This document shows positions 1 to 64,000 of a DNA stretch of 64,000 nucleotides, one piece after another. A program made the position numbers and the translations under genes. Location of the stretch: the IMG/VR virus record IMGVR_UViG_3300027759_003166; one strand, 5' to 3'. This stretch comes from a virus (Duplodnaviria; Caudoviricetes). How positions within the stretch are numbered: position 1 is the first letter of the stretch; each line of letters opens with the position of its first letter. Below the pieces are notes generated by a model. The model saw only the letters and a program-made list of their open reading frames with translations. It did no database searches and was not told the origin of the DNA.

Positions 1-1266
1 CTAAACAAAGCATCATCGATTGTAGGAACAGCATTACCATCTACTAAAGATTTAACATCTAACATAAGATTAAACACATCAGGATTAGCTAGTCTTGGAC
101 AAGCTGCATTAGCTGGACTAGGTGCAGCAGCAACTGTGGCCACAGTTGCAAACTTATTAAAAAGTGACCCTTCGAAGAACGGTTTAACAGGATTAATTGG
201 TGGAGCCCTGGCAACATCTGCAATCGGCACCCTTCGCAATATAGCCAATCAAGGGTCTGGTATAGGCAAAGGTGCTACAATATCAATAACTCCAAGAACA
301 GGCCCACCGGGTATATATACATCAAATGAACTTAAACAAGGATTAGATATTAGCTCTACATCGTTGTCGGCAGGCAGTGTATCCAATGCTGCATCTGTTA
401 TTGGTTCTAATATAATTAACACCGCGAAAGATATAGGCGGCGCAGCCAATAACATCATAAAAGGAGTTGGTGATAAAATTAATTCACTAACGTCTATGCC
501 AACGGACCCAAATGCCATTGCTGCTAAAGTTGGGTTAGACCCTACTAAATTATCAGGACTTGTAGGTGCAGCAGGTATAGGTGGATTATTTCAGAGTAAA
601 TTGCCTTCGCAAGTTACTGCTATACTTGATAACATTCCAAAAAATGTAAATTTAGAGCAATTAAAAAATCAAGGATTGGTATTAGATTTTATTCCTGTTA
701 AGAAAATTGGGAATATTCCAGCAGCGCCACCGTTTGCTACTGCTCCTATTGCACAGCCTGATCCTGCATATCTTAAACAGGTAGTTGCCCAAGGCGGGCC
801 CAAAGCATTGCAAAATTTATTTGGTGTTAATAGTATGAGTAAACTATCTACTAATTTAGTATCAGGCGACCTAATAGCATCTGCTGAACAATCATTATCC
901 AATGAAAGACTTAATCCGTTTGGTAATTTATCAAAACTAACCAATGGTGTGGATATAACTGCTTTTACAGATAAAGTTGGCTCGGTAAAAGCAGGGTTAA
1001 CTAGTTTACCAGGATTTGCTGCAAATCTTAATATACCAGACATGAATATTACTGGATCTGTTGCCGACAAGTTTGGAAGTTCATTATCAATAAAAAATCC
1101 AATTGCATCATTAATTGGTAACACTCCTCTTTCTCCACCATATTCAGGAACTGACCCGTCAATTAGGTCAAGACTAGGAATGCCATCATTAGGCAATGCA
1201 TCTATTGCCGCATACATACCGTCAGTAAGTAAGCCGCCAACTGATTTAACAGATTTTTACGGATAA
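1..1266 (+). CDS. C-terminal part of a G/A/S/N-rich probable virion (baseplate hub region) protein; 5' end lies outside the window
   Basis: Frame 1 is open from base 1 (LNKASSIVGTALP...) to TAA at 1264-1266, so the track start at 136 is probably an artefact. Low-complexity sequence directly upstream of the gp5-like gene. Confidence 0.6.
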   Translation, partial: LNKASSIVGTALPSTKDLTSNIRLNTSGLASLGQAALAGLGAAATVATVANLLKSDPSKNGLTGLIGGALATSAIGTLRNIANQGSGIGKGATISITPRTGPPGIYTSNELKQGLDISSTSLSAGSVSNAASVIGSNIINTAKDIGGAANNIIKGVGDKINSLTSMPTDPNAIAAKVGLDPTKLSGLVGAAGIGGLFQSKLPSQVTAILDNIPKNVNLEQLKNQGLVLDFIPVKKIGNIPAAPPFATAPIAQPDPAYLKQVVAQGGPKALQNLFGVNSMSKLSTNLVSGDLIASAEQSLSNERLNPFGNLSKLTNGVDITAFTDKVGSVKAGLTSLPGFAANLNIPDMNITGSVADKFGSSLSIKNPIASLIGNTPLSPPYSGTDPSIRSRLGMPSLGNASIAAYIPSVSKPPTDLTDFYG

Positions 1267-1271
1267 AATAA

Positions 1272-3572
1272 ATGACAGAAGATATACGATCGCATGGTTC
1301 AAGAGATAGCCGAGATTCACCTGGCCCGTTCCTTGCTGAGGTAACAAACCACGTTGACTCTACTTATATGGGAATGTTAGAAGTTGCGTTAATAGGAGGT
1401 ATGCCCAATTCTCCTAAGGTAAAAGCTGAAACTTTTGTTGTTAGATATCTAAGTCCGTTCTCTGGTGTTACTTCTAGTAGATACGAAGGAACCAATAGTA
1501 GTGATTTTAATGATGTACAAAAAAGTTATGGATTTTGGATGGTTCCTCCTGATGTAGGATCTCGTGTTATGGTGTTGTTCATTGACGGAGATCGCAATCA
1601 AGGATATTGGATTGGTTGTGTATCTGATATGTTTCAAAATCATATGATACCAGGCATTGCCGCTAGCAAGCAAGTAAAGATGACCGATGAGCAACGTAGA
1701 AAATATGGAACAGATAATCTTCCAGTTGCCGAATTTCATAAAAGATCTCAAGATTTAAAAAATCCAAATCCTCAAAAATGGGCCAAACCAATACATCCAT
1801 TTGCTGATAGATTAATGCAACAAGGTCTGCTGTTAGACACAATAAGGGGTGTTACGTCTAGCGGTGCTCGTAGAGAAGTTCCTAGCAGTGTATTTGGAAT
1901 ATCAACACCAGGCCCAGTAGATGATAGCCCTGGGGCCAAAAGAGGACATATTGGCTACGGTGCAGGAACACGAGCACCTGTAAGCAGATTAGGCGGAACT
2001 ACGTTTGTTATGGATGATGGGGACGTTAATGGTCAAAATGAATTAGTAAGATTACGTACAAGAACAGGGCATCAGATACTAATGCATAATAGTCAAGATT
2101 TAATCTACATTGGTAATAGCAAAGGAACAACGTGGATTGAATTAACATCACAAGGCAAGATTGATATATATGCACAAGATTCTGTAAGCATACATTCAGA
2201 ACAAGATTTTAATTTCCGAGCTGATAGAGATATTAATATTGAAGCAGGCCGCAATATTAATGTCAAAGCAGGTAAGAACATGGAAACAAATATTACAGGT
2301 TATAATTATCTTACTGTAGATGGCGATCAAAAAATTGCTGTTAGAGGAGCACACGATGAAACTATTGGAGATGCAGTTAAAATTACAGTAGGTAATAGTT
2401 ATAATTTAAGTTCAACAAATGATATAAAACAATCTGCAGAAGGAACAATTAATTTTTCAGCAGAGGGCAATCTTAATTTAGGTACAGCAGCACAAATGAA
2501 TCTAGGCGCCAATGGTAATATTTTAGGATCGGGTGCTAATATACATTGGAACGGTCCGGCAGCACTTGCTCCTGCTCAAGCAGATGCTGCTACTATGCCA
2601 CCACAATTGCCATTGTTTAGTTTACCTAATAGAGATGTATCAGCAGGATGGGCCAATGGGATATTTTATAATACTAGTCCTATTAAATCTATTATGCAAC
2701 GTGTTCCTACTCACGAGCCGTGGCAACAACATGAAAATCTTAATCCACAACAATTTTCTGCTGCTGCCACTGATGTTACGTTAGCCAATACACCAAGTTC
2801 TAGCAGAGCAGCCGCCGGAGTCCCTCCCAATCCAGCATCAGAATCTCAAACACCTGCTAATCAACCAGACATTGTTCCAGGAACTTGTACACCTGAATAT
2901 TCTAAAGATACTAATGCTGCTTCAGCACAAGCAGGTATTGCAGCAATTAAAGCAGCCTGTGCAAAATATGGGTTAACAAGTCCATATGCAGTAGCTTCAT
3001 TGTTAGGAATTGTAGGCGGTGAATGTCTTTGGAAAGCATCAGAAGGCAATTACAATTATACTGCTGATAGATTGCTTTATGTGTTCCCAAGTGTATTCAA
3101 GGGTGATAAAGAATTGGCGCAAAAGTATGCCGGCAATCCTAATAATAGTTTACCTGAATTCTTATATGGTTCTACCACAGACAAAGGCAAATCATTGGGT
3201 AATACACAACCCGGCGATGGTCTCAAATATATTGAAAGAGGGTATATTCAATTATTAGGCAGGGCCAATTATACCAAGTATGGTCCTATGGTAGGCAAAG
3301 ACCTACTCAATAGTCCTGAATTATTAAACGATTCTGCAATTGCGGCAGAAGTTAGCGTCAAATATATGTTAGACAAATGTAAACTTGAACAAACAGATAC
3401 CGGATACTTTGAAGCTGCTATTAAAGCTGTTGGACATAACACCACTGACATCTATGCTAGAAAGAAAGGCTATTATGAATGCTTCTTAGGGCAATTAAAA
3501 GGTGGAACACTGAGCGCCGGCAATAAAGGAATAGTAACTGATAGCAGCGGAAAACCTATTCCTAACGGTTAA
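1272..3572 (+). CDS. Baseplate central spike (T4 gp5/VgrG-like) with C-terminal GH19 lysozyme domain
   Basis: N-terminal OB-fold-type segment (GFWMVPPDVGSRVMVLFIDGDRNQGYWIGC); LRTRTGHQILMH and short beta-strand repeats of gp5 spikes; C-terminal GIVGGEC...RGYIQLLGRANY resembles GH19; directly upstream of a gp25-like gene. Confidence 0.85.
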   Translation: MTEDIRSHGSRDSRDSPGPFLAEVTNHVDSTYMGMLEVALIGGMPNSPKVKAETFVVRYLSPFSGVTSSRYEGTNSSDFNDVQKSYGFWMVPPDVGSRVMVLFIDGDRNQGYWIGCVSDMFQNHMIPGIAASKQVKMTDEQRRKYGTDNLPVAEFHKRSQDLKNPNPQKWAKPIHPFADRLMQQGLLLDTIRGVTSSGARREVPSSVFGISTPGPVDDSPGAKRGHIGYGAGTRAPVSRLGGTTFVMDDGDVNGQNELVRLRTRTGHQILMHNSQDLIYIGNSKGTTWIELTSQGKIDIYAQDSVSIHSEQDFNFRADRDINIEAGRNINVKAGKNMETNITGYNYLTVDGDQKIAVRGAHDETIGDAVKITVGNSYNLSSTNDIKQSAEGTINFSAEGNLNLGTAAQMNLGANGNILGSGANIHWNGPAALAPAQADAATMPPQLPLFSLPNRDVSAGWANGIFYNTSPIKSIMQRVPTHEPWQQHENLNPQQFSAAATDVTLANTPSSSRAAAGVPPNPASESQTPANQPDIVPGTCTPEYSKDTNAASAQAGIAAIKAACAKYGLTSPYAVASLLGIVGGECLWKASEGNYNYTADRLLYVFPSVFKGDKELAQKYAGNPNNSLPEFLYGSTTDKGKSLGNTQPGDGLKYIERGYIQLLGRANYTKYGPMVGKDLLNSPELLNDSAIAAEVSVKYMLDKCKLEQTDTGYFEAAIKAVGHNTTDIYARKKGYYECFLGQLKGGTLSAGNKGIVTDSSGKPIPNG

Positions 3573-3578
3573 TAAATA
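3573..3578 (+). promoter_or_regulatory. Putative late promoter core TAAATA
   Basis: TAAATA just upstream of the ATG at 3583. The same motif occurs at 4043-4048 and 25766-25771 (+) and at 55916-55925, 60460-60465, 63918-63923 and 35748-35753 (-). It resembles the T4 late promoter TATAAATA. Confidence 0.55.
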
Positions 3579-3582
3579 TATT

Positions 3583-4020
3583 ATGCCTTACAAAAATCTT
3601 GAAATTAATCCAGTACAGTATAGTGATCAACACACTAATCAGTTAAATCAATACTATCAAGGATTCAGCACAGTTGATCCAACTAATCGAGGATCTAAAC
3701 TCTACGATTTTGATCTAATTAAACAAAATATACTTAATCAATTCAATACTCGTAAAGGTCAACGAGTAATGAATCCTACGTTTGGATCTATTATATGGGA
3801 TATATTAATGGAGCCATTAACTCCACAAATCAGTGAGTTAATTAAACAAGATATTAGTATTATTTGTAATTCAGATCCTAGAGTATATCCTTTAGTAATG
3901 AATGTCAACGAATATCCACAAGGGTATCTAATTGAAATAACATTAGCAATAAAGAACACGAATCAAACTTCTAATCTAAGATTGGCATTTGATCAAAAGA
4001 TTGGATTAGTTGTACAATAA
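3583..4020 (+). CDS. Baseplate wedge subunit, T4 gp25-like
   Basis: 145 aa; LIKQNILNQFNTRKGQRVMNPTFGSIIWDILMEP matches the gp25/GPW family motif; lies between gp5-like and gp6-like genes. Confidence 0.88.
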   Translation: MPYKNLEINPVQYSDQHTNQLNQYYQGFSTVDPTNRGSKLYDFDLIKQNILNQFNTRKGQRVMNPTFGSIIWDILMEPLTPQISELIKQDISIICNSDPRVYPLVMNVNEYPQGYLIEITLAIKNTNQTSNLRLAFDQKIGLVVQ

Positions 4021-4042
4021 TCTACTCACTTAATTACATCAA

Positions 4043-4048
4043 TAAATA
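4043..4048 (+). promoter_or_regulatory. Putative late promoter core TAAATA
   Basis: In the 42-bp intergenic gap, 14 nt upstream of the ATG at 4063. Confidence 0.5.
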
Positions 4049-4062
4049 CGGTATAAACTATT

Positions 4063-7000
4063 ATGATACCATCAACAAACACAAAATTACTAGTTAGCGA
4101 AGATTGGAAAAAGATTTATCAATCTTTTCGTAATGCTGACTTTACAAGCTACGACTTTGAAACACTACGTCGTACAATGATTTCTTATCTTCAGGAAAAA
4201 TATCCTGAAGAATTCAATGATTATATTGACAGCAGTGAATATATTGCCCTTATTGATGTTATTGCTTACCTTGGACAGAATTTAAGTTTCCGTATTGATT
4301 TAAATGCCCGTGAAAACTTTCTTGAAACTGCACAACGTAGAGATAGTATTCTACGTCTTGCACAATTGATTAGTTACAACCCTACCAGAAATGTTCCTGC
4401 TAGTGGTTTCTTAAAATTCACCGCTATATCTACTACTGATAGTGTTTATGATTCAAATGGTACAAATTTAGCAGATACTACAATTGGGTGGAATGATTCA
4501 ACAAACCCTGATTGGTATCAACAATTCATAAACATTATGAATTCTGCAATGCCTAGTAATTTTGGAAATCCTATTGATAGAAAAACCATAGATTCTATAA
4601 CTACAGAACAATATAAAATTTCTAGTTCAACACAAGATGTTCCAGTTTTTAGTTTTTCTAAAAATATAAATGGTACATCAATGAATTTTGAAGTAGTACC
4701 TGCAACATTTTCAGGCAAAGATTATGTCTACGAAGATACTCCAACACCTGCAAATCTTTTTAGTATCATTTATAAAAATGACAACCAGGGAAGCGGAAGT
4801 GCTAACACAGGATTCTTTGCACATTTCAAACAAGGTACAATAAATCTTTCAACATTTAGCATTGGTAATCCAGTAATTAATGAAATTATAGGAATCAATA
4901 CTCCTGACATTAATAATACAGATACTTGGTTATGGCAATTAGATAAGAATGGCAAGTATTCTAAATTATGGACCAGTGTTCCATCATTAGTTGGAAACAA
5001 TGTAATTTATAATAGTGTGAACAATGGCATCAGAACACTATATGCTATAAGTAGCCGTGACCGGGATCAGATAGATTTAAATTTTGCTGACGGTATATTT
5101 GGTGATTTACCAAAAGGAAACTTTACATTCTTTTATAGACAAAGCAATGGGTTAACTTATGTTATTAAACCTGAGCAAATGAGTGGGATTTCTGTAACCA
5201 TACCTTATTTTAATGCCGCAGGTCAAAGTCATTCGTTGACCATAACATTGAGTTTGCAATACACAGTTACTAATAGTGCTGGTGCAGAATCTAATGCTAG
5301 TATACAAACAAAAGCACCGCAAATATATTATACACAAAACAGAATGATTACTGGAGAAGATTATAATATTGCTCCTTTAAAAGCTGGCGCAGACATTTTA
5401 AAAATTAAGAGTGTTAACCGTGTATCGAGCGGTCTTAGTAAATATCTTGATTTATCAGATGTCACAGGCAAGTATAGCAACACTAATATTTTTGCCAACG
5501 ATGGTATTTTATACAAAGAAGAAACCAATAATATATTTGAGTTTGAATTTGCAAATAAAAATCAAGTAGTAGCTGTAATTAAAAATACATTGGCTCCAAT
5601 ACTGTTGTTGCCTGAATTAAGATCTTTCTATTTAAATTATTATTCAAGTATTGATTTATCTACATTTAGTCTATTGTGGAAAGAAGTAAATGTACTTGCA
5701 AATGAAAGCAGAGGATATTTTTATATTAACTCACAGGCTCAATCTGTTGGAGGATCTGGAGTATTAGGATATATTACCAATGGAGCAATGATTCAATTTG
5801 TGGCTCCATTTGGCAAGTATTTTGATAGCAATAATATACTAAAAATTACCCCAACTGCAGGAATACCAACCAACGGTCGTTCATATATTTGGGCCACTGT
5901 TAAACAAGTTATAGGTGATGGTTCATATTCTGGACAAGGCGCCTCATCTAACGGAACAGGACCTATAATTTTTTCAATTCGCGTTCCAGACGGATGCATT
6001 GCCTATACAGTCGTTCCTAAATTTAATAATATATTAAGTTATCCAATTGAAAGTGAAATTGCAAATATTTGCATAACAAAGAAAAATTTTGGATTAACCA
6101 TTGATGCAACTACACGTGAGTGGAGCATTATACTTAACTCTAATTTAAATCTTTCTGCAACATTTAGTTTGTTTAATCAAAACAATGCAGAAGAAGTTGG
6201 ATTAGATGCTAGTTGGTTGATTTCTTTTGTATGGACCGGGAAACAATATAAAGTAAATTATAGATCAGTAAATTATATATTTGAAAGTAATCAAGAAACT
6301 TCTTTCTTTGTTGATAATTCATCTGTTAATTACGATTTTACTACCAATAAAGTTATTAAAGATAAAATTAATATTCTCTCTATAAATTCTCTAGCAATAT
6401 CTTCAACTACAGGATTGGGTAACGATCATCCATGGCAAATTGATGGCGCTGTCATACAATCTGATGGATACGTTGAACCTAAAAAAGTAAAAGTTAGTTT
6501 CTATGATTATAACAATACGGGTCAGTTGTATGATCCTACGTCATTTAATACAATAGTAGGAACTCAATTTGTATATTTTGAAAAAACTGCTGGACAACCA
6601 GGATATAAATTAAGCAATGCCAATATAATTCCATTAGCTAATGAATTTGATTTTTCAATATATAAAAATACATATGGTGCAAACGATGGAGATTTATTTT
6701 ATTTTTACGATGTATCGTTGAATATAGTAAAATATTGGTCTTCAACATATCAAAAATTAATTTATACAGATCAATTCTTTGGTAGGAATGGACGTTCTGA
6801 TATTAAATTCCACTATCAACATAATAGCGGTCATGAAAGACGAATTGATCCTAGCAAATCAAATCTCATAGATATATATGTTTTGACAACTACCTATGAT
6901 AATGATATTAGAAATTGGTTATTAGGAAATCTAAGTACAGAACCATTACCTCCTACTAGTCAGGGATTAGAACAAAATTATATGGAAACATTATCACCTA

Positions 7001-7440
7001 TCAAAGCTATTAGTGATGAGATAGTGTTTCACCCAGTAAAATATAAAGTATTATTTGGATCTGATGCAGTATCTAATTTACAAGCAAAATTTAAAGCAGT
7101 TAAAAACCCTGATAGAATTACAACAGACAATGATTTAAAAACAAGAATACTTTCTGCAATTAATGATTTCTTTGCATTAGAAAACTGGGAGTTTGGTCAG
7201 AGTTTTCACTTTGGTGAATTATCTACCTATGTAATGAATATGCTCACTCCTGATATTACAAACTTTATTATTGTTCCTATCACAGATACAAGTGCATTTG
7301 GAAGTTTGTACGAAGTTACATGTTTATCAAATGAATTATTCATCAGCAGTGCAAAAATTAAAGATATTGAAATTATTGATGCAATTACAGCAACGCAATT
7401 ACGATCATCATCGTCTATTATAACAACAAGTGGATCTTAA
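4063..7440 (+). CDS. Baseplate wedge subunit, T4 gp6-like
   Basis: 1125 aa; DFTSYDFETLRRTMISYL...LIDVIAYLGQNLSFRIDLNARENFLETAQRRDSILRLAQLISYNP and AESNASIQTKAPQIYYTQNRMITGEDY are gp6/baseplate-J-like segments. Confidence 0.85.
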   Translation: MIPSTNTKLLVSEDWKKIYQSFRNADFTSYDFETLRRTMISYLQEKYPEEFNDYIDSSEYIALIDVIAYLGQNLSFRIDLNARENFLETAQRRDSILRLAQLISYNPTRNVPASGFLKFTAISTTDSVYDSNGTNLADTTIGWNDSTNPDWYQQFINIMNSAMPSNFGNPIDRKTIDSITTEQYKISSSTQDVPVFSFSKNINGTSMNFEVVPATFSGKDYVYEDTPTPANLFSIIYKNDNQGSGSANTGFFAHFKQGTINLSTFSIGNPVINEIIGINTPDINNTDTWLWQLDKNGKYSKLWTSVPSLVGNNVIYNSVNNGIRTLYAISSRDRDQIDLNFADGIFGDLPKGNFTFFYRQSNGLTYVIKPEQMSGISVTIPYFNAAGQSHSLTITLSLQYTVTNSAGAESNASIQTKAPQIYYTQNRMITGEDYNIAPLKAGADILKIKSVNRVSSGLSKYLDLSDVTGKYSNTNIFANDGILYKEETNNIFEFEFANKNQVVAVIKNTLAPILLLPELRSFYLNYYSSIDLSTFSLLWKEVNVLANESRGYFYINSQAQSVGGSGVLGYITNGAMIQFVAPFGKYFDSNNILKITPTAGIPTNGRSYIWATVKQVIGDGSYSGQGASSNGTGPIIFSIRVPDGCIAYTVVPKFNNILSYPIESEIANICITKKNFGLTIDATTREWSIILNSNLNLSATFSLFNQNNAEEVGLDASWLISFVWTGKQYKVNYRSVNYIFESNQETSFFVDNSSVNYDFTTNKVIKDKINILSINSLAISSTTGLGNDHPWQIDGAVIQSDGYVEPKKVKVSFYDYNNTGQLYDPTSFNTIVGTQFVYFEKTAGQPGYKLSNANIIPLANEFDFSIYKNTYGANDGDLFYFYDVSLNIVKYWSSTYQKLIYTDQFFGRNGRSDIKFHYQHNSGHERRIDPSKSNLIDIYVLTTTYDNDIRNWLLGNLSTEPLPPTSQGLEQNYMETLSPIKAISDEIVFHPVKYKVLFGSDAVSNLQAKFKAVKNPDRITTDNDLKTRILSAINDFFALENWEFGQSFHFGELSTYVMNMLTPDITNFIIVPITDTSAFGSLYEVTCLSNELFISSAKIKDIEIIDAITATQLRSSSSIITTSGS

Positions 7441-7441
7441 A

Positions 7442-10400
7442 ATGGCAGATAACAAAAAATCAGTTAACCTGTTACCGGAGTATTTACAATCGGTTAAAAA
7501 TTCAAAATTTTTATCAGGTACAATTGATCCATTAATTCAAACCCCACAAATAGAACGTATTGACGGGTTTGTTGGATCAAAAATATCACCTAATTATAAT
7601 ATTAAAACTGATTATTATATTAATGAAGATTCTAGTCTTCGTACAAATTATTCTCTTGAACCTGCACTTATATTAAAAGATCAATCTTCAAAAATTACTG
7701 ATGCAATTGCATTCGATGATTTAATTAATGAAATAAAAATTCAAGGTGGTAACACTGATAATCTTGATCTTTTATTTAGATCAAAGTTTTATTCATACGA
7801 TCCTTATATTGACTGGGATAAGTTAGTAAATTATACACATTATCATTGGTTACCAAATGGTCCAGATTCTATATTGGTAGATGATCTTAAAGCAAATATA
7901 GAAAGCACATCCACATATACAATTCTAAATAATTATTCATTAAGTAACGGAATGAAATTAAAATTGTCATCTGATAATAAAGAATATTATGTTGAAGGTG
8001 TTGGCACAAGTATTAAATTAATTGAAGTAACTTTATTAAATGTAGATGAGCTAGTAGATACAATTTATAATGAAAAATTTGACAGCGACGCATTTGATAA
8101 TTATCCATTTGATGGAGATAAAAAACTACCATTAACTGCGGAATATACTACAATTAATAGAGCTAGTATTGATTCAAATCCGTGGAGTCGTTACAATCGT
8201 TGGTTCCATTTGGAGATAATAAGAATTACCGCAGAGATTAACAAAAGTGATTTTTTGTTATCACTTGATTCTCGTGCAAAACGACCTATTATAGAATTTA
8301 AACCTGATATACAATTATATAATTTTGGTAATATTGGAATTGGAAAAATAGATTTAATCGACGATAATACGCTTGATGCATTTGGTAGTGTTGACGGAAC
8401 ACTTGGTTATTATGTTGATGGCATACTACTTGCACAAGGTAATACTGTAATTTTCAATGCTGATGTTAATGACGATGTTAGAGGAAAAATCTATATTGTA
8501 GACTTTGATTTTAGTACAAATCCTCCCACGTTACAATTAGTAGAATCAATTAATCCTGTAGAGTTAAACTCTATTGTAATAAATTCTGGTAACACATATT
8601 TAGGAACGTCTTGGTATTATAATGCCAATTCTCATACATGGATATATGCTCAACAGCATACTAAAATAAATCAAGCCCCGTTGTTTGACCTTTACAATCA
8701 CGCCCACCAGAGTTACGGAAATACATCTACATATTATAATTCTAATTTTGTTGGATGTAAAATATTTGGATATGATATAGGTACAGGAACAGCAGATTCT
8801 GTATTAGGTTTCCCATTGAAATATCAGAATAGTGTTGGTGTAGGTAGCTATCTGTTTAAGAATTATTTCATGACTGATAGTATCATTGTTACTAATTCTC
8901 CTAATGTTATAAGTTCGACAATTAGTACAGGTATTACTTATTTTAAAGTTAGTGACAATTATGTTAATGTATGGCAACCATCAGTGGAATACCATACTCC
9001 AATTATAGAAATACAAGAAATTGTAAATGCTACTAATACTACTACAATTCAATCAGTTAAAGAATTTACCAATGTTTCAATATTAGTAAATTCAAAATTA
9101 ACAACTGCTACTATATCAGGTTTAAATCTTACGTTCAATAACACATTAAACGTTAATGATGTAGTTTCTTTGTCAATTACATCTAATAATATTCCTAATT
9201 CAAATGGATTCTATGAAGCACCTATTGGATTAACACACAATCCTTTAAATGGTCCAATTTCAGATATGACGTTAAGCGAACTTAGCGATCATCTGGCCAC
9301 TATGATTAACCGTATACCTGAATTTTCAGGAGACTTTCCAGGAATTAATAATTTAAGAGATTTATCTGGATATTCAAAATACGGAACACGTTTGATTGTA
9401 AATTCAAACCCTATTGCTTTTGCAAAAATGTTTTTAGGTAAAAAAGAACATAATTTAGTTGATGCAATACGATATGCCGGTGATCAATATAATCAATTTA
9501 AAATGTATCTATTGAAATCTATTACAAATATTGATTATCAATTATCTCCCGCAGATGCCCTTGATAAAGTTTTAATTAATATTAATAATAATAAAGATGC
9601 CCGTGCTCCTTATTATAGATCTGATATGTTAGGGTACGGCTCTAATAAAATAGTAAAATCATATATTGTTTCAAATATTAATATTGACACATATCCAATT
9701 GGTGTAGACTTTAATCTTTCAACATTAAGTTTTAAATCTGTTTTAGTATATATTGGTAACGAACAATTAATATATGGAAAAGATTACGATATAACAATGG
9801 ATGAAATAGTATTTCATCAAAGTTTAAATATCAATGATGTTATTAATATACATTATTATCCAGACACGCAGGGTTCATTTATACCACCTACTCCAAGTAA
9901 ATTAGGTTTATATCCAACATATGCACCTATTATGTATAGTGATGACTCTTATAGAATTGATTCAAGTATTTTAGTTATAAGAGGGCATGATGGTAGCATT
10001 ATGCCAGCATACAATGATTATAGAGATGCTATTATACTTGAATATGAAAAACGTGTTTTTAATAATATTAAAGTAGAATATGATGCCAAGGTGTTTGATG
10101 TTAATGCCGCATTGCCTGGTATATTTAGAAATGATAGATATTCTTTAATAGATGTAAGTTTAGAAATTCCATCAATACTAAGAAACGATGCTGCGACAAA
10201 ACTATTAACCAAAGATTTTATTAAATGGACAGGTATCTATAATATAGATGCATCAACTAATAATGTGTTTGATGAAGGTGATCCATTTACTTGGAATTAT
10301 AAAAATAGTTACAATACATTAACAAATACAATGCTGTCGGGTTATTGGAGAAGTATATACAAAGACTTCTTTGACACAGATAGACCTGATATACATCCGT

Positions 10401-13400
10401 GGGAAATGCTAGGTCATGCAAGTAAACCTACATGGTGGGATGACAACTATAATTGGATAAACCCCACAAAACGAGCTGCACTAATAAATGCAGTTGAATT
10501 AGGAATTGTTAATCCAACTACCACTGAACCGCTTATTGATAATAATTATGCTCGTCCAGGATTTGACTCTATTGTTCCAGTTGATACATCGGGTATGTTA
10601 TTGCCACCTTCTGAATTTTTAGCATCTGAAAACAGTTACAATGACAAAATAGCTGATTGGAAATTTGGAGATCAAGGTCCTGCAGAAACCGCCTGGAGAA
10701 AAAGTAGCTATTGGCCATTTGCATTAAATGCAGCAGCCGCACTACTAGATCCTTGTGGTTATTCATCCTCAATGTTTGATACAAGTAGAACGTCCTTGAA
10801 TAGTAATACAAGTCAATTAACTTATTTAGAAGATGATTTATATTTAAATCCTAATAAGATGGTATTAGAAGGACAATCTAATGCACAAACAGCAGGGTAT
10901 GGTGTATATGTAGTTGAGGTGGGATTACAGAAAGATCTGCATTATCTTGATAAACTTCAAGACGATTTAACTTATATTAATTTTAATTTATTTCATAAGT
11001 TAGGAGGATTTGTCAGCAAAGATAAATTACAGATTGTAATTGATTCTATTGATCCAATATCTCAAGCTCCTGGTGCAATACTTCCTCCAGAAGATTACAC
11101 ACTGCTATTGAATACCAGTAATCCTATTAAATCTTCTAGTATATCTGGAGTAATAATTCAAAAATCTAATGGTAATTTTGTAATCAAGGGTTACGATAAA
11201 GTTAATCCATATTTTGAAATATTATCACCTATTAAAACATTAGCAGGAGTAACATTAACTGTTGGCGGAAAATCTGAAGTATTTACAGAGTGGACAGGGG
11301 TGTCAGGGTCCTCTGGTCTTGGTGCAATTGATACTACTGCACCTGGCAATTCAGTTACTACACATTATTATAAGCAAGGACAAATTGTAAGTTATAATGG
11401 AAAATATTATAGAGTTAAAATTGGGCATACAACACAGTCCACATTTGATCCTGCATTATTTTATCAGTTACCATCGTTGCCTATGGTAGGCGGATCATCT
11501 GTGGTACGGTCGTCAAAGTTTGAAAATCAAGTAACTAAGATTCCTTACGGTACTAATTTTTCTACTATACAAGAAGTATACGACATGTTATTGGGATATG
11601 GTGCATATCTAGAAAAGCAAGGATTTATATTTGATGAGTATAATTCTGATCTAGGAGAAATAGTTGATTGGAATTTTACTGGCAAGGAGTTTCTATATTG
11701 GACCACTCAAAATTGGGCCGATGGAAATTTAATTACACTAAGTCCGTTTTCTGATTATTTAAAATATTCATTTACTGATTCTGTGGTTGATAATATATCA
11801 ACAGGCAAGTATGAATATAGTTTGTTAAAGGCTGACGGAAAATCATTTCCAATTAATAAATTTACTCTTTCTCGAGAAGATGGTGTATGTACCGTTAAAA
11901 CAATTGATACACTTGACGGTATATTCTTTGCCACATTAAATTCTGTACAAAAAGAACATGGAATGGTTATTAAGAATAAGACAATTTTTAATGATACCAT
12001 TTATGATATTGAAACAGGTTATAAACAACGTCGAATCAAATTATCAGGTTTTAGAACTTTAGGGTGGAATGGAGATCTATCTAGCCCTGGGTTTATATAT
12101 GATAATGTTGATATTACAGATTGGATCGCCAATGGTAAATATCTTCCAGGAAATGTTGTAAGATATAATGGGTCTTATTACGAAGCAGACGCAAAAATTA
12201 TAAATGATTCTAAATTTGATTTTACAAAATGGATAAAATTAAATAAAAAACCTGAATCTAATTTATTAACTAATTTTGATTATAAAATTAATCAATTTGA
12301 AGATTTTTATAGTTTAGACATTGATAATTTTGATGCCACACAACAACAATTGGCACAACATCTTATTGGCTATACTCCAAGAACGTTTTTAAATAACATC
12401 TTTACAAATAATATTAGTCAGTATAAATTCTATCAAGGATTTATTAAAGAAAAAGGTACCAAGAACGCAATTGATAAAATATCCAAAGTTGGAAAATTTG
12501 CACGTCAAGGCGACATCACGTTCAACGAAGAATGGGCATTTCGATTAGGAAGTTACGGCAGCTTTGGAACATATAACGAATTAGAATTTACTCTTGATGA
12601 AGGGAGTTCTTCAGAAAACCCATTTGTAATTAAATTTGCAGATAGTAAAGATACCAATCCGTTAATTAATTATATATTACCATCCAATTTATTAATATCA
12701 CCAGACACTTACATACCGTCATCAACATTTACTATATATCCTAGTACGTTTTCAGATAGTAATATAAAATTACCCACAGCTGGATATGTAAGATCCGACG
12801 ACGTCACTGCTACTGCCTATAACAAAAACAGTTTATTAGATATTGCTAATAATTCTTTAATACAAGAAGGAAATACATTTTGGTTAGGATTTTTAGATAA
12901 CGGTGATTGGAATGTTTATCGATATACTGAAATGACTGCAAGGATTGCTGGTGTATTTGTAAGCTCACCAGCAGTTAGTATTACATTTACTACAGATATA
13001 AATCATAATTTATCCGTAGGCGATATTGTATCTATAGTTAATTTTAACAATCAAGTTAATGGTATACATATCATCACAGATATTTCCAGGCTAGATCAAT
13101 TTACAGTATCATCTGATTTAACCACAATTATCAATTCTGATTTATTAACCAATGGGTTATTATTTAAATTTGAAAAAGCTAGATATAATAATTTTGCAGA
13201 ATTATCTGACAATGCAGTGTTATCAACTTTAAAAAATGGAGAGAAAATTTGGGTCGATAACGGAAGCAACGGTAAATGGCAAGTATATGAAAAAATACAA
13301 AATTATACCACAGGGTTTGTTGAGGCTGCAACTACTTCTGTAACAGCTCAAAGATTAGGCGAGTCTATATTTACTCTTGAGAATAGTAGTATTTTATTAA

Positions 13401-16400
13401 TGTCTGCGCCCGGCAAATTTACCAATGCTCCTATATATGGAAATGTTGGCGTATATTTAAAAAATAATAATCAACTAATAAAACAATTTGATTATACATT
13501 AAACAACCATTCTAAAATTTATTGTCAAACTGATTCTGAAAATGATTTTGGATTGTCTTTATCAATTGATGTCAACAAGGGATTATTGTTTGCAGGTGCA
13601 CCTGCTGCAAGTAATATTGTAATCCCAAGTGCAAACACCAATACAACAGGTATTGCAATTTTCAGTGACGGCTCTGGTATAACAAAAACATTTGCACAAG
13701 AAGGTATTGTAAAAATTAGCAGTACTAATAAAAACTTTATTCAAGAGACTACTGAAAAAGTTTTAGTACATCCTTATGCTACTACTTCTACAACTGCTGC
13801 CTATTCAAGATTTGGCCATTCAATATATAATAGTCAACCTAGTTCAAATACAAGTACACTTTTATTAGTAGGAGCACCTGGTAGTATTAATAGTGATAAT
13901 ACATATACTGGAAGAGTATATGCCTATAATGTATTAAGAGAACAATATTATAATGCAACTAAAGCCCAAGTAATATATGCACTTGCTGCTAGTTCATTGG
14001 CTCCTTTATTTTATGGAGAAGTAACTATCACAAATTGGATGGTTGCAGGCATTGATCAACTTGAGCAGTTTTATTATGAATATAGATTAGTAAATCCAGT
14101 AGACGCAGCAGCGTGGGATGCAGATAGAGCAGCAGATAACGTTGGAATTAAAAATACAAGAATAGAAGTTATTGCTGCATATCAAAATAATATATTGGCA
14201 GAATTATATCCAAGCGAAGACAACATTAGATATTGGATGATTAATGGGATTGGACCAGATAGTAGAATTTTTAATGAGTCAGTAATAGCTTATCGAAGTA
14301 CACATCCTACAGATGCAGACAGAATTGATTCAGAAAGAGTTGCGGCAGAAAATTCAAATATACCAGCTACCAAGATTTCTGGACACCCTTCAGGTATAAC
14401 TCTTAAATCTGTTGTTTCTTTAAATGCAGGTAGTCAGTTTGGACATAGCATATCTGGAGATTCTAACGGTAGTATAATAGCTGTTGGTGCTCCTTATTAT
14501 ATTAATACAATAAGCAATACAACTGGTGTTATACAACTTTATGACAAAAATCTTCATTGGTTTCAAAGTATACCATCGCCGTTTATAGGACATGAAGCAT
14601 TTGGTGAAAATGTTGTAATATCTTCCGATGGGACGTATCTTGTAGCATCATCTCCTGAGATAAGAGGAACTACTAATGGTACAAAAGGAAGAGTGGCAAT
14701 TTATAGATTATCTGGAACAGGTATCAGAATACAGGCAAGTCGTGCATCAGTAATACTTGCTTATGCTTCAAATTTACTTGCTCCATTGTACCCTAGTGAG
14801 TTAGATATACATATATGGACAGTAGTAGGTCTTGATAGTTTTGATTCTACAATTGATAGCAATAGGGCAGCTAGCCCTGCTGCTGCCGCAGCAATAGATA
14901 AAGAAAGAGCAGCCGATTCTCTTGGAATGTTGGCATCTAGAGCTGACGTTATTATTGCATATCAAACTAATGTTGAGGCTCCTTTATATCCTACGGAAGC
15001 TGAAATAAGATATTGGATGGCAACAGGGTTAGGTACAGGAACAAATGGATTTGCCGCAGAAATTACTTATAATAATTCAACAAATCCCTCAGCTTATGCA
15101 GCAAATCTTGCTCAGAGAATAACCCTTGCTACACCATCGCCATATCTATCAACACGTTTTGAAGTAATAAATGCTTATGCTTCAAATTTACGTGCCGAAG
15201 TAAATCCTAGTAACGGTGATATCTTATCCTGGATGACGTCCGGTCTTGGAACAAATAATATTACTTTCAATACTGATGTAGAATCTCGAAGAACTTCTAA
15301 TCCATCATTGGCTACCTCTATTGATGCAGCGAGAGCTGCGGATGCAGTAGGCACAAGTGGAGCACCAATAAGGTCTAGCAGAGCAGCAGTAATAGCTGCT
15401 TATCAAGGTAATCTTGATGCTAATCCGTATCCAACTGAGCAAGAAATAAGATATTGGATGTCAGTAGGACTAGGATATTTGGTTGCAACAAACAATCCAT
15501 TGGGTGCATTCAACGCTGCTGTAACACGTGATAACGCACTTTATCCTGACATATATCTATCATGGCTTCAAGCTCGCGCTGCGGATTATCCAAAAGCATC
15601 TAGAGGACAAGTAATATTAGCCTATGCATCAAATTTATTAACTGAATTATATCCTAATGAAACAGCAATAAATTATTGGATGGTCCAAGGACTTACTAAT
15701 TTTGATAGTTCAAATAATACAAACAGAGCCAATGATCCGGCATTGGCTGCTGCTATTGATATGGCCAGGGCAGCAGATGCAATTAACATAAAATCATCAA
15801 GAGCTGCTGTTATTTCTGCATATCAAACAAACGTGGATGCTCCTTTCTATCCTACAGAGAAACAAATAAGACGTTGGATGATTGCCGGACTAGATAGTAG
15901 TAGTTTTACAATTTTTAATGAAACAATTACTGCTAATAATTTAAGTAATCCTACCAATGCTGCAATATATCGTAATCAACGATTAGAAGCATTGCCGTCT
16001 GTGGATTTTACATATGATCTTTATCAGGTTATTGACAATCCATTAAAAAATAATGATTTAAAATTTGGTAAATCTATAGCCATTAGTGACAATAGTAACA
16101 AATTAGCCATAGGTGCAGTAGGCGTTAATGGTCCTATTCCATTAAAATTTGATATAAATTTTAAAGATGGTGAAACTACTTTTGATCAAGGTACTACTAA
16201 CTTTAGTTCGTTTGCAGAAGATTCCGGAACTGTATTTCTTTACTATAATATAGATGGATCGTTTGTTCAATCAGAAAATATTACAGACCCTTCACCGATA
16301 GCCGGGGATAAATTTGGTTATTCTGTGGCTGTTACTAACAATAATACATTTGTAGGGGCTCCATCAATATCAGGAGTTTCAAAGTTTTATCAGTTTAATA

Positions 16401-19400
16401 AAGCAGATACATCTATTAACGGTTTAAAACTTTTAAGAGAACAACCTGATCTTGTAGACGTTTCAACTATTGATAGAGTAGCATTAATAGATTCTTTTAA
16501 AGAAGAAGTAATAGAGTATCTAGACGTTATTGATCCATTAAAAGGAAAGATTGCAGGAATTGCTGAACAAGAATTAAAATACAAATCATCATTTGATCCT
16601 GCTGTATATTCGATTGGAAATTTAACTGCGGTAGTTGACAGTAATACAAGTTGGATCGATGATCACGTTGGTGAATTATGGTGGGATATAAGCACCGCAA
16701 AATATCAATGTTATGAGCAAGGTGATGAAATATTCAGAAAAAATAACTGGGGTAAATTATTCCCAGGTGCAACTATTGATGTCTATGAGTGGGTTAAATC
16801 TGATCTATTGCCCAGTGAATGGGCATCACAAGCAGATACCAATGATGGATTAACAAAAGGTATTAGTGGACAACCAAAATATCCTGACAACAGTATTCTT
16901 TCTGTAAAACAATTGTTTAATAATGTAACAAGATCATTTGAAAATGTTTATTTCTTTTGGGTAAAGAATAAAGTAAATGTTCCTGAAGCAAATAATAATA
17001 GAAGAATAAGCAGTTATCAGGTTGCTAGCATTATTGCAGATCCAATTGCCAACGGTTTAAAATTTGTTGAGATATTATCTAAAGATTCAGTAGCATTTGC
17101 TAATGTACAATCTATGTTAATAAGTGATAGAATTAATGCAAATATTGCTATTAATTCTAATAAGAGTGAAATACCAAGACATACCGAATGGGAACTAATA
17201 GCAGAGGGTAATGAAAATAATATGCCACCTCCTCTGTTGGAGAAAAAACTAATAGATAGTTTATTAGGGCATGATCAATTGGGTAATAATGTTCCTGCAA
17301 TTAATACAACATATAGAAATAGATATGGAATTGGTATTCGACCTCAACAAACATTATTTAAAGATAGAATAGAAGCATTGAGAAATCAAATTGCATTTGC
17401 TAATTCTGTTTTAATAAAAGAACAATTAACAGGTAACTACAATTTTAATAATCTAAATAGTTACGATACAATCTCAGATGCATTTTATAGAGAGTATGAC
17501 ATAGTAGTTGATTCGCTATCAACCATTGATACTCTTTTATTTGAACAAGCAACAATAAAATGTTTTGTTAACAATGGTAAAATAATATCTGTAGAAATAA
17601 TTAAACCAGGCTTTGGATATCTATTAGCACCGTTGGTGACTATAAATTCAACAGCAGGAGAAGAAGCAGAACTTCTAACAGAAATAAACAGCAACGGAGA
17701 AATTATAAATGTTACAATATCTAATGCTGGATACGGTTATGTTAATGCTCCTACATTAATTGTTCGTCCTCACACTGCTATCATTAGATCGGATAGCAAT
17801 TATAACGGCCGTTGGACTAAACATATATTTGACTATATCTATAAAAAATGGAATAGAGTTGGAAATCAAAAATATGATACAAGATTATATTGGCAATATA
17901 CCGATTGGATAAAAGACAGCTATAGTAAATTTAAAGACTATAGATATAGCATTGATGCTACTTATGAAATTGATACATTATCTAATGTATCCGTTGGAGA
18001 CTATGTACGAATTAAAAATATAGGCGATGGCAGATACGCTATTATTGAAAAATTAGCCGATACAGAAATTGGTGACTTTTCTAAATCATACAATTTTGTT
18101 TATATAGAAAAAGGAACAATACAAATAAAAGATTCAATATGGAATTTTTCTAATATAAATGTTTCTTATGATTCATCTACTTTAGAAGATACATTATATG
18201 ATCAAGTGCCTGATTTAGAATTATATCATATATTGCTGGCATTAAAGGATGATATCTTTATTGGCAATCTTAAAGTCAATTGGAATTTGTTCTTTTTCAA
18301 AGCAGTAAAGTATGCATTAACAGAGCAAAAAATATTAGATTGGGCATTTAAAACTTCGTTCATTGATGTATATAATTCAATTGGTAATTTAGATCAGCGT
18401 CCGGTATATAAACTTGACAACGAAAAATATTTTGAAAATTATATTGAAGAAGTTAAACCTTATCACACCAACATAAGAAGATTTACTTCTAAATATTCAT
18501 CTGTAGAAGAAACTTCAACTCTTTCTTTTACTGATTTTGATGTACCATCAGCTTCTTGGACTGCTGCTCATAGTTATTGCGTTGGTAATATTATAGTTGC
18601 AGATCCTGGTACTTTATATACTCAGAAACCGACAATTACAATATCCGGTGGCGGCGCCAATGTTACTCCTGCTACCGCAGAAGCCTACATTAGAAGCGGC
18701 GTCGTCTATCAAATACTTGTAACAGATCCTGGAGCAGGATATACTGAAACTCCAACAATTACAATATCGGGTGGCGGTCCTTATGTTACTTCCACTGCAT
18801 CTGTTTCAGTCTCATTATTGAATTTAACCACAAGAAAAAATATTATAGGATTAAAATTTGATAGAGTTAGTGCAGTATCTGAAATAGGCAATGTAGATGT
18901 CACTGAAGAATTTATATGTTCAGGAAAAGATACAAAATTTGTATTGTCTGTTTTAGCCGACCGTAATAAATTAAATATTATTCCAAGTCTTGATGGACAA
19001 TTGGTATTGTCAACTGATTATACAATAGAATATTACTCTGAAGAAAATAATGGATATACAAAACATTATTCAAGATTTGTATTTTTAAATTATGTTCCTA
19101 AAGAAACTCAGGTATTTAAAATAACATATAAAAAGAATATTAATTTATATACCGCAGTTGATAGAATAGAAAATCTATACACAGCCACTGACTCAATTTC
19201 GTCATTAATGAATGGAGTTGTTTATCCAGGTAATGTTATACAAGGATTACCGTTTGATTATTCTCCAGCTTGGGATACTGTTTCTGGATTAGGAAAATAC
19301 GACCCAATAAACTCAGGATGGAGTGATAGTGTTGGATACTATGCATCTGCAAAAATAGTAAGTTCAGTAGCAGCAGGCGATACAACAATCTATCTTAATA

Positions 19401-22400
19401 CAACTACCGACATTGTTGTTGGACAAATAATTAGTCTATTAAATTCTCCAACTTCAAATCTACGCAAAGATACAGTTGTTAATTCTGTTAACTCTTTGAA
19501 TAATTCTATTACAATAAGTCAAACTTATTACGCAATTAAATCTGTTAGAGCAACATCAACAAATATTAATTCTGATATTGTTGTTATAACCGTTGTTCCG
19601 TTTAATGGAGCAATTGTAGTTGGGGATTTGATTTCACTAGATGGAATTGAGAAAACTGAATTTAATGGAATATATTATATTTCAAGTATTACAGATAAAA
19701 ATAAGTTTATTGTAAAATCTAATTCAGTATTATCAACTACAGCAACAGTACTTACATATGGTGAAGCAAGCATTACAATATCTTCTATGCTAGGTAGCAT
19801 TGACACAGATAGTGTATTACTAGATCATATATCTGAAACATTTATTCCTGATGATAATAATCATATAGAAGTTGATATAATGTTGCAGTATGATGATATT
19901 ACTAAAATTGAAATATTTAAAGACGGCGAAACTTTGCCAATGCTTACTGGAATTCCAATTGTAGGACCATATCCTACCAGTGAATATTATCATATAACAA
20001 AAAATGTAATTACTGGTGGTGCTATAGTAAACTTCTATCAAATGACCAGCAATAGTTATGATTTAGATTTCTACTCGTATACCAATCCAAAACTTGAATT
20101 CTGGAAAACTGATGTATTATCTGCAAGATTAGATTCTGTATTACCTGGTGGCTCCGTTAACTGGGGTAATTTTGCCGGAGGACTAGGCGTTCGATATGGA
20201 ACAGTTTTACCCGAAGAAGGCACCAATTCTATAATTATAGATGGCGATTCATTCTTAAATGAAAGATCAGGATATGCACCTGATGAATGTGTAGCTGGAC
20301 ACGTATTAGATAGCTTAGGTATTAATGTTTATACCAAAGCTGAAAATTCTTATCCTACTGTTATAACTGGCTCATTCCCTGTAAAAAAAGGAACACTAAC
20401 TGCTTATGAATTAAGTGTACCCGAAACAGAGTATGCAGGCATAATGGTTAATTTTAATGGAAAAATATTTGATAGAGTTGATAATGCTACCCAATTTACA
20501 AATTCTCATCAATATTATATGATTGGGAATACAATCCATCTTCCACTACAATCTGTATCTGGAACAGCTGGATATACAATGGTTTCTATAGGTGGTAATT
20601 ATTCTTTACTCGATAGCAATATTGAAGGAGTATCTGGTGTTACATCTGCTACTGTAATAAGTTTGTTGTCAAGTATCAACGATGTTGTTATGGCTTATGT
20701 ATTAGTCGACGGTCATGAAATTTCTCAAGATACTCCAGAATCAGGTGATACAAAATATTATAAATTAACTGCTTATAGTAATAAAAATAATAGAGCAAGT
20801 GTACAAGTTTATGGTATTGATACTAATTCACATACCATTGAGGCTTGGTTCTTCCAATCTAAATATACAAAATTTAATAGGTTACACGAAGAATCACAAG
20901 ACGGATCAGCTTCCCAATCAATGTTTACTCTTTCTTTTGTACCAGGAAATATTGAGCCAGTAAGCGCTCAAGTAATAGTTGAAATAGATGATGGCAGCTC
21001 AGGAAGAAGAAGATTATCACCACCTTGGGTTAGTTATTATCAAATTAAAGATGCTCAACTAACATTTGCAATTGATAGTAAGAATTTATCACGTACATAT
21101 ACTGCTGGTCAAGTAATGGTATATGCAAATGGAATAGAATTGCGTCCTGGATTTGATTATACATTTAATGATATTGATAGTACAGTAACAATCATTTCTG
21201 GACTACTGAGTATAGGTGATGTTATTGCAGTAGTAGGATTAATTGATTATGACTATATTGTAGTTGGTAATATATTACAGTTAACAAACCCACCTGTTAG
21301 TACTTTTAATTTAAAAATTATATCATTTACTGATCATGATAAAATGTTAATTAGAACAGAAAGATTTAACGGAACAATTGCTCGACGTTATACACTATCT
21401 TTCTCTGTATTGTCTGATAATTACGTTTGGGTATATGTTGATGGAATTTCATTAACTGCTAGAACAGAGTTTGAAATTCTTGATGACATGAAAACTATTC
21501 AGATAAGTGATTTGATTGATGTTTCCCCAAGTTCAAAAATAACAATTACCACAGTTAATCCACAATCTTATAACAATCAAATTATTGGATTTAGAATGTT
21601 TAATGATATTTTTGATAGACATCATTATAAGAGACTATCAAAATTTCATAGCACAACGTTGTTACGTGCATTAAGACATACTGATAATGAAATTTATCTA
21701 ACTGATGGCAATGGAATAATTCCGCCTAATCCATTAACTAACAATCCTGGTATTGTTATAATTGATGGTGAGCGTATTGAATTTGCAGAAAAAGATGGAA
21801 ATACTTTAAGAGGTCTAAGAAGAAGTAGTCTAGGAACTGGGCCTGCCACTTATTCAGCAGTTGGAACACAAGTAATAGATCAAAGTTCACAACAAACAAT
21901 ACCTTATCTTGATACAATATTAGTACAGTCGACCTCTACTACAAGTACAACCTACATTATTAGTACAGTAACTACTACCGCTACAGGTGCCGGAATTGTT
22001 TTAGATCCAAATATTGATGCTGTAAATCAGGTTACTGTATATTACGGCGGCCGTCAATTACGTAAAACATCTTTGGTTGTTCATGATAAGTTCTATGACA
22101 AACCTGTATATAATCCAGACCCTAGAACAGCATATATTTTGATTTTTGGGCAATCTAATATAGCTAATTACGGCGAACATACAGATAGTTACACACCCAA
22201 TGATAAAGTAAAACGTCTTGATATAAATGGTAATTGGGAACTTGCTGTATCGCCAGGCGGTCCTAACAGATTGGCCACAGGATATAATTGGAGCACTGGC
22301 TCATCAGTAGATATACCAGGAGGACCATCCGGAGGCAACATGGATGGAAGAATTGGTGATACTCTTCTTCAGAGTGGAAAGTATGACAAAGTTTACATTG

Positions 22401-23215
22401 TTAACGTTGCAGTCGGAGGTATACCACTAGCTTGGTGGCTCAGTACTGCATTACCTTCTGCGTACCTTGGAGGAGTTCCGAGAAATGAAGATAATTTCCC
22501 GTATGTTAATAATAGACTCTTTGAAAGACTACAATTTGCAGTCAGCAAAGCCAACGAGCTTGGATTTGAATTCACACACGTTTTATATGGCGCAGGCGAA
22601 TCAGATTCAATCGCTCCTAATATTACACCGTCGGATGTTTATCAAAGCAGATTTGCACAACTTAGAAATGAACTTAGAACATTGGGTGTAACTGCTCCTA
22701 TATTCATCAGCAAAACATCTTATTTTGTAAATCCTCCATATACCACTGACATTATAACTAATGCACAGCAAGCCATAGTTAATAATTATTCAGATGTATA
22801 TCTTGGACCAAATACGGATCTGTATGGAGATAGTTATCGTTGGGATCATTTACATTTTAAAACATCAGGATTAAGTGCAATTGGCAGTACATGGGGTAAT
22901 ACAATCGTTGATACCTTAACATCATTTGATCCTGTTGCTCCTGAGTTCTCTATAAACACATCTACTAATGAATTGTTGTTAAATATTTCAGACTATAATG
23001 GAATACCCACAAATATTACCATCATACAGAAAAAAGGACAAATTTGGACAGGAACAGAATCGTTATTAACCAGTAACGTAATACAAGCTGAATTCTTACA
23101 AGATAGAAAATCTCTATTACCGGATATATATTATTATGGTGGAGAGTCAGTGCTTAAAGATAATGATAATGTAATCATCACTGACGACAACGACCAACCC
23201 TTAGAAGGATATTAA
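7442..23215 (+). CDS. Giant (5,257 aa) virion structural/baseplate protein with CBM-like repeats, FG-GAP propeller, helical repeats and an SGNH esterase domain
   Basis: One uninterrupted ORF; the ATG at 7442 follows the gp6 stop (the track start at 7430 is a GTG inside the previous gene). Contains CBM5/12-like segments (YYKQGQIVSYNGKYY; YLPGNVVRYNGSYY), seven FG...GAP-like blades, GAGYTETPTITISGGG repeats and a GQSN...GESD...DHLH domain. Confidence 0.85.
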   Translation: MADNKKSVNLLPEYLQSVKNSKFLSGTIDPLIQTPQIERIDGFVGSKISPNYNIKTDYYINEDSSLRTNYSLEPALILKDQSSKITDAIAFDDLINEIKIQGGNTDNLDLLFRSKFYSYDPYIDWDKLVNYTHYHWLPNGPDSILVDDLKANIESTSTYTILNNYSLSNGMKLKLSSDNKEYYVEGVGTSIKLIEVTLLNVDELVDTIYNEKFDSDAFDNYPFDGDKKLPLTAEYTTINRASIDSNPWSRYNRWFHLEIIRITAEINKSDFLLSLDSRAKRPIIEFKPDIQLYNFGNIGIGKIDLIDDNTLDAFGSVDGTLGYYVDGILLAQGNTVIFNADVNDDVRGKIYIVDFDFSTNPPTLQLVESINPVELNSIVINSGNTYLGTSWYYNANSHTWIYAQQHTKINQAPLFDLYNHAHQSYGNTSTYYNSNFVGCKIFGYDIGTGTADSVLGFPLKYQNSVGVGSYLFKNYFMTDSIIVTNSPNVISSTISTGITYFKVSDNYVNVWQPSVEYHTPIIEIQEIVNATNTTTIQSVKEFTNVSILVNSKLTTATISGLNLTFNNTLNVNDVVSLSITSNNIPNSNGFYEAPIGLTHNPLNGPISDMTLSELSDHLATMINRIPEFSGDFPGINNLRDLSGYSKYGTRLIVNSNPIAFAKMFLGKKEHNLVDAIRYAGDQYNQFKMYLLKSITNIDYQLSPADALDKVLININNNKDARAPYYRSDMLGYGSNKIVKSYIVSNINIDTYPIGVDFNLSTLSFKSVLVYIGNEQLIYGKDYDITMDEIVFHQSLNINDVINIHYYPDTQGSFIPPTPSKLGLYPTYAPIMYSDDSYRIDSSILVIRGHDGSIMPAYNDYRDAIILEYEKRVFNNIKVEYDAKVFDVNAALPGIFRNDRYSLIDVSLEIPSILRNDAATKLLTKDFIKWTGIYNIDASTNNVFDEGDPFTWNYKNSYNTLTNTMLSGYWRSIYKDFFDTDRPDIHPWEMLGHASKPTWWDDNYNWINPTKRAALINAVELGIVNPTTTEPLIDNNYARPGFDSIVPVDTSGMLLPPSEFLASENSYNDKIADWKFGDQGPAETAWRKSSYWPFALNAAAALLDPCGYSSSMFDTSRTSLNSNTSQLTYLEDDLYLNPNKMVLEGQSNAQTAGYGVYVVEVGLQKDLHYLDKLQDDLTYINFNLFHKLGGFVSKDKLQIVIDSIDPISQAPGAILPPEDYTLLLNTSNPIKSSSISGVIIQKSNGNFVIKGYDKVNPYFEILSPIKTLAGVTLTVGGKSEVFTEWTGVSGSSGLGAIDTTAPGNSVTTHYYKQGQIVSYNGKYYRVKIGHTTQSTFDPALFYQLPSLPMVGGSSVVRSSKFENQVTKIPYGTNFSTIQEVYDMLLGYGAYLEKQGFIFDEYNSDLGEIVDWNFTGKEFLYWTTQNWADGNLITLSPFSDYLKYSFTDSVVDNISTGKYEYSLLKADGKSFPINKFTLSREDGVCTVKTIDTLDGIFFATLNSVQKEHGMVIKNKTIFNDTIYDIETGYKQRRIKLSGFRTLGWNGDLSSPGFIYDNVDITDWIANGKYLPGNVVRYNGSYYEADAKIINDSKFDFTKWIKLNKKPESNLLTNFDYKINQFEDFYSLDIDNFDATQQQLAQHLIGYTPRTFLNNIFTNNISQYKFYQGFIKEKGTKNAIDKISKVGKFARQGDITFNEEWAFRLGSYGSFGTYNELEFTLDEGSSSENPFVIKFADSKDTNPLINYILPSNLLISPDTYIPSSTFTIYPSTFSDSNIKLPTAGYVRSDDVTATAYNKNSLLDIANNSLIQEGNTFWLGFLDNGDWNVYRYTEMTARIAGVFVSSPAVSITFTTDINHNLSVGDIVSIVNFNNQVNGIHIITDISRLDQFTVSSDLTTIINSDLLTNGLLFKFEKARYNNFAELSDNAVLSTLKNGEKIWVDNGSNGKWQVYEKIQNYTTGFVEAATTSVTAQRLGESIFTLENSSILLMSAPGKFTNAPIYGNVGVYLKNNNQLIKQFDYTLNNHSKIYCQTDSENDFGLSLSIDVNKGLLFAGAPAASNIVIPSANTNTTGIAIFSDGSGITKTFAQEGIVKISSTNKNFIQETTEKVLVHPYATTSTTAAYSRFGHSIYNSQPSSNTSTLLLVGAPGSINSDNTYTGRVYAYNVLREQYYNATKAQVIYALAASSLAPLFYGEVTITNWMVAGIDQLEQFYYEYRLVNPVDAAAWDADRAADNVGIKNTRIEVIAAYQNNILAELYPSEDNIRYWMINGIGPDSRIFNESVIAYRSTHPTDADRIDSERVAAENSNIPATKISGHPSGITLKSVVSLNAGSQFGHSISGDSNGSIIAVGAPYYINTISNTTGVIQLYDKNLHWFQSIPSPFIGHEAFGENVVISSDGTYLVASSPEIRGTTNGTKGRVAIYRLSGTGIRIQASRASVILAYASNLLAPLYPSELDIHIWTVVGLDSFDSTIDSNRAASPAAAAAIDKERAADSLGMLASRADVIIAYQTNVEAPLYPTEAEIRYWMATGLGTGTNGFAAEITYNNSTNPSAYAANLAQRITLATPSPYLSTRFEVINAYASNLRAEVNPSNGDILSWMTSGLGTNNITFNTDVESRRTSNPSLATSIDAARAADAVGTSGAPIRSSRAAVIAAYQGNLDANPYPTEQEIRYWMSVGLGYLVATNNPLGAFNAAVTRDNALYPDIYLSWLQARAADYPKASRGQVILAYASNLLTELYPNETAINYWMVQGLTNFDSSNNTNRANDPALAAAIDMARAADAINIKSSRAAVISAYQTNVDAPFYPTEKQIRRWMIAGLDSSSFTIFNETITANNLSNPTNAAIYRNQRLEALPSVDFTYDLYQVIDNPLKNNDLKFGKSIAISDNSNKLAIGAVGVNGPIPLKFDINFKDGETTFDQGTTNFSSFAEDSGTVFLYYNIDGSFVQSENITDPSPIAGDKFGYSVAVTNNNTFVGAPSISGVSKFYQFNKADTSINGLKLLREQPDLVDVSTIDRVALIDSFKEEVIEYLDVIDPLKGKIAGIAEQELKYKSSFDPAVYSIGNLTAVVDSNTSWIDDHVGELWWDISTAKYQCYEQGDEIFRKNNWGKLFPGATIDVYEWVKSDLLPSEWASQADTNDGLTKGISGQPKYPDNSILSVKQLFNNVTRSFENVYFFWVKNKVNVPEANNNRRISSYQVASIIADPIANGLKFVEILSKDSVAFANVQSMLISDRINANIAINSNKSEIPRHTEWELIAEGNENNMPPPLLEKKLIDSLLGHDQLGNNVPAINTTYRNRYGIGIRPQQTLFKDRIEALRNQIAFANSVLIKEQLTGNYNFNNLNSYDTISDAFYREYDIVVDSLSTIDTLLFEQATIKCFVNNGKIISVEIIKPGFGYLLAPLVTINSTAGEEAELLTEINSNGEIINVTISNAGYGYVNAPTLIVRPHTAIIRSDSNYNGRWTKHIFDYIYKKWNRVGNQKYDTRLYWQYTDWIKDSYSKFKDYRYSIDATYEIDTLSNVSVGDYVRIKNIGDGRYAIIEKLADTEIGDFSKSYNFVYIEKGTIQIKDSIWNFSNINVSYDSSTLEDTLYDQVPDLELYHILLALKDDIFIGNLKVNWNLFFFKAVKYALTEQKILDWAFKTSFIDVYNSIGNLDQRPVYKLDNEKYFENYIEEVKPYHTNIRRFTSKYSSVEETSTLSFTDFDVPSASWTAAHSYCVGNIIVADPGTLYTQKPTITISGGGANVTPATAEAYIRSGVVYQILVTDPGAGYTETPTITISGGGPYVTSTASVSVSLLNLTTRKNIIGLKFDRVSAVSEIGNVDVTEEFICSGKDTKFVLSVLADRNKLNIIPSLDGQLVLSTDYTIEYYSEENNGYTKHYSRFVFLNYVPKETQVFKITYKKNINLYTAVDRIENLYTATDSISSLMNGVVYPGNVIQGLPFDYSPAWDTVSGLGKYDPINSGWSDSVGYYASAKIVSSVAAGDTTIYLNTTTDIVVGQIISLLNSPTSNLRKDTVVNSVNSLNNSITISQTYYAIKSVRATSTNINSDIVVITVVPFNGAIVVGDLISLDGIEKTEFNGIYYISSITDKNKFIVKSNSVLSTTATVLTYGEASITISSMLGSIDTDSVLLDHISETFIPDDNNHIEVDIMLQYDDITKIEIFKDGETLPMLTGIPIVGPYPTSEYYHITKNVITGGAIVNFYQMTSNSYDLDFYSYTNPKLEFWKTDVLSARLDSVLPGGSVNWGNFAGGLGVRYGTVLPEEGTNSIIIDGDSFLNERSGYAPDECVAGHVLDSLGINVYTKAENSYPTVITGSFPVKKGTLTAYELSVPETEYAGIMVNFNGKIFDRVDNATQFTNSHQYYMIGNTIHLPLQSVSGTAGYTMVSIGGNYSLLDSNIEGVSGVTSATVISLLSSINDVVMAYVLVDGHEISQDTPESGDTKYYKLTAYSNKNNRASVQVYGIDTNSHTIEAWFFQSKYTKFNRLHEESQDGSASQSMFTLSFVPGNIEPVSAQVIVEIDDGSSGRRRLSPPWVSYYQIKDAQLTFAIDSKNLSRTYTAGQVMVYANGIELRPGFDYTFNDIDSTVTIISGLLSIGDVIAVVGLIDYDYIVVGNILQLTNPPVSTFNLKIISFTDHDKMLIRTERFNGTIARRYTLSFSVLSDNYVWVYVDGISLTARTEFEILDDMKTIQISDLIDVSPSSKITITTVNPQSYNNQIIGFRMFNDIFDRHHYKRLSKFHSTTLLRALRHTDNEIYLTDGNGIIPPNPLTNNPGIVIIDGERIEFAEKDGNTLRGLRRSSLGTGPATYSAVGTQVIDQSSQQTIPYLDTILVQSTSTTSTTYIISTVTTTATGAGIVLDPNIDAVNQVTVYYGGRQLRKTSLVVHDKFYDKPVYNPDPRTAYILIFGQSNIANYGEHTDSYTPNDKVKRLDINGNWELAVSPGGPNRLATGYNWSTGSSVDIPGGPSGGNMDGRIGDTLLQSGKYDKVYIVNVAVGGIPLAWWLSTALPSAYLGGVPRNEDNFPYVNNRLFERLQFAVSKANELGFEFTHVLYGAGESDSIAPNITPSDVYQSRFAQLRNELRTLGVTAPIFISKTSYFVNPPYTTDIITNAQQAIVNNYSDVYLGPNTDLYGDSYRWDHLHFKTSGLSAIGSTWGNTIVDTLTSFDPVAPEFSINTSTNELLLNISDYNGIPTNITIIQKKGQIWTGTESLLTSNVIQAEFLQDRKSLLPDIYYYGGESVLKDNDNVIITDDNDQPLEGY
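13958..14355 (+). repeat. Two copies of a ~65-aa helical repeat inside the giant protein
   Basis: KAQVIYALAASSLAPLFYGEVTITNWMVAG and RIEVIAAYQNNILAELYPSEDNIRYWMING; coordinates approximate. Confidence 0.7.
14735..15990 (+). repeat. Six copies of the same ~65-aa helical repeat
   Basis: Consensus SRxxVIxAYxxNxxAxxYPxExxIxYWMxxGLxxF...NPxxAAxIDxxRAAD occurs six times; coordinates approximate. Confidence 0.8.
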
Positions 23216-23216
23216 A

Positions 23217-25754
23217 ATGACAAAAATAACTCAAGCACCATTTATTACACCAGGAGAAAATACCAGTATTGTGGTAACAGATTCCTTGGCAGTATCAAGG
23301 GTGCGATATAGCGATCTCTTAACTCAATTATCTAGTGATGTTCAGGGAGTTCAAGGTGCTCAGGGTAGTTCTACTGGTAGTCAAGGTACACAGGGTATAC
23401 AAGGTATCCGTGGATTTCATGGTACTCAAGGAACCAATGGGAGAGCAGGTAGTCAAGGTATACAAGGTATATCTGGATCTGCAGTTGCACAAGGCGCTCA
23501 GGGCGCTACTGGACTACAAGGTATACAAGGTATTAGAGGAACAACTAGCGTTTCTGCTATAACAACAGATGTATTACCAACTACAACTAATACATATGAT
23601 ATAGGATCACAAGCTGCTATCTGGAAAAATATATATGCCGCAAGTATTAAAAATGCATCAGGCGTGTCTTTAATTGGTGAAAGAGAAATAAGTGTAAGAG
23701 ACTATGGTGCAACAGGTAATGGTATAGATGACGATACAGTGGCCATACAAAATGCTATCAATGCTTGTAGTTCAGCAGGCGGCGGTATAGTTCGCATTCC
23801 GTCAGACTTTAGATGTTTGGTCAATAGTGCAGACATTACTATACCATCAAGAGTGGCATTAGTTGGTACAAATATAATGCCGAGCATTGTATCAGTTGCA
23901 GGCGGCGCCGATTATAATATTAGCGGTTACAAAAGTACAATAATTTTAAATCCAACATATAAAATTAATATATGCAATACAGTCAGAGCGCATTCTGGAT
24001 CTGTTAAGGGTTTATATATATTGAAAAAAGGACTTGTTAATTTAGCCGGATTAAGTACAGGTGCTGCTAACACTCAGGTATCTAATTTTTCAGGTACTGC
24101 TATTAACATAGGGCTTTCAGGATACAACACTTCTGATTGTTATGTAGGGCATTGCCATATAACAGGATTTGCTCAAGCAATAAGAGCCACAAACTCTGAT
24201 AGAATTACCATAGAAAATATCACCGGTGATTGTACAAATGGATTATGGATCACAGATAGTTATGATATTGCTCGTATAAGAAATTGTCATTTCTGGCCAT
24301 TCTTATCTTATGGATATACTGCTACAACTCCATGGAGAGATGGAACCTCATATAAATTTGACGGTACAAATGATTGGACAGTAGTAGATAATTGTTTTTC
24401 TTTTGGATATAAATTTGGATTTAATATTGGAGTTGGATCAAACCATGTAACACTTACTAACTGTGGTGTAGATGGAGACCCTGCATCTACCGCCGATGCA
24501 GGTCGTGTAGACTCTGTAGCATTTTGGATAACAGGTGCTTGTTGTAGTCTTATTAATTGTAATGCAACAACACATCAATGTAATTTCTTAATTGATTCTG
24601 GAAATTATGATACACGATTAACAGGTTGTACTGCCTGGGGCGCCAATGTATCTTTTTATCATGTTTATATAAATTCAGGAATAGCAAACATAACGGAATG
24701 CTCATTTAATGATGCAGTAATAAATTGGGCAATTGCAATAGGTGCAGCTACCGTAGGATTTAACATCGACAATAATGTATTCAATGGTACTACTAAAGGT
24801 ATACAATTTGAAAATCTTAATCTAACAACACATAAAGGAAATATAGGATCTAATAATCGTTATATTGATACTACCGTTGGTATTAATAATACAAATTTAG
24901 GTGTAGGGCCACAAACTAGCTACTTTACTAGAAGATTTATTCTTGGATCAGATCCAGCAGGTGCTGCTACTTCTAATATTGCTCATATTGATGTAGCAGG
25001 CCGAGGCGTACCAAGTGTACCGGTATCATTAAAAGGGTTGGATATTATAACTAGATCCGATGCGTATGGATATAATGGAGTAGATTGGCAGATGGCTGCG
25101 TCTACAAGAGTACAAGTAGATTATAGTCCTGGTGGAGCATCTCTTCCTGGAAATTACGTTCCTACTGCTTTTATTATTTCAACTACTGGAATTGGTGATA
25201 CTACTGTAATAGATAGAGTATATGTAAACAGTGAAGGAAAAGTATTACCATCAACTGATAACTCATATGATTTAGGTAGTTCAACTTTAAGATGGAAATC
25301 AGTATATGCTGCAAATGGAACCATTAATACATCAGATCGAAGATTAAAAACTGAAATTGCTACGTCAACTTTGGGATTAGATTTTATCAATGATCTTCGA
25401 CCTGTATCATATAAATGGATTAATGGAGGAACAAAAGTTGTTCGACAAGTTTACTTAGATGAAAACGGAAATGAATTACCAGACAATCAAGTAACTCCCG
25501 AATCTAAAGCAAGACCTAGTAGAATTATTACCGAAGATGTGTCTGGAAACAGAACGCATTGGGGATTAATTGCACAAGAAGTTAAAGAAACACTAGATAA
25601 AACTGGTGTTGATTTCGGCGGCTGGATATTATCTGACATGAATAATGTTAATAGCACCCAGCATATAAATTATTCAGAATTTATAGCACCACTTATTAAA
25701 GCAGTACAAGAATTATCTGCCGAATTAGAAGCAGTTAAATCAAAATTGCAATAA
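23217..25754 (+). CDS. Tailspike/tail fibre with pectate-lyase-like beta-helix and C-terminal intramolecular chaperone (peptidase S74-like)
   Basis: N-terminal G-x-Q collagen-like stretch; SVRDYGATGNGIDDDTVAIQNAINAC is a typical beta-helix start; SDRRLKTEI...WGLIAQEV...LIKAVQEL is the S74 chaperone signature. Confidence 0.85.
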   Translation: MTKITQAPFITPGENTSIVVTDSLAVSRVRYSDLLTQLSSDVQGVQGAQGSSTGSQGTQGIQGIRGFHGTQGTNGRAGSQGIQGISGSAVAQGAQGATGLQGIQGIRGTTSVSAITTDVLPTTTNTYDIGSQAAIWKNIYAASIKNASGVSLIGEREISVRDYGATGNGIDDDTVAIQNAINACSSAGGGIVRIPSDFRCLVNSADITIPSRVALVGTNIMPSIVSVAGGADYNISGYKSTIILNPTYKINICNTVRAHSGSVKGLYILKKGLVNLAGLSTGAANTQVSNFSGTAINIGLSGYNTSDCYVGHCHITGFAQAIRATNSDRITIENITGDCTNGLWITDSYDIARIRNCHFWPFLSYGYTATTPWRDGTSYKFDGTNDWTVVDNCFSFGYKFGFNIGVGSNHVTLTNCGVDGDPASTADAGRVDSVAFWITGACCSLINCNATTHQCNFLIDSGNYDTRLTGCTAWGANVSFYHVYINSGIANITECSFNDAVINWAIAIGAATVGFNIDNNVFNGTTKGIQFENLNLTTHKGNIGSNNRYIDTTVGINNTNLGVGPQTSYFTRRFILGSDPAGAATSNIAHIDVAGRGVPSVPVSLKGLDIITRSDAYGYNGVDWQMAASTRVQVDYSPGGASLPGNYVPTAFIISTTGIGDTTVIDRVYVNSEGKVLPSTDNSYDLGSSTLRWKSVYAANGTINTSDRRLKTEIATSTLGLDFINDLRPVSYKWINGGTKVVRQVYLDENGNELPDNQVTPESKARPSRIITEDVSGNRTHWGLIAQEVKETLDKTGVDFGGWILSDMNNVNSTQHINYSEFIAPLIKAVQELSAELEAVKSKLQ

Positions 25755-25763
25755 CAATATGGA

Positions 25764-25771
25764 TATAAATA
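25764..25771 (+). promoter_or_regulatory. T4-type late promoter TATAAATA
   Basis: Exact T4 late consensus in the gap, 21 nt before the ATG at 25793. Confidence 0.65.
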
Positions 25772-25792
25772 CACTATCAACTTATATATATT

Positions 25793-26437
25793 ATGACAAG
25801 TCCAACCAATAACCAACCCACTGCTACACAGTCAAAGCCCAATGAATCGGGCGCTGTTAGCGTCCAAGGTCATATAAAAATCTTTGATCCTGTTACCAAA
25901 GAAGTTTTCATAGACAAAAGAAATGCTATTCATTATGAAAACTTTTCTATTGCTTTAGCACAAAGTATTTCAAACAACGAAGGCCCAATTGGAGAAATGG
26001 TGTTTGGCAATGGTGGATCACGTATTGATCCAACTGGAATTATTACATATTTAACGCCGAATACAGTAGGCAGTAATGCTGCATTGTATAATCAAACTTA
26101 TTATAAAACAGTTGATGCTAAACGACCGTATTCTTTAGATCCAGCAAGGAATTTTATGGAATCTAGACATATTGTAGGAACAGTATATTCAGATGTTCTA
26201 GTAAGTTGTTTATTAGATTTTGGCGAGCCATCTGATCAACTAGCGTTTGATAATAGTACCAACCAAGATGGTACTTATGTATTTGATGAGTTAGGTTTAA
26301 AATCATATTCAGCTGCAGGTCCAGATGAAGGTATGCTATTAACTCATGTAATATTCCACCCTGTACAAAAATCGTTGAACAGGATGATTCAAATAGATTA
26401 TACCATAAGAATACAAAGTCTTAGTAGTGGAATTTAA
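25793..26437 (+). CDS. Probable virion structural protein (baseplate/tail region)
   Basis: 214-aa ORF in the structural operon; FDELGL...LLTHVIFHPVQKSLNRMIQIDYTIRI resembles tail/baseplate assembly proteins; no exact family recognised. Confidence 0.6.
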   Translation: MTSPTNNQPTATQSKPNESGAVSVQGHIKIFDPVTKEVFIDKRNAIHYENFSIALAQSISNNEGPIGEMVFGNGGSRIDPTGIITYLTPNTVGSNAALYNQTYYKTVDAKRPYSLDPARNFMESRHIVGTVYSDVLVSCLLDFGEPSDQLAFDNSTNQDGTYVFDELGLKSYSAAGPDEGMLLTHVIFHPVQKSLNRMIQIDYTIRIQSLSSGI

Positions 26438-26439
26438 TC

Positions 26440-28194
26440 ATGTCATATACATTACATTTTTCAGATCCAAATGCTATAGCAACAATTACGGTACCATCAA
26501 GATCGGTAACTTCTCCTGGAATTAATGATTATGATACAAGTTTACAGCTAATTGGATCCGGATATCCAAATTACGGTCTTCCTACAGCACAAAACTTTTT
26601 AAAGTTATTAGAAAACTTTGCAGGTCCTTCGCAGCCCACAAATGCTATCAAAGGGCAATTGTGGTATGATACCACAGTTCCTAGCAAACCAGTTTTAAGA
26701 GTTAATAACGGAACAAACACCAGCGGTCGTTGGCCTAGTGCTAATGGCATATATCAACAAACAACTGATCCAACTGTACGTTATACAGAAATCACCGATG
26801 GTGATATTTGGGTTGATACATCCAACAACAAATTAAAAATTAGATTTGAAAATAATTGGACCATAGTTGGACCAGAAACACCAACTGGACAAAACAAGTC
26901 TGGAACAGAAACCACCACACTTGAAAGTACTACAGGTGATTTATATCCTGTAATACTTCAGTGGGCCAATGGAAAAGTTGTTGAAATAATTTCTCTCAAT
27001 GCATTTGTTCCAAGAACAGTAATAGACGGATTTCCAACAATAAAAGTTGGTACTAATCTCAACGCAACGGTTGTTGCAAAATACAACGGTGTGGCAGAAA
27101 AAGCATCTTCTTTAGAAGTATCAACTGGTGTATCCATTGGAGCAAGCGATTTATTAAAAAATCGTACCACTACCAGACAAGTACATACAGGAACGTTTTA
27201 TGTAGAATCAAGCATTGGTTTATATGTCAGACCTTCTGCTACTGCTGCACCTGTTAGAATCTACAGCGACTTGACCAATAATGGTTATGTTAACTATTAT
27301 GGAACTACTTTACAAATAGGAACACAAGATACTTCTTATTTAAAATTTAATTCTGGCTATGCTAGTGTTGGTATAAACAAAACTCCTTCATCAGGATCAG
27401 CAACTTTGGATGTTGCTGGTGGTGCTCAATTTACAGAACCATTAGCAATAACATCTACTGCTACCGTGGCATTATTGGTTAATGGAGGAGCATTAGTTGG
27501 TGGAAAATTATTATCTAGCTCATTGTTAGTAACTGGCCCAACTACTTCTACTGGAAAATTATCGTTAGGCGGATCAGGTAGCGGTATTATAGTTGAACCA
27601 GCAATTTCTGATGTTTACGATATTGGGTCTCCAACTAAGAAATTTAGATCAATTTATATATCAGATGTATTTGGAGTAGATAATTTTAGAGGTAGTGTAA
27701 CTGGATCTGCTGGTTCACTAACAGTGCCTCGATCATTATTAGTTAGAGGGCAAGTAACTGCGACTAGTGTTACATTTAATGGAACTTCGGATGTTACATT
27801 CAATACAACATTAACAAGAACAGCTATCGCTAATCAAACTACTGCTACCAGTACAACTGCTACTCAAACATTGTTAGTTCTAAATACAGCTACAACAACA
27901 ACTAATTTACAACAAATTTCTAAAGCAGCGTTTTTATCAGATGTATATCTTGCATTATTTCAACCAGGGATGATAACAGCGTATGGTAGCGTAACGTCTG
28001 CTCCAACTGGATGGTTGTTATGTAATGGAGCAACAACATCAACATCCTTGTATACTTCTTTATATTCAGTTATTGGAACTACATACGGTGTTAGTGGTCC
28101 TGGAACATTTAAAACTCCTAATATGTCTACGTCTACGTATGTTTCAACAGGGACAAATACAGGAACGTACCTAACATATATTATAAAGACATAA
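26440..28194 (+). CDS. Tail fibre/baseplate protein with C-terminal tail-collar domain
   Basis: N-terminus (GYPNYGLPTAQNFLKLLENFA...GQLWYD) shared with the next two ORFs; PGMITAYG...PTGWLLCNG...LYSVIGTTYG is a phage tail-collar motif. Confidence 0.75.
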   Translation: MSYTLHFSDPNAIATITVPSRSVTSPGINDYDTSLQLIGSGYPNYGLPTAQNFLKLLENFAGPSQPTNAIKGQLWYDTTVPSKPVLRVNNGTNTSGRWPSANGIYQQTTDPTVRYTEITDGDIWVDTSNNKLKIRFENNWTIVGPETPTGQNKSGTETTTLESTTGDLYPVILQWANGKVVEIISLNAFVPRTVIDGFPTIKVGTNLNATVVAKYNGVAEKASSLEVSTGVSIGASDLLKNRTTTRQVHTGTFYVESSIGLYVRPSATAAPVRIYSDLTNNGYVNYYGTTLQIGTQDTSYLKFNSGYASVGINKTPSSGSATLDVAGGAQFTEPLAITSTATVALLVNGGALVGGKLLSSSLLVTGPTTSTGKLSLGGSGSGIIVEPAISDVYDIGSPTKKFRSIYISDVFGVDNFRGSVTGSAGSLTVPRSLLVRGQVTATSVTFNGTSDVTFNTTLTRTAIANQTTATSTTATQTLLVLNTATTTTNLQQISKAAFLSDVYLALFQPGMITAYGSVTSAPTGWLLCNGATTSTSLYTSLYSVIGTTYGVSGPGTFKTPNMSTSTYVSTGTNTGTYLTYIIKT

Positions 28195-28199
28195 ACAGT

Positions 28200-29210
28200 A
28201 TGGCCTACCTTATATACAACAACGACGGTACAATATTAACAAGTATCGCAAATGGCGAAGTTGATTCTGTTTCCACTGATTTAACTCTAATTGGAAAAAA
28301 CGTTGACAACTATGGACAGTATCTTAATAATAACTTTATTAAATTATTAACAAGTTTTGCCAGCACCACTAGTCCTACAAGTCCACAAATAGGACAAGTA
28401 TGGTTTAATTCTACAACTGGAAGATTAAATGTTTATGATGGAATTGCATTTAATCCTACATATGGTGCAAGGGTAAACGGAACACCTTCTATTACTACAA
28501 GCACTGGTGATTTATGGTATGATACAAACAATAGCCAATTAAAAATATGGAACGGTAGTACTTATAAATTAGTAGGACCATCTGTTTCAGCATTAAAAGG
28601 CAAGTTTAATATTGAGCCATCTTCTAGTACAATAATACCAGATGACAGCGGTTATCCAGTAGATGTAGGTGTAATATATTCATATGGCAATCCTTCTGGA
28701 TTAATTACAAACGAATCATTTAATATGAAGGCCTCTGATGCAGTTGGTTATTTTGGTTCTTCTGCAATTACTACTATAGTAACAGGTACTACATTTGTTA
28801 GAGATATCGATGTCAAGGGCGATTTGTATATTAAAGGTATTAAACAAAGTACCACTCCTACAGTGGAAACAGTAACTGCATCTTTTGATATTACATCATA
28901 TGGTGATCCACAAGATGCAACTACTACTACCGCAATTGCAAATATAGCCTCTGGCAATATTGCCATAAGAAATTTCTTACCGTTGATGTTTTCTACAGTT
29001 ACTAATATAACTTATGGTGATATAGCATATTCAATTGGAACAATTGCAAAGGTTGTTTGTTCATATAACACTGATGTGTCTGTAAGAAGATTTAAATTAA
29101 TTGACGATCCAATTCATCCTGGCATTCATATTTGGAATTGGGATAATGTATATCTTACTACATTTAGTCCATCTGGTTATATTACATCAACAAATATTGT
29201 ACAACTTTAA
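28200..29210 (+). CDS. Tail fibre/baseplate protein paralog
   Basis: N-terminal GKNVDNYGQYLNNNFIKLLTSFA...GQVWFN is homologous to both neighbours. Confidence 0.7.
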   Translation: MAYLIYNNDGTILTSIANGEVDSVSTDLTLIGKNVDNYGQYLNNNFIKLLTSFASTTSPTSPQIGQVWFNSTTGRLNVYDGIAFNPTYGARVNGTPSITTSTGDLWYDTNNSQLKIWNGSTYKLVGPSVSALKGKFNIEPSSSTIIPDDSGYPVDVGVIYSYGNPSGLITNESFNMKASDAVGYFGSSAITTIVTGTTFVRDIDVKGDLYIKGIKQSTTPTVETVTASFDITSYGDPQDATTTTAIANIASGNIAIRNFLPLMFSTVTNITYGDIAYSIGTIAKVVCSYNTDVSVRRFKLIDDPIHPGIHIWNWDNVYLTTFSPSGYITSTNIVQL

Positions 29211-29222
29211 AGGTCTTTCTAA

Positions 29223-30470
29223 ATGGCATATATTTTAAATAAAACTAACGGATCAATTGTTGCAACAGTACAAGATGCAACAATTGATACAACTACTGAT
29301 TTATCATTTGTAGGTAGAAACTATGCTGGCTATGGCGAAATTCAAAATGAGAATTTTCTAAAATTATTAGAAAATTTTGCTAATTCAACAGCTCCACCAA
29401 AGCCTATTGAAGGTCAACTTTGGTATGATACTTCTGGTAAACATTTAAATTTTTATAATACAGTTAATTGGAAAAGTATTCCTTCTTTGGAAATTAGTAA
29501 TAACAACCCAGTTGAAACTACCACTCCTGTACTAGGAGATCTGTGGTACAATTCAGTAGAACAACAATTGAGTATATACAACGGATCCCAATATGTTATA
29601 ATTGGGCCACCAATTGGTGCTAATACTAAAGCAGGGTGGCGCGGCGACTTTGAAAAAGAAAGTAATACTCCTATCTATAATACCAAAGCAGTTATTAATG
29701 ATGAAGTTATTGCAACAGTTTCTGCACAGACATATACATTAAGTGATCTTGCTAGTAGTGCATATCCAATATATAATTTAGGTTCAAGATTATATAAAGG
29801 AATTAATTTAAATGGTGCTGATCCTATTACAGGAAGTTCGGAGTCAGTAAGTTCATATTTTTGGGGAACTGCTGCTCATGCATTGCGAGCTAATACATCT
29901 ACCTATTCAAACGGATTTGTAACTGAACTTGATGAAACAACAAACAAATATAAACCCGTAACATTTATTACCACATCTTCGGCTTCCTTAACAGATGGAA
30001 CTATTGCTATAAATTATGGATTCACATATAATCCATCTACTAATTATGTTAAAGCAACAAGGTTCGAAGGCGTTGCTACTAGTGCATTTTATGCCGACTT
30101 AGCTGAAAGATATGAAGCAGATGCTGTCTATGAACCTGGAACCGTTTTAGTCATAAGTGGAGAAAAAGAAGTTACTATTTCTACATTATATGCTGATACA
30201 AGGGTAGCGGGCATAGTAAGTACAAACCCGGCATATATGATGAATTCTGAGGCAGGATCCGACGAAACACACCCCTATATTGCCTTAAAAGGCCGTGTTC
30301 CTTGCCAAGTTGTGGGTACTATTAATAAAGGTGATCTTCTAGTAACAAGTGCATATCCAGGATATGCTACTGCATGGTTGGGCGGCTCGGCACCAGACGG
30401 AACAGTCATAGCAAAAGCCCTAGGAACTCAATCCGAGGGCTTTGGTGTTATAGAAGTATTAGTAGTCTAA
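29223..30470 (+). CDS. Tail fibre/baseplate protein paralog with C-terminal autoproteolytic-chaperone-like domain
   Basis: N-terminal GRNYAGYGEIQNENFLKLLENFA...GQLWYD; C-terminal ADLAERY...PGTVLV...IALKGRVPC...KGDLLVTS resembles fibre maturation domains. Confidence 0.7.
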   Translation: MAYILNKTNGSIVATVQDATIDTTTDLSFVGRNYAGYGEIQNENFLKLLENFANSTAPPKPIEGQLWYDTSGKHLNFYNTVNWKSIPSLEISNNNPVETTTPVLGDLWYNSVEQQLSIYNGSQYVIIGPPIGANTKAGWRGDFEKESNTPIYNTKAVINDEVIATVSAQTYTLSDLASSAYPIYNLGSRLYKGINLNGADPITGSSESVSSYFWGTAAHALRANTSTYSNGFVTELDETTNKYKPVTFITTSSASLTDGTIAINYGFTYNPSTNYVKATRFEGVATSAFYADLAERYEADAVYEPGTVLVISGEKEVTISTLYADTRVAGIVSTNPAYMMNSEAGSDETHPYIALKGRVPCQVVGTINKGDLLVTSAYPGYATAWLGGSAPDGTVIAKALGTQSEGFGVIEVLVV

Positions 30471-31348
30471 ACTGCCATTGGCGCCTTAATGGTTGCATAG
30501 CAATTATAGTCAACCAATTTAACATCTTGCATGGTAAATTTGGTTATTTCGGTAATATCTGTATTGAGTTCCACTGTAGGTAGTACCAATGGTTCTCTAC
30601 TTAATTGTTCTCTTACTTGCTCTAAGTGATTGTCATAGATATGTGCATCACCAAATGAAATAATTAATTCGCCCACTGATAGTTCACATATCTGTGCAAT
30701 CATATGAGTGAATAATGCGTAACTTGCTATGTTAAATGGCACTCCAAGAAACATATCTGCACTACGTTGATACATATGGCAACTTAACTTACCACTGGTG
30801 CTTACATAAAATTGTGCCATCATGTGACATGGAGGCAATGCCATTGAGTCAAGTTCCCCAGGATTCCATGCACTAAGAATATGTCTACGTCCATATGGAT
30901 CTTTCTTGATACCATTAATCAATAGTTGAAGTTGATCAATATGTTTAACTGCCATACGGTTAGCACCAAATATTGGAGCACGCCATGAACGCCATTGCAC
31001 TCCGTATACTCTACCAAGGTCACCTTTGAATCTAGCCTTTGGTCGCCAATAGTCTGCGTTAGCATTGCCAGACCAGATAGTACTTTCTGTACTAGTACGA
31101 CTACCGTGTAGAATCTCTTTCAAACGATTCTCGTCACCGCTACCTTCAATAAACCAAAGAAGTTCACTAACAACAGATTTCCAGGCCAACCGTTTTGTGG
31201 TAATGGCCGGAAATCCTTCTTGTAGATCAAACTTTAATTGTAGTCCAAATTTACTAATAGTACCAATACCAGTTCTATCAGGGCGATGTTCACCCGTGTC
31301 TAAAATTTCTCTTAGAGCACTAAGATAAGCGTCTTCGGGATGTATCAT
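30467..31348 (-). CDS. thyA: Thymidylate synthase
   Basis: MALPPCH catalytic Cys motif; YQRSADMFLGVPFNIASY; GDAHIYDNH. Confidence 0.97.
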   Translation of the reverse strand: MIHPEDAYLSALREILDTGEHRPDRTGIGTISKFGLQLKFDLQEGFPAITTKRLAWKSVVSELLWFIEGSGDENRLKEILHGSRTSTESTIWSGNANADYWRPKARFKGDLGRVYGVQWRSWRAPIFGANRMAVKHIDQLQLLINGIKKDPYGRRHILSAWNPGELDSMALPPCHMMAQFYVSTSGKLSCHMYQRSADMFLGVPFNIASYALFTHMIAQICELSVGELIISFGDAHIYDNHLEQVREQLSREPLVLPTVELNTDITEITKFTMQDVKLVDYNCYATIKAPMAV

Positions 31349-31992
31349 TAAGCCTCAACAGCTTTCTTGGCCTTAGATTCTTTAGCCTTTGGTGGATCAA
31401 TAGCATCTGCCATTCTACGGAAATTAGCAGCATCCTTGGCCAACTTGTCAGCTTTAGAACGATATGACTTTGCTACTAGTACTGGATCAGAAATTTCTTC
31501 AGTAGACTCAACTACTACAGCTTTCTTTGTTTCTGGAACAATAACATCCGGTATAATAATTTCTTCTTTAAGAACAGGTTTGCTTTCTTCTTTAACTGAG
31601 CCATCGGTGACTGCTAGATCTTCTAACTTAACTCCCTTTTGTTCAGCAATAATATTGTTGAGTTCATCTAATGGAGTTGACGTTTGACTATTAGGAGTCA
31701 TTAATACAAGTTTGGTAGGTACTTTTTTAAGATGACCATTGGCATGCATATATTGTAGCATGACAGTACCATCTGGAAAACGCCGTACAGCAAGAACATC
31801 TGCAAGCTCATTGGCTTGCTGTCCTGCATCGCTGTCAATTAAACTCATTAGCGAGTCATGATAAGCGTCGGTAAGACCGTTAGTTCCTACAACCAATGCA
31901 CTTTGGGGATCTCCTGGAAGAGTACGATACACTACTGCTATACGAGCAGAATTGTTTTTCATCTTTCCTACATGTTTGGTAAATTTAGCCAT
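31348..31992 (-). CDS. Hypothetical protein (214 aa)
   Basis: Long ORF coupled to the thyA start, with an upstream AGGAG; no family recognised. Confidence 0.75.
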   Translation of the reverse strand: MAKFTKHVGKMKNNSARIAVVYRTLPGDPQSALVVGTNGLTDAYHDSLMSLIDSDAGQQANELADVLAVRRFPDGTVMLQYMHANGHLKKVPTKLVLMTPNSQTSTPLDELNNIIAEQKGVKLEDLAVTDGSVKEESKPVLKEEIIIPDVIVPETKKAVVVESTEEISDPVLVAKSYRSKADKLAKDAANFRRMADAIDPPKAKESKAKKAVEA

Positions 31993-32007
31993 GCTACTCT
32001 CCTTATA

Positions 32008-32238
32008 TTATTCTGCGGCTGCAGGCTGATCTTCAGTCTTTGGTGGTGCTATTGCATTTAGAAATGCATTTAATTTGTCATAGGTTGCGCCCACTGCTGA
32101 AATTTCATTTGCAGCAAATACTCCACGGCGTACGGCAACATCTACAATTGACCGTAGATTACCTAGATCAGTAATTGTAAGTTCTGGTGTTTGTGGTGCT
32201 TCTTGTGCTGCGGCTTCTTGTGTTTGATTTTCTTCCAT
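32008..32238 (-). CDS. Hypothetical protein (76 aa)
   Basis: Fits the tightly packed minus-strand operon; AAGGA upstream. Confidence 0.7.
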   Translation of the reverse strand: MEENQTQEAAAQEAPQTPELTITDLGNLRSIVDVAVRRGVFAANEISAVGATYDKLNAFLNAIAPPKTEDQPAAAE

Positions 32239-32249
32239 TTTAAATATCC

Positions 32250-32531
32250 TTATTTTTTATGTAAATGTTGGCATCCTATTGCCAGCATGGTTAGTTCCTT
32301 CGGGTCTTCCATTCCTATTTCTGTGTAAGCAACGATTTTCCTATCACGATCTAAACCATATCCGTCTTTGATAGCATACCTGCCATCTAAGTTATATTCG
32401 ATCCAATGCTCGATGTCCTTAACATCAAATCTATGCTCTATCGAAAGTTTGGTAAAATGATCTGGCATAAAGGATAGTTTCCTTAATCCTAATACTGACA
32501 GAGCATTAACCGTTCCTCTATTAAGAGACAT
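32250..32531 (-). CDS. Hypothetical protein (93 aa)
   Basis: Fills the gap between neighbouring minus-strand genes. Confidence 0.65.
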   Translation of the reverse strand: MSLNRGTVNALSVLGLRKLSFMPDHFTKLSIEHRFDVKDIEHWIEYNLDGRYAIKDGYGLDRDRKIVAYTEIGMEDPKELTMLAIGCQHLHKK

Positions 32532-32543
32532 TATATACCTACT

Positions 32544-33806
32544 TTATTTATAATAAGCTGTCTGGCCGAAGGGTGCAATTATGGTATCATTGCCGTGAAT
32601 AACAAACAAACTTTCGCAATGGTCCTCATCTCCCCAGCTTCCGCAAGGATATCCATCTGTAAACATAATAAAACGCTTGGGATTAATATCTTCACGCTTC
32701 ATAAATTCGTAGTTAGCATCAAAGTCTGTACCGCCACCGCCCTTAACTTCGTAGCTCATAATGTCATCTGCATTGTCTCCAGAGAACTGAGCATAGTTGT
32801 ATACTTCTGTATCAAAGCACCATAGATTCAATTTAAAATCTTTATACTCATCCATAATACCTTTAACTTCACTGATAAAGTCTTTGGCCATTGTATCAGA
32901 AATACTACCGCTCATATCAATGGCTACGGACACATCAATAGTTTCTTCATTCATCATTCCGGGCAGGATAGCACCGCAATGTTGGCTTTTACGATTTGGA
33001 CGAGAAAAGCTAAAATTGCTCTTGAAGATACTTTGGATATTCATACGCAGGATCTGACGCCAGTCCATTTTAGGCTCAGTAAAGTCACTGATCATACGAC
33101 GGATACCTGCTGGCACTCGTCCAGCACCTGCGGATTGAGCAGCAGCCATTACAGCTTCTTTGATCTCATCACGGATAGCTTTCTTTTCTTCAGCAGTTAA
33201 CTTTGGACGACCTTTGCCTTTACCGTTATCATCGCCATCTTCTCCGTCGCCGCCTTCACCATCTTCGCCATCCAAGTGTTCGTCTAGCAATTCGCCAAGT
33301 GAACCAATGTCAATCTTTTCTGCTTTCTCATAGAGCTCGTTATAAATTTCTTCATAGCTCTTTCCACGATACTTGTCATCTTGGAAGATCTTAATGAAAC
33401 TTGGCACTACACCAATACGTTCATCTTTTAGAATTTGATTAGCAGCATAGTCGGCAGCGATGTTTGACAATGTAGGATCACGACTATCACGCCGGCCCAT
33501 ATGATCAAATACATTATGCAGAACTTCGTGAGCAAAACCAAACTCTGCTTCTTTAGGATTCAATTTATTAACAAATCCATTGTTGTAATAAAAGGTACGT
33601 CCATCTGTGGCCAATGTATTACACCATTCACTGGCATCAACTAATTTCATACGTGTAGCAAGATTGCCGAAGAACGGATGCTTCAATAGTAAACCAACAC
33701 GAGCCGTAATCAGTTTTTCAAGAATCTTATTCTTTTCAGACGGGGTAAACTGTTTACTAGCCCAATCTTCTTTTTTACTTTTTTCGGCTTTCATTACTTT
33801 AGACAT
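32544..33806 (-). CDS. Metallopeptidase-like (HExxH) plus VWA domain protein (DUF2201-like)
   Basis: AHEVLH zincin motif; VAIDMSGSIS MIDAS motif; GGGGTDF; IMFTDGY; adjacent to a MoxR-type ATPase. Confidence 0.85.
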   Translation of the reverse strand: MSKVMKAEKSKKEDWASKQFTPSEKNKILEKLITARVGLLLKHPFFGNLATRMKLVDASEWCNTLATDGRTFYYNNGFVNKLNPKEAEFGFAHEVLHNVFDHMGRRDSRDPTLSNIAADYAANQILKDERIGVVPSFIKIFQDDKYRGKSYEEIYNELYEKAEKIDIGSLGELLDEHLDGEDGEGGDGEDGDDNGKGKGRPKLTAEEKKAIRDEIKEAVMAAAQSAGAGRVPAGIRRMISDFTEPKMDWRQILRMNIQSIFKSNFSFSRPNRKSQHCGAILPGMMNEETIDVSVAIDMSGSISDTMAKDFISEVKGIMDEYKDFKLNLWCFDTEVYNYAQFSGDNADDIMSYEVKGGGGTDFDANYEFMKREDINPKRFIMFTDGYPCGSWGDEDHCESLFVIHGNDTIIAPFGQTAYYK

Positions 33807-33834
33807 AGTGTATCCTTTTAGTGTTTAAGCATAT

Positions 33835-33863
33835 ATTATACATTAAATTTATCAAAAGAGCAA
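33835..33863 (-). promoter_or_regulatory. Sigma70-type promoter for the VWA gene
   Basis: Minus strand TTGCTC-N17-TATAAT. Confidence 0.6.
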
Positions 33864-33865
33864 GC

Positions 33866-33890
33866 AAAAAGGCCCTTGCGGGCCCTTTTT
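33866..33890 (-). terminator. Rho-independent terminator after the MoxR-like gene
   Basis: Minus strand GGCCC-GCAA-GGGCC-TTTTT (GNRA loop) directly after the TAA; the A-run on the other side could make it bidirectional. Confidence 0.8.
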
Positions 33891-34971
33891 AACTTTCCAT
33901 TGCAACCAAAATGTACTTACCGTACTTGTCGTGGAAACGATCGAAGTGTTTCAATTTGCTAGCATCAAACGGAAGATTGTAGCTAGTCAACGCAACCTTA
34001 GCAGCCATAACAGTTAGCTCAGTTGGGAAGTTATCCATAATGAACAAGAAGAAACGATCTGCCTGTGCATCCCAATCTTTGGCTTTCTTGTTAAAAGCGT
34101 CTTGGAGTTCATAGCAAAGGCTAATGCTCAAAGAGTACATCGCGGAGATTTCTTTAATCTCACATTTGGCAACCTTGCCAGACAAGATGTCTGTTGGGTT
34201 AGGCATTTGTTTAGCAACACGACGGTGTGCCATAAACTTAACAGCAAGTCCTTCACCGATTGCACCAGCAACTAAATCGGTCAATGTGCGCTCATCCAAG
34301 TCGTCGTCCTTGAGCAAATCGCTGACAAAGGACCAAGAACGTGGAGTTGCAAATGCACGGCTTGAAGATTTTGGATCAAAGTCATACAAATCTTGTTTGG
34401 CAAATCCAATATAACCAACAACTTGTTCGTGAAGTTTGTTGTTAACAGCCCACTCTTGCCAATCTTCAAAGTCAGATTTCAATTCGATGTGAACAAAGCG
34501 GTTAGCCAACGGTGCAGGCATACGATAAGTAACGCCTTTGTCAGTTTCACGGTTACCGGCAGCAACAATACTAACACCTTTTGGCAGTTGATAAGTACCA
34601 ACACGACGATTCAATACCAATTGAAAAGCAGCGGCCTGGGTAGCAGGAGCAGCAGAGTTCAATTCATCCAAGAATAGGATAGCAGTAGAATCTGGATCAG
34701 TGGGCAATTCTGCAGGAGGAGCCCAAGTCATAGTATTCTCATTGCTATTGTAATATGGAATACCTTTAATGTCAGTAGGTTCCCAAAGGCTCAAACGAAC
34801 GTCAATGACTTCTCGACCTTGTTCATCACCAATTTGTTTAACGATATCGGATTTGCCAATACCAGGAGGGCCCCACATGAATACAGGACGTTGGATCTTG
34901 ACACATTTACGGATACTGCGCTTGGCTTCGTTAGGAGTAACGGTACGATTAGCGCTCATTGCTTCTGCCAT
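33889..34971 (-). CDS. MoxR-type AAA+ ATPase
   Basis: Walker A GPPGIGKS, Walker B ILFLDE, sensor AAGN, LANRF arginine finger; VWA partner next door. Confidence 0.9.
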   Translation of the reverse strand: MAEAMSANRTVTPNEAKRSIRKCVKIQRPVFMWGPPGIGKSDIVKQIGDEQGREVIDVRLSLWEPTDIKGIPYYNSNENTMTWAPPAELPTDPDSTAILFLDELNSAAPATQAAAFQLVLNRRVGTYQLPKGVSIVAAGNRETDKGVTYRMPAPLANRFVHIELKSDFEDWQEWAVNNKLHEQVVGYIGFAKQDLYDFDPKSSSRAFATPRSWSFVSDLLKDDDLDERTLTDLVAGAIGEGLAVKFMAHRRVAKQMPNPTDILSGKVAKCEIKEISAMYSLSISLCYELQDAFNKKAKDWDAQADRFFLFIMDNFPTELTVMAAKVALTSYNLPFDASKLKHFDRFHDKYGKYILVAMES

Positions 34972-35031
34972 AGTGTAATCTTTCTAAAAAGTTAAATTAA
35001 TATTGCGACGATTATCTGCTGCAATACGTTA

Positions 35032-35060
35032 ATTATACATACATTGTTACACTTTGTCAA
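35032..35060 (-). promoter_or_regulatory. Perfect sigma70 consensus promoter
   Basis: Minus strand TTGACA-N17-TATAAT upstream of the MoxR-like gene. Confidence 0.85.
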
Positions 35061-35452
35061 GTGATTTCTGTATATCTCTTCTGGGCTCTTTGCAATTTTT
35101 GGATATTTCCAGCAAATAAAATGAGCTGTATAGCCATTTTTTCTCCAAAAAGATAGATTTCTTTATGGGTTAAGTAAAACGGACAGTCGACATTATTGTC
35201 AATCCATAGTAATAATGAATTGGTTAAGAACATTGGTTCTTCAAATGCTACTCTGTGATGCTTAATTTCAGCATTACAAAAACTTTCAAATCCCTTTTCG
35301 GTTAGTCCAAGACCGCCCTTTTTCTTTAATCTAGGATTACTCCAAAATACCTGACGTAGATTATCAATTGATCGATCGTCAGTGGTTAGCCCTAACTGCT
35401 CTGCTACTATTTTGGTGATTTTAAGTTTTTGGTTCATCGGTGATTTTCTCAC
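35057..35452 (-). CDS. Hypothetical protein (~131 aa)
   Basis: ORF in the operon; the true start may be the later Met (MNQK). Confidence 0.65.
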   Translation of the reverse strand: MRKSPMNQKLKITKIVAEQLGLTTDDRSIDNLRQVFWSNPRLKKKGGLGLTEKGFESFCNAEIKHHRVAFEEPMFLTNSLLLWIDNNVDCPFYLTHKEIYLFGEKMAIQLILFAGNIQKLQRAQKRYTEIT

Positions 35453-35720
35453 CAGTAGTTAGTTTATAAACGGAAAATTCTTCTGTGTTAAACATTTTAT
35501 TTAATTTTTCCGCTAAGTTGAAAGCATGACCGCTGTTAGCAAAGGATACCTTCTTATATTTTGGTCCTACTTCTTGTGCAACTACACTACTAGTCTTTAA
35601 ATTAATAGGTTTATCTTTATAAAATACCGACCATACGGCGTCAGACTCTAAAACTTGATCTGTTTTATATGATTTTTTATTTGTTATCTCTAATAAGACG
35701 TTCGGTTTAGGTCTACTCAT
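35421..35720 (-). CDS. Hypothetical protein (99 aa)
   Basis: ORF with a TAAATA motif and GGAG upstream. Confidence 0.7.
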   Translation of the reverse strand: MSRPKPNVLLEITNKKSYKTDQVLESDAVWSVFYKDKPINLKTSSVVAQEVGPKYKKVSFANSGHAFNLAEKLNKMFNTEEFSVYKLTTGEKITDEPKT

Positions 35721-35762
35721 TATACATACGCTCCAAATGTGCGTATATATTTACCTGTTTTT

Positions 35763-35978
35763 CTAAAAACGTCCGCCGTCCATTTTAACCTGTATGTTAG
35801 AAGATGCAGAAGCAATTTGATCTAACTGACCTGCTAACCTTGTCATTACTACTGCTAGACTATTTTGCAACTCTGTAGCCTCTGAAATGCTTAAAGTTAC
35901 TACTTTTTGATTGGTTTTTATAGCAATCTTAGTCTTATCCAAGAAGTTTTCAATAGGTATTGTGTTTAGTTGCTTCAT
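35763..35978 (-). CDS. Hypothetical protein (71 aa)
   Basis: ATGA overlap with the upstream ORF. Confidence 0.65.
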   Translation of the reverse strand: MKQLNTIPIENFLDKTKIAIKTNQKVVTLSISEATELQNSLAVVMTRLAGQLDQIASASSNIQVKMDGGRF

Positions 35979-36448
35979 ACCTTATTTAGGCTGTTTAATA
36001 CAGCTTTCATCTCCTGTGCAGTCTTAAATGGACCTTGATATGGATTACGTTCGAGTGTAATCAATTTAGGGCAATAACTTCTGAGCCACCCTTTTTGGAA
36101 TTGAATAACATAGTAGCCTGCACAATATCTACTCTTGCTTTTAAGATTTTTGGTGTATAAGGGTAGTCTTGATTTAACATTATACACAGGATTGTAGGGT
36201 TTGGTGCGGCAAGGATAGTTATAAATGGTATGATTAAGAGGTTCTATTTCAAATGTATTAGATTTCTTCCTATCCACGGTGGCTAATTGATCAACAATTT
36301 CTTTAAAACTTTTGATTTCCACTGCTTTGCCTTTACGTAAGAACACATATCCTTTTTTGTTCTTAGCAATAGATCCAATCTTCTTACCATTGCCTTCAAT
36401 GATCCATTCTTTATTGGGTATTAATACTTTAGAAATTACTGCGTTCAT
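35975..36448 (-). CDS. Hypothetical protein (157 aa)
   Basis: ATGA overlaps at both ends. Confidence 0.7.
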   Translation of the reverse strand: MNAVISKVLIPNKEWIIEGNGKKIGSIAKNKKGYVFLRKGKAVEIKSFKEIVDQLATVDRKKSNTFEIEPLNHTIYNYPCRTKPYNPVYNVKSRLPLYTKNLKSKSRYCAGYYVIQFQKGWLRSYCPKLITLERNPYQGPFKTAQEMKAVLNSLNKV

Positions 36449-37437
36449 GCTATATATCTCGCGTTAAGTGGTTCTGCATAACTTTGTATCTGTTCACTAA
36501 TCTTAATTAGATCGTATTCGGAACAAAGTTTAAGCAAACGTACTCCAACTTGTGGAATATTCTTTTCTGCCGTTGTGGCGGTGTTGATTGTTTCTTTAAT
36601 CAACTCTTTAATGTTATCCGGTTGTGCTGTTAGATCACATAGTAGTACATTGCGGGTGTAATCATCTAATACACGATGCTCAACACCTTCGTGGTCAGTC
36701 CAACGTTGCAACATGAGATTGTTCCAAGAATAGCCTTTGGATTCTCTGTCAGCAAACGCATCACGGAGACCAACTTTATTCTTTGTCCCTTTCTCACGTA
36801 CTCCTGGATAAGCACTAAAGATGTTGTCGGAGGTGTCGCCACGCATACACTTCTCAAATAGTAACCATTCTGGTTCAGGTGCACCTTTTGGTAAATTTGT
36901 TTTCTTATCCTTAATGTGCTTACCTCTTTCATCAAAATATCCTTCGTGTGTGGTTGTAATCTGCATCACACCATTATATTGTCGAACATTTGGTGCGATA
37001 AGTTGTGCAAAGTCTCCATCTGTTGAAATAATAATATGATTATCAGTAGGATGACTTTGAATCCAACCTGCAATTAAATCATCTGCTTCTAATTGCTGAT
37101 GCTGTAATACTGTACAGTTAGTCTTGTTTGTAATATAATCTTTAAACTGATCAAACGTTTCCCAAAATACACGATCTTCTTCTGCTTCTCTTGGACTTTG
37201 AGCAGCACGAGCTTCTGTGCGTTGCCGCTTGTAAGGAGCATATACATCCTTGCGCCAGCTACGCCCCTCTAAAAAGAAGATAACATGATCACCTTTAAAA
37301 TCTCGCCATGCTTTACGTACACTACCTAATACAGTAGCAAGACTCATACCAATCTTATCATTAAGATCACCACGAGTTGCATGACGAGCACGGAAAAATG
37401 TATTTGCTGTATCTACAAGAATATATGTTTTGTTCAT
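36445..37437 (-). CDS. 5'-3' exonuclease / flap endonuclease (T4 RNase H-like)
   Basis: ILVDTAN, EADDLIA, ISTDGDFAQL, GDTSDNI acidic motifs of the PIN/FEN-type 5' nucleases. Confidence 0.9.
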   Translation of the reverse strand: MNKTYILVDTANTFFRARHATRGDLNDKIGMSLATVLGSVRKAWRDFKGDHVIFFLEGRSWRKDVYAPYKRQRTEARAAQSPREAEEDRVFWETFDQFKDYITNKTNCTVLQHQQLEADDLIAGWIQSHPTDNHIIISTDGDFAQLIAPNVRQYNGVMQITTTHEGYFDERGKHIKDKKTNLPKGAPEPEWLLFEKCMRGDTSDNIFSAYPGVREKGTKNKVGLRDAFADRESKGYSWNNLMLQRWTDHEGVEHRVLDDYTRNVLLCDLTAQPDNIKELIKETINTATTAEKNIPQVGVRLLKLCSEYDLIKISEQIQSYAEPLNARYIA

Positions 37438-37916
37438 TAAGAAATTTCCGATCTACCATCACCTAAATTATTAACATTAATATAACCACTACCACGTCGG
37501 TCCATATTTACACCAGCCTCGGATCCGATATTTCTGCATAAGTCCTGGAACCAAAGATCAACTACGGATTCATCTGTCTCACCTTGATATCCTTCTGTTC
37601 TTAATTGTAGCACAAAGTACTCGTTCCAGTCAAGTTCAAAGAAGCCATTGCGGATATTATCTTTATTAACGTGAGTGTCCATAACTGCTACCCAGGGTTC
37701 TTTCTTTTCTGTAGCAATCTCTTTGGCTGTTTTTTGTTTCTTTATCTTTGGAACCTTAGGTACTGCCACTGGTACATCTTTAACTTCTGGTACAGTTGGC
37801 TCTTCAACTTTTACCGGCTTGTCTTCGATGCCAAATAAATTTTTAATAAATTTTTTCATTGTATTTTCTTTAGTTGGTATAATTGCTTGATCAAGAATGC
37901 CCATTAAGTTCCCCAC
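37437..37916 (-). CDS. Hypothetical protein (may start at 37859, MKKFIK)
   Basis: Coupled to the exonuclease start; conserved-looking C-terminus (GFFELDWNEYFV). Confidence 0.65.
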   Translation of the reverse strand: MGNLMGILDQAIIPTKENTMKKFIKNLFGIEDKPVKVEEPTVPEVKDVPVAVPKVPKIKKQKTAKEIATEKKEPWVAVMDTHVNKDNIRNGFFELDWNEYFVLQLRTEGYQGETDESVVDLWFQDLCRNIGSEAGVNMDRRGSGYINVNNLGDGRSEIS

Positions 37917-38761
37917 TCATTTTTAAAGAGCGGAACTTGTAAACGATCACTATAACGTAAACCGTGCTTCATTGCTAACAATGCTACATTACGATTGTTC
38001 ATTGCATACACACTTTCAACACCACCTACTGGCATTAGATAGATATGACCAATAAATCCTGCCTTGCGATAAGCAGCAATCGCACATTCGGCATCAGCAA
38101 AGTCTTGTTCTGTGGCAATAACAAACTTCAAATATGCTGTACCGTATTCTTCGTACTCGCAAACACGTTCTGGTTTAATAGCTTCATCCCACGGTTCACC
38201 ACTACACGGTAGTTTAGCACTAACACTAAATGTAACTTCTCTATGGAAATCGTAATCGTGATGATATTTCCAAGTATGTAGGTATTGTTTAAATGGTGCT
38301 GTTAACTGCATAGTACCATTTGTTTCAAACGTAATCTCTTTAAGACCTTGCATCTTAGGATGTTTCAACAAGTCTGGATATTGTTTTTGCCAACCTAACA
38401 ATGGCTCGCCACCGGTAATAACTAGATGTTCATCACGCCATTCACTAAATGGAAGGATCTCCATAATACGTTCTACAATTGCATCTGTAGTCAACATTGG
38501 ACTTAGATCTTTAAAACGTGGATCCCAACTTGCGTAACTATCACACCCTGTACTTACTAATGGCAATTTTTTATAGTCGTCGTAGTAATGAATACGTGCT
38601 GCAATATCTTCTACCTCACGACTTAGTTCGCCACGTGGCATACCAAATCCTTGACATTTAAAATTACAACCAAACGTTCTAAGGAACACGCTGGGCACTC
38701 CCATATAACGTCCTTCACCCTGCACACTATAAAACAATTCTGCTATTTTAATCTTCGACAT
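37904..38761 (-). CDS. queE: 7-carboxy-7-deazaguanine synthase (radical SAM)
   Basis: ELFYSVQGEGRYMGVPSVFLRTFGCNFKC, with the third Cys after a 36-residue insert (CX3CX36C); VITGGEPLL, ETNGT, LKFVI, RLQVPLF are QueE motifs. Confidence 0.88.
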   Translation of the reverse strand: MSKIKIAELFYSVQGEGRYMGVPSVFLRTFGCNFKCQGFGMPRGELSREVEDIAARIHYYDDYKKLPLVSTGCDSYASWDPRFKDLSPMLTTDAIVERIMEILPFSEWRDEHLVITGGEPLLGWQKQYPDLLKHPKMQGLKEITFETNGTMQLTAPFKQYLHTWKYHHDYDFHREVTFSVSAKLPCSGEPWDEAIKPERVCEYEEYGTAYLKFVIATEQDFADAECAIAAYRKAGFIGHIYLMPVGGVESVYAMNNRNVALLAMKHGLRYSDRLQVPLFKNEWGT

Positions 38762-39758
38762 GTTCAACCTTTATAATTTTAATAGTTTCCATCCAACTAA
38801 GAGTAGTTAATACAATGGTTTTTAATTGACTATATTTAGGTTGCCATTGAGTATCCGACATAAATTTAGTTGGATCTGCAATCAACTCATCTGGGTCACC
38901 TAATCTTCTCGGCCCTAATTCATAATCAACATCTAGACCGGTGGCAGATTCTACTGCTTTTACTATTTCTAGATTGCTAATACCTTGACCTGTTCCTAGA
39001 TTATACGCTTCAAATGTACCCTGGTCAAGTGTTTTAGCAAGATCAACAGCTTGTACGTGAGCACTAGCAATATCTGAAACGTGTAGATAATCTCGAATAC
39101 ACGTACCATCTTTGGTTAAAAAATCATTGCCGTTTAAAATTAATGTATTTTTTTCTAGCACACTTTGTATTACCTTTGGAATCAAATGTGTATCATTCCA
39201 ATTATTACCAAGTTCTACTTCTGGATCACATCCACAGGCATTAAAGTATCTTAGTGCAATACCTTTATATCCATGTGCTTGTACATGACTTTCAATGACG
39301 TATTCACACATCTTTTTACTATGACCGTATGGACTTACAGGTGTACCTTGTGCATATTCAGCAATAGGAACAGAACAATCATTGCCATAAGTTGCTGCAC
39401 TACTGCTAAAGATGATTGTACCTTTCCATCCTAACTTAGATAAGTCGTCTAACATACGATTAGTCTTGGCAACATTATTATCATAATATTCACCAGGATC
39501 AGCAATACTAGGACCAACTAAGCTAGTTCCAGCAATATGTATAATTGTGTCTACATTGTTTATGTTAGCAGCCGTTGCTGTAATGTTTACGAAGTCGTCA
39601 ATGATTAATTCGTTGACAAACATAGAAGCATTTGGAATAGTCCAAGTGCGGTCAATGCCAATTACATAATAGCCAGCCTGCTGAAAGGCCTTAGCGGTAT
39701 GACTACCGATAAAGCCCATCGCGCCTGTTATGATGACTCGTTTAGTATTTTGACTCAC
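38748..39758 (-). CDS. galE: NAD-dependent nucleotide-sugar epimerase (GalE-like)
   Basis: ITGAMGFIGSH Rossmann motif, SSSAATYG, YGHSK (YxxxK), LRYFNA, RDYLHVSD; probable GTG start at 39758. Confidence 0.85.
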   Translation of the reverse strand: MSQNTKRVIITGAMGFIGSHTAKAFQQAGYYVIGIDRTWTIPNASMFVNELIIDDFVNITATAANINNVDTIIHIAGTSLVGPSIADPGEYYDNNVAKTNRMLDDLSKLGWKGTIIFSSSAATYGNDCSVPIAEYAQGTPVSPYGHSKKMCEYVIESHVQAHGYKGIALRYFNACGCDPEVELGNNWNDTHLIPKVIQSVLEKNTLILNGNDFLTKDGTCIRDYLHVSDIASAHVQAVDLAKTLDQGTFEAYNLGTGQGISNLEIVKAVESATGLDVDYELGPRRLGDPDELIADPTKFMSDTQWQPKYSQLKTIVLTTLSWMETIKIIKVEHVED

Positions 39759-40917
39759 GAGTATGTTTCCTATAGTCAGTGCCCATACGTAACATACTGT
39801 CACCTGTACCTTCTAATATATTACAAATACGGTCAATAGTACCGTCATTGTAATCACTAATCATACCTAACTTAGGATCTGGCCAAGTTAACAATACTTC
39901 TAATTTATTTAGAGCATCGTCAATAGACCAGGGAACATATAAGCGAGTGTGATCGTTGGCAAAAGTTTCAGGGAAGCTACGATAAGCAGGATACAATACA
40001 TTACAACCTAACGCATCGGCTTCACTGACTGTGTTTGATACCCAGTCTTGCAAAGCACAATTAAACACCACACGACTATCATTAACAATGTTGTAGTAGT
40101 CATTTTTTTCTAGATCCTGATAAATTTTTAGTATGCCCTTGGCCTCTAGATTGCGTGTACGTTCCATATAGCTTTCGCTATTTGATTTAAGTTTGCCACC
40201 ACTACATACACAGAATTCTGTGCTGTTACCTGGATGTCGTTTGTAGAACTCTTCAATGAGATCCATATAGAAGTCTGGTTGCTTCTCTTGATCCCACCGT
40301 GCTGAGAATACCACACGATTCTTGCGTTCAGCAAATGGTTTAATATTTCCTACACGACCTTGTACTTCACTCTTGCCAAATGCTAATCCACTGATATTGT
40401 AGATTGGACTTTTCCAACCTGCAATCTTCATATGCATTACCATTTCTTCATTAGTTGCAAGTACTCCGTCCACAAATGAGTCAACCATTTTTTCGTAGTG
40501 ACCCATGAAATCCTGCATACCCCATACATGAACAAAATCGTCAGGATCAATGGACTGAGCAAGACAGCGAACATAAATCCTAGGCCTGTGAATAGGATCA
40601 ATTTGCTTAAGAATATACGGAAGACTTTCGATTCCGGGCTGAAACATGTCTTCAAAGTAGACAACATCTTCATTATTCAATTCTCCTTGTTTCATCATCT
40701 TAATTAGATTCATTAGCTGTGACATACCAAAGTATGTACGACCATGTGCATCCAATACTTGACCTGTTACGATTGCTTGGTCATTGCTGAGTGTTTCGCC
40801 AGGCACAACAATATAGTCGATACCGCGACGATCGAATACAGCAGTATTCCAGTCTTGCAATTGATATGTATATCGGGCGACATATTTTTCTAACCCCATA
40901 TAATATAGTTTACGCAT
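39742..40917 (-). CDS. GT-B fold glycosyltransferase (GT4-like)
   Basis: VVFSARWDQEKQPD and EKNDYYNIVNDSRVVFNCALQDWVSNTVSEADALGCNVLYP match the nucleotide-sugar-binding half of GT-B enzymes. Confidence 0.75.
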   Translation of the reverse strand: MRKLYYMGLEKYVARYTYQLQDWNTAVFDRRGIDYIVVPGETLSNDQAIVTGQVLDAHGRTYFGMSQLMNLIKMMKQGELNNEDVVYFEDMFQPGIESLPYILKQIDPIHRPRIYVRCLAQSIDPDDFVHVWGMQDFMGHYEKMVDSFVDGVLATNEEMVMHMKIAGWKSPIYNISGLAFGKSEVQGRVGNIKPFAERKNRVVFSARWDQEKQPDFYMDLIEEFYKRHPGNSTEFCVCSGGKLKSNSESYMERTRNLEAKGILKIYQDLEKNDYYNIVNDSRVVFNCALQDWVSNTVSEADALGCNVLYPAYRSFPETFANDHTRLYVPWSIDDALNKLEVLLTWPDPKLGMISDYNDGTIDRICNILEGTGDSMLRMGTDYRKHTRESKY

Positions 40918-41153
40918 TATTGATCCTGATATTCACGTTGGGGCTTTCCAGAAGCCTCGCGACGTGCCTTACGCTGCAAATACTCTTGTTCTTGTTGGAA
41001 CCTACGATAGTCATTGGAACGATAAAGATCCTTCTCATTGTAGGGGAGAAGATTAAATCTGCAATGATCTAACCAAGCATCGAGATCATCAAAGATCCGA
41101 TTAACTTCGGGTTTCATTTTAAGAGTTTTTTGAATGTAATTTGGCTGTGCCAT
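40917..41153 (-). CDS. Hypothetical protein (78 aa)
   Basis: Stop/start overlap with the glycosyltransferase. Confidence 0.65.
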   Translation of the reverse strand: MAQPNYIQKTLKMKPEVNRIFDDLDAWLDHCRFNLLPYNEKDLYRSNDYRRFQQEQEYLQRKARREASGKPQREYQDQ

Positions 41154-41170
41154 TTAAGTTTTTCCTATTA

Positions 41171-41554
41171 TTAGGGTTGATTAACAAATGTAAGTGTGGC
41201 ACCATTCTCGCCATCTTCACTTACGTCAATGATGGTCTTACGACCAGGGTACCTTGCGGTAATTGTCGTGTTAAGTTCACGAGCAATCATTTCACAAGAT
41301 TTGTGGTTGAGTTCAAGAATGCCATCATTGTAGCACTTCTCAAGCCAACGCTTAAACTGGATAAATTCAATATCGCGGTCATCTTGGAAGACCTCAATAG
41401 AAACTTTAAAATGGAAAATGTGTCGATGTGGAGTTCCAAGGAAACTTACATCATATTCGTCGCCTGTGGCCAACTTAGGATCAGTTGCGGCTGCGGGATA
41501 GCAGTGAATACCTTCTTTTTGAAATTTCACCCAGATAACTGATAAATCGTTCAT
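41171..41554 (-). CDS. dpdL: QueD-paralog T-fold protein (DpdL-like)
   Basis: GIH...LGTPHRHIF...SCEMIA...VSEDGENGA aligns by eye with QueD, but has LxxxHRHxF in place of CxxxHGH. As I recall it, that is the signature described for the phage CDG decarboxylase DpdL; an HMM check is needed. Confidence 0.6.
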   Translation of the reverse strand: MNDLSVIWVKFQKEGIHCYPAAATDPKLATGDEYDVSFLGTPHRHIFHFKVSIEVFQDDRDIEFIQFKRWLEKCYNDGILELNHKSCEMIARELNTTITARYPGRKTIIDVSEDGENGATLTFVNQP

Positions 41555-42057
41555 TTAATTACTTCGTCTTTGGTATATTGAGACCAGTCTGTAAAGGTCT
41601 CACGGGTTAATAAATTGTGTAGGCTATGACACCACACACCGGGGTTTGTCGACTTGAAGTTGTTGTCGTCAAGTTTAATTATAGCATTATAACCTAGTTG
41701 TTGTAAATAGGGCAGTTTCACCGAAATCATTGGAATGAAATTATGATACTCAGCAAATCCAGTTTCTAACAATCCTTCTACACACTTAACATCTACGTCC
41801 AATGTACATTGATAATCTCTGTTAAGGAAATACTTGATCATATTTTCCCAGTCTACCCAACCACGAGCATTGGTGTCATAATTAGGAAAACTTTGATTAG
41901 CACCAAAGTAGATATGCTCGCAGCCGTTGAGTTTGGCAGCAATAGCATCTACATCTTGTACACCAACAACAAACAATGTTCTCTTACCGTATGCAGGAGT
42001 ATGTTCTACTTCCGTACCGTAGAAGAAGTCTGCGTTTTCGTGTCCTTCTCTTTCCAT
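41551..42057 (-). CDS. Hypothetical protein (~168 aa) inside the deazaguanine cluster
   Basis: ATG at 42057 is 1 nt after the dpdA stop; ATGA overlap with the dpdL-like gene. Confidence 0.7.
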   Translation of the reverse strand: MEREGHENADFFYGTEVEHTPAYGKRTLFVVGVQDVDAIAAKLNGCEHIYFGANQSFPNYDTNARGWVDWENMIKYFLNRDYQCTLDVDVKCVEGLLETGFAEYHNFIPMISVKLPYLQQLGYNAIIKLDDNNFKSTNPGVWCHSLHNLLTRETFTDWSQYTKDEVIK

Positions 42058-42058
42058 T

Positions 42059-43618
42059 TTATTCTCCAAGGTCGTCGCTTAATTTCTGTAATGCTGAATC
42101 ATTAGCATCTGAAAGATCAATTTCATCAGCACGAGTAACTTCTTCAACATCAAATAATCCACCAAATAGATTATCATTCTGTCCGTTAGTGGTGTTACGA
42201 GCACCTGCAATACTGATCAAGAATGCCTTAGCAGTTGGATGCTCTAACATCTCCATGGCTTCTGTTAATGTTTTGGTATTAAACAATTCTTCAACAAAAC
42301 GATCAAAGTACAATACATTACGTGGCACCCATTCACTAAACTGATCACTGGCAAGTTCTTTGGCGTTAAGTTTCTTCCATGAACGCCAGTCTGGTTTGAA
42401 TCTTGCACTTTCGATGTCAGCATAATGATTAGCACGTTGTACTGCCTCAATATGACATTGTACATTATGTGCCATATACAATGAATAAGCAAAACTATCC
42501 CAAGAAGTTTTACCTTCTTTGCCAATCTTGTTTAACATTCCTGGAGCATAATGACAAATGTCGCCCATTACAAGTCTGCGGCCGATCTCTGATTCAAAGG
42601 GGAATGGGATATCGCTTCCTGCAAGTGCTTTGTTGTCTGGGGCTTTTTCCATAACAACACTGAACTTTTTCGAAGTGTGGATTGGGTTTGTGTAAACGAG
42701 TCCGTGTGCTGTTGCGACAAACGGTGAGGCGCAGTCAAAAGATATGGTAACTTCTTCATTAATATGTTTCCTGAGTTGTCGTTGAATTGAAGTTAGATAG
42801 CAAGCCCAATCTAACTGTGCTGTACCCAAGAAGTGGATCCAGTTCTTGCCTGTGAGCATGCCTTCCTCGCGCATGATCATCAAACGCTTTAAAGTGATGT
42901 CCATCTTACTCATATTGACACCACCCATTGCCCAACCCTCTGCTGCTTTATCTCCCCATACAGCAGGGTCACTATATTCTTTAACACCTTCATACCAAGA
43001 CTGTGCGCTATGCCAATCGCTGCCTTGTAAAACATTTAACCACTTGGTCTTACCTAACCGATTCTTTAAAAAGTAATCGTTATTGAAACGAGTTTTTTGT
43101 AAACAATCAGCAGGACTTGTTAATCCGGTTCTTGCTTGATTATTCTTATCACAGGCCCAAATAGGCACATCCAACATCATTGACCAGTCAGCAGTTAATT
43201 CTAACCAAGCAATAATAGAATCACGAGTTTTGTTGGCTGCTTTACCTTCAAAGTCTTGCCAATCAAACTTTAAAATGCCTTTACCAATCTGATATCCACC
43301 TGAGTCACCTAAGATCATAGTTTTAGCATGATTACGATCGTGTATCATGACTTCTTGTACCAAACTTTTTTCTATATCTAACTGTGCATGACCGGCAGAG
43401 TATAGACCATAATTATAAGTAAAGTATCCTTGCTCTTCGTTTAAGAAGTTCATACCTTCGATACCACGATCAAATCCTTTAGGGATACGATCCTTGGGTA
43501 CAAAATCACTTAGTCGTTGTTTGGCAACGTAGGTGCTGTAGAAACTGCTGATTGCTGGCAAATAGCAGGCATAATCCCTATTCAGGGGCGATAAATCAAC
43601 TGGTGGATTACTTTTCAT
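42059..43618 (-). CDS. dpdA: DNA-guanine transglycosylase (TGT family, DpdA-like)
   Basis: ILGDSGGYQ (TGT DSGG motif), MMLDVP, VLQG, IHFLGT, ISFDCASP; probable start MKSNPP at 43618, 4 nt after the clamp stop. Confidence 0.8.
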   Translation of the reverse strand: MKSNPPVDLSPLNRDYACYLPAISSFYSTYVAKQRLSDFVPKDRIPKGFDRGIEGMNFLNEEQGYFTYNYGLYSAGHAQLDIEKSLVQEVMIHDRNHAKTMILGDSGGYQIGKGILKFDWQDFEGKAANKTRDSIIAWLELTADWSMMLDVPIWACDKNNQARTGLTSPADCLQKTRFNNDYFLKNRLGKTKWLNVLQGSDWHSAQSWYEGVKEYSDPAVWGDKAAEGWAMGGVNMSKMDITLKRLMIMREEGMLTGKNWIHFLGTAQLDWACYLTSIQRQLRKHINEEVTISFDCASPFVATAHGLVYTNPIHTSKKFSVVMEKAPDNKALAGSDIPFPFESEIGRRLVMGDICHYAPGMLNKIGKEGKTSWDSFAYSLYMAHNVQCHIEAVQRANHYADIESARFKPDWRSWKKLNAKELASDQFSEWVPRNVLYFDRFVEELFNTKTLTEAMEMLEHPTAKAFLISIAGARNTTNGQNDNLFGGLFDVEEVTRADEIDLSDANDSALQKLSDDLGE

Positions 43619-43622
43619 TTTA

Positions 43623-44357
43623 TCATGCCTGTGCTGGAATAATATATTTGTAAGTAGCAATGCCGCTATCTAAAGTGATCTGCATAGCACCTTCATCACT
43701 GAACCCAATCTTAGCATTGTTGGCATCAGCAATTTTTAAAATGCTTAATACGCTATTCACTGGCCAAGTCCATCCTTTAGTAAGATTACCAACAACGTCT
43801 GTAGCAAAAATAAATTCACCACCGTGACTGCTAACATCACCAAATGTAAACTTCAAATTACCACCATCTGTTTTGGCCAAGAAAGTTGTATGTTCTGTGT
43901 TAGCACCTGCTTGGAATTGAAAACGTTGAATAGCACTTACAGTAGGCTCAACTTCAACATGCCATTTAACACCACGGAACTTAACAGTTTTCAATTTCTC
44001 ATTGATAATGTCTTGATTCATAAAGCGATAGTCATTCTTAAAGTCGCCGTCTTTGTTTTCAAAGTGTAGACCAACTGGAATAGTTTCGCCATTACGTTCA
44101 GCGGTAACTACCTCAATTTTAGCATCGTCTTGATATTCTTTACCATCTAATAGATAGCGTAGTTTTTCAAGTTGTGGCATACCATATGTGCCAATCATGT
44201 CTGGATGCGGATTAGCAGTTTCAGCATACATGATAACGCTACGGTCATCTGCCATGGAGTCGATTAGAGTTTTTTGTTCTGTGCCTGTTACTTTAACAAT
44301 ATTTAGAAAGCCTAATTTGTTTGTATGTGCAACGATGTCTTGAAGAATAGATTTCAT
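43623..44357 (-). CDS. DNA polymerase sliding clamp (T4 gp45-like)
   Basis: 244 aa two-domain alpha/beta pattern ending ...GAMQITLDSGIATYKYIIPA; directly downstream of the B-family polymerase. Confidence 0.65.
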   Translation of the reverse strand: MKSILQDIVAHTNKLGFLNIVKVTGTEQKTLIDSMADDRSVIMYAETANPHPDMIGTYGMPQLEKLRYLLDGKEYQDDAKIEVVTAERNGETIPVGLHFENKDGDFKNDYRFMNQDIINEKLKTVKFRGVKWHVEVEPTVSAIQRFQFQAGANTEHTTFLAKTDGGNLKFTFGDVSSHGGEFIFATDVVGNLTKGWTWPVNSVLSILKIADANNAKIGFSDEGAMQITLDSGIATYKYIIPAQA

Positions 44358-44375
44358 AATAATTTCCTTTTAGTT

Positions 44376-44404
44376 AGTATATTTAGATTTAGGGAGAAAG
44401 TCAA
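44376..44404 (-). promoter_or_regulatory. Sigma70-type promoter for the clamp-dpdA operon
   Basis: Minus strand TTGACT-N17-TATACT, with an overlapping TAAATA. Confidence 0.7.
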
Positions 44405-44412
44405 CAAATATT

Positions 44413-47085
44413 TTATTCAAAGCTGAATAATGAACCAAAATTATTTGTTTGTGTAGTAGATTCTAGATCCCACTCTAGAACTCCGATAAGATTATCGAGT
44501 TTATTATTAATAATAACAGTTTCCATATCAGCGTGATCAAATGGTAAGTCTTGAAACCATTTAGGTAGTCGTAGTTCGTCAACCGGATATGCCACGCTGG
44601 TATAGCCAAGTGGATTATCTTTTAACTTACAAACAATTACTTTCATACCATCGACAATATTGGTGCTGTATTTGTCACCATTCATACGTTTAAGAGTATT
44701 CCAGTTGATACTAGCACGAACATGTCCGGGCATATTTGCTTTACCTGCCTTACGTTCTTTTTCTTGATATTCAGCAATGTTGTTGGCACGTTTAGGACTA
44801 CCCTTCTCCCATCCAGGTCGTGCTTTAAATTCAGTTCTAAATTCATTAATCATATCAAGAATTTCTTCTTCCTGACTACCATTTAGAACTTTGGTTAGTA
44901 CTTCTTCAAGAAACTTCTGCATGAATTCTGGAGTATCGCTACGTTTCAAATCTAAACCCATGGCTTTAATTTTGCCAGGTTTAGTATCACTGTCATATCT
45001 CTTGCCATCCTTGTCATAGTACAATACAGCATAACGCTTTTTGGTAATAAACAAGCCTTTGATAGCAACAATTTCACGTCCTGCTTTAATAACTTCACCA
45101 CGTGATTTTGGACAGTGGAATGTATCTAACATGAATTGTGGAAATGTAGCATTAACATTATCTGCAATTGTATTGTATAGTTGTATAGCAATATCTTTAT
45201 CCCAAGGTAGTAATTTCTTTTGAATATCAATCTTTAATGTATTGTAGGCAGAGAAGTAACAACTGTCTGTATCACCATATATAATACTTTTACCAACGTG
45301 ATCAAAATCACCTGTAATAACTTCATTAACTTTACCTGCCATATGGCGAGCAATGGCACGACCGGTAAGTGTGGTACTTTGTCCAATACGCTTGTCAAAG
45401 AATCTGCAACCTGGATTCAAAATAGCACCGTACAAACTATTCAAGTTAATCTTCTTAACCAGTTGTCGTTTGTCCCAGTATTCTTCTTCAATCTTATTGC
45501 CGGCATCGATTGCTGCTTTAAGTTTCTTCTGCATGTCTTTACGCTCACTGTACCAGCGAGCCAGCAAGCCGGGAATAATACCTTCTTGCTCATGGGTAAA
45601 GATTGTGCCATTTGCACTGAGCATCCATGGGTTATTACTTTCATATATTAATCTATAAGCCTCGGCACCGCTTAGTATATCATACTCGCCATTTTCCCAA
45701 TCAATGGTAATTTCAAATGCACGATCTTGTCGCATTACTGCTTCGAATTCTAAGCTGCCAAACATACCTTCCCATGCAGCCGCAAAGGATTTTTTATCCA
45801 ATGTTGTTTGTTTATGAATAAATTCATCGGTATTAGTTTGTCGTATTTGTCCAACAATGGTTTCTGGACCCATATTCAATGCACGAATAACACTGGGATA
45901 TAGACTGTTAATGTCCATGCTTCCGATGTAATCATGTAATCCTTTTTTAGGATATGCTACATAAGCACCTGCGGCTTGATTGTTTTCAGTCTCATCACGC
46001 TTGGCACGACTTGGAACAATTAACCCTCTGTGATGTGCTTCATTAACAATTGCTTGTTCTGTTACTGCCACGGCACCCATGGTGGTCTGTAGCAATACAG
46101 TACATTCGTGTGCTAGTGTATTGGCAAGATCTATAAACTTTAGTTTCTTATCTAACTTATCAAGTAGTGCGGTATCTTGTCTATTGTATTCAATGAACTT
46201 GCGGAAGTCTTTATTATAAAGTTGATCCAGTGTACCTTCGTAGACAGTCTTGCTCTCACCTACTTCCATCTCTCCAATGGCATCGAGCCTGTAGGTATGG
46301 CGTTCTTCGTAGGTGTATTTCCTGTACAGTTCGAGACTGTCCAAATGAACGCGACCAATAAGATCATAAGTAACAGCCTGTTTCCCATATTTCTCGTATT
46401 CTCTCTTTTTTGGAAATTGATCCCACAAACAAAATCTGCGTGTATCTTCTTTGCTCAATACCTTAGTGACTCTATTAACAGTATAAGGAATATCAAAACC
46501 TTCACTATTCCAACCGCTTAATACATCAGCATCTTCAATTAATGTTAGAAATGCATCTAACATCTCTGCTTCTGTTTCAAACAACACAGTATTAGGAAAG
46601 TCCTTGACCTGTTCCTTAGCCTGCTCCATGGTTAGAGTCTTGGGTGGAACAGCAAAACATACCAGTGTGTCTAACCATTGTAAGTGAACAGCGATCGCAG
46701 TGATGGGCATAAAAGCATCTTCAGGAGTGCTATAGCCACGTTCCGGATCAAAGTCTACCTCAATGTCAAAAAATGCTACGTGTAATTTTGGTGGATCAAT
46801 GCCGAGATAATGATCTTCCAAACAGCGGAATGCTGGTTTGATATCGCTTTCGTAGAGTCTACGTTCGCCGTGGATGCGTAGTTCTTTTTGAAAGTCCTTG
46901 TTATTTCTACAAGTAACTTTATTTAGATTCTCACCGTAGATTGATTTGTACTTACCCTTTTGATCAGGATAATAAAAGATAAATTTGGCAGGATATTCTT
47001 GATAGATTCTACCCTTCTTTGCATCGCGCTCAACTACCTTAACAATATCTTTGTCGCGATCCCACCATGCGTCAACATATGACAT
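44413..47085 (-). CDS. Family B DNA polymerase (T4 gp43-like)
   Basis: Exo I FFDIEVD, Exo II GWNSEGFD, Exo III YNRQD; Pol DINSLYPS, KINLNSLYG, YGDTDS. Confidence 0.97.
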   Translation of the reverse strand: MSYVDAWWDRDKDIVKVVERDAKKGRIYQEYPAKFIFYYPDQKGKYKSIYGENLNKVTCRNNKDFQKELRIHGERRLYESDIKPAFRCLEDHYLGIDPPKLHVAFFDIEVDFDPERGYSTPEDAFMPITAIAVHLQWLDTLVCFAVPPKTLTMEQAKEQVKDFPNTVLFETEAEMLDAFLTLIEDADVLSGWNSEGFDIPYTVNRVTKVLSKEDTRRFCLWDQFPKKREYEKYGKQAVTYDLIGRVHLDSLELYRKYTYEERHTYRLDAIGEMEVGESKTVYEGTLDQLYNKDFRKFIEYNRQDTALLDKLDKKLKFIDLANTLAHECTVLLQTTMGAVAVTEQAIVNEAHHRGLIVPSRAKRDETENNQAAGAYVAYPKKGLHDYIGSMDINSLYPSVIRALNMGPETIVGQIRQTNTDEFIHKQTTLDKKSFAAAWEGMFGSLEFEAVMRQDRAFEITIDWENGEYDILSGAEAYRLIYESNNPWMLSANGTIFTHEQEGIIPGLLARWYSERKDMQKKLKAAIDAGNKIEEEYWDKRQLVKKINLNSLYGAILNPGCRFFDKRIGQSTTLTGRAIARHMAGKVNEVITGDFDHVGKSIIYGDTDSCYFSAYNTLKIDIQKKLLPWDKDIAIQLYNTIADNVNATFPQFMLDTFHCPKSRGEVIKAGREIVAIKGLFITKKRYAVLYYDKDGKRYDSDTKPGKIKAMGLDLKRSDTPEFMQKFLEEVLTKVLNGSQEEEILDMINEFRTEFKARPGWEKGSPKRANNIAEYQEKERKAGKANMPGHVRASINWNTLKRMNGDKYSTNIVDGMKVIVCKLKDNPLGYTSVAYPVDELRLPKWFQDLPFDHADMETVIINNKLDNLIGVLEWDLESTTQTNNFGSLFSFE

Positions 47086-47098
47086 ATAATTTTTCCTC

Positions 47099-47155
47099 CT
47101 CGTGATTTAATGGCTCACTGACCTTCTCGTGATCAATTATGGCTGATCTGACCTT
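47099..47155 (-). promoter_or_regulatory. Tandem imperfect repeat (30 + 27 nt) of hairpins in the polymerase 5' UTR
   Basis: Minus strand AAGGTCAGATCAGCCATAATTGATCACGAG followed by AAGGTCAGTGAGCCATTAAATCACGAG, then GAGGA and the ATG. Confidence 0.55.
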
Positions 47156-47157
47156 AC

Positions 47158-47447
47158 TCATAAATTATTTAGCATCCTGAATAAGCCGATGCTATCTATA
47201 GTGACTAACAATACGTAGTTCGCAAGCAGCCCAAAAGACTTACGGCTATAGCAAGCCCAACCATATAAAATACACTGGCTAATAAAAATAGGATAAAGAA
47301 TGATAAGAGGCGGATTTGGGACTGTGAGCGCCATAGTGACACTACATCCGATTGAAGTTGCCCAAGCCGTAATCTCCACGATAAAACGTAAAGGGTAAGT
47401 TTTATAGTCATCCTTGATCCAATTAATGACATTAGCTAATTTTTCAT
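47158..47447 (-). CDS. Small membrane protein (~3 TM helices)
   Basis: Hydrophobic segments; ATG at 47447 in an ATGA overlap with the upstream gene (track start 47544 is probably too long). Confidence 0.65.
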
Positions 47448-47716
47448 TCATCAGTACGACGATGCGAATGTCCGCTGATATCCACGATAGTTTCCAAATC
47501 GTCAAACTCTTTCCAAACGCTGTCCCATTGATCTTTCTGTGCAATCTTAATTGCTTTTTTGATCACGCTGGGTTTGACTTCGAGTTCTTCTGCTACTGCT
47601 TTGATTGTATCGTTAAGGCCTTCGGTAAGGTCTTGAATTTCCTGCAGAACGGTCATGCCTTCTGCTACTATCTGTTTAATTTTGGCCTGTTCAGGCGCCC
47701 CAAATGATTTACCCAT
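47444..47716 (-). CDS. Small helical dsDNA-binding-like protein (phage DsbA/GapR-like)
   Basis: KQIVAEGMTVLQEIQDLTEGLNDTIKAVAEELEVKPSVIKKAIKI resembles this family; AAGGAG RBS supports a start at 47716. Confidence 0.5.
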   Translation of the reverse strand: MGKSFGAPEQAKIKQIVAEGMTVLQEIQDLTEGLNDTIKAVAEELEVKPSVIKKAIKIAQKDQWDSVWKEFDDLETIVDISGHSHRRTDE

Positions 47717-47736
47717 AAAAAATCTCCTTGTAAGTA

Positions 47737-47765
47737 AGTATATACTACGCAAGGAGTTCTGTCAA
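47737..47765 (-). promoter_or_regulatory. Sigma70-type promoter
   Basis: Minus strand TTGACA-N17-TATACT. Confidence 0.8.
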
Positions 47766-47773
47766 GGTTTATT

Positions 47774-48316
47774 TTATAAACGAGCGTCTATAATGTTCCA
47801 ATTGATAATTTTCCAATGATTATTTAGATAACCTTTTTTATCGGCTTGGTAATCCAATGACCAAGCATGTTCCCAAGCATCAATTAAAACAATAATATCT
47901 TTCTTTATAGAATGATTGGGAATTATTTTTATATCACCATTGCTTGATAGATAGCACCAGCCACTTCCTTGAATGGACATAAACGATTTGGTAAATTCTT
48001 CTTTGAAGTTATCAAAAGATTTAAAATGTTGATCAATAAACTCTTTGGATGCACCAATTGGTGTATTTTCTTCATCTGGAATCTGTAGTTGTGGAAAGTA
48101 TATACTATGTAAGTAAGCACCTGCTTCATTAAAGTCTAGATCACCTTCGCCGCTGTTATAGCGATTAACATAGGTTCTGTATAGTTTGCCATAATGATAA
48201 TCTATAGCATCTTCACTTAACACAGGTTCTAATGCATCTCGGGCATAGGATAATTTCACTTGTTCAAGTGTTTTGATCTCTTTGCCTTCTACTACATATT
48301 TTATAAAATTAAACAT
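47774..48316 (-). CDS. sod: Fe/Mn superoxide dismutase
   Basis: YARDALEP...DYHYGK, YLHSIYF, GSGW, DAWEHAW; all four metal-ligand positions present. Confidence 0.88.
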   Translation of the reverse strand: MFNFIKYVVEGKEIKTLEQVKLSYARDALEPVLSEDAIDYHYGKLYRTYVNRYNSGEGDLDFNEAGAYLHSIYFPQLQIPDEENTPIGASKEFIDQHFKSFDNFKEEFTKSFMSIQGSGWCYLSSNGDIKIIPNHSIKKDIIVLIDAWEHAWSLDYQADKKGYLNNHWKIINWNIIDARL

Positions 48317-48906
48317 TATTTCTTTTTACCTGCTTTCATATTAGCGGCCCAATGTGCTAATTGTGCTGCTCGTCCTGAATGACTTTTGGCAAACTTTCTC
48401 AAACTGCTAATACTAGCATGTTTAGGAATACCGTGCCTTGCACTATCACCTTTATCCTCGGGATGACGTCCGTCAGCAAAATTCTCTGCTACATCCTGCT
48501 GACCTTCCACAGTAAGCCTGTCTAATGCTATTGGATTTAATACAACATTCGGTTTCAAGCCTTTGGTGTTAGCATAGGCCACATACACTTGATCTGTGGG
48601 TTCTATAACAAAACTCACACAATGTTTACCGGGCCAGTCTGGTTTGCCCACACTAAACCAAATGCCTATCACAGGAATAAATGGATGTTCATCTGTGCTC
48701 AACCGACCATATTCCCGTTCGCCTGTGGCGTCACGCCGAGGTTTTAGTCCTCCACTTTTCTTAATTGCTTCTAGCCTATTGGTACAATGATAAACCCTTT
48801 GCCCCACTATGTCTTGTCCAGGAAATAGATTCGTACCAGGAACATTCTTAGGTGGTCTAACTCCCTGGTAGTTGGTAAAGTTTTCAACTAGTTCGTTGAT
48901 ACGCAT
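48316..48906 (-). CDS. Putative ADP-ribosyltransferase-fold domain fused to a basic C-terminal module
   Basis: VYHCT...IKKSGGLKP...GIWFS resembles the YHGT/I..GL.P/G.YFS ART pattern; QQDVAE precedes a K/R/H-rich tail. Confidence 0.5.
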   Translation of the reverse strand: MRINELVENFTNYQGVRPPKNVPGTNLFPGQDIVGQRVYHCTNRLEAIKKSGGLKPRRDATGEREYGRLSTDEHPFIPVIGIWFSVGKPDWPGKHCVSFVIEPTDQVYVAYANTKGLKPNVVLNPIALDRLTVEGQQDVAENFADGRHPEDKGDSARHGIPKHASISSLRKFAKSHSGRAAQLAHWAANMKAGKKK

Positions 48907-49689
48907 TTAGCAATTCCATTTACGTAATGCCAATGCCTTGCGTGTAGGTTCACCATTGGGCTTTTTCATAGGACCATCAACTCCACCCATTCTAGCACAG
49001 AATGATTTACGGCGTTTGGCGGATTTACTGCCAGCTTTTAATTTACTGGGTTTAGTGGTAACTGCCGTTTGTAGTTTGCTACCAGGGTGCTCTCTACGAT
49101 AACTAGCAACACCTTTGGCATTTAGTCCGCCAGACTTGCTTTTGCCGGCCTTACGATGCCACGCAGCAGATTCATTTAATTCATCTTCTAAAAACGTATC
49201 AGCAAACTTTTCGCATAGTGCTCTAATGTCTGAGTTGTTTGTTTCTTGTAGAGTAAATTCTCTTTCTTCGTGTTCGTCGTCACCTTGGCTTGGATCCATA
49301 TAACCGCAATATACTTTACGTATGATAGAATTATTGATTAGATCGGTACAACTATCTCCGTGCCTTTCTTGTGCAGTTTCATCACTAAATTCACTGCAAG
49401 GACTCAGCGTAGTAATAAGAATACTGCCTTCTGGAATGTCACCATATTTTCTATCATAGGCTTCCATGGCTGCTTTCTCTGCATGAACATGTAAATCGCC
49501 TTGCATATAATTCAATCCTAAAACTAAATTATTGTCAGGATCTAATACAGCAGCAGCAACCATGCCGTAACGTTCGCTATCCCTTTTCTGGCCTTCAATA
49601 ACCAGTTTGCAGAGTTTAACCAAGATACCGTCCAACTTGGTTAGATTGCGTATCTCGTAGTCAGTTTGGTCAAACTCTGTAAATCTCAT
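48907..49689 (-). CDS. Zn-dependent cytidine/dCMP-deaminase-fold protein fused to a basic C-terminal module
   Basis: HAE...TLSPC...C zinc motif, with VAAAVL and KVYCGYMDP; after ELNE a separate K/R-rich module (SAAW...RRKSFCARM...RKWNC). Confidence 0.75.
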   Translation of the reverse strand: MRFTEFDQTDYEIRNLTKLDGILVKLCKLVIEGQKRDSERYGMVAAAVLDPDNNLVLGLNYMQGDLHVHAEKAAMEAYDRKYGDIPEGSILITTLSPCSEFSDETAQERHGDSCTDLINNSIIRKVYCGYMDPSQGDDEHEEREFTLQETNNSDIRALCEKFADTFLEDELNESAAWHRKAGKSKSGGLNAKGVASYRREHPGSKLQTAVTTKPSKLKAGSKSAKRRKSFCARMGGVDGPMKKPNGEPTRKALALRKWNC

Positions 49690-49738
49690 TTCTTTTTCAC
49701 CTTAGGCTGTCTTGCTTTATATAAGGCCGCTGTGGCCA

Positions 49739-50725
49739 TTACTTTTTTTTTTCTGGGGTCTTATTTTTAAATTGGTGATACTTATTTGGATCAGCATTTT
49801 GGAAGTTATCAACCCAAGCATCTAAATCCATAGTAGGTTCCAATTGTCTCTCTACCATTTGCTGTAGTGATTCAAAGTATGGATCACCTTCCGCCACACC
49901 TTGCTTGCGACTTTGGATAACTGTTCCACTTTGTTTTAAATATTTTATTACTTGTTTTCTAATTTGATTTGGATCAGTTAAACCGCCATCTAAACAATTA
50001 TCAACTATTTCAATAGCCAATTGTTGATCCATATCATCAATTAAATTAAATTCTTTTATAAAATGATTTCCCATCTTAATTGCTTCTGGACTATACATTC
50101 CTTCATGATCACCCTCCTCCATACCTTGCTCTTCTTTTCTTTTACCAAATGTAGCATGTACAAGTTGATCTAATTTTGCATGGAAATTAGTTTCAGCATC
50201 TTTGCTAAGTCCTGCATCACCTTCCGCCACACCTTGCTGCTCACCGTTGATACTTTGTAGCACACTATTCAAGTAGTCTGCGGCTTTAGTAATTTTACTT
50301 TGTTGCCAAGCATCAAGTCCTTCTTGTTCGCTATAACGTTGTACCATGTCTAATAATGATTGAGCATTTTTAGCAATGCTCATTAGTTCGCTACTGGCCA
50401 TTTGTATTTCGTGATCAGGATGATCTCTGTCTTCCATAAAAGGTTTTTTATGTTTTTCTTTGCGTGGAATAGTTTTGCTTTTATCTTTGTGAGCACCGGC
50501 ACCTGCCGTTTTGGCATTCTTAGCAACAAAGTTTCTTGGAGTACTTGCTGGAACAGTTTTCTTATCTGCTTCTTGTGCAATTAGATTATTACCACGTTTG
50601 CGTGTACCGCCTATGGGCATACTAACACTGGCTACACTACCTGAACTGGTGCCGCCTCCACTAGCATTTTCTAATACATAACGAGTTACCTCGCCTTGTG
50701 ATAATTTTTTAAATTCGTTGTTCAT
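49739..50725 (-). CDS. Modular protein with QGVAEG junctions; probably extends to 49686 across a frameshift in an A10 tract
   Basis: ATG at 50725 overlaps the upstream TGA; contains QGVAEGD twice and QGMEEGD once. Confidence 0.7.
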   Translation of the reverse strand: MNNEFKKLSQGEVTRYVLENASGGGTSSGSVASVSMPIGGTRKRGNNLIAQEADKKTVPASTPRNFVAKNAKTAGAGAHKDKSKTIPRKEKHKKPFMEDRDHPDHEIQMASSELMSIAKNAQSLLDMVQRYSEQEGLDAWQQSKITKAADYLNSVLQSINGEQQGVAEGDAGLSKDAETNFHAKLDQLVHATFGKRKEEQGMEEGDHEGMYSPEAIKMGNHFIKEFNLIDDMDQQLAIEIVDNCLDGGLTDPNQIRKQVIKYLKQSGTVIQSRKQGVAEGDPYFESLQQMVERQLEPTMDLDAWVDNFQNADPNKYHQFKNKTPEKKK

Positions 50726-51063
50726 TTTGTTTTCATCCAATTTGATACAGGGCTTACTGTATGTGTTCCTTTAGGTTCAAGACTACCTCGTTGAACAATT
50801 ACTTTATTTTTAAAACCCATCTTCTTAGCAGCATTGACAATCATTTCTTCATCGACATCTGAATATGCCCATGCTGCCGGAACATCTTTAGCAGGTCCTT
50901 CTGTAGGTGCATCATGATCTGGCATACCTGCAGACATTATACCTAATCTATAAAAATCGTAGTATTGATCAGCTCCGTGAAATTGTCGCCCGTGTGGTAG
51001 TGTACGTTGTGCCTGTTTATGCAGACCTTTCTTACGTTCTATGATAAACTCAGTTGCTCTCAT
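50722..51063 (-). CDS. Hypothetical protein with MRATEFIIE leader
   Basis: 113 aa; paralog of the upstream ORF. Confidence 0.7.
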   Translation of the reverse strand: MRATEFIIERKKGLHKQAQRTLPHGRQFHGADQYYDFYRLGIMSAGMPDHDAPTEGPAKDVPAAWAYSDVDEEMIVNAAKKMGFKNKVIVQRGSLEPKGTHTVSPVSNWMKTK

Positions 51064-51430
51064 TTTTCATCCAATTTGCTACAGGACTAACGATATTAGT
51101 ATCATCGGGTTCTTTGCTCTTGCTACGCTTGGTTAATTCTTTACTATCTGTAGGAATAGTTGCCATTGCTTGTAATACCATCATATGTTCAATGTCTGTG
51201 TAAGGAAATGCTACATTGTATTTTTCCACAAAACTTGAACTATCCATATCTACTGCTTTTTTATTTGATCCATCTGCCATAGCAGTTGCCATCCAAATTC
51301 TATTCAGATGATAGGTGCGATCATACCCGCCAACATCTCGCATCCTGGTAGCACCTTGGTTGGCATTGTCCATATGATGGTGCATTTTGCCGCCCGGTGT
51401 TGCCTCTGAAATGAATTCTTTTGCTCTCAT
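51050..51430 (-). CDS. Hypothetical protein with MRAKEFISE leader
   Basis: ATG at 51430 is 4 nt after the previous stop (track start 51514 overlaps the previous gene); paralog of 50722-51063. Confidence 0.7.
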   Translation of the reverse strand: MRAKEFISEATPGGKMHHHMDNANQGATRMRDVGGYDRTYHLNRIWMATAMADGSNKKAVDMDSSSFVEKYNVAFPYTDIEHMMVLQAMATIPTDSKELTKRSKSKEPDDTNIVSPVANWMKNESN

Positions 51431-51434
51431 AGTA

Positions 51435-54400
51435 TTATTTATTACTTTTGGATATTGCTTCATTAACAATAATCTTATTGATGAGAGCATCCATAATGTT
51501 TTCAATATCTTCACTTACTGGAATACAAATGTCTTTACCGTTTTTAGTACCAGCATAACGTTTACCTTTCCAGCAGGCCTTACCGTCAACCCCTTTGATC
51601 TTTTCTTCAATGGGTTTGTCATTGTGTTGAACGCTATCACCGCCAACTAAATCTCCAGCCTGAGCAGGTTTGTTTTTCTTAGGTCCAGTATTCTTCCATT
51701 GTCCAGCAGGTCCAAGTTTGTTCTTTTTACTACCTGCAAAGTTACTTGCTGGCATCATCTTTTCGGCAACTTTCTCATCCTTCTTAGGTTCTGGTTTAGG
51801 GATACTACTTGGAGTACGAGCAAGACTTGCGTCGCTCTTAGCACGTTGTTTCTGTTCAGCATTCCATAAACGTTGAGCAGCACTCATACGAGCCTCCGCC
51901 ACACCTTGCTTTGGTTCTGGTAAGCGTAACTTTTTACGCATCTCAGGGCTTGTATCTTTTAAACGTTTCTGTTGTTCTTTATCTTGTTTTGCTTTTGCTT
52001 CTGGACGATTTCTACGCTGTTCTTCACGATCACCGCTTGGTGTACGATTATCCATCTCTGCCAAGCCTTCCGCCACACCTTCGGCCATTTTAACGTGATG
52101 TCTATCCAACTCTTGTTTCAATGCTGCTAATTTGTTTGGAGCACGAGCAATAGCATTACGGATCTCCCCGGCAACGTTCTTTGGAATCTTACTTAATACA
52201 TCATTAACAATCTGATCAACCTGTGCATTCTGTTGTCCTACTGCTGTACTTTTAGGTGGCTTAATAGCTGGCTCATCCTGCTCATCACCTGATGCTTCGA
52301 GATCCATTAAGTATCTTTCGTATTCTGCTTTATTCTGCATCCAACGACGAGCATTTCTTGTCAGTTGTGGAGCATTGATTTGTTCGCCTAACTTGGCCAA
52401 TATTGGAGGTAGATTATTAGAGATGTTGCCAAATGATCTCTTCATTTCTAATTCGCCGTCTGCTTCTTCTCCACGTAAGAAGTCACGTAAATCTACGGTT
52501 CTACGAGTATTGTATTTGCATAGGTCGTGTAGTTCATTGTGTAGTCTACCTATGTACATATTTTGCACCCAACGGCCACCAACCCCTGCTGCTACCATTC
52601 TAAAGCCACGACCTAGTTCGCCATGATTCTCCATATACTTCTTAGCCTGGAATTTCATTGTTTCATAGACATTGGTAATAGGTTCTCCGATGTCGTTGAT
52701 AATGGATCGTAGTGTGCTGTCAATACTGGTACCTTCTACTAGGGCATTTAATATTCTTTGTTCTGCTATAGGAGCAGGTTCTGGTTGTGGCACAGGTGCC
52801 TTTGGTTGTTGTATTCCCATACCTTCCCTTGTTAAATCCATTAGGTGTTTAATCCAATTAACACCTAATTTTTGTACATCAAATCCTTGGCTCCAAACGG
52901 CTAATTGCTGTTGTTCAGTGGCGTTAGGATCTTTTAATATATTTCGTAGTTTAGTAAAACTCATACCAGTACCACGTGGTGTTATTTCTAAACTTACTTT
53001 AACATGTTCATAGCCTGGAAATTTATTAACACCCTTCATTAATGCCTGTGGCATAGTAAGACCTGCTTGATCTTCACCAACCATAATAATAACATTATCA
53101 TAGCGCGGCGGCTTGCCTGGTAGTGGATTAATTAATTCGTGCTTGATCTTTTGTAGTAATGATCCACCTGCTTCATTCACGGTACTAATATTCTTAGCAT
53201 ATTCTGGATATAGTTTGTGCCAAGTTTGTACTTTAACTGCCGGTGGTATTGGATCATCTTTACCCTGTGCATTGCCAATAAACAAATATGGATCCCCACC
53301 TACTGCTGCGGCTTTCTTTAATGTGTAATCAAATAATTGCTCATGACCAATATGTCCAACAAAACTACCAATAGCAACTACCGCTGTCTTAGCATCTCCT
53401 CTTGGACGTTCTGTTCTTGCATTTACCTTAGCAGCATTCTTAGCAGTGATAACATCACGTTGTTCCTGACTGGTAACTTTAATAGGACCTAGGCGACTAT
53501 TGATAACAATACCTTCGTAGTCTTTGCCCAACATATCTTTGCCAATGATGTTAGGGTCATTGATAATTGCTTTCTCTAATGCTGCGGCCACAGGTTCCAA
53601 TGCTGCCTTAACCTGACGTCGGGCTTCTAACTTGTTGCTGGCTAACATGGCTTTTAGTTCATCGATGTTCTCAACAGGTGGAACTAATGCTGTAACATCT
53701 AATGCTTCATTTTGTGTTAGACTATTATCAATAAACATAACACTGCCTGATTGTCCTACGCTGGTTAGCTCTTGAACAATTTTGTTTGAGTTAGGTAAAT
53801 CATCACCTGTGGTAGCATCTGTGATACGGAATGGAACCAATGCAAGTTTAACACCTGCTGGTAATTTGTCGTAGTGTATACCTACAAACTTTAGTTTACC
53901 TTCTGGAGTTTCTGTGGCAAATGGTAGATACAATACTTCACAGGTAACTTGTTTATTGACTAAAAATCCAGGTCCTAACTTGCTATCAACTAACTTAACA
54001 GCGTTCATCATTTCCGTAAATAGTTCATCAAATAGTTGAGCACGACCTAATACTTCTGGATCAGTAGTACCTTTCTTTTGATGATATGCTACAAAGCCTG
54101 GTTCGTATCTAGGTTCTGTTCTACTGGTGCCCATGAAAGGCTTACCTTCAGAATTCTTACCAAATCTGCCACCAAATCCGTCTACTTTGACGTTTAAAGG
54201 AATGTTTTGCAGTTTAAAATTGCCGTTTCCGTCGTGAATTTCGTCTAATAAATCTAACAAGTCAGCAGGCTTAAGATCGTGTAAGTGTGGCATACCTTTT
54301 CGGAATTGTGCCTTTACTTGTGCTTCTTCTTTTAATGGTTTAACAGCCTTGTTTTGAAATGCAGCAGCATAAGTAGTAGCCATTTCAATTGCTTGTTTTC

Positions 54401-55544
54401 TTAAACTAGCAGCATTGGCTAACTTCATATTTTCCAACATCCAATCTATGGCAGCAAATTTAATATCGCGGTCTCTTGCCGGATCATTTTTGGTGATCAT
54501 TTGACTACCTGGTTCAAAACATATACTAAAGAAACGTTGTGCTATTTCTTCTTTCTTTTGTTCGTTGAGATATTTGGCAATCAGTTGTACTGTACCGACA
54601 AAACTATTTTTAAGTTCTTGATCATTGCCTTTGGGTTTTCTACCAAAGAAGATTTCAAATTGTTGACCAAGATTTTGTATGTATTGTCTTGCACTAGGTT
54701 CAAGCAATTGCATTACAGGAATGCCATCCTTTTCCATAGGTTGCCCAGTAGCAGGATCCATGTAAGGAACATATTTCTGACTTACACCACCACCGCTTGG
54801 ACCGCTAACAGCAAAACTATAATCACTATCAGTTACAGGTGCATCAGATATCTTTGTACTTTTCTTTAATACACGAGCAACATATTTGGTACTGGCCTGA
54901 GAATAGGGTAATGCACGATCTAAAAATTTGTGGAATACACCTTTAATGTTTTGAGATATGTCATCCCAAGAACTGCTATGACTATATGATTGCCACTCTG
55001 TGGGTAATCCTGTTTCGGCTTCATGTGCTCCGTATTCAAAGTCAATTTGAATCTTAACAGGTAAATCTTTTAATTTGATCTCCCATAGGCTAACCCATTG
55101 ACTATTACCTGGAGTAAATCCCAACAACATGGCGTTGCTGAACATTTTACCTGTGTTATTTTGTAAGAATTGTCTAATTGTTTCAGCATGTTTGTCAGTT
55201 GCTTGTGTATCAATATCGCCTACCTTGGGTTTGACTCGGACAAATTCTTCATCAGATATTTTCTTATCCATGAATTGTAAAGTACTGCCGCTTAGAAACT
55301 TTTGAGTCTCTACAGAATTCTCATGCCAAAGCGGTTCTTTGAATTGCTGAGTAAATGCATCATTAATTGAATGTAGTGTTTGACTTACTACATCTTGTAC
55401 ATAACTACGGTCATGAACATGTAGATCTAATTCTTGTGCTTGATGATCACCTGGTACCCCTTGCCACCCTGGACTTTGGCTAGATACATTGCCACCTTCG
55501 GATAATGCTAGTTTAGGATTTCTAAATAGTTCAGATAAGTTCAC
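51435..55544 (-). CDS. 1369-aa multidomain protein: Pol-beta-type nucleotidyltransferase + ATP-dependent ligase-like domain + HIGH nucleotidyltransferase + C-terminal modules
   Basis: SGS...GDID...QIDFE; KVDG, CEVLY, EGIVI, IKV (ligase motifs I, III, IV, V); GSFVGHIGHEQL...IIMVGEDQ; GTG start. Confidence 0.75.
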   Translation of the reverse strand: MNLSELFRNPKLALSEGGNVSSQSPGWQGVPGDHQAQELDLHVHDRSYVQDVVSQTLHSINDAFTQQFKEPLWHENSVETQKFLSGSTLQFMDKKISDEEFVRVKPKVGDIDTQATDKHAETIRQFLQNNTGKMFSNAMLLGFTPGNSQWVSLWEIKLKDLPVKIQIDFEYGAHEAETGLPTEWQSYSHSSSWDDISQNIKGVFHKFLDRALPYSQASTKYVARVLKKSTKISDAPVTDSDYSFAVSGPSGGGVSQKYVPYMDPATGQPMEKDGIPVMQLLEPSARQYIQNLGQQFEIFFGRKPKGNDQELKNSFVGTVQLIAKYLNEQKKEEIAQRFFSICFEPGSQMITKNDPARDRDIKFAAIDWMLENMKLANAASLRKQAIEMATTYAAAFQNKAVKPLKEEAQVKAQFRKGMPHLHDLKPADLLDLLDEIHDGNGNFKLQNIPLNVKVDGFGGRFGKNSEGKPFMGTSRTEPRYEPGFVAYHQKKGTTDPEVLGRAQLFDELFTEMMNAVKLVDSKLGPGFLVNKQVTCEVLYLPFATETPEGKLKFVGIHYDKLPAGVKLALVPFRITDATTGDDLPNSNKIVQELTSVGQSGSVMFIDNSLTQNEALDVTALVPPVENIDELKAMLASNKLEARRQVKAALEPVAAALEKAIINDPNIIGKDMLGKDYEGIVINSRLGPIKVTSQEQRDVITAKNAAKVNARTERPRGDAKTAVVAIGSFVGHIGHEQLFDYTLKKAAAVGGDPYLFIGNAQGKDDPIPPAVKVQTWHKLYPEYAKNISTVNEAGGSLLQKIKHELINPLPGKPPRYDNVIIMVGEDQAGLTMPQALMKGVNKFPGYEHVKVSLEITPRGTGMSFTKLRNILKDPNATEQQQLAVWSQGFDVQKLGVNWIKHLMDLTREGMGIQQPKAPVPQPEPAPIAEQRILNALVEGTSIDSTLRSIINDIGEPITNVYETMKFQAKKYMENHGELGRGFRMVAAGVGGRWVQNMYIGRLHNELHDLCKYNTRRTVDLRDFLRGEEADGELEMKRSFGNISNNLPPILAKLGEQINAPQLTRNARRWMQNKAEYERYLMDLEASGDEQDEPAIKPPKSTAVGQQNAQVDQIVNDVLSKIPKNVAGEIRNAIARAPNKLAALKQELDRHHVKMAEGVAEGLAEMDNRTPSGDREEQRRNRPEAKAKQDKEQQKRLKDTSPEMRKKLRLPEPKQGVAEARMSAAQRLWNAEQKQRAKSDASLARTPSSIPKPEPKKDEKVAEKMMPASNFAGSKKNKLGPAGQWKNTGPKKNKPAQAGDLVGGDSVQHNDKPIEEKIKGVDGKACWKGKRYAGTKNGKDICIPVSEDIENIMDALINKIIVNEAISKSNK

Positions 55545-55548
55545 AATA

Positions 55549-55908
55549 TTATCCTAACTTATATTTGTCTTTTTTAATATCTTCACGATAGTGATCATGA
55601 AGTCTATGGCACATATCATCTCTCATTTCTTTTGAAAACTCAGTGCCTAACTTGCCTTTTAATTCGTTATCGTGATAGTATTCTTTACAACCTTTAATTA
55701 CCATAGGCATATACATTTCTAATACTTGCTCAGGTGTACATTCATCTAAACTCTTTAGTTTACGAGCAATAGGATAGAAGTAATCTTTGTGTAGTTTATC
55801 GTGATCAATGATGTACCAAAATAATTCGTCGGCACGTTTATCATCGTCGGTGTCTTTGCCACGTTGGCTTATTTGTATAGGCTGATTAAAGAATTCTGTG
55901 AGTTTCAT
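55549..55908 (-). CDS. Hypothetical protein with MKLTEFF leader
   Basis: 119 aa; first gene after the TAAATA motif. Confidence 0.7.
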   Translation of the reverse strand: MKLTEFFNQPIQISQRGKDTDDDKRADELFWYIIDHDKLHKDYFYPIARKLKSLDECTPEQVLEMYMPMVIKGCKEYYHDNELKGKLGTEFSKEMRDDMCHRLHDHYREDIKKDKYKLG

Positions 55909-55915
55909 AATATGG

Positions 55916-55925
55916 TATTTATTTA
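55916..55925 (-). promoter_or_regulatory. Putative late promoter (two overlapping TAAATA)
   Basis: Minus strand TAAATAAATA ending 7 nt before the ATG at 55908. Confidence 0.55.
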
Positions 55926-56195
55926 AGTTTGTTCTTCCAGATAATAACTACACCCTGGTATACCGTGTTGGCTATATCTCAAATTCCTCTCCATTGGATA
56001 AGTTCTGCACCCATCAGGCCTTGTTTCGTATATTTTGCATCGGCGAAATTCTTCATCAAAATGCTCGCACCATCGTGTAGTATACTCAACATTACCTGGT
56101 TTATAAACGCGAACTTTACAACATCCTGTATTACATCCGCCAAATGGATCACAAAAACCTTTGACCACAGGATTAATCCAAATAATCTCATTCAT
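55923..56195 (-). CDS. YkgJ-like cysteine-cluster (CxxCxxCC-type) protein
   Basis: CDPFGGCNTGCC...CEHF...CKIYETRPDGCRTYP...C; ATG at 56195 in a TAATG overlap with the fibre stop. Confidence 0.7.
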   Translation of the reverse strand: MNEIIWINPVVKGFCDPFGGCNTGCCKVRVYKPGNVEYTTRWCEHFDEEFRRCKIYETRPDGCRTYPMERNLRYSQHGIPGCSYYLEEQT

Positions 56196-59100
56196 TATAC
56201 CCACGCAAAGTATGTTAAATTAATTGCCGCAGCGTCAACAGCACCACCCCAGTTATGGAATGTTACACTTAATGTATTGGTACTACTTACCCATGCTGCT
56301 GCAACAAATACCCCTGCTGGTAATGTAGTACCAGGTGTAACTACTACTTTATGATTTGTGGTTAATCCTGTTACTGTAACAGTTTGTGTTCCGATAGACT
56401 GTTTTCCAAGGCTTGCAGGATCAATACTAACTTGTCCTGCTTTAATATTAGTTATACCTAAAAGTGAAACTGCTTGTGCCATCAATGTAGCAGTGTTAAG
56501 GCTAACTGTTACAGCACCTGTGGATGTTGTAACAAATATGCCAGTACCTGTGCTTATGCTGGTAACACCATTTATACCATAACTTCCTTGAATACCCTGA
56601 ACACCCTGACTACCGGTTATACCTTGAATACCCTGCGTACCTTGGTTACCAGTATTGCCTGTATTACCAGTGTTGCCTACATTACCTTGAATACCTTGAA
56701 TACCCTGCGTACCTTGGTTACCAGTATTGCCTGTATTACCAGTGTTGCCTGTATTACCTTGTATACCTTGAGTGCCCTGCGATCCGGTAATACCTTGTGC
56801 TCCGGTAATACCTTGTGCTCCGGTAATACCTTGTGCTCCGGTAATACCTTGTGCTCCGGTAATACCCTGCGTACCTTGACTGCCAGTATTGCCCTGATTT
56901 CCTTGGTTACCTTGGTTGCCTTGAATACCTTGACTACCAGCAGTACCTTGTGTACCCTGTATACCTTGTGGTCCTTGCGGTACAGCAGCACTGATTACAA
57001 TTGCACCTGTAGATGTTGATATGTAAATTCCGGATCCAGTAGTAATACTAGTAACACCGGTATTGCTAATTGTTGTACTTCCGCCTAAACTTGGACTTGC
57101 TACACTAACACCAATGCCTGCTCCAGCAGTAAATGTTATTTGACTAAATGCTAGTTTATTATTGGCAATACTGCCAGCCAACATATTGTTAGAGACTGTG
57201 CCAGTATCTGTGGTATAAACACCATTGGTCACTGTTGTTGCTAATGCTACTGCACCTGAAATCTTACTACCTGCCAACGAACCAATCCATGTAGGATTTG
57301 TATAAGTTTGATTAGCATAAACACCGTTGGTTACACTACCAGCATTACCAGATACAGTGCCAGTAACATTGCCAACCACATCACCAGTCAATGGTCCAAA
57401 GAAACCAGCACTAGTTACCGTATTAGCAACATTTAATCCATTAGCAGTAATAGTTGCTTCAATGTTTCCTGCCAGTGTTCCATTGGTGAAAAACACTATT
57501 CTATCTTCAGTAGTACCTATGGCTAGATTACCATCTTGTACAAATAGATATCCATCGTTGGCACCATTTACCTTCCAAGTGGATGTATTATAGTTACTAC
57601 CATTAATACCCATATCGATATAATAACTACCATCGTCGCCTATGTCATTGACTGCTACAAAATCAGATGATGATTGTGTTCCAGCGTTATGGTTAATGTT
57701 TACTACTTGCCCATAACTATTTAAATCATTATCAACTTGTAAAAGTGCGCCAGGGTAGAGATTATCTTCATTTAAAATACCAAACTTACCACCAGCAATA
57801 ACTCTTAAATTAGTTAATGTACTATAGGTAGCAATTAATTGTTGTGTGTTAATACCACTGCCATCAAAATCCCAATATTGTTTGGATCTATTCCATAGTA
57901 TAGAAGCAGCAAGATTAGTGCCTGTTCCTAATTGTATACCACCGCCATCAAGTTGTGATATATTAGATGCAGTTGTTCCTAATATGAGTATTGACCCTTC
58001 GACTGTATTTGGAATTAAATTAGTAAGATCACCAGTATAATTTAACGTACCATTGATATTAACATCGTTGAATGTAACATTACTTGAGGGAGCAAGGTCT
58101 TGTGGCAAACTTAATGTGATACTACCATTAGTTGATGCAGTTGCTCCGTTAACATTGATTTGATTTGCCGTACCTGCTAAGGATAAAACACCAGTACTAT
58201 CTAAACTGATAGAGTTGGCTAATCCACCACCGCTTAGACCGACACCGGCTATGACCTCAACTACGGCTACAGTGTCTAAATTATTAATCAAACTAACATC
58301 TACTGTACCAGTAAATGCTGTAGTTTGTCTTGAACGATCATAGAATGTAATACCACCATTAACATTACCATCAAAGTCTATACCTCGATCGTTGAATATA
58401 GTACTGGTTGTGATAACATTAGAACCATTGGGGGTAGTTTGTATTACTACCTGTGTGCCAGCAGTAGTATTGGTAAAGTCTTGTGTAGCCTCAACAGTAA
58501 TACGACCAATGCTTTGCACATATTGATTATCACCGTATCCTTGTGTAGAGAATCTAAGTAGGATGTCTTTGTTTTTAACGGCAGTAGGTGCTTGGACCGT
58601 TCCTCTTGCTGCACGACCTGCGATAACAGGGTAAGCACCAGTACCAAATGCATCAACACTAATCCGAGTTGCAATTCCATTCTGTCCTGTAATCTGCAAC
58701 ATTGTACCAGTAAAGTTGCGAGGTTGTTGGATACCCGCGGCATTACCAATAATGCTAAGTGCTGACTCTGATATAGAAATATTTTGTTTTGGAAATACGG
58801 TAACTAATCCCTCACGTGTAATTTCAAATACTTTATAACCATTAACATCATTCATCTTCACAGGGCGATTAAAATTAACATATCCTGTAGCAGTTGTACT
58901 ACCAACAATAATATCTCTGGCGTTATCAGCAATTATAATTTGGTTATCCTGAAATGTAAATTCACCGACCTTTAGCCCAGCAGATCCTATAATAGTAAGT
59001 ATATCATTTCTTGCGGTAATACCTACATCGTTGTCTTTAATTTCATCTTTAATAAAGATTGATCCACCGCCTAACCATAGATGTCTCCAACGATTAAGCA

Positions 59101-59989
59101 CCGATCCTAAACTTTGAACATTATTTTCTAAGGGTATAAGATCCTTGCCTAGAATAATATTACCATCTTGTCCAGGATTTAAGAACAGACTAGTATCATT
59201 GGGTGTATGTATATTAAATGACAATGTCTCTTTAGGACGAGCAATGGTCACTGTTTGTCCCGCTATTGGAAAAGTGGTACCACTGATATCACTAAAATCA
59301 CTCGATGTTATAACTATCGAGGTCCAAGTTCCTGTACCTGAGAATATAATAGGTGATGGTACAGGATATCCTGCTCCGGATATTATATCTCCTGCTAGTA
59401 ATTCAGCAGGTGGTGTAATTTCAAATTCTGTAACAGCATATGGGGCATTTATGATAGATTCATTTCCATATGTACCAATTGCTAGTTGATCAGTTGAAGT
59501 GGTGCTATAATTTATAACACCGTTTATTAATGCATCTGCTAAATTAACTACTACACTAGCGGTGGTATCGTTGAATATTGTACCTACTGGTAATGTAATT
59601 GTACCGTCTTCGGTAATTACCAATGTAGCAGTACCTGATGAGATACGATCTGTTTGTACATCAGTTACTACAGGATATGGTGGTAATGTTGCTGTAGTTA
59701 AATATCCAACATTGTTTTCAAAGTCACCAACATTGGTAGGTACTGTGGGATATGTGGGTAATGTACCAACTGTTAAATATCCAACATTGTTTTCAAATTC
59801 ACCTACATTGGTAGGAATAACTGGATAAGGAGGTAATGTATTAGTAGTTAAGTATCCTGCATTAATAATGCTATCAAAATTTGTGTAAACTTCATCAAAA
59901 TTATCATTGGTCTTTACCAATGCTGAACGTAGGCTTTCTCCATCACCTGTATATTCCCCTGATCCTACATTTATTGTTTGTTTTGCCAT
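56195..59989 (-). CDS. Long tail-fibre-like structural protein with collagen-like region
   Basis: N-terminal INVGSGEYTGDGESLRSALVKTNDNF matches the T4 gp9/gp10-type attachment motif; T/G/N-rich beta repeats; long G-x-Q/G-N-T collagen-like tract near the C-terminus. Confidence 0.8.
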   Translation of the reverse strand: MAKQTINVGSGEYTGDGESLRSALVKTNDNFDEVYTNFDSIINAGYLTTNTLPPYPVIPTNVGEFENNVGYLTVGTLPTYPTVPTNVGDFENNVGYLTTATLPPYPVVTDVQTDRISSGTATLVITEDGTITLPVGTIFNDTTASVVVNLADALINGVINYSTTSTDQLAIGTYGNESIINAPYAVTEFEITPPAELLAGDIISGAGYPVPSPIIFSGTGTWTSIVITSSDFSDISGTTFPIAGQTVTIARPKETLSFNIHTPNDTSLFLNPGQDGNIILGKDLIPLENNVQSLGSVLNRWRHLWLGGGSIFIKDEIKDNDVGITARNDILTIIGSAGLKVGEFTFQDNQIIIADNARDIIVGSTTATGYVNFNRPVKMNDVNGYKVFEITREGLVTVFPKQNISISESALSIIGNAAGIQQPRNFTGTMLQITGQNGIATRISVDAFGTGAYPVIAGRAARGTVQAPTAVKNKDILLRFSTQGYGDNQYVQSIGRITVEATQDFTNTTAGTQVVIQTTPNGSNVITTSTIFNDRGIDFDGNVNGGITFYDRSRQTTAFTGTVDVSLINNLDTVAVVEVIAGVGLSGGGLANSISLDSTGVLSLAGTANQINVNGATASTNGSITLSLPQDLAPSSNVTFNDVNINGTLNYTGDLTNLIPNTVEGSILILGTTASNISQLDGGGIQLGTGTNLAASILWNRSKQYWDFDGSGINTQQLIATYSTLTNLRVIAGGKFGILNEDNLYPGALLQVDNDLNSYGQVVNINHNAGTQSSSDFVAVNDIGDDGSYYIDMGINGSNYNTSTWKVNGANDGYLFVQDGNLAIGTTEDRIVFFTNGTLAGNIEATITANGLNVANTVTSAGFFGPLTGDVVGNVTGTVSGNAGSVTNGVYANQTYTNPTWIGSLAGSKISGAVALATTVTNGVYTTDTGTVSNNMLAGSIANNKLAFSQITFTAGAGIGVSVASPSLGGSTTISNTGVTSITTGSGIYISTSTGAIVISAAVPQGPQGIQGTQGTAGSQGIQGNQGNQGNQGNTGSQGTQGITGAQGITGAQGITGAQGITGAQGITGSQGTQGIQGNTGNTGNTGNTGNQGTQGIQGIQGNVGNTGNTGNTGNQGTQGIQGITGSQGVQGIQGSYGINGVTSISTGTGIFVTTSTGAVTVSLNTATLMAQAVSLLGITNIKAGQVSIDPASLGKQSIGTQTVTVTGLTTNHKVVVTPGTTLPAGVFVAAAWVSSTNTLSVTFHNWGGAVDAAAINLTYFAWV
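56619..56750 (-). repeat. 60-bp exact direct repeat with 72-bp period in the collagen region
   Basis: 56619-56678 is identical to 56691-56750. Confidence 0.85.
56783..56866 (-). repeat. 18-bp exact tandem repeat, four copies plus 12 bp (GAQGIT)
   Basis: Unit tccggtaataccttgtgc on the + strand. Confidence 0.95.
59668..59857 (-). repeat. 75-bp (25-aa) imperfect tandem repeat, ~2.5 copies
   Basis: GYLTxxTLPxYPxxPTNVGxFENNV units. Confidence 0.85.
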
Positions 59990-59999
59990 AGTGATTCCA

Positions 60000-60452
60000 T
60001 TACCTGTTTATGCTTATACCATTCATTACACCCTGTGTAAATTCACTGATACGCCCCCTAATCCAAACAAAATTTCCAGTGAAATTATAAGATTTGTTGG
60101 CAGTAGTTTCTGTGGTATATCGAGTAGTGTCAACTCCTGCCACAGACACTGCGCCAGTACTATCTACAACATATCTGTTTCCGGGTGAGGTAAGTGTGAT
60201 TGTAGCCCAATCATCGTCGACAGGCGCAGATGCTAGTGTACCTTGTATCTCAATGGTACCTATGAAATCTGCTACGCTCCAAAATACAGTGTGTAACCCA
60301 TCGCTGCTGCCAAAGTAACCATCACCTTTGATGCGTTCACTTTGATAAATCAGCGCGGTAGTAGCAGTATTTGGGTAATCTACCTGTACAGAATTTGTAG
60401 TAGTATTACCGTTGGTGATTTTGAAAACAAGGTTTTGGCTTAATGCTGGCAT
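60000..60452 (-). CDS. Probable structural protein (150 aa, beta-rich)
   Basis: TAAATA motif at 60460-60465; directly upstream of the fibre gene. Confidence 0.6.
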   Translation of the reverse strand: MPALSQNLVFKITNGNTTTNSVQVDYPNTATTALIYQSERIKGDGYFGSSDGLHTVFWSVADFIGTIEIQGTLASAPVDDDWATITLTSPGNRYVVDSTGAVSVAGVDTTRYTTETTANKSYNFTGNFVWIRGRISEFTQGVMNGISINR

Positions 60453-60462
60453 AATAAAGTAT

Positions 60463-61161
60463 TTATGCCGTCATTAAGTTCTCCCGTAGTATGAATTCTT
60501 CTACTCGTTTGACATTTCCGCTGGCAAACAGCCCAATCATAGTCAAAGTTTTCTCATCTTTGACATACATAAACGGATTGTATAACCATCTATGTTTAGA
60601 TTCTAACCACTTTTTAGAATTTTTACTAATGTTTATAGTATCAGGAAACTTAGCAGCCCATTCGGCAAATGCCAATCTACCCTCCATGGACCATGATTCT
60701 TTAAGATATACTTTATACTTGTATCCATCCTTGGGCAATATATCACGCAGAATCTTCTTATGCCCATTATCTAGCATATAATTAAGTTCTTCTTCTGTAG
60801 TAGGGCCAGATATTCTTTCTACCCAAGGTGCAACTGCTTTGTAGATATTCTCCAACAATACAGGATCTTTACAAAAGATATTATAATGCTTACCTTCTAC
60901 ACGAGTTTGTAGCTGATCTTTCAATGCTAGAAACGGCTCTAACCCTGTGGTAAATGCTAATAACTGGGCTTTGTTTTCTTTGCTCAATTTATCATTACTT
61001 TGCCAACGCCATAGAGCAGGAGCCGGTTCACCAAGACAGAAATCTTTAGTTTGATCAACACCGGCCCAGCGTAATCTACTGGCCCCACTGATATAGCATT
61101 CTATCTTGTAGGGCCATTTGTTATAGAATAACTTACTGGATGGTAGCTTCTGTATCTGCAT
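60463..61161 (-). CDS. Hypothetical protein (232 aa)
   Basis: Long ORF overlapping the end of the clpA-like gene. Confidence 0.7.
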   Translation of the reverse strand: MQIQKLPSSKLFYNKWPYKIECYISGASRLRWAGVDQTKDFCLGEPAPALWRWQSNDKLSKENKAQLLAFTTGLEPFLALKDQLQTRVEGKHYNIFCKDPVLLENIYKAVAPWVERISGPTTEEELNYMLDNGHKKILRDILPKDGYKYKVYLKESWSMEGRLAFAEWAAKFPDTINISKNSKKWLESKHRWLYNPFMYVKDEKTLTMIGLFASGNVKRVEEFILRENLMTA

Positions 61162-63409
61162 TTTTTTCTACCTTAACTACAGGCAATACTTCAACGATGT
61201 TGAGTTTAAGTTTGTCATCTTCTACTGATACTTCAACAACACCACCATTAACCAGCTTACCAAACAAGATTTCCTTGCTTAATGGCTTCTTAATGTATTC
61301 ATCAATAGTACGTTGTAGAGGACGAGCACCCATTTTGCTATCAAAGCCTTTCTTAATCAAATACTCAATAGATTCTGCGTTAGGTTTAACGTGTACATTC
61401 TTGTCTTTGATTAATGCGTTAAGTTCGTCAACAAACTTCTTAACAACTTTGGTCATACTTGTGTGATCCAACTTGCCAAACTTAATAATTCCATCTAAGC
61501 GATTACGGAACTCAGGTGCAAAGAATTTGTTAACAGCATCCTTAGGATCACCATCACGCTCTAAACTACCAAATCCAACACCATTCTTTTCAGCATCAGC
61601 AGCACCTAAGTTACTGGTCATAATGATAATAGCATTTCGACCATCTGCTTTCTTACCATTGCTGCCAGTAATAAAGCCATTATCCATTAATTGTAGCATA
61701 ACAGTAAGCACATCTGGATGAGCTTTTTCAACTTCGTCCAACAATAGAACACAGTTAGGGTGTTCTTGTAGATTAGTAATTAGCTGACCAGCATTATCTT
61801 CGAATCCTACGTATCCAGGAGGAGCACCGATGAACTTAGCCACACTGTGTTTCTCTTGATATTCGCTCATATCAAATCTAACCAGTTTAATACCCATATT
61901 GCCAGCAAGTTGTTTAGCAACTTCTGTCTTACCTACACCAGTTGGACCAACAAACAAGAAGCTACCTACTGGTTTATTGAATGCTTTTAGTCCTGCTTGG
62001 GCAATAAAGATCTTATCCAGTAGTGTTTCAATTGCTTTCTCTTGCCCAAACACTTTACCACGCATACTTTTTTCAAGTCCTGCAAGGTTAGAACCTTCTT
62101 TAGCACTAATTTGATCTAGTGGAAGATTGGCAATCTTTGCTACTTCGAATATAATCTCGTCGTGATCCACTACGCCGTTTTCTTCATCTTTGAGTTTAAA
62201 GCGAGCACTGGCACAATCAATAAGATCAATGGCCTTATCTGGCAATTTCTTATCACTCATATACTTGACAGAATATGTTACTGCGTCTGTAAGTGCTTGG
62301 TTAGTGATTTTAACATTATGATGTTTTTCGTAATACTTACGTAGACCTTTAAGAATCTTAATAGTAGTTGCTTCACTAGGCTCATCTATAGTAACACGTT
62401 GGAATCGACGCATCAATGCACGATCTTTCTCAAAATGTTTGCGATATTCTTCCCAGGTTGTGCTGGCTACAACTTTAATAGTACCTTTGCTCAATGCAGG
62501 TTTAAGCATATTTGCCATATCATTGCTGCTACCACTGTTAGCACCAGCACCACTCATCATGTGTGCCTCATCAATGAACAAGATACAGTTCTTTTTCTTT
62601 TCTAGAGCACCTAATACCATCTTTAAACGTTCTTCAAAGTCTCCACGATACTTACTACCTGCTAGCATAGCACTAATGTCTAGACTATAAACAGTATTAT
62701 CTTGAATAAATTTAGGAACACTACCTTCAACGATCTTACGTGCTAGTCCTTCTGCAATAGCAGTCTTACCTACACCTGGATCACCAATGAGCATTACGTT
62801 GGCTTTATTCCTACGTGCCAATACTAATTGAACTTCTTCAATCTCTGTTTCGCGTCCAATAACAGGATCAATCTTTTTAGATTTAGCACGAGCAGATAGA
62901 TTAACGCAGTACTGGTTAAGCATACGTTCAATTTGTGGATTTACAGGTTTCTCAACTTCTTCTTCCTGTTCTTCTTTATCAAACTCTTTCTGTACGTAGC
63001 TTAGAAACTTATCTTTGTCAATATTTGCCTTGCGTACAAAGTAAAATGCGTGACTTTTCTTTTCAGCAAACATACTAACAAAGCAGTCTACTGGTTCAAT
63101 AAGTAGTCTACCTGAAAACAATGCTGTTTGATATGCACGATGTAGCATACGATCAACAGTGGCAGTTTTCTTAGGGCGATCAAGGTCGTTAGTGACAATT
63201 TCATTAAGATCTGTGGTTATATATTTTTCTAAATCCTTAACCATTGAATTAACATCTGTACCAAAGTTAGTTAATAGTTTAGCAAATGGTTCATTTTTAA
63301 TCATACCGTACAAGAAGTGTTCCAGAGTAACATATTCATGACGATGTTCGTTGGCAAATCCAACGGCTGAATTGAAAATGTCTTCTAGGTCTTTGTTTGG
63401 TTGTAGCAT
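61133..63409 (-). CDS. clpA: ClpA-like AAA+ unfoldase
   Basis: Clp N-domain (HEYVTLEHFLY), NBD1 GDPGVGKT/LFIDE, NBD2 GPTGVGKT/LLLDE, no coiled-coil M-domain, VGF loop where ClpA/ClpX bind ClpP, MGARPL. Confidence 0.9.
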   Translation of the reverse strand: MLQPNKDLEDIFNSAVGFANEHRHEYVTLEHFLYGMIKNEPFAKLLTNFGTDVNSMVKDLEKYITTDLNEIVTNDLDRPKKTATVDRMLHRAYQTALFSGRLLIEPVDCFVSMFAEKKSHAFYFVRKANIDKDKFLSYVQKEFDKEEQEEEVEKPVNPQIERMLNQYCVNLSARAKSKKIDPVIGRETEIEEVQLVLARRNKANVMLIGDPGVGKTAIAEGLARKIVEGSVPKFIQDNTVYSLDISAMLAGSKYRGDFEERLKMVLGALEKKKNCILFIDEAHMMSGAGANSGSSNDMANMLKPALSKGTIKVVASTTWEEYRKHFEKDRALMRRFQRVTIDEPSEATTIKILKGLRKYYEKHHNVKITNQALTDAVTYSVKYMSDKKLPDKAIDLIDCASARFKLKDEENGVVDHDEIIFEVAKIANLPLDQISAKEGSNLAGLEKSMRGKVFGQEKAIETLLDKIFIAQAGLKAFNKPVGSFLFVGPTGVGKTEVAKQLAGNMGIKLVRFDMSEYQEKHSVAKFIGAPPGYVGFEDNAGQLITNLQEHPNCVLLLDEVEKAHPDVLTVMLQLMDNGFITGSNGKKADGRNAIIIMTSNLGAADAEKNGVGFGSLERDGDPKDAVNKFFAPEFRNRLDGIIKFGKLDHTSMTKVVKKFVDELNALIKDKNVHVKPNAESIEYLIKKGFDSKMGARPLQRTIDEYIKKPLSKEILFGKLVNGGVVEVSVEDDKLKLNIVEVLPVVKVEKNADTEATIQ

Positions 63410-63912
63410 TATTTGTACTTTCTCTTTACTTTAGTTTTCTTAACTGCCATAGCCCATTTAAGGCTGCTGACTCGATCTTGGAATGTAATTCCCTCAAGAT
63501 GATCATATTCATGTAAGAAGCACTTACAGTTATAACCATCAAACTCTCCTTCTTCAAATTCTCCTCGGCTATTCTGCCAACGAGCCTTAATTGCTTTAGG
63601 TCGTTTAATATTAACATATATTCTTGGAAAACTCAAGCAACCTTCTTCCATATCAGCAATTTCTTCTGTATTACCAATTATAACAGGATTAAAGAATGCC
63701 TGAGCAGCTTCTGGATTTACTCTATGCCCCATAACAAACACACGGGCAGCAATGTTTACCTGATTAGCAGCAAGTCCAATGCCGTCAGCGGCAAACATAA
63801 TTTCTAACATTGCCTTTTCAAGTTCTACAGGATCCATTATAGGATTAGCAAAGTCAAAATCAGGCATACGTTGCCTAAGTATCGGGTCGGGGAATTTTAT
63901 AAGTGTCAACAT
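63409..63912 (-). CDS. def: Peptide deformylase
   Basis: GIGLAANQV, EEGCLS, HEYDH: all three PDF motifs. Confidence 0.95.
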   Translation of the reverse strand: MLTLIKFPDPILRQRMPDFDFANPIMDPVELEKAMLEIMFAADGIGLAANQVNIAARVFVMGHRVNPEAAQAFFNPVIIGNTEEIADMEEGCLSFPRIYVNIKRPKAIKARWQNSRGEFEEGEFDGYNCKCFLHEYDHLEGITFQDRVSSLKWAMAVKKTKVKRKYK

Positions 63913-63920
63913 AATAATAT

Positions 63921-64000
63921 TTACAAATTGATTTGTCTAAGCATTTGTTTTTGATATTCATTAAGATTAGTCGGTATAGTAATATTAATGTTCAATAATA
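63921..64000 (-). CDS. C-terminal end of a probable DnaJ-family co-chaperone (truncated by the window edge)
   Basis: Manual translation ...LLNINITIPTNLNEYQKQMLRQINL* resembles the DnaJ C-terminal P..L...QK motif; only 26 codons are visible. Confidence 0.5.
   Translation of the reverse strand, partial: LLNINITIPTNLNEYQKQMLRQINL

Follow-up and report, generated by a model that had tools for sequence, protein, structure and literature searches.

What would a glycosyltransferase and a sugar epimerase do among the 7-deazaguanine genes of a phage? The question is raised by a run of minus-strand genes in a stretch of 64,000 nucleotides of viral DNA (Caudoviricetes; IMG/VR record IMGVR_UViG_3300027759_003166), hereafter called the window; the source of the run is a large freshwater phage. 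A preliminary description, made from the sequence letters, suggested that the sugar enzymes may act on the base inserted into the DNA. The reading we favour, at about an even chance, is that of a DpdL-type operon for 7-deazaguanine DNA modification to which a sugar-tailoring module has been added, in which the glycosyltransferase (GT) would hexosylate a deazaguanine-derived base.

The run reads, in order, PolB, clamp-like protein, DpdA-like protein, a 168-aa protein, DpdL, a 78-aa protein, GT, GalE and QueE-like protein (Table 1), and the intergenic gaps along it are 55, 4, 1, −4, 17, −1, −17, −14 and −1 nt. The genes named in the preliminary description are all in place on the minus strand, and the identities it gave them have held: the DpdL signature, the TGT fold of the DpdA-like protein, the GalE equivalog, the QueE-like enzyme and the GT-B fold of the GT are observed at the level of fold and motif. 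It should be noted that its range, 37904-43618, begins with the DpdA-like gene and leaves the clamp-like gene just outside. The same order is found again in 80 IMG/VR loci; the arrangement is far beyond chance. PolB has its closest cultured relative in Sinorhizobium phage Phosso (51% identity), and the putative clamp is 35% identical to the "sliding clamp beta" of Phosso (2e-48), both lying after PolB; it is likewise 35% identical to its PA5oct homologue. The 168-aa protein had no match in Pfam, PHROG, NCBIfam or Atlas searches; its homologues in 41 loci come from the window's phage group and from phage ACP17, where gp122 lies upstream of DpdA. The 78-aa basic protein matched no family, and it is confined to part of the window's own phage group.

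Table 1. Features of the window discussed in the text (positions in the 64,000-nucleotide stretch).
Feature	Position	Strand	Basis and remarks
Family B DNA polymerase (PolB)	44413..47085	-	PF00136 2.6e-38, PF03104 2.9e-17, phrog_262 1.6e-199; head of the run
Putative sliding-clamp-like protein, 244 aa	43623..44357	-	phrog_12062 6.6e-36
DpdA-like DNA-guanine transglycosylase candidate, 519 aa, divergent TGT-superfamily member F8	42059..43618	-	TGT fold and conserved motifs
Unknown 168-aa protein, family F10	41551..42057	-	Homologues only
DpdL, QueD-like T-fold protein	41171..41554	-	LxxxHRHxF signature; phrog_17812 2.6e-33
Unknown 78-aa basic protein	40917..41153	-	Stop overlaps GT start
GT4-type retaining GT-B glycosyltransferase, 391 aa, family F2	39742..40917	-	Fold, donor motifs, family-wide matches
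UDP-glucose 4-epimerase (GalE)	38748..39758	-	TIGR01179; PF01370 3.9e-45
QueE-like radical-SAM enzyme, 7-carboxy-7-deazaguanine synthase candidate	37904..38761	-	phrog_2076 "QueE-like" 5.4e-50
Canonical thymidylate synthase (thyA)	30467..31348	-	PF00303 1e-103; PFNIASY motif with Asn

DpdL carries LxxxHRHxF in place of the CxxxHGH of QueD and is without the catalytic Cys that QueD and PTPS need; its activity as a decarboxylase of 7-carboxy-7-deazaguanine (CDG) is a published prediction (Cui et al., 2023, PMC10516641). In the window protein the sequence L-G-T-P-H-R-H-I-F fits this signature, and in tblastn the protein hits the annotated DpdL genes of ACP17 (58% identity, 2e-37) and of Cellulophaga phage phiST (CGPG_00067; 34%, 2e-7). 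The QueE-like protein is 47% identical to the annotated QueE of BUCT-ZZ01. All five NCBIfam QueE equivalogs match it, with scores well under their cut-offs (at best 55.9 bits where 206 are needed), and Pfam Radical_SAM gives 26.9 against a cut-off of 29.5; position and homology to phage QueE support its assignment as a QueE. The preliminary description saw no folE, queD or queC in the window. For folE and queD this is borne out by tblastn with the FolE and QueD of relatives, while for queC the evidence is a Pfam search of five related records. The look beyond the window which it proposed was taken in these relatives: in G004, a near-identical relative which has the same arrangement and a 94% identical DpdA, FolE lies 58 kb and QueD 46 kb from the GT, whereas QueC is absent from G004 and gives only sub-threshold matches in the other four records. 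The window's phage very probably has folE and queD in another part of its genome.

The candidate for the exchange step is divergent. The F8 protein has no Pfam match (the TGT model included) and no NCBIfam match, in both cases even at E 10, and no PDB sequence match. Its AlphaFold model (pLDDT 80.3) was compared with the PDB by Foldseek, and the top 50 matches are all Z. mobilis tRNA-guanine transglycosylase (E about 3e-8, probability 1.00, TM by target about 0.53). The catalytic and base-binding motifs D105-S-G-G, D150, Q198-G199, G232-G233 and H262-x-L-G265 do not vary among 28 F8 sequences, which have D or E at position 270, the nucleophile being mapped by spacing and not by residue-level structural alignment. 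Because of the fold match and the conserved motifs we regard F8 as a candidate DpdA-like enzyme for guanine exchange in DNA. Its motifs align with those of the TGT-like F14 DpdA of BUCT-ZZ01, BUDD and ACP17 (hhalign E 1.4e-3, probability 17%), and there is no detectable profile similarity to phiST DpdA3 (hhalign E 0.16); membership of the described DpdA1-4 subfamilies was rejected on these values. F8 is 39.5% identical to EST35_0316 of PA5oct and, going by sequence, is best treated as a further undescribed TGT subfamily common to the window and PA5oct.

The GT has the two-Rossmann-domain GT-B fold. Its model (pLDDT 95.4) has MshA, BshA and glycogen synthase as top Foldseek matches (E 8e-13 for MshA), and VIA-align against GT4 enzymes gives Z values of 24-27, the best being 26.9 over 344 residues. 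With Pfam Glycos_transf_1 it scores 22.3 bits, below the gathering score of 26.4; PF00534 is matched at E below 0.1 by 33 of the 45 family members tested (best 4.5e-10), and the relative P0162, at 27.7 bits, exceeds the threshold. R207 and K212 never vary, and D291 and E299 hardly do. In the family profile the GRLxxxKxP donor motif falls on R207...K212 and the EX7E motif on D291-x7-E299, whose first acidic residue is Asp rather than Glu in most members; in WlaC, GlgM and MshA it is GRLxxxKxP and the second Glu that line up with these residues, and the donor motifs are retained in the PA5oct, ACP17 and BUDD members. We therefore assign the GT to the GT4 type on its fold, donor motifs and family-wide matches, despite its own sub-threshold Pfam score. 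With MshA, BshA and BGluT, the tetrahydrobiopterin glucosyltransferase of cyanobacteria, it has in common the fold (Z 24-27), the R/K motif that binds phosphate and the acidic-x7-Glu motif, but sequence identity is 8-13% and the invariant set of its acceptor domain (E10, R15, Y16, T17, D56, R60, D90, D124, D127, F128, W137, E142) is matched to none of them. BGluT, it may be added, follows FolE and the QueD homologue PTPS.

The sugar would plausibly be supplied through GalE, which scores 300.5 bits against the TIGR01179 galE equivalog (cut-off 262.3) and contains the GxxGxxG and YxxxK motifs. Translation probably starts at 39758, on a GTG preceded by AGGA; the longest open reading frame begins at 39803. 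The gene is present in 49 of 51 cluster loci of the window's phage group.

A sugar on a 7-deazaguanine derivative in nucleic acid has a precedent in animals, in which tRNA queuosine is glycosylated on the cyclopentenediol hydroxyl by QTMAN/GTDC1, a GT4-type enzyme, and by QTGAL. By analogy the GT-B enzyme of the window might do something similar, with the differences that the target here would be DNA and that there is no QueC, QueF, QueA, QueG side-chain route. The GT as a QTMAN-like queuosine mannosyltransferase was considered and rejected: none of the 45 family members matches QTMAN_N (PF12038) at E below 0.1, and QTMAN does not appear among the 30 best fold matches in Swiss-Prot.

How general is the association? 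The GT family comprises more than 8000 clusters at 90% identity, and in almost all of the ~100 viral loci examined the GT adjoins DpdL. The two genes are neighbours or lie no more than about 3 kb apart in 80 IMG/VR loci of the window's group, in 14 loci with 31-46%-identical GT members and in the metagenome contigs L107, L108, L111 and L113; contigs L109 and L110, only 3-5.5 kb long, carry the GT without DpdL. The linkage to deazaguanine genes persists to about 22-31% identity across unrelated phage backbones. In six cultured lineages (PA5oct, ACP17, BUDD/X1, BUCT-ZZ01, Phosso and BCSR5) a single copy of the GT family lies within the deazaguanine cluster, and in the whole genomes of ACP17, Phosso and BCSR5 it is the sole one; the BUCT-ZZ01 cluster has a second GT4-like gene besides it. 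GT, DpdL and a DpdA-type gene always form a contiguous triad, in which the DpdA-type partner varies by lineage (F8, F14, F23) and DpdL and GT remain together. QueE and a transglycosylase-type gene occur in every cluster, within the replication module, and FolE in most.

The GT was described earlier as a feature embedded in this operon. This is at variance with the wider comparison, in which it is a recurrent module of DpdL-type clusters, those of PA5oct and ACP17 included. The co-occurrence with dpdA that had been proposed for measurement was found in the form that the GT keeps with DpdL across three DpdA-type partners in nearly all lineages sampled, and this proximity supports a functional link to the deazaguanine genes and not a chance insert. 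The linkage is an observation; it points to a shared pathway, not to its product. In PA5oct (Pseudomonas) the order is PolB, clamp-like, F8 DpdA-like, GT-family, DpdL and QueE, while ACP17 (Acidovorax) has the 168-aa family, DpdA, the GT family, DpdL and QueE. Their GTs are shorter than that of the window (353 and 342 aa), about 21-23% identical to it and without an internal segment of about 27 residues; moreover a phosphoribosyltransferase is encoded in PA5oct, whose only epimerase-like gene is truncated, and the DpdA of ACP17 is of the TGT-like F14 type rather than F8. In the literature searched on these two phages their GTs are unmentioned.

The best known phage enzymes that put sugars on DNA are the alpha- and beta-glucosyltransferases of T4, GT-B enzymes which transfer a hexose from UDP-hexose to the phage-made base 5-hydroxymethylcytosine and thereby protect against restriction. 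The window GT is likewise a phage GT-B enzyme, but it groups with GT4, the T4 enzymes are not among its top 50 structural matches, and their acceptor is a hydroxymethyl pyrimidine made at the nucleotide level. The earlier statements that thyA is canonical and that no such acceptor is made here have stood up (Table 1). Each of the four related records with a match, among them one 100% complete genome, has exactly one gene of the TS family and no second thymidylate-synthase paralogue, and a search for Tet/JBP, which had no positive control, gave no match. The single TS-family gene in the relatives supports the view that there is no hydroxymethyl-pyrimidine route. Both results also bear on the idea that GT and GalE merely sit in the operon and have some other target, be it a phage protein, hydroxymethyl-pyrimidines or glycans of the host envelope. 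Cell-surface glycans are often the work of GT4 enzymes, and relatives go by the name "glycosyltransferase involved in cell wall biosynthesis" in some sources; against this stand the single canonical TS-family gene, the position of the sole GT-family copy inside the deazaguanine cluster in six cultured genomes and the depth of the linkage across unrelated backbones, and we consider an unrelated target very improbable.

Nearly as improbable, to our minds, is that GT and DpdL together make a glycosylated small molecule outside DNA, a pterin or deazapurine glycoside like the product of BGluT. The BGluT structures 5zes and 9v0l are among the structural matches of the GT (Z about 24), DpdL is a PTPS/QueD-like T-fold protein, FolE occurs in most clusters, and the acceptor-domain invariants are mostly acidic and aromatic, as in small-molecule sites. 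The Z values, however, fail to separate BGluT from dozens of other GT4 enzymes, the catalytic Cys of QueD and PTPS is missing from DpdL, a sepiapterin-reductase-like gene was not seen, and QueE and a transglycosylase-type gene are constant company in the replication module.

The best characterized DpdL system is that of phiST, which consists of FolE, QueD, QueE, a MazG-like protein, DpdL and DpdA3 and which makes plain 7-deazaguanine (dDG) in its DNA, as found by mass spectrometry (Cui, Hutinet et al., 2023, NAR, PMC10516641). It resembles the window's phage in having FolE, QueD and QueE without QueC, the LxxxHRHxF DpdL and a transglycosylase-type gene beside replication genes. It differs in that no GT, GalE or 168-aa protein is found anywhere in the phiST genome, that its DpdA3 is short (259 aa against 519 aa) and that its MazG-like and kinase-like genes are missing from the window's operon. 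The GT is absent from seven DpdL lineages, phiST included, and phages with and without the GT are intermingled on the DpdL tree, with at least 4 changes forced. Together with the plain dDG of GT-less phiST this fits a GT that looks like an optional tailoring step after DpdL.

The phiST system also weighs on the thought that the GT has its place in the pathway and yet the DNA ends up with plain dDG or dCDG, the GT making a transient glycosylated intermediate or helping or scaffolding DpdL or DpdA. The dpdL and dpdA genes of ACP17 gave no dDG in E. coli, the phiST genes failed likewise, and the authors suspected that an "other unknown enzyme" was missing (PMC10516641). The ACP17 GT, whose gene lies between these two, could be that enzyme, and the contiguous triad would agree with such a role. 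But phiST makes dDG without any GT, and since its genes failed in the same reconstitution the failure does not implicate the GT; furthermore the family-wide conservation of the donor-binding motifs argues for real sugar transfer, and the dedicated GalE and the second GT in some phages suggest that the sugar is retained. We hold this explanation to be unlikely.

The favoured pathway, in which a sugar stays on the base, would run as follows. FolE and QueD, encoded elsewhere in the genome, would together with QueE make CDG, which DpdL is predicted to convert to 7-deazaguanine, and the divergent TGT-fold enzyme would swap guanine in the phage DNA for the deazapurine. GalE would make UDP-galactose (or UDP-GalNAc) from the UDP-glucose pool of the host, and the GT4 enzyme would attach the hexose to the base derived from deazaguanine, while this is still free or once it is in the DNA, to give a glycosylated 7-deazapurine that may shield virion DNA from host nucleases. 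What we infer here is the identity of the sugar (probably galactose, from a UDP-hexose donor), of the acceptor and of the atom of attachment, as well as the role in protection. The intact donor motifs in a GT4 fold and the equivalog-level GalE within the cluster favour this pathway. PA5oct DNA withstands restriction enzymes whose sites contain G, and the pattern suggests a modified G (PMC12191111); we count this in favour because PA5oct has the same DpdA-like, GT and DpdL genes. Against it counts that plain 7-deazaguanine is without a hydroxyl and is no obvious acceptor: for a retaining GT4 enzyme the attack would have to come from an unusual nucleophile (C7/C8, N2, O6) or from the CDG carboxyl. 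The failed test of dpdL with dpdA, the mostly acidic nature of the GT family (median pI 5.8) and the fact that its closest structural relatives act on small molecules, not DNA, point the same way.

For the GT-bearing phages, among them PA5oct, ACP17, BUDD/X1, BUCT-ZZ01, Phosso and BCSR5, we would put just short of an even chance on hexosylated 7-deazaguanine in the virion DNA, formed through such an unusual GT4 nucleophile, the sugar being probably galactose in the freshwater group. In the literature searched we found no description of a glycosylated deazaguanine in DNA. If the pathway is right, it would be the first case of a purine-type base in DNA that bears a sugar, and the nucleophile used by a GT4 enzyme would be a pyrrole carbon, an exocyclic amine or the carboxyl of CDG.

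The modification genes belong to a run on the minus strand headed by the gene of a family B DNA polymerase, and the intergenic gaps along this run are 55, 4, 1, -4, 17, -1, -17, -14 and -1 nt. A scan for promoters and terminators gave nothing beyond the expectation from shuffled sequence, and a convincing terminator was not found inside the run. All genes named in the preliminary description were present on this strand; the clamp gene, however, lies just outside the region 37904-43618 to which it had been assigned. Family searches and the Atlas gave no match for the 168-aa and 78-aa proteins.

Genes of the modification operon in the window
Feature	Position	Strand	Remark
Family B DNA polymerase	44413-47085	-	head of the gene run
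Clamp-like protein	43623-44357	-	
DpdA-like protein, 519 aa	42059-43618	-	
168-aa protein	41551-42057	-	no family match
DpdL	41171-41554	-	
78-aa protein	40917-41153	-	no family match
Glycosyltransferase, 391 aa	39742-40917	-	
GalE	38748-39758	-	
QueE-like radical-SAM enzyme	37904-38761	-	

The window comes from an uncultured jumbo phage of freshwater. Its sequence occurs in assembled contigs from lake and freshwater metagenomes of 10 studies, no nanopore run being listed; related IMG/VR records reach 367 kb, and the polymerase is closest to those of Sinorhizobium phage Phosso (51%) and Atu_ph07. A megablast search of phage records with the region as query gave no match. Elsewhere in the window one plus-strand ORF of 5261 aa (7430-23215), presumably coding for a giant virion or fibre protein, is bordered by further large ORFs of the same strand (1125, 845 and 766 aa). 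The minus strand also carries an Fe/Mn superoxide dismutase (PF02777, PF00081) and a dCMP deaminase-DUF6321 fusion (47774-48316 and 48907-49689) and, just downstream of the modification operon, a DUF2201 metallopeptidase/VWA-like protein adjoining a MoxR-type AAA ATPase (32544-34971).

DpdL of the window has the exact LxxxHRHxF signature set by Cui et al. (2023; PMC10516641) for the predicted 7-carboxy-7-deazaguanine (CDG) decarboxylase, and is 58% identical to DpdL of ACP17 and 34% to that of phiST. In other loci DpdL carries additional fused domains (L111:460-1413; Bakedbeans gp176, L136:8230-9381; MA9V-3, L141:8395-9276); the L111 fusion is similar in its C-terminal part to a free-standing 155-aa gene following DpdL in L107, which suggests a further conserved pathway partner. 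The 519-aa DpdA-like protein has no sequence match in Pfam, NCBIfam or PDB. An AlphaFold model made from 28 diverse homologues (pLDDT 80) gave tRNA-guanine transglycosylases (TGT) as all of the top 50 matches in a PDB fold search, and the invariant motifs DSGG, LD-P, QG, GG and HxLG align with the TGT-like DpdA of other phages. The protein is 39.5% identical to its PA5oct homologue and, as judged from the model, represents a divergent transglycosylase subfamily common to the window and PA5oct. In loci L005-L084 the glycosyltransferase is 79-100% identical to that of the window, yet the DpdA-like protein only 34-98%; either the latter gene evolves much faster or it is exchanged between genomes. 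With 300.5 bits the epimerase exceeds the NCBIfam cut-off for the GalE equivalog (262.3 bits). The QueE-like protein has a strong PHROG match and homology to phage QueE, and is not supported by the curated bacterial models.

The model of the glycosyltransferase has a GT-B structure (pLDDT 95), and the structures that match it best belong to retaining GT4 enzymes, namely MshA, BshA, sucrose-phosphate synthase and PimA (Foldseek E ~1e-12; VIA-align Z 24-27). Family members keep the phosphate-binding Arg/Lys pair as well as the acidic-x7-Glu motif, and because both fold and donor motifs are conserved the enzyme looks catalytically competent. The pterin glucosyltransferase BGluT is also among the matches, and by analogy the enzyme might make a glycoside that does not enter DNA; against this, BGluT is indistinguishable from dozens of other GT4 enzymes, and DpdL does not have the Cys that is catalytic in PTPS and QueD. 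At 90% identity the family comprises more than 8000 clusters (771 representatives at 50%), mostly from freshwater metagenomes. Its median pI is 5.8; net charge was considered as a hint of a DNA or a small-molecule acceptor and dropped, since the DpdA-like protein is just as acidic. A QTMAN-like identity of the family was not borne out. A second, different GT4-like gene (~450 aa) occurs within or close to the cluster of BUCT-ZZ01 (L001:6010-7353) and one jumbo relative (L049:19683-21035), which hints at a disaccharide there.

Family members just 31% identical to the glycosyltransferase of the window adjoin DpdL, QueD, QueE and FolE on unrelated contigs, and 14 more IMG/VR loci all contain QueD, QueE, FolE, DpdL, the glycosyltransferase and a third candidate transglycosylase family, F23. 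The family profile also finds two unannotated genes, EST35_0317 of PA5oct (4e-42) and gp124 of ACP17 (2e-41), each directly upstream of DpdL. A census comprised 13 cultured phage lineages with DpdL. Six of these (BUCT-ZZ01, BUDD/X1, the PA5oct group, ACP17, Phosso and BCSR5) bear the glycosyltransferase, in each case at most ~3 kb from DpdL and in a single copy wherever the whole genome was searched; it is absent genome-wide from the other seven (the phiST group, RHph_I1_18, Bakedbeans, Ahp1, D479, Roos and MA9V-3). In the DpdL tree lineages with and without it are interleaved, for example PA5oct with its sister Ahp1, which lacks it, and well-supported branches force at least four changes. The glycosyltransferase thus looks like an optional add-on, repeatedly gained or lost. 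For the distant members P0264 and P0228 no loci were found in the viral-contig scans, and no DpdL was seen on the short P0264 contigs.

The transglycosylase partner switches between F8 (the family of the 519-aa protein), F14 (TGT-like DpdA) and F23 while DpdL and the glycosyltransferase remain paired. The adjacency to DpdL in most family members examined, the census, the tree and the changing DpdA partner together say that the glycosyltransferase works in the deazaguanine pathway and that it depends on DpdL and not on a particular DpdA. A target unrelated to deazaguanine is hard to reconcile with these linkage data. F23 proteins, ~300-370 aa long and marked by DSGAHS near the N-terminus, are next to the glycosyltransferase in the 14 loci; they always follow the DpdL/glycosyltransferase pair, and no other transglycosylase was seen there (L116-L129, L107:2308-3219, L111:2665-3708); F23 may therefore represent one more type of DpdA. 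In hhalign against F8, F14 and DpdA3 its E values were 0.17-0.42. In Phosso a gene annotated as 'glycosylase' lies between clamp and DpdL (L134:8385-8918), and a distance of 170 kb separates the F8-type DpdA-like gene from the DpdL/glycosyltransferase/FolE/QueE cluster.

The usual gene order in relatives is DpdL, glycosyltransferase, (GalE), FolE, QueD, QueE, and in nine loci including the window FolE and QueD are missing at the cluster position. The absence of folE and queD from the window, noted earlier, was confirmed; that of QueC was addressed through five related records, one 100% complete, in which no real QueC was found. Pathway completeness for the window's genome was thus judged from relatives. 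In G004, a near-identical relative from the nine-locus subset (DpdA 94% identical), the distance to the glycosyltransferase is 58 kb for FolE and 46 kb for QueD. It follows that the window's genome very probably provides for its own CDG and not for the further step to preQ0, the DpdL-type situation. A phosphoribosyltransferase (PF00156) is present in the deazaguanine clusters of BUCT-ZZ01 (L001:4093-4554) and PA5oct (L003:11946-12380) and absent from the window's operon; it could turn a deazapurine base into a nucleotide and open a polymerase route into DNA, instead of or beside DpdA.

Phage phiST, which has DpdL and no glycosyltransferase, contains plain 7-deazaguanine (dDG) by mass spectrometry (Cui et al., PMC10516641), and in the simplest model drawn from this the glycosyltransferase would put a sugar on the product of the DpdL branch. 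It might alternatively be a helper, the final base being plain dDG, which would match the failure to rebuild the dDG pathway in E. coli from ACP17 genes alone (Cui et al., PMC10516641). This possibility is weakened by phiST, which needs no glycosyltransferase and whose reconstitution failed too. The presence of GalE in the cluster at 49 of 51 related loci suggests that a sugar put on the DpdL-branch product would come from UDP-galactose or UDP-GalNAc in the window's phage group; lineages lacking GalE would presumably use a host UDP-sugar. The enzyme could act on the free base, DpdA then inserting a bulky glycosylated base much as the eukaryotic TGT inserts queuine, or it could act on DNA.

A hydroxymethyl-pyrimidine acceptor was not supported: thyA is indeed canonical by sequence match and motif, and no related record with a match carries more than one TS-family gene. 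A Tet/JBP search in relatives, run without a positive control, gave no match. The proposal in the preliminary description, that the sugar enzymes may modify the inserted base, is partly supported, the functional linkage being strong on comparative genomic grounds. That the enzyme glycosylates a deazaguanine-type DNA base we hold, from sequence and models, with confidence close to the midpoint, mainly because 7-deazaguanine has no hydroxyl, so that the sugar chemistry would be unusual.

To our knowledge, sugars on DNA bases have been described for pyrimidines only, namely as glucosyl-hmC, base J and the glycosylated forms of hmU and 5-hydroxycytosine; if confirmed, a 7-deazapurine with a sugar would be the first of its class among natural DNA bases and would give GT4 enzymes a new type of acceptor chemistry. 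In the openly readable papers no glycosyltransferase is tied to 7-deazaguanine DNA modification and no glycosylated deazapurine in DNA is reported; a description may exist elsewhere. The ACP17 and PA5oct clusters are discussed by Cui et al. (PMC10516641) and in the END-nuclease preprint (PMC12191111) with the glycosyltransferase unmentioned. The idea is directly testable with six cultured lineages carrying the module and seven with DpdL that lack it, and if true it bears on why the rebuild from ACP17 alone failed. Given the great abundance of the glycosyltransferase family the modification would be common in nature, with consequences for metagenome sequencing bias and nanopore basecalling, and it would be relevant to defence systems that respond to modified G, the END nucleases among them.

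Follow-up and report, generated by a model that had tools for sequence, protein, structure and literature searches.

Eight consecutive genes (g1-g8) occupy positions 47774-55908 of the window, the 64-kb stretch of viral DNA analysed here, and inspection of the open reading frames recovered them as earlier described; all lie on the minus strand, as do their parts and the promoter motifs located below. The enzymes of the cluster comprise a Pol-beta-type nucleotidyltransferase, an RNA-ligase fold, an HxGH nucleotidyltransferase, a deaminase, a weakly ADP-ribosyltransferase (ART)-like module and an Fe/Mn superoxide dismutase (SOD), accompanied by basic tails. The TAAATA late motif that the preliminary description placed before the cluster can be sharpened to ATAAATA, which is present in seven copies in the window against approximately 39 expected from base composition. 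Each copy (7/7) precedes a start codon by 11-28 nt, in front of genes that include gp25-like and gp6-like baseplate genes as well as g1 (motif at 55916-55922, 14 nt upstream of the ATG) and g3 (51436-51442, 12 nt upstream), and the cluster would be transcribed late from these promoters. Directly after g8, a sigma-70-type promoter (TTGACA-17-TATACT, 47737-47765), which with 11/12 matches is the best in the region, marks where the cluster ends and the next, early unit begins. The DNA polymerase region comes directly downstream of the cluster. Genes for a ClpA/B-like ATPase (61133-63409) and a peptide deformylase (63409-63912) are found a few kilobases upstream of the cluster, where relatives have DnaJ.

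Similar leaders had been reported on most of the eight genes, and an M-[KR/N]-x-x-E-[FL] start is found on seven, including g2, which begins with GTG, and g5, once its start is re-set; the exception is the SOD (g8), which has a leader of its own (MFNFIKYVVE). A six-frame search for M[KRN]xxE[FLIV] returned six matches in the whole window, five of them cluster-gene starts, g2 being absent because of its GTG. Chance would supply 0.08 such starts among approximately 70 genes and at least five were observed (P(≥5) = 2e-8), so this clustering is real and far beyond chance. Codons vary between the leaders (AGA/CGT, GAA/GAG, TTC/TTT/CTA), and conservation therefore acts at the level of the peptide. 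Hundreds of metagenomic relatives yield the consensus MRAxEFIxE, which is one residue shorter than the T4 capsid-targeting sequence (CTS), MKTYQEFIAE, itself removed by one cut (PMC8442874). Homologues are found both with and without the leader, whose last residues, (L/I/V)-x-E, immediately precede the conserved core. Taken over all sites, [LIV]xE is no denser than usual, and only its placement at module junctions is unusual.

Such a leader might instead be a tag for another late process, for example recognition by a phage Clp-type unfoldase or by chaperones, and we regard this as very improbable. The ATPase and deformylase upstream, and DnaJ in relatives, are compatible with it, and a cut after Glu-5 would expose an N-degron residue, Phe or Leu, position 6 holding F, L or I in 69/70 distinct leaders among the listed matches to g7. 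Yet the conserved (L/I/V)-x-E ending, placed where the mature core begins, suits a maturation protease, the T4 precedent accounts for all features, and we know of no precedent for such a leader as a Clp or chaperone tag.

The first cluster gene, g1 (55549-55908), encodes a 119-aa protein with the leader MKLTE/FF (a slash marks the putative cleavage point here and below); it is conserved as the opening gene of the cluster in all relatives, with 50-92% identity across seven related loci, and gave no family match in protein-family searches. The small proteins g3 (51050-51430, 126 aa, leader MRAKEFISE/) and g4 (50722-51063, 113 aa, basic with a mature pI of 9.6, leader MRATEFIIE/) are paralogues which have the C-terminus VSPVANWMK in common. 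A 328-aa chain of small modules, g5 (49739-50725), contains a DUF7230-like basic module and two QGVAE/G linkers; comparison with homologues places its true start at the ATG of codon 6 (50725), giving the leader MNNEFKKLSQGEVTRYVLE followed by NASGGG, and in the homologue from locus L014 this long leader is replaced by MRFTEISE/.

The largest product is g2 (51435-55544), of 1369 aa. Its leader (aa 1-16, MNLSELFRNPKLALSE, 55497-55544) ends in LSE directly before a conserved GGN; 37 representatives have 5-18 residues before this invariant GGN, with Glu at P1 and Leu or Ile at P3 each in 35/37, while five others, together with the phages BUDD and phiKT1024, start leaderless at MGGN. The Pol-beta-type nucleotidyltransferase domain that follows (aa 17-406, 54327-55496, GS...GDID motif) matches phrog_19290 (E = 4.6e-30) and scores 0.96 in Atlas to 'Nucleotidyltransferase family', NTP_transf_2; stand-alone homologues occur in Campylobacter, Vibrio and Xanthomonas phages, and their ends are consistent with the position of LKE-406. 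In CP220 a leader-bearing nucleotidyltransferase gene has AATAAATA upstream. Residues 407-690 (53475-54326) form an ATP-dependent RNA/DNA-ligase-fold nucleotidyltransferase with KVDG, EGxV and K motifs, in which K47, D49, G50, E130 and Y152 are invariant and E271, G272 and K283 near-invariant (alignment A2); the AF2 model (pLDDT 95.4) retrieves RNA ligases with Foldseek (8uce, 1xdn, Naegleria, T4 Rnl1/2; E from 5e-5). Among stand-alone ligase-like relatives, 20/74 start with M[KIL][ST]F[KS]x[FY][LIV]xE, against 0.08 expected, and others begin directly at the conserved core. An HxGH (cytidylyl/adenylyl) nucleotidyltransferase domain with the motif GSFVGHIGHE (aa 691-928, 52761-53474; phrog_3041 'cytidyltransferase', E = 5.4e-11) runs into a Pro-rich linker ending PAPIAE. 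The next module (aa 938-1159, 52068-52733) is delimited by ALVE/G and MAEGVAE/, which are the BLAST breakpoints against five related loci (L010, L014, L009, L012 and L007), and the C-terminal part (aa 1160-1369, 51438-52067) is a series of short, basic modules (pI 9.4-10) with LAE, GVAE, KVAE and VNE sites between them, modules that recur in other contexts in L007, L010, L015 and L016. The likeliest role of g2 would be RNA repair and anti-defence, and its set of nucleotidyltransferase, RNA ligase and HxGH transferase looks more like RNA repair than like takeover or anti-defence.

In g6 (48907-49689) the leader MRFTE/F precedes a zinc deaminase of the CDA fold (aa 1-173, 49171-49689; HAE and PC...C motifs; PF00383, E = 4.7e-9, 36.5 bits, cut-off 25) ending in DELNE/, after which comes a DUF6321 basic module of pI 11.4 (aa 174-260, 48910-49170; PF19846, E = 1.4e-21). 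The g6 junction reads LNE/SAAW, and L012 has a leader fused directly to DUF6321 at that same point (MRANEFIIE/SAAWHRKAGK...), while cyanophage Syn1_112 reads MKSFKQLRIDINE/SAWTRKEGK; DUF6321 is also present in podophages without a T4-type protease. The g7 gene (48316-48906) joins the leader MRINELVE/ and a module A with YHCT, RLST and IEPTD motifs (aa 1-141, 48484-48906, alignment A1) to a basic tail of pI 10.8 (aa 142-196, 48319-48483, NFADGRHPEDKGD...AHWAANMKAGKKK), a cassette placed behind many different enzymes. Module A (AF2 pLDDT 63) gave weak Foldseek matches only (E >= 0.05), mostly to ART folds (2o0q, cholera toxin A1, KptA/Tpt1), and Atlas leads to PARP and Arr (0.85-0.86), so that an ADP-ribosyltransferase-like fold is possible. 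The SOD, deaminase and nucleotidyltransferase/ligase units first proposed have family or fold matches; the assignment of the ART is weak.

Modules are in common between g7 and 513 metagenome proteins, and most of the 120 listed match its tail only (~30% of g7 covered), the carriers among them including deaminase, GNAT, HAD and DUF6321 fusions; in at least six metagenome proteins a leader is fused straight onto a g7-type tail. Among these listed matches the residue before the tail is Glu in 73/73 contexts and P3 is V, L, I or M in 60/73 (82%, against a 19% background; p ~1e-26), some junctions having T, P, H or R at P3. Five g7 homologues join differing modules at ...E/NF. The invariant Glu before NFADG could be the module's own residue rather than a cleavage site. 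Domain boundaries had been placed at (I/L/V)-x-E, and homologue comparison puts them at LSE-16, LVE-937 and the VAE sites of g2, the VAE sites of g5, LNE-173 of g6, and LVE-8 and VAE-141 of g7.

How these junctions are read separates two accounts. The linker is kept as DNA too (CAAGGTGTGGCGGAAGG, four copies), and recombination alone could thus explain part of the junction pattern. On this basis packaged proteins might lose the N-terminal leader only, the internal Glu linkers remaining uncut as flexible joints and as DNA-level recombination sites for module shuffling, with attached basic tails letting enzymes ride on the DNA. Contig joints that go from GVAE linker to GVAE linker (49907 to 52119) agree with this, as do T4 internal proteins, cut once only, beside the CTS (PMC8442874), and the N4-type polyvalent proteins, packaged uncut (PMC5512222). 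We nevertheless consider it unlikely, since a recombination site alone needs no hydrophobic P3 in 82% of non-homologous upstream contexts among the listed matches, and T4 Alt is cut at both ends (ITE-6 and LTE-619) and gp22 at many sites (PMC5694885). Cleavage of the linkers is less certain than that of the leader: the former we hold to be an even question, the latter a claim we make with some assurance.

The Fe/Mn SOD, g8 (47774-48316; PF02777, E = 1e-22; PF00081, E = 2.5e-11; NCBIfam SOD), carries the 10-aa N-terminal extension MFNFIKYVVE/ and is translationally coupled to g7 via TAATG; it has a gene to itself and a divergent leader and belongs to no polyprotein, and its likeliest role would be protection against oxidative damage. 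A homologue 40% identical, PA5oct gp223, starts MNDSIKKYISIAE/ and is annotated ESI-MS/MS, that is, from CsCl-purified virions (PMC7318152), in a virion list that also holds QueD, FolE, FtsH and a ligase, which makes contamination possible there. A second homologue, the cytidylyltransferase T4-GC190 of S-SM1, was detected in purified virions (PMC3037559); it starts MKKFSAFLNE/, resembles g2 weakly (E ~3e-4 within one genome), and has neighbours with a KWDG ligase-like motif and similar leaders. Both proteins represent enzyme classes homologous to those of the cluster, with N-terminal extensions of 10-13 residues ending in LNE or IAE, but they are distant (25-40% identity) and encoded by separate genes where the cluster has fusions; neither leader nor processing is discussed by their authors. 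These detections weigh against ordinary cytoplasmic late enzymes of RNA and nucleotide metabolism and oxidative-stress protection, whose similar N-termini and linkers would reflect common descent and cassette recombination with no capsid targeting, an explanation we find distinctly improbable. Leaderless homologues lie beside replication genes in other phages (the BUDD copy adjoins primase/helicase), the DNA polymerase region is directly downstream, proteostasis genes (Clp-type, deformylase and DnaJ) are close by, and the PA5oct SOD gene sits among ClpS, Hsp20 and FtsH; against this, the leader occurs on unrelated folds (SOD apart) with codons differing per copy, closely resembles the T4 CTS, and stops precisely at a protease-type motif before conserved cores.

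A 221-kb contig (G001) with the same synteny and a g2 89% identical encodes a gp21-type prohead protease (PF03420, E = 2.5e-26) within a T4-like head module ordered portal, small core protein (MLLNEFIYF), protease, scaffold and major capsid protein (MCP). An ATG-[KR]-x-x-E-F start is not enriched in the cultured relatives CBB, Atu_ph07, Phosso and CP220, a point against the cargo reading. T4/phiKZ-type prohead proteases all cut after Glu (PMC5694885), and T4 internal proteins have the CTS alone in common (PMC3012670). The cluster likewise combines a short leader ending in (L/I)-x-E (MRATEFIIE, MRAKEFISE) with diverse, otherwise unrelated proteins from late genes, small basic proteins beside enzyme cargo, as with Alt, and, in its relative, a gp21-type protease with T4-like scaffold and MCP. 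It differs in the shorter leader with Arg at position 2, in cargo made up largely of multi-domain enzymes (up to 1369 aa), in modules chained via conserved Glu linkers and ending in reusable basic tails, and in forming one contiguous locus whose packaging is predicted from sequence; no sequence homology to the bodies of the T4 internal proteins was found.

Polyvalent proteins of phages and conjugative elements (Iyer, Burroughs, Anand, de Souza and Aravind 2017; PMC5512222) similarly unite several unrelated enzymatic domains (nucleotidyltransferase, deaminase, ART-like) per polypeptide beside virion genes, with predicted packaging and delivery with the DNA, and the HExxH (zincin-like) modules in relatives' versions (L010, L012, G001 8883) are a further likeness. 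The T4-type leader sets the cluster apart, as would processing by the capsid maturation protease at (L/I/V)-x-E with no embedded peptidase; that paper describes neither SOD (the word 'superoxide' is absent from it) nor the RNA-ligase fold nor basic tail cassettes. Propeptides on many head-internal proteins, cut after Glu by a T4-related prohead protease and identical between inner-body paralogues, as leaders are common to the cluster genes, characterize the ejection and inner-body proteins of phiKZ-like giant phages (phiKZ gp175, SPN3US gp245; PMC5694885, PMC7411985). Their motif is (S/A/G)-x-E, against (L/I/V)-x-E in the cluster as in T4, and they belong to another lineage, in which cleavage is proven by mass spectrometry, against the predicted cleavage of the cluster.

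The cluster thus probably encodes the internal proteins (head cargo) of a freshwater jumbo myophage, uncultured and with a T4-type head. As we infer, these products are loaded into the head, processed there and injected along with the DNA. The proposal of polyproteins loaded and cut gains from the likeness and detachability of the leaders, the late motif, the gp21-type protease of the relative, the P3/P1 signature and the two virion homologues, and loses the SOD, a separate gene; a part in host takeover or anti-defence is speculation. The short leader (MRAxEFIxE; 10-19 residues in g2, g5 and SOD) would direct each protein to the scaffolding core of the prohead, as the T4 CTS does, and the gp21-type (S77) protease would cut it off after the Glu of (L/I/V)-x-E and probably cut the module-joining Glu linkers too (QGVAE/G, xVxE/NF, LNE/SAAW). 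The freed enzymes, together with strongly basic peptides (DUF6321, the NFADG tail and the g2 C-terminal modules), would remain with the packaged DNA and exit with it at infection. Our comparisons suggest that the cluster belongs with T4 internal proteins and polyvalent proteins, as a variant with new features.

We read the gene cluster at 47774-55908 (minus strand) best as a T4-style internal-protein locus with enzymatic and modular cargo. The preliminary description had reported eight consecutive minus-strand genes (here g1 to g8), six of them with similar leaders, that is, short N-terminal peptides before the conserved core, and this was borne out, the open reading frames matching those described earlier. 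A six-frame search of the 64-kb window for M[KRN]xxE[FLIV] gave six hits, five of which are the starts of g1, g3, g4, g6 and g7; g2 carries the same leader behind a GTG start, and was missed by this search for that reason, while homologues place the true start of g5 at its sixth codon (MNNEF...YVLE/, where a slash marks a predicted cut or junction). Seven of the eight genes carry the leader and the last, the superoxide dismutase (SOD) gene g8, has a 10-residue extension of its own; only 0.08 leader-type starts are expected by chance among approximately 70 genes (p = 2e-8). The feature resembles the T4 capsid targeting sequence (CTS), being around 10 residues long and ending (L/I)-x-E, as in MRATEFIIE, MRAKEFISE, MRINELVE and MNLSE...LSE, and the consensus of 70 distinct metagenomic leaders is M-R-A-x-E-F-I-x-E. 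Since the copies use different codons, the leader is conserved as a peptide and an RNA-level element was rejected; a signal peptide for secretion was also rejected, there being no hydrophobic stretch in the leaders.

The T4 CTS, MKTYQEFIAE, undergoes one cut by gp21 (PMC8442874). In T4 Alt the cuts fall at ITE-6 and LTE-619, and all T4- and phiKZ-type prohead proteases cut after Glu (PMC5694885). Leaders in the g2 family are detachable and end at sites of this type. Stand-alone homologues are known for the N-terminal nucleotidyltransferase (NTase) domain of g2: gp100 of Campylobacter phage CP220 starts MKLSELMFILE/GGN, and the homologues in Xanthomonas phage BUDD and Vibrio phage phiKT1024 are without a leader and start MGGN. 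Among representatives of the fused g2 type at 50% identity, 37 have 5-18 residues before the invariant GGN; the residue directly before the junction (P1) is Glu in 35 of the 37, and the third before it (P3) is Leu or Ile, again in 35 of 37. Five fused-type representatives start MGGN or MEGGN. Stand-alone relatives of the ligase-like domain start M[KIL][ST]F[KS]x[FY][LIV]xE in 20 of 74 cases (e.g. MKTFKQFLSE), where 0.08 would be expected; one more starts MKTYDEFVGV, which is near the T4 tag and without the final Glu, and some of the remainder start at the conserved core. Packaging of the cluster proteins with removal of the leader is fairly probable.

Leaders were counted against location, as the preliminary description had proposed, in a related contig of 221 kb (G001), whose g2 is 89% identical to that of the window and whose synteny is the same. 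Leader-type starts were confined to the cluster and a few isolated genes, namely those beginning MRIHELIVE, MQIKELLAE and MKTFTQYLSE, and an 81-aa product (MLLNEFIYF) encoded next to the portal gene, and every one of these isolated genes is preceded by ATAAATA, 11-12 nt upstream. At 147508-148137 the contig encodes a prohead protease of the gp21 type (S77; PF03420, E = 2.5e-26), placed within a head gene order of portal, small core proteins, protease, scaffold and major capsid protein, the last of which has candidate sites (...ALLE/G and ...SLSE/S) at its N-terminus; it is through this relative that we attribute a protease and T4-like capsid module to the window phage. The pattern ATG-[KR]-x-x-E-F stands at control level in four cultured relatives (CBB, Atu_ph07, Phosso and CP220), and hence their published virion proteomes are uninformative for leader proteins.

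A TAAATA late-promoter motif had been noted before the cluster, and we confirmed ATAAATA before g1 and again before g3. It is this shorter form, rather than the exact T4 late promoter TATAAATA with its two copies in the window, that is informative. ATAAATA is rare, with seven copies in the window against approximately 39 expected from composition (53 against approximately 108 in G001), and all seven lie 11-28 nt upstream of a start codon, before genes for gp25-like and gp6-like proteins, a tail-fibre neighbour, a virion protein, one unknown, g1 and g3. Strongly avoided elsewhere and found in the window only at this distance before starts, the motif agrees with the core of a T4-like late promoter giving very short leaders. 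A sigma-70-type promoter directly after g8 opens the next unit. RNA-library contigs with cluster sequence exist, and have no bearing on timing.

The DNA polymerase at 44413-47085 (minus strand) is of T4-type family B and closest to those of jumbo myophages: it shares 51% identity with Sinorhizobium phage Phosso, 45% with Atu_ph07 and 42% with the Rak2/CBB group. Baseplate proteins of the gp5-, gp25- and gp6-like types, along with tail fibres, are encoded in the plus-strand half of the window; within this block a single open reading frame of 5261 aa (7430-23215, plus strand), lying where the GC of the window is lowest (28-33%), probably encodes a giant fibre or baseplate protein. Thirteen studies of lake and freshwater metagenomes contained the cluster stretch, and an IMG/VR search with g2 gave 12 loci at 37-99% identity; where flanks were available these share the order Clp-like ATPase, tail fibre, cluster, DNA-binding protein gene and polymerase. 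The cluster had no match among phages by megablast, nor had g4 and g7 by tblastn, and in Phosso nothing equivalent lies before the polymerase gene on its upstream side. Directly upstream of the cluster is a tail-fibre gene (1264 aa, with collagen repeats), and a 93-aa CxxCxxCC frame (PF03692, putative zinc/iron-chelating; 55923-56204, minus strand) lies between it and g1, overlapping the end of the fibre gene. A proteostasis module adjoins the locus, with a 758-aa ClpA/B-like ATPase and a peptide deformylase at 61133-63912 (minus strand), just upstream of the tail-fibre/cargo block; in relatives the proteostasis module (L009, 3360-6960) also has a DnaJ-like gene. Genes for QueE-like, epimerase and glycosyltransferase products at 37904-43618 (minus strand) suggest a 7-deazaguanine-type DNA modification cluster.

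Glu junctions also mark the boundaries between modules. The layout of g7 is MRINELVE/NFTNYQ... (module A, its N-terminal module) ...QQDVAE/NFADGR... (a basic C-terminal tail), and four related loci (L012, L013, L009 and L010) place other modules, one HAD-like and two with HExxH, between leader and module A or between leader and tail, always joined at ...E/NF. A database search with g7 returned 513 proteins, of which 120 listed matches supplied the module counts. Among these 120, 82 start M[KR]xx[ED][FLIV], with the consensus MRAxEFIxE; the tail follows deaminase, GNAT, HAD, DUF6321 or unknown modules, and six proteins have the leader joined directly to it. Across 73 distinct contexts in the same listed matches, the residue before the tail is invariably Glu, and P3 is V, L, I or M in 60, against a background of 19% (p ~1e-26, with kinship ignored). 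In L012 the leader stands directly on DUF6321 (MRANEFIIE/SAAWHRKAGK...), a junction identical to LNE/SAAW inside g6, and homology breakpoints in g2 and g5 fall at KMAE/, GVAE/G, ALVE/G and xxTE/ARMSAA, the QGVAEG linker being conserved at the DNA level too. Overall [LIV]xE density in the cluster proteins is ordinary and was therefore rejected as evidence. For cleavage at the internal Glu linkers we consider the chances about even. Lake RNA-library contigs join window positions 49178-49684, skipping the deaminase module to give the leader-DUF6321 form of L012, and 49907-52119, where the GVAE linkers of g5 and g2 meet (low weight); they look like natural recombinants in related strains, on low-stringency evidence.

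Profile and fold matches confirmed the domain families of the predicted SOD, deaminase and NTase/ligase units named in the preliminary description. On the minus strand, g2 (1369 aa) comprises a Pol-beta-type NTase (residues 17-406), an RNA/DNA-ligase fold recognised from conserved motifs and a predicted model (407-690) and an HxGH NTase (691-928), domains which in BUDD are spread over four adjacent genes. Alignment of 43 ligase-fold sequences shows K47, D49 and G50 to be invariant and E271, G272 and K283 at least 90% conserved, corresponding to KxDG (motif I), EGxV (motif IV) and the motif V Lys, and the model (pLDDT 95.4) has RNA ligases as its best Foldseek matches (from E = 5e-5, probability 1.00); by motifs and model, residues 407-690 form a putative enzyme of the ATP-dependent RNA/DNA ligase superfamily. 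From the domain set we infer a possible role for g2 in RNA repair. A phmmer search of PDB sequences with g2 found nothing, and NCBIfam gave no match for g1, g3, g5, g7 or the g2 pieces. In relatives, the 3' end of g2-type genes is overlapped by a frame of 84-102 aa (MKQ[FY][RK]IT...; L009 14946-15206, also L007, with two copies, L010 and L011), which the window lacks.

The product of g6 combines a CDA-fold zinc deaminase (PF00383, 36.5 bits against a cut-off of 25, with HAE and PC-x16-C motifs) with DUF6321. For the proposed ADP-ribosyltransferase (ART)-like unit the direction held and the strength did not: the model of g7 module A (pLDDT 63) finds mostly ART folds as its best Foldseek matches, all at E >= 0.05 and with Atlas leads below 0.9, so that the module is weakly ART-like. 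One stray phmmer match of g7 in PDB, to a designed PPR protein (E = 0.0062), was disregarded. The SOD (g8), of the Fe/Mn type, exceeds the cut-offs of PF00081 (44.3 bits) and PF02777 (80.6 bits) and reaches E = 7e-26 against NCBIfam SOD models, below their equivalog cut-offs; by eye, its metal ligands are the His residues in DYHYGK and LHSIYF and the Asp and His in DAWEHAW, and its hairpin domain is shortened. A gene beginning MEQLTQIAKVAFASEFSFALKAQNFHWNVEGS... within the cluster of relatives (L009 15213-15653; G001 75458-75898), with its own ATAAATA, no leader and no counterpart in the window, looks Dps/ferritin-like by eye, and together with the SOD hints at an oxidative-protection theme. 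The tails and the C-terminal modules of g2 are basic (pI 9.4-11.4).

Virion mass spectrometry covers distant homologues only. The phage SOD closest to g8 is gp223 of PA5oct (40% identity), which starts MNDSIKKYISIAE/ and is annotated ESI-MS/MS, an analysis done on CsCl-purified particles (PMC7318152); metabolic enzymes appear on the same list, so this detection is not clean proof. The cytidylyltransferase T4-GC190 of cyanophage S-SM1 was detected in purified virions (PMC3037559); it starts MKKFSAFLNE/ and shows weak similarity to the g2 HxGH domain, and its neighbours display a KWDG motif as well as the leaders MNLNEL and MLSFKELQE. The S-SM1 genes SSM1_189 to SSM1_192 (146446-151332), comprising a KWDG ligase-like gene, two cytidyltransferases and a small frame, mirror the g2 domain order with CTS-like leaders on three of the four; this suggests that T4-like cyanophages have a cargo locus not recognised before. 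These cyanophages commonly carry DUF6321 between gp16 and gp17, and it occurs in podophages too; the Syn1 protein reads MKSFKQLRIDINE/SAW. An extremely basic, repeat-rich protein of 880 aa (...FSNWRD...) with DUF6321 at its end is encoded a short way upstream of the large terminase in Synechococcus phage ACG-2014f (L033, 589-3231), and is possibly a giant internal polyprotein that binds DNA. No mention of DUF6321 was found in the literature, and the MIJ3 paper does not mention an SOD.

Among known kinds, the nearest are the T4 CTS proteins and the polyvalent proteins of Aravind (Iyer et al. 2017, PMC5512222). The cluster shares with the latter at least two disparate domains per polypeptide (g2 and g6) and a tail-fibre gene upstream; polyvalent signature domains include the zincin-like MPTase and the Tox-ART-HYD2 ART; HExxH is absent from the window cluster and present by motif in modules of relatives, and the ART-like fold of g7 is weak. 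What is new is the combination of CTS and polyvalent features, together with the linker and tail cassettes and a wide spread among environmental phages. A bolder and rather doubtful proposal is that freshwater jumbo phages possess a plug-and-play cargo system, in which a universal 9-residue capsid tag, a Glu linker serving as both prohead-protease site and DNA-conserved recombination site, and reusable DNA-binding tails would allow any enzyme to be swapped into the injected set, those seen in this format being a deaminase, GNAT, HAD, the ART-like module, putative RNA-repair enzymes and an SOD; the linker would then be a built-in engine for diversifying injected effectors.

The T4 CTS is treated as a peculiarity of T-even phages that carries a few small anti-restriction proteins. 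That at least 513 metagenome proteins have modules in common with g7 alone, and that similar leaders stand on cyanophage virion enzymes, suggests a CTS-like device widespread in T4-related phages of lakes and oceans, which would fill the head with whole sets of enzymes, among them a deaminase, an SOD and enzymes of RNA-repair type. Should this be confirmed, leader plus (L/I/V)-x-E would be a sequence rule predicting injected proteins in uncultured phage genomes, and its short natural tags and linkers could be used to load T4-type capsids with foreign proteins; for environmental phages themselves, it would point to early, protein-borne counter-defence and protection of DNA and RNA.

Follow-up and report, generated by a model that had tools for sequence, protein, structure and literature searches.

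Viral polyproteins and multi-core RiPP precursors such as the cyanobactin precursor PatE encode several products in one ORF, with a repeated protease recognition sequence between them; in the cyanobactin case, conserved recognition sequences alternate with variable cores. In integrons (IntI, attI/attC), promoterless gene cassettes bounded by common sites are gained, lost, and reordered. In T4-type phages, PeSL cassettes mediate modular shuffling; these are intergenic sequences of ~100 bp that combine a sigma70-like promoter with a stem-loop terminator and move whole genes, and their authors drew the comparison with integrons (PMC2839356, PMC4122927). For T4-type recombination, homology under 50 bp is enough (PMC2839356). 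Exchanges within or near conserved motifs have also been described for the glycine-rich motifs of the gp38 adhesin and for T-even tail-fibre motifs (PMC3157838). Finally, the internal proteins of T4 are encoded by diverse, hyperplastic loci whose only common feature is a leader, the capsid-targeting sequence (CTS), in which residues 8 and 10 are the determinants of processing (PMC3012670, PMC9026906).

Here we analyzed a 64,000-nucleotide stretch of viral DNA (IMG/VR record IMGVR_UViG_3300027759_003166; hereafter the window) that carries a short coding linker, present in 4 exact and 1 degenerate core copies spread over two genes, with 5/5 copies in frame. The 23-mer AGCAAGGTGTGGCGGAAGGTGAT has exact matches on the minus strand at 49883-49905 and 50216-50238 (0 matches expected in dinucleotide shuffles), and a third copy, at 50108-50130, differs by 3 mismatches; our re-check of the sequence agrees with an earlier note that had reported the two exact copies and the 20/23 copy, all in frame. 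The 13-mer core AAGGTGTGGCGGA occurs exactly at four positions (49890, 50223, 51895, and 52069), against an expectation of 0.62 matches even with 2 mismatches allowed. The copies in ORF 49739-50725(-) read QGVAEG, QGMEEG, and QGVAEG, at spacings of 225 and 108 nt, both multiples of 3, and those in ORF 51435-55544(-) read EGVAEG and QGVAEA. Since the identity shared by these copies is confined to 16-26 nt and their flanks are unrelated, they do not represent a local duplication that included the flanks, a possibility raised in the earlier note.

The first of these genes (49739..50725, minus strand) encodes a 328-aa mosaic protein of the 'MNNEFKK' family, with a weak DUF7230 match, in which the leader and the C-terminal module are conserved and the interior cassettes differ from phage to phage. 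Linker copy 1 (49886..49903, minus strand; CAA GGT GTG GCG GAA GGT, QGVAEG) connects a 75-aa helical module with this C-terminal module (DPYFESL...KTPEKKK), and copy 2 (50219..50236, minus strand; QGVAEG) ends a conserved N-terminal module of 168 aa. The degenerate copy QGMEEG (50111..50128, minus strand) shares 15/18 nt with the canonical linker and retains both the hydrophobic P3 and the Glu P1; at this position a relative that is ~86% identical in the shared modules encodes QGVAE. In an AF2 model of the protein, 3/3 linker copies fall in segments with pLDDT <50 between helical modules (residues 270-280 at copy 1 and 188-208 at the QGMEEG copy).

The second gene (51435..55544, minus strand, GTG start) encodes a 1369-aa multidomain protein with a CTS-like N-terminus (MNLSELF...ALSE, followed by GGN), a cytidylyltransferase-like region, and a tail made of modules bounded by linkers. 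Its EGVAEG copy (52065..52082, minus strand) is the breakpoint at which the conserved body gives way to a variable tail, and its QGVAEA copy (51891..51908, minus strand) lies in the C-terminal tail. Between the two genes, a 126-aa ORF (51050..51430, minus strand) starts with MRAKEFISE, a candidate T4-type capsid-targeting leader, and a 113-aa ORF (50722..51063, minus strand) starts with MRATEFIIE, also a candidate capsid-targeting leader; both look like internal head proteins. Three further genes of the syntenic cluster (47774..49689, minus strand) have similar leaders and encode a dCMP-deaminase+DUF6321 protein (MRFTEF...), a 196-aa ORF (MRINELVE...), and a Fe/Mn superoxide dismutase; none of the three contains a canonical linker.

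The same 17-20 nt sequence is present in at least 75 IMG/VR contigs. The earlier note had suggested scanning related phages for the repeat, and such a scan recovered the exact 20-mer in 75 viral contigs, in frame every time and with unrelated flanks. Every copy encodes the peptide (Q/E/K)GVAE(G/A), and the linker contexts number in the hundreds and are mutually unrelated. All core copies (287/287) lie inside ORFs in the GVAE frame, on which ground a coding-independent DNA signal was rejected, and degenerate copies are found 233 times in frame versus 9 times in the other two frames combined. The carrier contigs are fragments of ~350-kb T4-related uncultured freshwater phages with a gp21-type prohead protease; large contigs have 2-6 copies each, a single ORF has up to 10 sites, and exact copies reach genomes whose DNA polymerase is merely 65-78% identical to that of the window.

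Among cultured phages, no match was found by megablast of positions 48000-56000 or by tblastn of the 328-aa protein, and none of the five cultured phages that are closest by polymerase (Phosso, Atu_ph07, SCTP-2, XaC1, and CBB) has a GVAEG-coding site in any codons. A search of 185,579 bacterial and archaeal genomes returned 6 hits to the 20-mer, which we treat as chance matches because they are single copies in high-GC genomes (60-71% GC) and in frames that do not look coding; they offer no hint as to the host. A literature search for QGVAEG and GVAEG returned nothing relevant and no published description.

The linker is conserved at the DNA level beyond what protein selection requires. Across the window's long ORFs, GTG accounts for 7.2% of Val codons and GCG for 3.4% of Ala codons, while Gly is encoded by GGT in 44% and by GGA in 33% of cases; given this background, the probability of CAA GGT GTG GCG GAA for the peptide QGVAE is 7e-4 per copy. 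Among 245 copies whose codons were not picked by the search pattern, however, GGT is used in 94%, GTG in 86%, GCG in 87%, and GAA in 89%. The earlier note had pointed to GTG-GCG codons retained against the background, and given the rarity of both codons and the low per-copy probability this argument is correct; relatives keep the same codons instead of encoding the peptide with random synonymous ones. Codon identity at matching residues is 82-88% within the motif, also in pairs without other homology; the corresponding values are 69-74% for flanks that are homologous and 42-50% for those that are not. By contrast, codon usage is ordinary in the N-terminal leaders, which are just as conserved: identity there is 59%, and Ala is encoded by GCA, GCC, or GCT. 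Ordinary causes, namely one recent local duplication or plain conservation of a protein motif, could be considered for the 23 nt common to two copies in one gene, but flanks that are unrelated beyond 16-26 nt, hundreds of unrelated contexts, and codons far off the background that the leaders follow leave this account a negligible probability.

A signal in the mRNA could also constrain codons. The rare GTG-GCG pair, together with Shine-Dalgarno (SD)-like AAGGTG/AGGTGA sequences, might pause ribosomes at domain boundaries, where the sites do lie, with recombination as a side effect; both codons are rare in this genome and, by eye, two AGGTG elements in the core could pair with the 3' end of 16S rRNA. 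Pausing by internal SD-like sequences is, however, disputed. Moreover, the more SD-like GGA, which supplies 33% of Gly codons, is almost never used in the linker (GGT 94%), and common codons are fixed as firmly as rare ones. We therefore consider ribosome pausing very unlikely. There is also no consistent start codon after the motif, for which reason an internal ribosome-binding site was rejected.

The gain, loss, and swapping of modules with breakpoints at the repeat, as proposed in the earlier note, is well supported when the window is compared with its relatives. Module order is not fixed: 44/49 downstream-module clusters have at least two upstream partner clusters, and the same holds for 46/49 in the reverse direction. 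As an example, the module RMSAAQRLW..., located after the 51891..51908 copy, has three distinct upstream neighbors in other contigs. In G001, the closest relative, whose polymerase is 91% identical to that of the window, the cluster is syntenic, and the breaks in the 328-aa mosaic as well as the first break in the 1369-aa protein coincide with linker copies. Homology in the 328-aa protein restarts directly after copy 1, and the 1369-aa proteins share 89% aa identity up to the 52065..52082 copy. At copy 2, nucleotide identity between the window and another relative (L003) falls from 91% upstream to 29% downstream, with the break point at the end of GCGGAAGG.

Metagenome contigs have divergence points that cluster at copy edges, including 49887, 49903, and 49906 at copy 1, and loose ends at 50219 and 50237 (copy 2) and, in three runs, at 52078-52082. 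In lake-metagenome contigs from two studies, position 52063 is joined to 51066; this variant lacks the 126-aa ORF, and its ORF stops two codons past the linker (...EGVAEGLK, stop). Among testable pairs, the shared cassette ends at most 45 nt from the next copy in 21/34, and cassettes bounded by two copies are often 97-99% identical between otherwise different genes. Pairs of copies from the same ORF resemble each other only a little more than pairs from different ORFs, so that local gene conversion is not the dominant process; with flanks no more alike within ORFs either, strong within-gene homogenization was rejected.

This behavior resembles that of PeSL cassettes, in which short conserved sequences also flank variable units and serve as crossover points, and for which short homology suffices. 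Unlike the intergenic PeSL, the linker described here is 16-23 nt long, coding, in frame, and unstructured, and it moves modules inside genes. The gp38 and tail-fibre motifs are likewise conserved in-frame motifs between hypervariable segments; nevertheless, the gp38 motifs make up the structural core of a single folded domain within one gene family, whereas the linkers, which are disordered, connect autonomous modules that are unrelated to each other and recur in many unrelated genes.

At the protein level, the linker is probably a site at which the head protease of the phage cuts, in keeping with several features of the sequences and of the structural model. The window has no head genes, so the protease can be placed only in its relatives, where a Peptidase_S77 and a Gp23-type capsid protein are encoded in 6/10 tested contigs of at least 120 kb (G001, G002, G004, G005, G014, and G015). 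The capsid protein of this clade has a predicted L-x-E maturation site. In degenerate linker copies, the two most constrained positions are Glu (kept in 91%) and the hydrophobic P3 (94%). CTS-like or family leaders occur in 39/122 linker-bearing ORFs versus 35/765 other ORFs, a count made with a crude start-codon rule and in which only about one third of the linker-bearing ORFs have such a leader. The window leaders MRATEFIIE, MRAKEFISE, MRINELVE, and MNLSELF...ALSE are similar in sequence to the T4 CTS (MKTYQEFIAE), and for the MNNEFKK leader, most pairwise alignments to the capsid maturation site reach z scores of 5-10. From the retained hydrophobic-x-Glu, the T4-like CTS N-termini, the disordered linkers, and the L-x-E capsid site, we infer cleavage at the linker, and the reading as a protease site is plausible and agrees with several features that are independent of each other.

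It should be noted that the linker could instead be an uncleaved flexible hinge in multidomain proteins, packaged or not, with the shuffling at the DNA repeat being real all the same. The low-confidence, unstructured segment at each copy fits a hinge, some linker-bearing ORFs have no recognizable leader, and the Val at P3 differs from the classical T4 preference, as the T4 examples and the capsid site of the clade have Leu or Ile. A hinge, on the other hand, requires neither an invariant Glu nor a hydrophobic residue two positions earlier, and it does not predict leaders similar both to the T4 CTS and to the maturation site of the capsid protein, or a Glu-specific S77 protease encoded in the clade. 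Taken together, we regard an uncleaved hinge as unlikely.

The putative cleavage site recalls the T4 internal proteins IPI-III and Alt, which share with the window a short N-terminal leader ending in [FLI]-x-E (MRATEFIIE and MRAKEFISE), a Glu-specific S77 prohead protease (here in the clade), and diverse, fast-changing cargo genes. The T4 proteins are single small proteins with one cut, made by gp21, compared with up to 10 internal sites per ORF here, at which cleavage would set free whole series of modules; in addition, the linker is conserved at the DNA level and the leaders are not, and packaging and cleavage are predicted from sequence in the case of the window. The layout is that of a polyprotein, with autonomous recurring modules in one ORF and a repeated site in low-confidence linkers, but viral polyproteins and PatE involve other proteases and other biology and are an analogy only.

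Taking these observations into account, we favor with moderate confidence the explanation that the repeat is an in-frame junction for module swapping that is both cleavable by the prohead protease and a homology patch for general recombination. It would be the standard joint with which this clade builds proteins out of interchangeable modules. The peptide (Q/E/K)-G-V-A-E-G, predicted to be cut after the Glu, would act as a flexible linker matching the hydrophobic-x-Glu site of Peptidase_S77, the gp21-like protease. Given leaders that resemble the T4 CTS, linker-bearing proteins would be taken up into the prohead, where they would be cut into separate modules that stay in the head as cargo. The near-perfect identity over 16-23 nt could serve the general recombination machinery of the phage, a route that we infer, so that a crossover between any two copies, in the same genome or in co-infecting relatives, would give chimeras that remain in frame and open to processing. 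With every exchange the linker would be copied anew, and cassettes with the canonical linker would stay transferable, which may keep the rare GTG-GCG codons fixed. A shared stretch of 16-23 nt is short by the standards of homologous recombination, and recombination alone may be insufficient to fix rare codons across such distant lineages; an additional factor may select directly on the nucleotide sequence of the linker.

Alternatively, a dedicated, phage-encoded enzyme, namely a homing-type or integron-type nuclease or recombinase, might specifically recognize the 16-20 nt core and actively move cassettes, in which case the conserved nucleotides would be its recognition site. This would account for the conservation of all synonymous positions, including common codons (GGT 94% versus 44% in the background), for its span across lineages with 65% polymerase identity, which exceeds the easy reach of occasional homologous recombination, and for the movement as units of cassettes with a site on both sides; homing endonucleases are abundant in T4-type phages, and the window has an HNH-annotated gene (32544-33806). 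However, Pfam and PHROGs searches found no integrase or recombinase family in 1-30470, in ten of the larger ORFs of 30467-44357, or in 47774-61161, a scan that covered some of the small ORFs; no candidate enzyme emerged from the scanned ORFs, and none of those beside the cluster encodes an integrase or recombinase. The site is non-palindromic and without a predicted hairpin, and a strict frame and protease-like variation of degenerate copies would be superfluous for a pure DNA site. The proposal therefore appears unlikely, and general phage recombination at short homology, which would be enough for the pattern, is more likely than a dedicated recombinase.

The integron-like system proposed in the earlier note, which had suggested looking for a nearby recombinase, is not supported: the scanned neighboring ORFs encode no integrase or recombinase, and the site is short and lacks both a palindrome and a predicted structure. 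A hairpin or attC-like structure was rejected, as the core folds no better than shuffled sequences (z -0.13 to +0.85). The window shares with integrons the gain, loss, and reordering of units bounded by a common site, but without an integrase in the scanned ORFs or a hairpin-forming site, and its cassettes are in-frame peptide modules rather than promoterless genes. That the linker is recognized by a dedicated cassette-exchange system (a sequence-specific nuclease or recombinase, or self-homing cassettes) carrying in-frame modules from one phage genome to another, as a protein-level counterpart of the integron linked to capsid delivery, is in our view rather unlikely.

If the favored explanation of a cleavable in-frame junction is correct, these phages would have something near exon shuffling without introns, in which a joint of 6 residues and ~18 nt serves twice, for in-frame exchange between unrelated genes and for cleavability in the capsid. 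This would account for the way in which giant phages vary the proteins injected with their DNA, likely host-takeover and anti-defense factors, and would provide a concrete case of selection for evolvability apparently acting on synonymous sites. For engineering, linker and leader together would offer a natural plug-and-play format with which foreign proteins could be packed into capsids. As a simple sequence tag, the linker makes hundreds of uncharacterized candidate cargo modules findable in metagenomes. A Pfam analysis of 62 linker-bearing ORFs left most modules without assignment and identified DUF6321 in 6 of them and GNAT, DUF5872, DUF5661, ParB_N, and DUF7230 in 1-2 each.

The in-frame linker, encoding QGVAEG or a close variant, occurs five times in the window. 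On the minus strand, a 23-mer is exact at 49883-49905 and 50216-50238 and carries three mismatches at 50108-50130 (no 23-mer matches are expected in shuffled sequence), and a 13-nt core (AAGGTGTGGCGGA) is exact at 49890, 50223, 51895, and 52069. As the earlier note had observed, all five copies keep the reading frame: QGVAEG, QGMEEG, and QGVAEG lie in ORF 49739-50725 (-), which encodes a 328-aa protein, and EGVAEG and QGVAEA in ORF 51435-55544 (-), which encodes a 1369-aa protein. Identity between the copies is confined to 16-26 nt, with unrelated flanks. The note's codon argument also holds, as the window's long ORFs use GTG for 7.2% of Val codons and GCG for 3.4% of Ala codons, and the probability of CAA GGT GTG GCG GAA given the peptide is 7e-4 per copy.

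Among the genes of the window are those for a T4-type baseplate and tail fibres and for a family B DNA polymerase; a single ORF at 7430-23215 (+), with baseplate wedge genes on one side and a tail-fibre gene on the other, encodes a 5261-aa product. No near DNA match to the window was found among cultured phages, and the nearest cultured relatives by polymerase are Phosso, Atu_ph07, SCTP-2, XaC1, and CBB (350-490 kb; 42-51% identity). Among large linker-bearing IMG/VR contigs, polymerase identity to the window is 91% for G001 (221 kb), 78% for G005 (355 kb, CheckV complete), and 65% for G004 (349 kb). A Peptidase_S77 (gp21-type) prohead protease is present in six of ten linker-bearing contigs of at least 120 kb, and a Gp23-type capsid protein in four of the five searched for it. 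Completeness ratings of 16-19% for contigs of 55-65 kb point to genomes of about 350 kb. More than 10 studies of lake and freshwater metagenomes contain the region.

Far from being a local peculiarity, the repeat is standard across the population. In IMG/VR, 75 contigs contain the exact 20-mer CAAGGTGTGGCGGAAGGTGA, always in frame as QGVAEG(D/E) and with both flanks unrelated, and exact copies are also found in genomes whose polymerase is just 65% identical to that of the window, which rules out recent common descent as an explanation. In a codon-degenerate scan, low-GC contigs used the same codons at nearly all QGVAEG sites; the matches in high-GC contigs, largely scattered sites with other synonymous codons and often in short frames, resemble chance occurrences. 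In the retrieved loci, 177 distinct ORFs provide 354 distinct contexts, and a single ORF can carry as many as 10 copies. Among 245 copies selected by no search pattern, the codons were GGT (94%), GTG (86%), GCG (87%), and GAA (89%), and the 12-mer GGTGTGGCGGAA was exact in 170. Codon identity at matching residues reached 82-88% in the motif, even for copies sharing nothing else; the corresponding values were 69-74% for neighbouring modules that are homologous and 42-50% for flanks that are not. The N-terminal leaders of the same genes, conserved at the protein level, provided an internal control: their codon identity was 59%, with Ala encoded by the ordinary codons GCA, GCC, or GCT. The sequence was absent from 185,579 prokaryote genomes, except for six chance matches in high-GC genomes, and a GVAEG-coding linker in any codons was absent from the five nearest cultured phages.

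A DNA signal independent of coding is argued against by the reading frame, as the longest ORF reads the 11-nt core in the GVAE frame in 287 of 287 distinct-context copies. Of the degenerate copies (12-15 of 17 nt identical), 233 are in frame and the other two frames combined account for nine. No secondary structure was predicted at the linker site.

The proposal that modules are swapped with breakpoints at the repeat was borne out. Among flank clusters with at least two members, 44 of 49 downstream clusters pair with at least two different upstream clusters, and 46 of 49 show the reverse pairing. In G001, the closest relative, the whole gene cluster is syntenic with the window, and linker copies coincide with the mosaic breaks in the 328-aa protein and with the first break in the 1369-aa protein: the former matches only over residues 1-169 and 281-328 (linkers at 164-169 and 275-280), and in the latter 89% identity extends as far as the EGVAEG copy, after which the sequences diverge. 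Against another relative (L003), nucleotide identity is 91% to the end of GCGGAAGG, at the second linker copy, and then 29%. Cassettes shared by otherwise different ORFs (often 97-99% identical) end within 45 nt of the next copy in 21 of 34 testable pairs. In four lake metagenomes, the positions where contigs cease to match the window (49887, 49903, 49906, 50219, 50237, and 52078-52082) are linker edges. A variant joining 52063 to 51066, present in two runs from different studies, is without about 1 kb (51067-52062) containing the tail modules of the big ORF and the small leader-bearing MRAKEF gene; the big ORF then stops two codons past the linker (...EGVAEGLK, stop), and the deletion or replacement joint abuts the EGVAEG linker on its 3' side and lies 3 nt before the start codon of MRATEF, another small leader-bearing ORF. 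Given this evidence, the three readings that the earlier note had set against its proposal all fail: the same codons dominate among relatives rather than random synonymous ones, module order is not fixed, and one local duplication including flanks does not fit short identities between unrelated flanks. We hold both the DNA conservation and the module shuffling of the linker with high confidence.

In T4-type recombination, homology patches of less than 50 bp suffice, and the conserved short sequences termed PeSLs mediate modular shuffling between genes (PMC2839356); glycine-rich motifs of gp38 do so within one gene (PMC3157838). We propose the same principle for the linker: a crossover there would give a viable in-frame product, each exchange would copy the linker anew, and cassettes with the canonical linker would stay transferable. 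Our confidence in this general-homology route is moderate. Copies inside one ORF are just slightly more alike than copies from different ORFs, indicating that the standard is maintained at the population level. A dedicated enzyme that maintains or moves the linker is less likely, and nothing points to one: the nearby recombinase sought after the earlier note was not found, the neighbouring ORFs scanned containing no integrase or recombinase, and the scan turned up just an exonuclease and a distant 420-aa ORF (32544-33806, -) with an HNH endonuclease-annotated PHROG match (E 3e-108), 16 kb from the linker cluster, which nothing in the analysis connected with the repeat.

The linker is probably also a prohead protease site, cleavage being the most economical reading, held with moderate confidence. 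In T4, phiKZ, and SPN3US, prohead proteases cleave on the C-terminal side of Glu, following a short motif (PMC5694885), and capsid proteins of four clade members carry L-x-E about 10 residues ahead of the conserved mature N-terminus. Two positions are the most strongly retained in degenerate linker copies, Glu (91%) and, two residues earlier, a hydrophobic residue (V, M, L, or I; 94%); the Gln and Ala positions and the one following Glu vary freely. When the 328-aa protein was modelled with AlphaFold2 (mean pLDDT 60), the three linker copies fell within stretches where pLDDT is below 50 (residues 163-179, 188-208, and 270-280), between which lie helical modules (pLDDT 73-90). The T4 capsid-targeting sequence is MKTYQEFIAE (PMC8442874), with processing governed by residues 8 and 10 (PMC9026906). 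Leaders of the form M-x-x-x-(E/D)-(F/L/I)-(F/L/I)-x-E or MNNEFKK...YVLE/NAS (slash, junction) occur on 39 of 122 linker-bearing ORFs versus 35 of 765 other ORFs. The leader of the 328-aa protein (aa 1-45; 50591-50725, -), ...TRYVLE/NASGGGTSSGSVASVS, is similar to the propeptide/mature junction of the clade major capsid protein (L213-L216), ...TRKYLKE/NASAGSTSAGNIATLNRV; against shuffles, MNNEFKK leaders and the capsid maturation junction score z 5-10 for most pairs (3.3-9.7 overall). Judging from this resemblance, the 328-aa protein, a putative cargo, seems to copy the maturation site of the capsid protein. Where GVAE is missing, the joint between modules is often ...N-E/S... (KNESVDPYFESL; LNESAAWHRK before DUF6321), as in L001, L002, L003, L011, L013, and other loci and at 49150-49170 of the window; such joints may represent another class of junction or cleavage site.

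T4-type phages are already known for head cargo that a leader targets and a protease processes, and for recombination at short conserved motifs. The combination of one coding linker in many unrelated genes, conserved to rare codons and with cassette behaviour, appears to be undescribed, and a literature search for the peptide across about 8.4 million papers found no relevant mention.

The two small leader-bearing ORFs end, at their 3' sides, in a 49-nt direct repeat (76% identical; 50730-50778 and 51064-51112; peptide VSPV[SA]NWMK), which overlaps the start of the next gene and may serve as another junction sequence or in translational coupling. The same syntenic cluster includes, at 47774-49689 (-), a dCMP deaminase-DUF6321 fusion and a 196-aa ORF, with leaders resembling the capsid-targeting sequence (MRFTEF and MRINELVE, respectively), and an Fe/Mn superoxide dismutase starting MFNFIKYVVE/G. 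For DUF6321 alone, matches extend to 508 records of cultured cyanophages and pelagiphages, podoviruses among them. Small Cys-rich cassettes occur in many combinations in L008, L009, L013, L014, L016, L052, and L116, with the motifs WSxKYKxSINCSHPKGFSQKAHCAG, CPDCGMC, KRCMQCGMxNCxCP, and CWKGxxxxGTKxxxGxxVxNCVP; no family assignment was obtained for them. A Pfam TAT_signal match was found in one of 62 linker-bearing ORFs scanned, a set outside which L002 lies. In L002 (8001-9302), a close relative of the 328-aa protein, another cassette replaces the 75-aa module of the window and begins with a twin-arginine-signal-like stretch (SRRGFLKGAGAMAAG).
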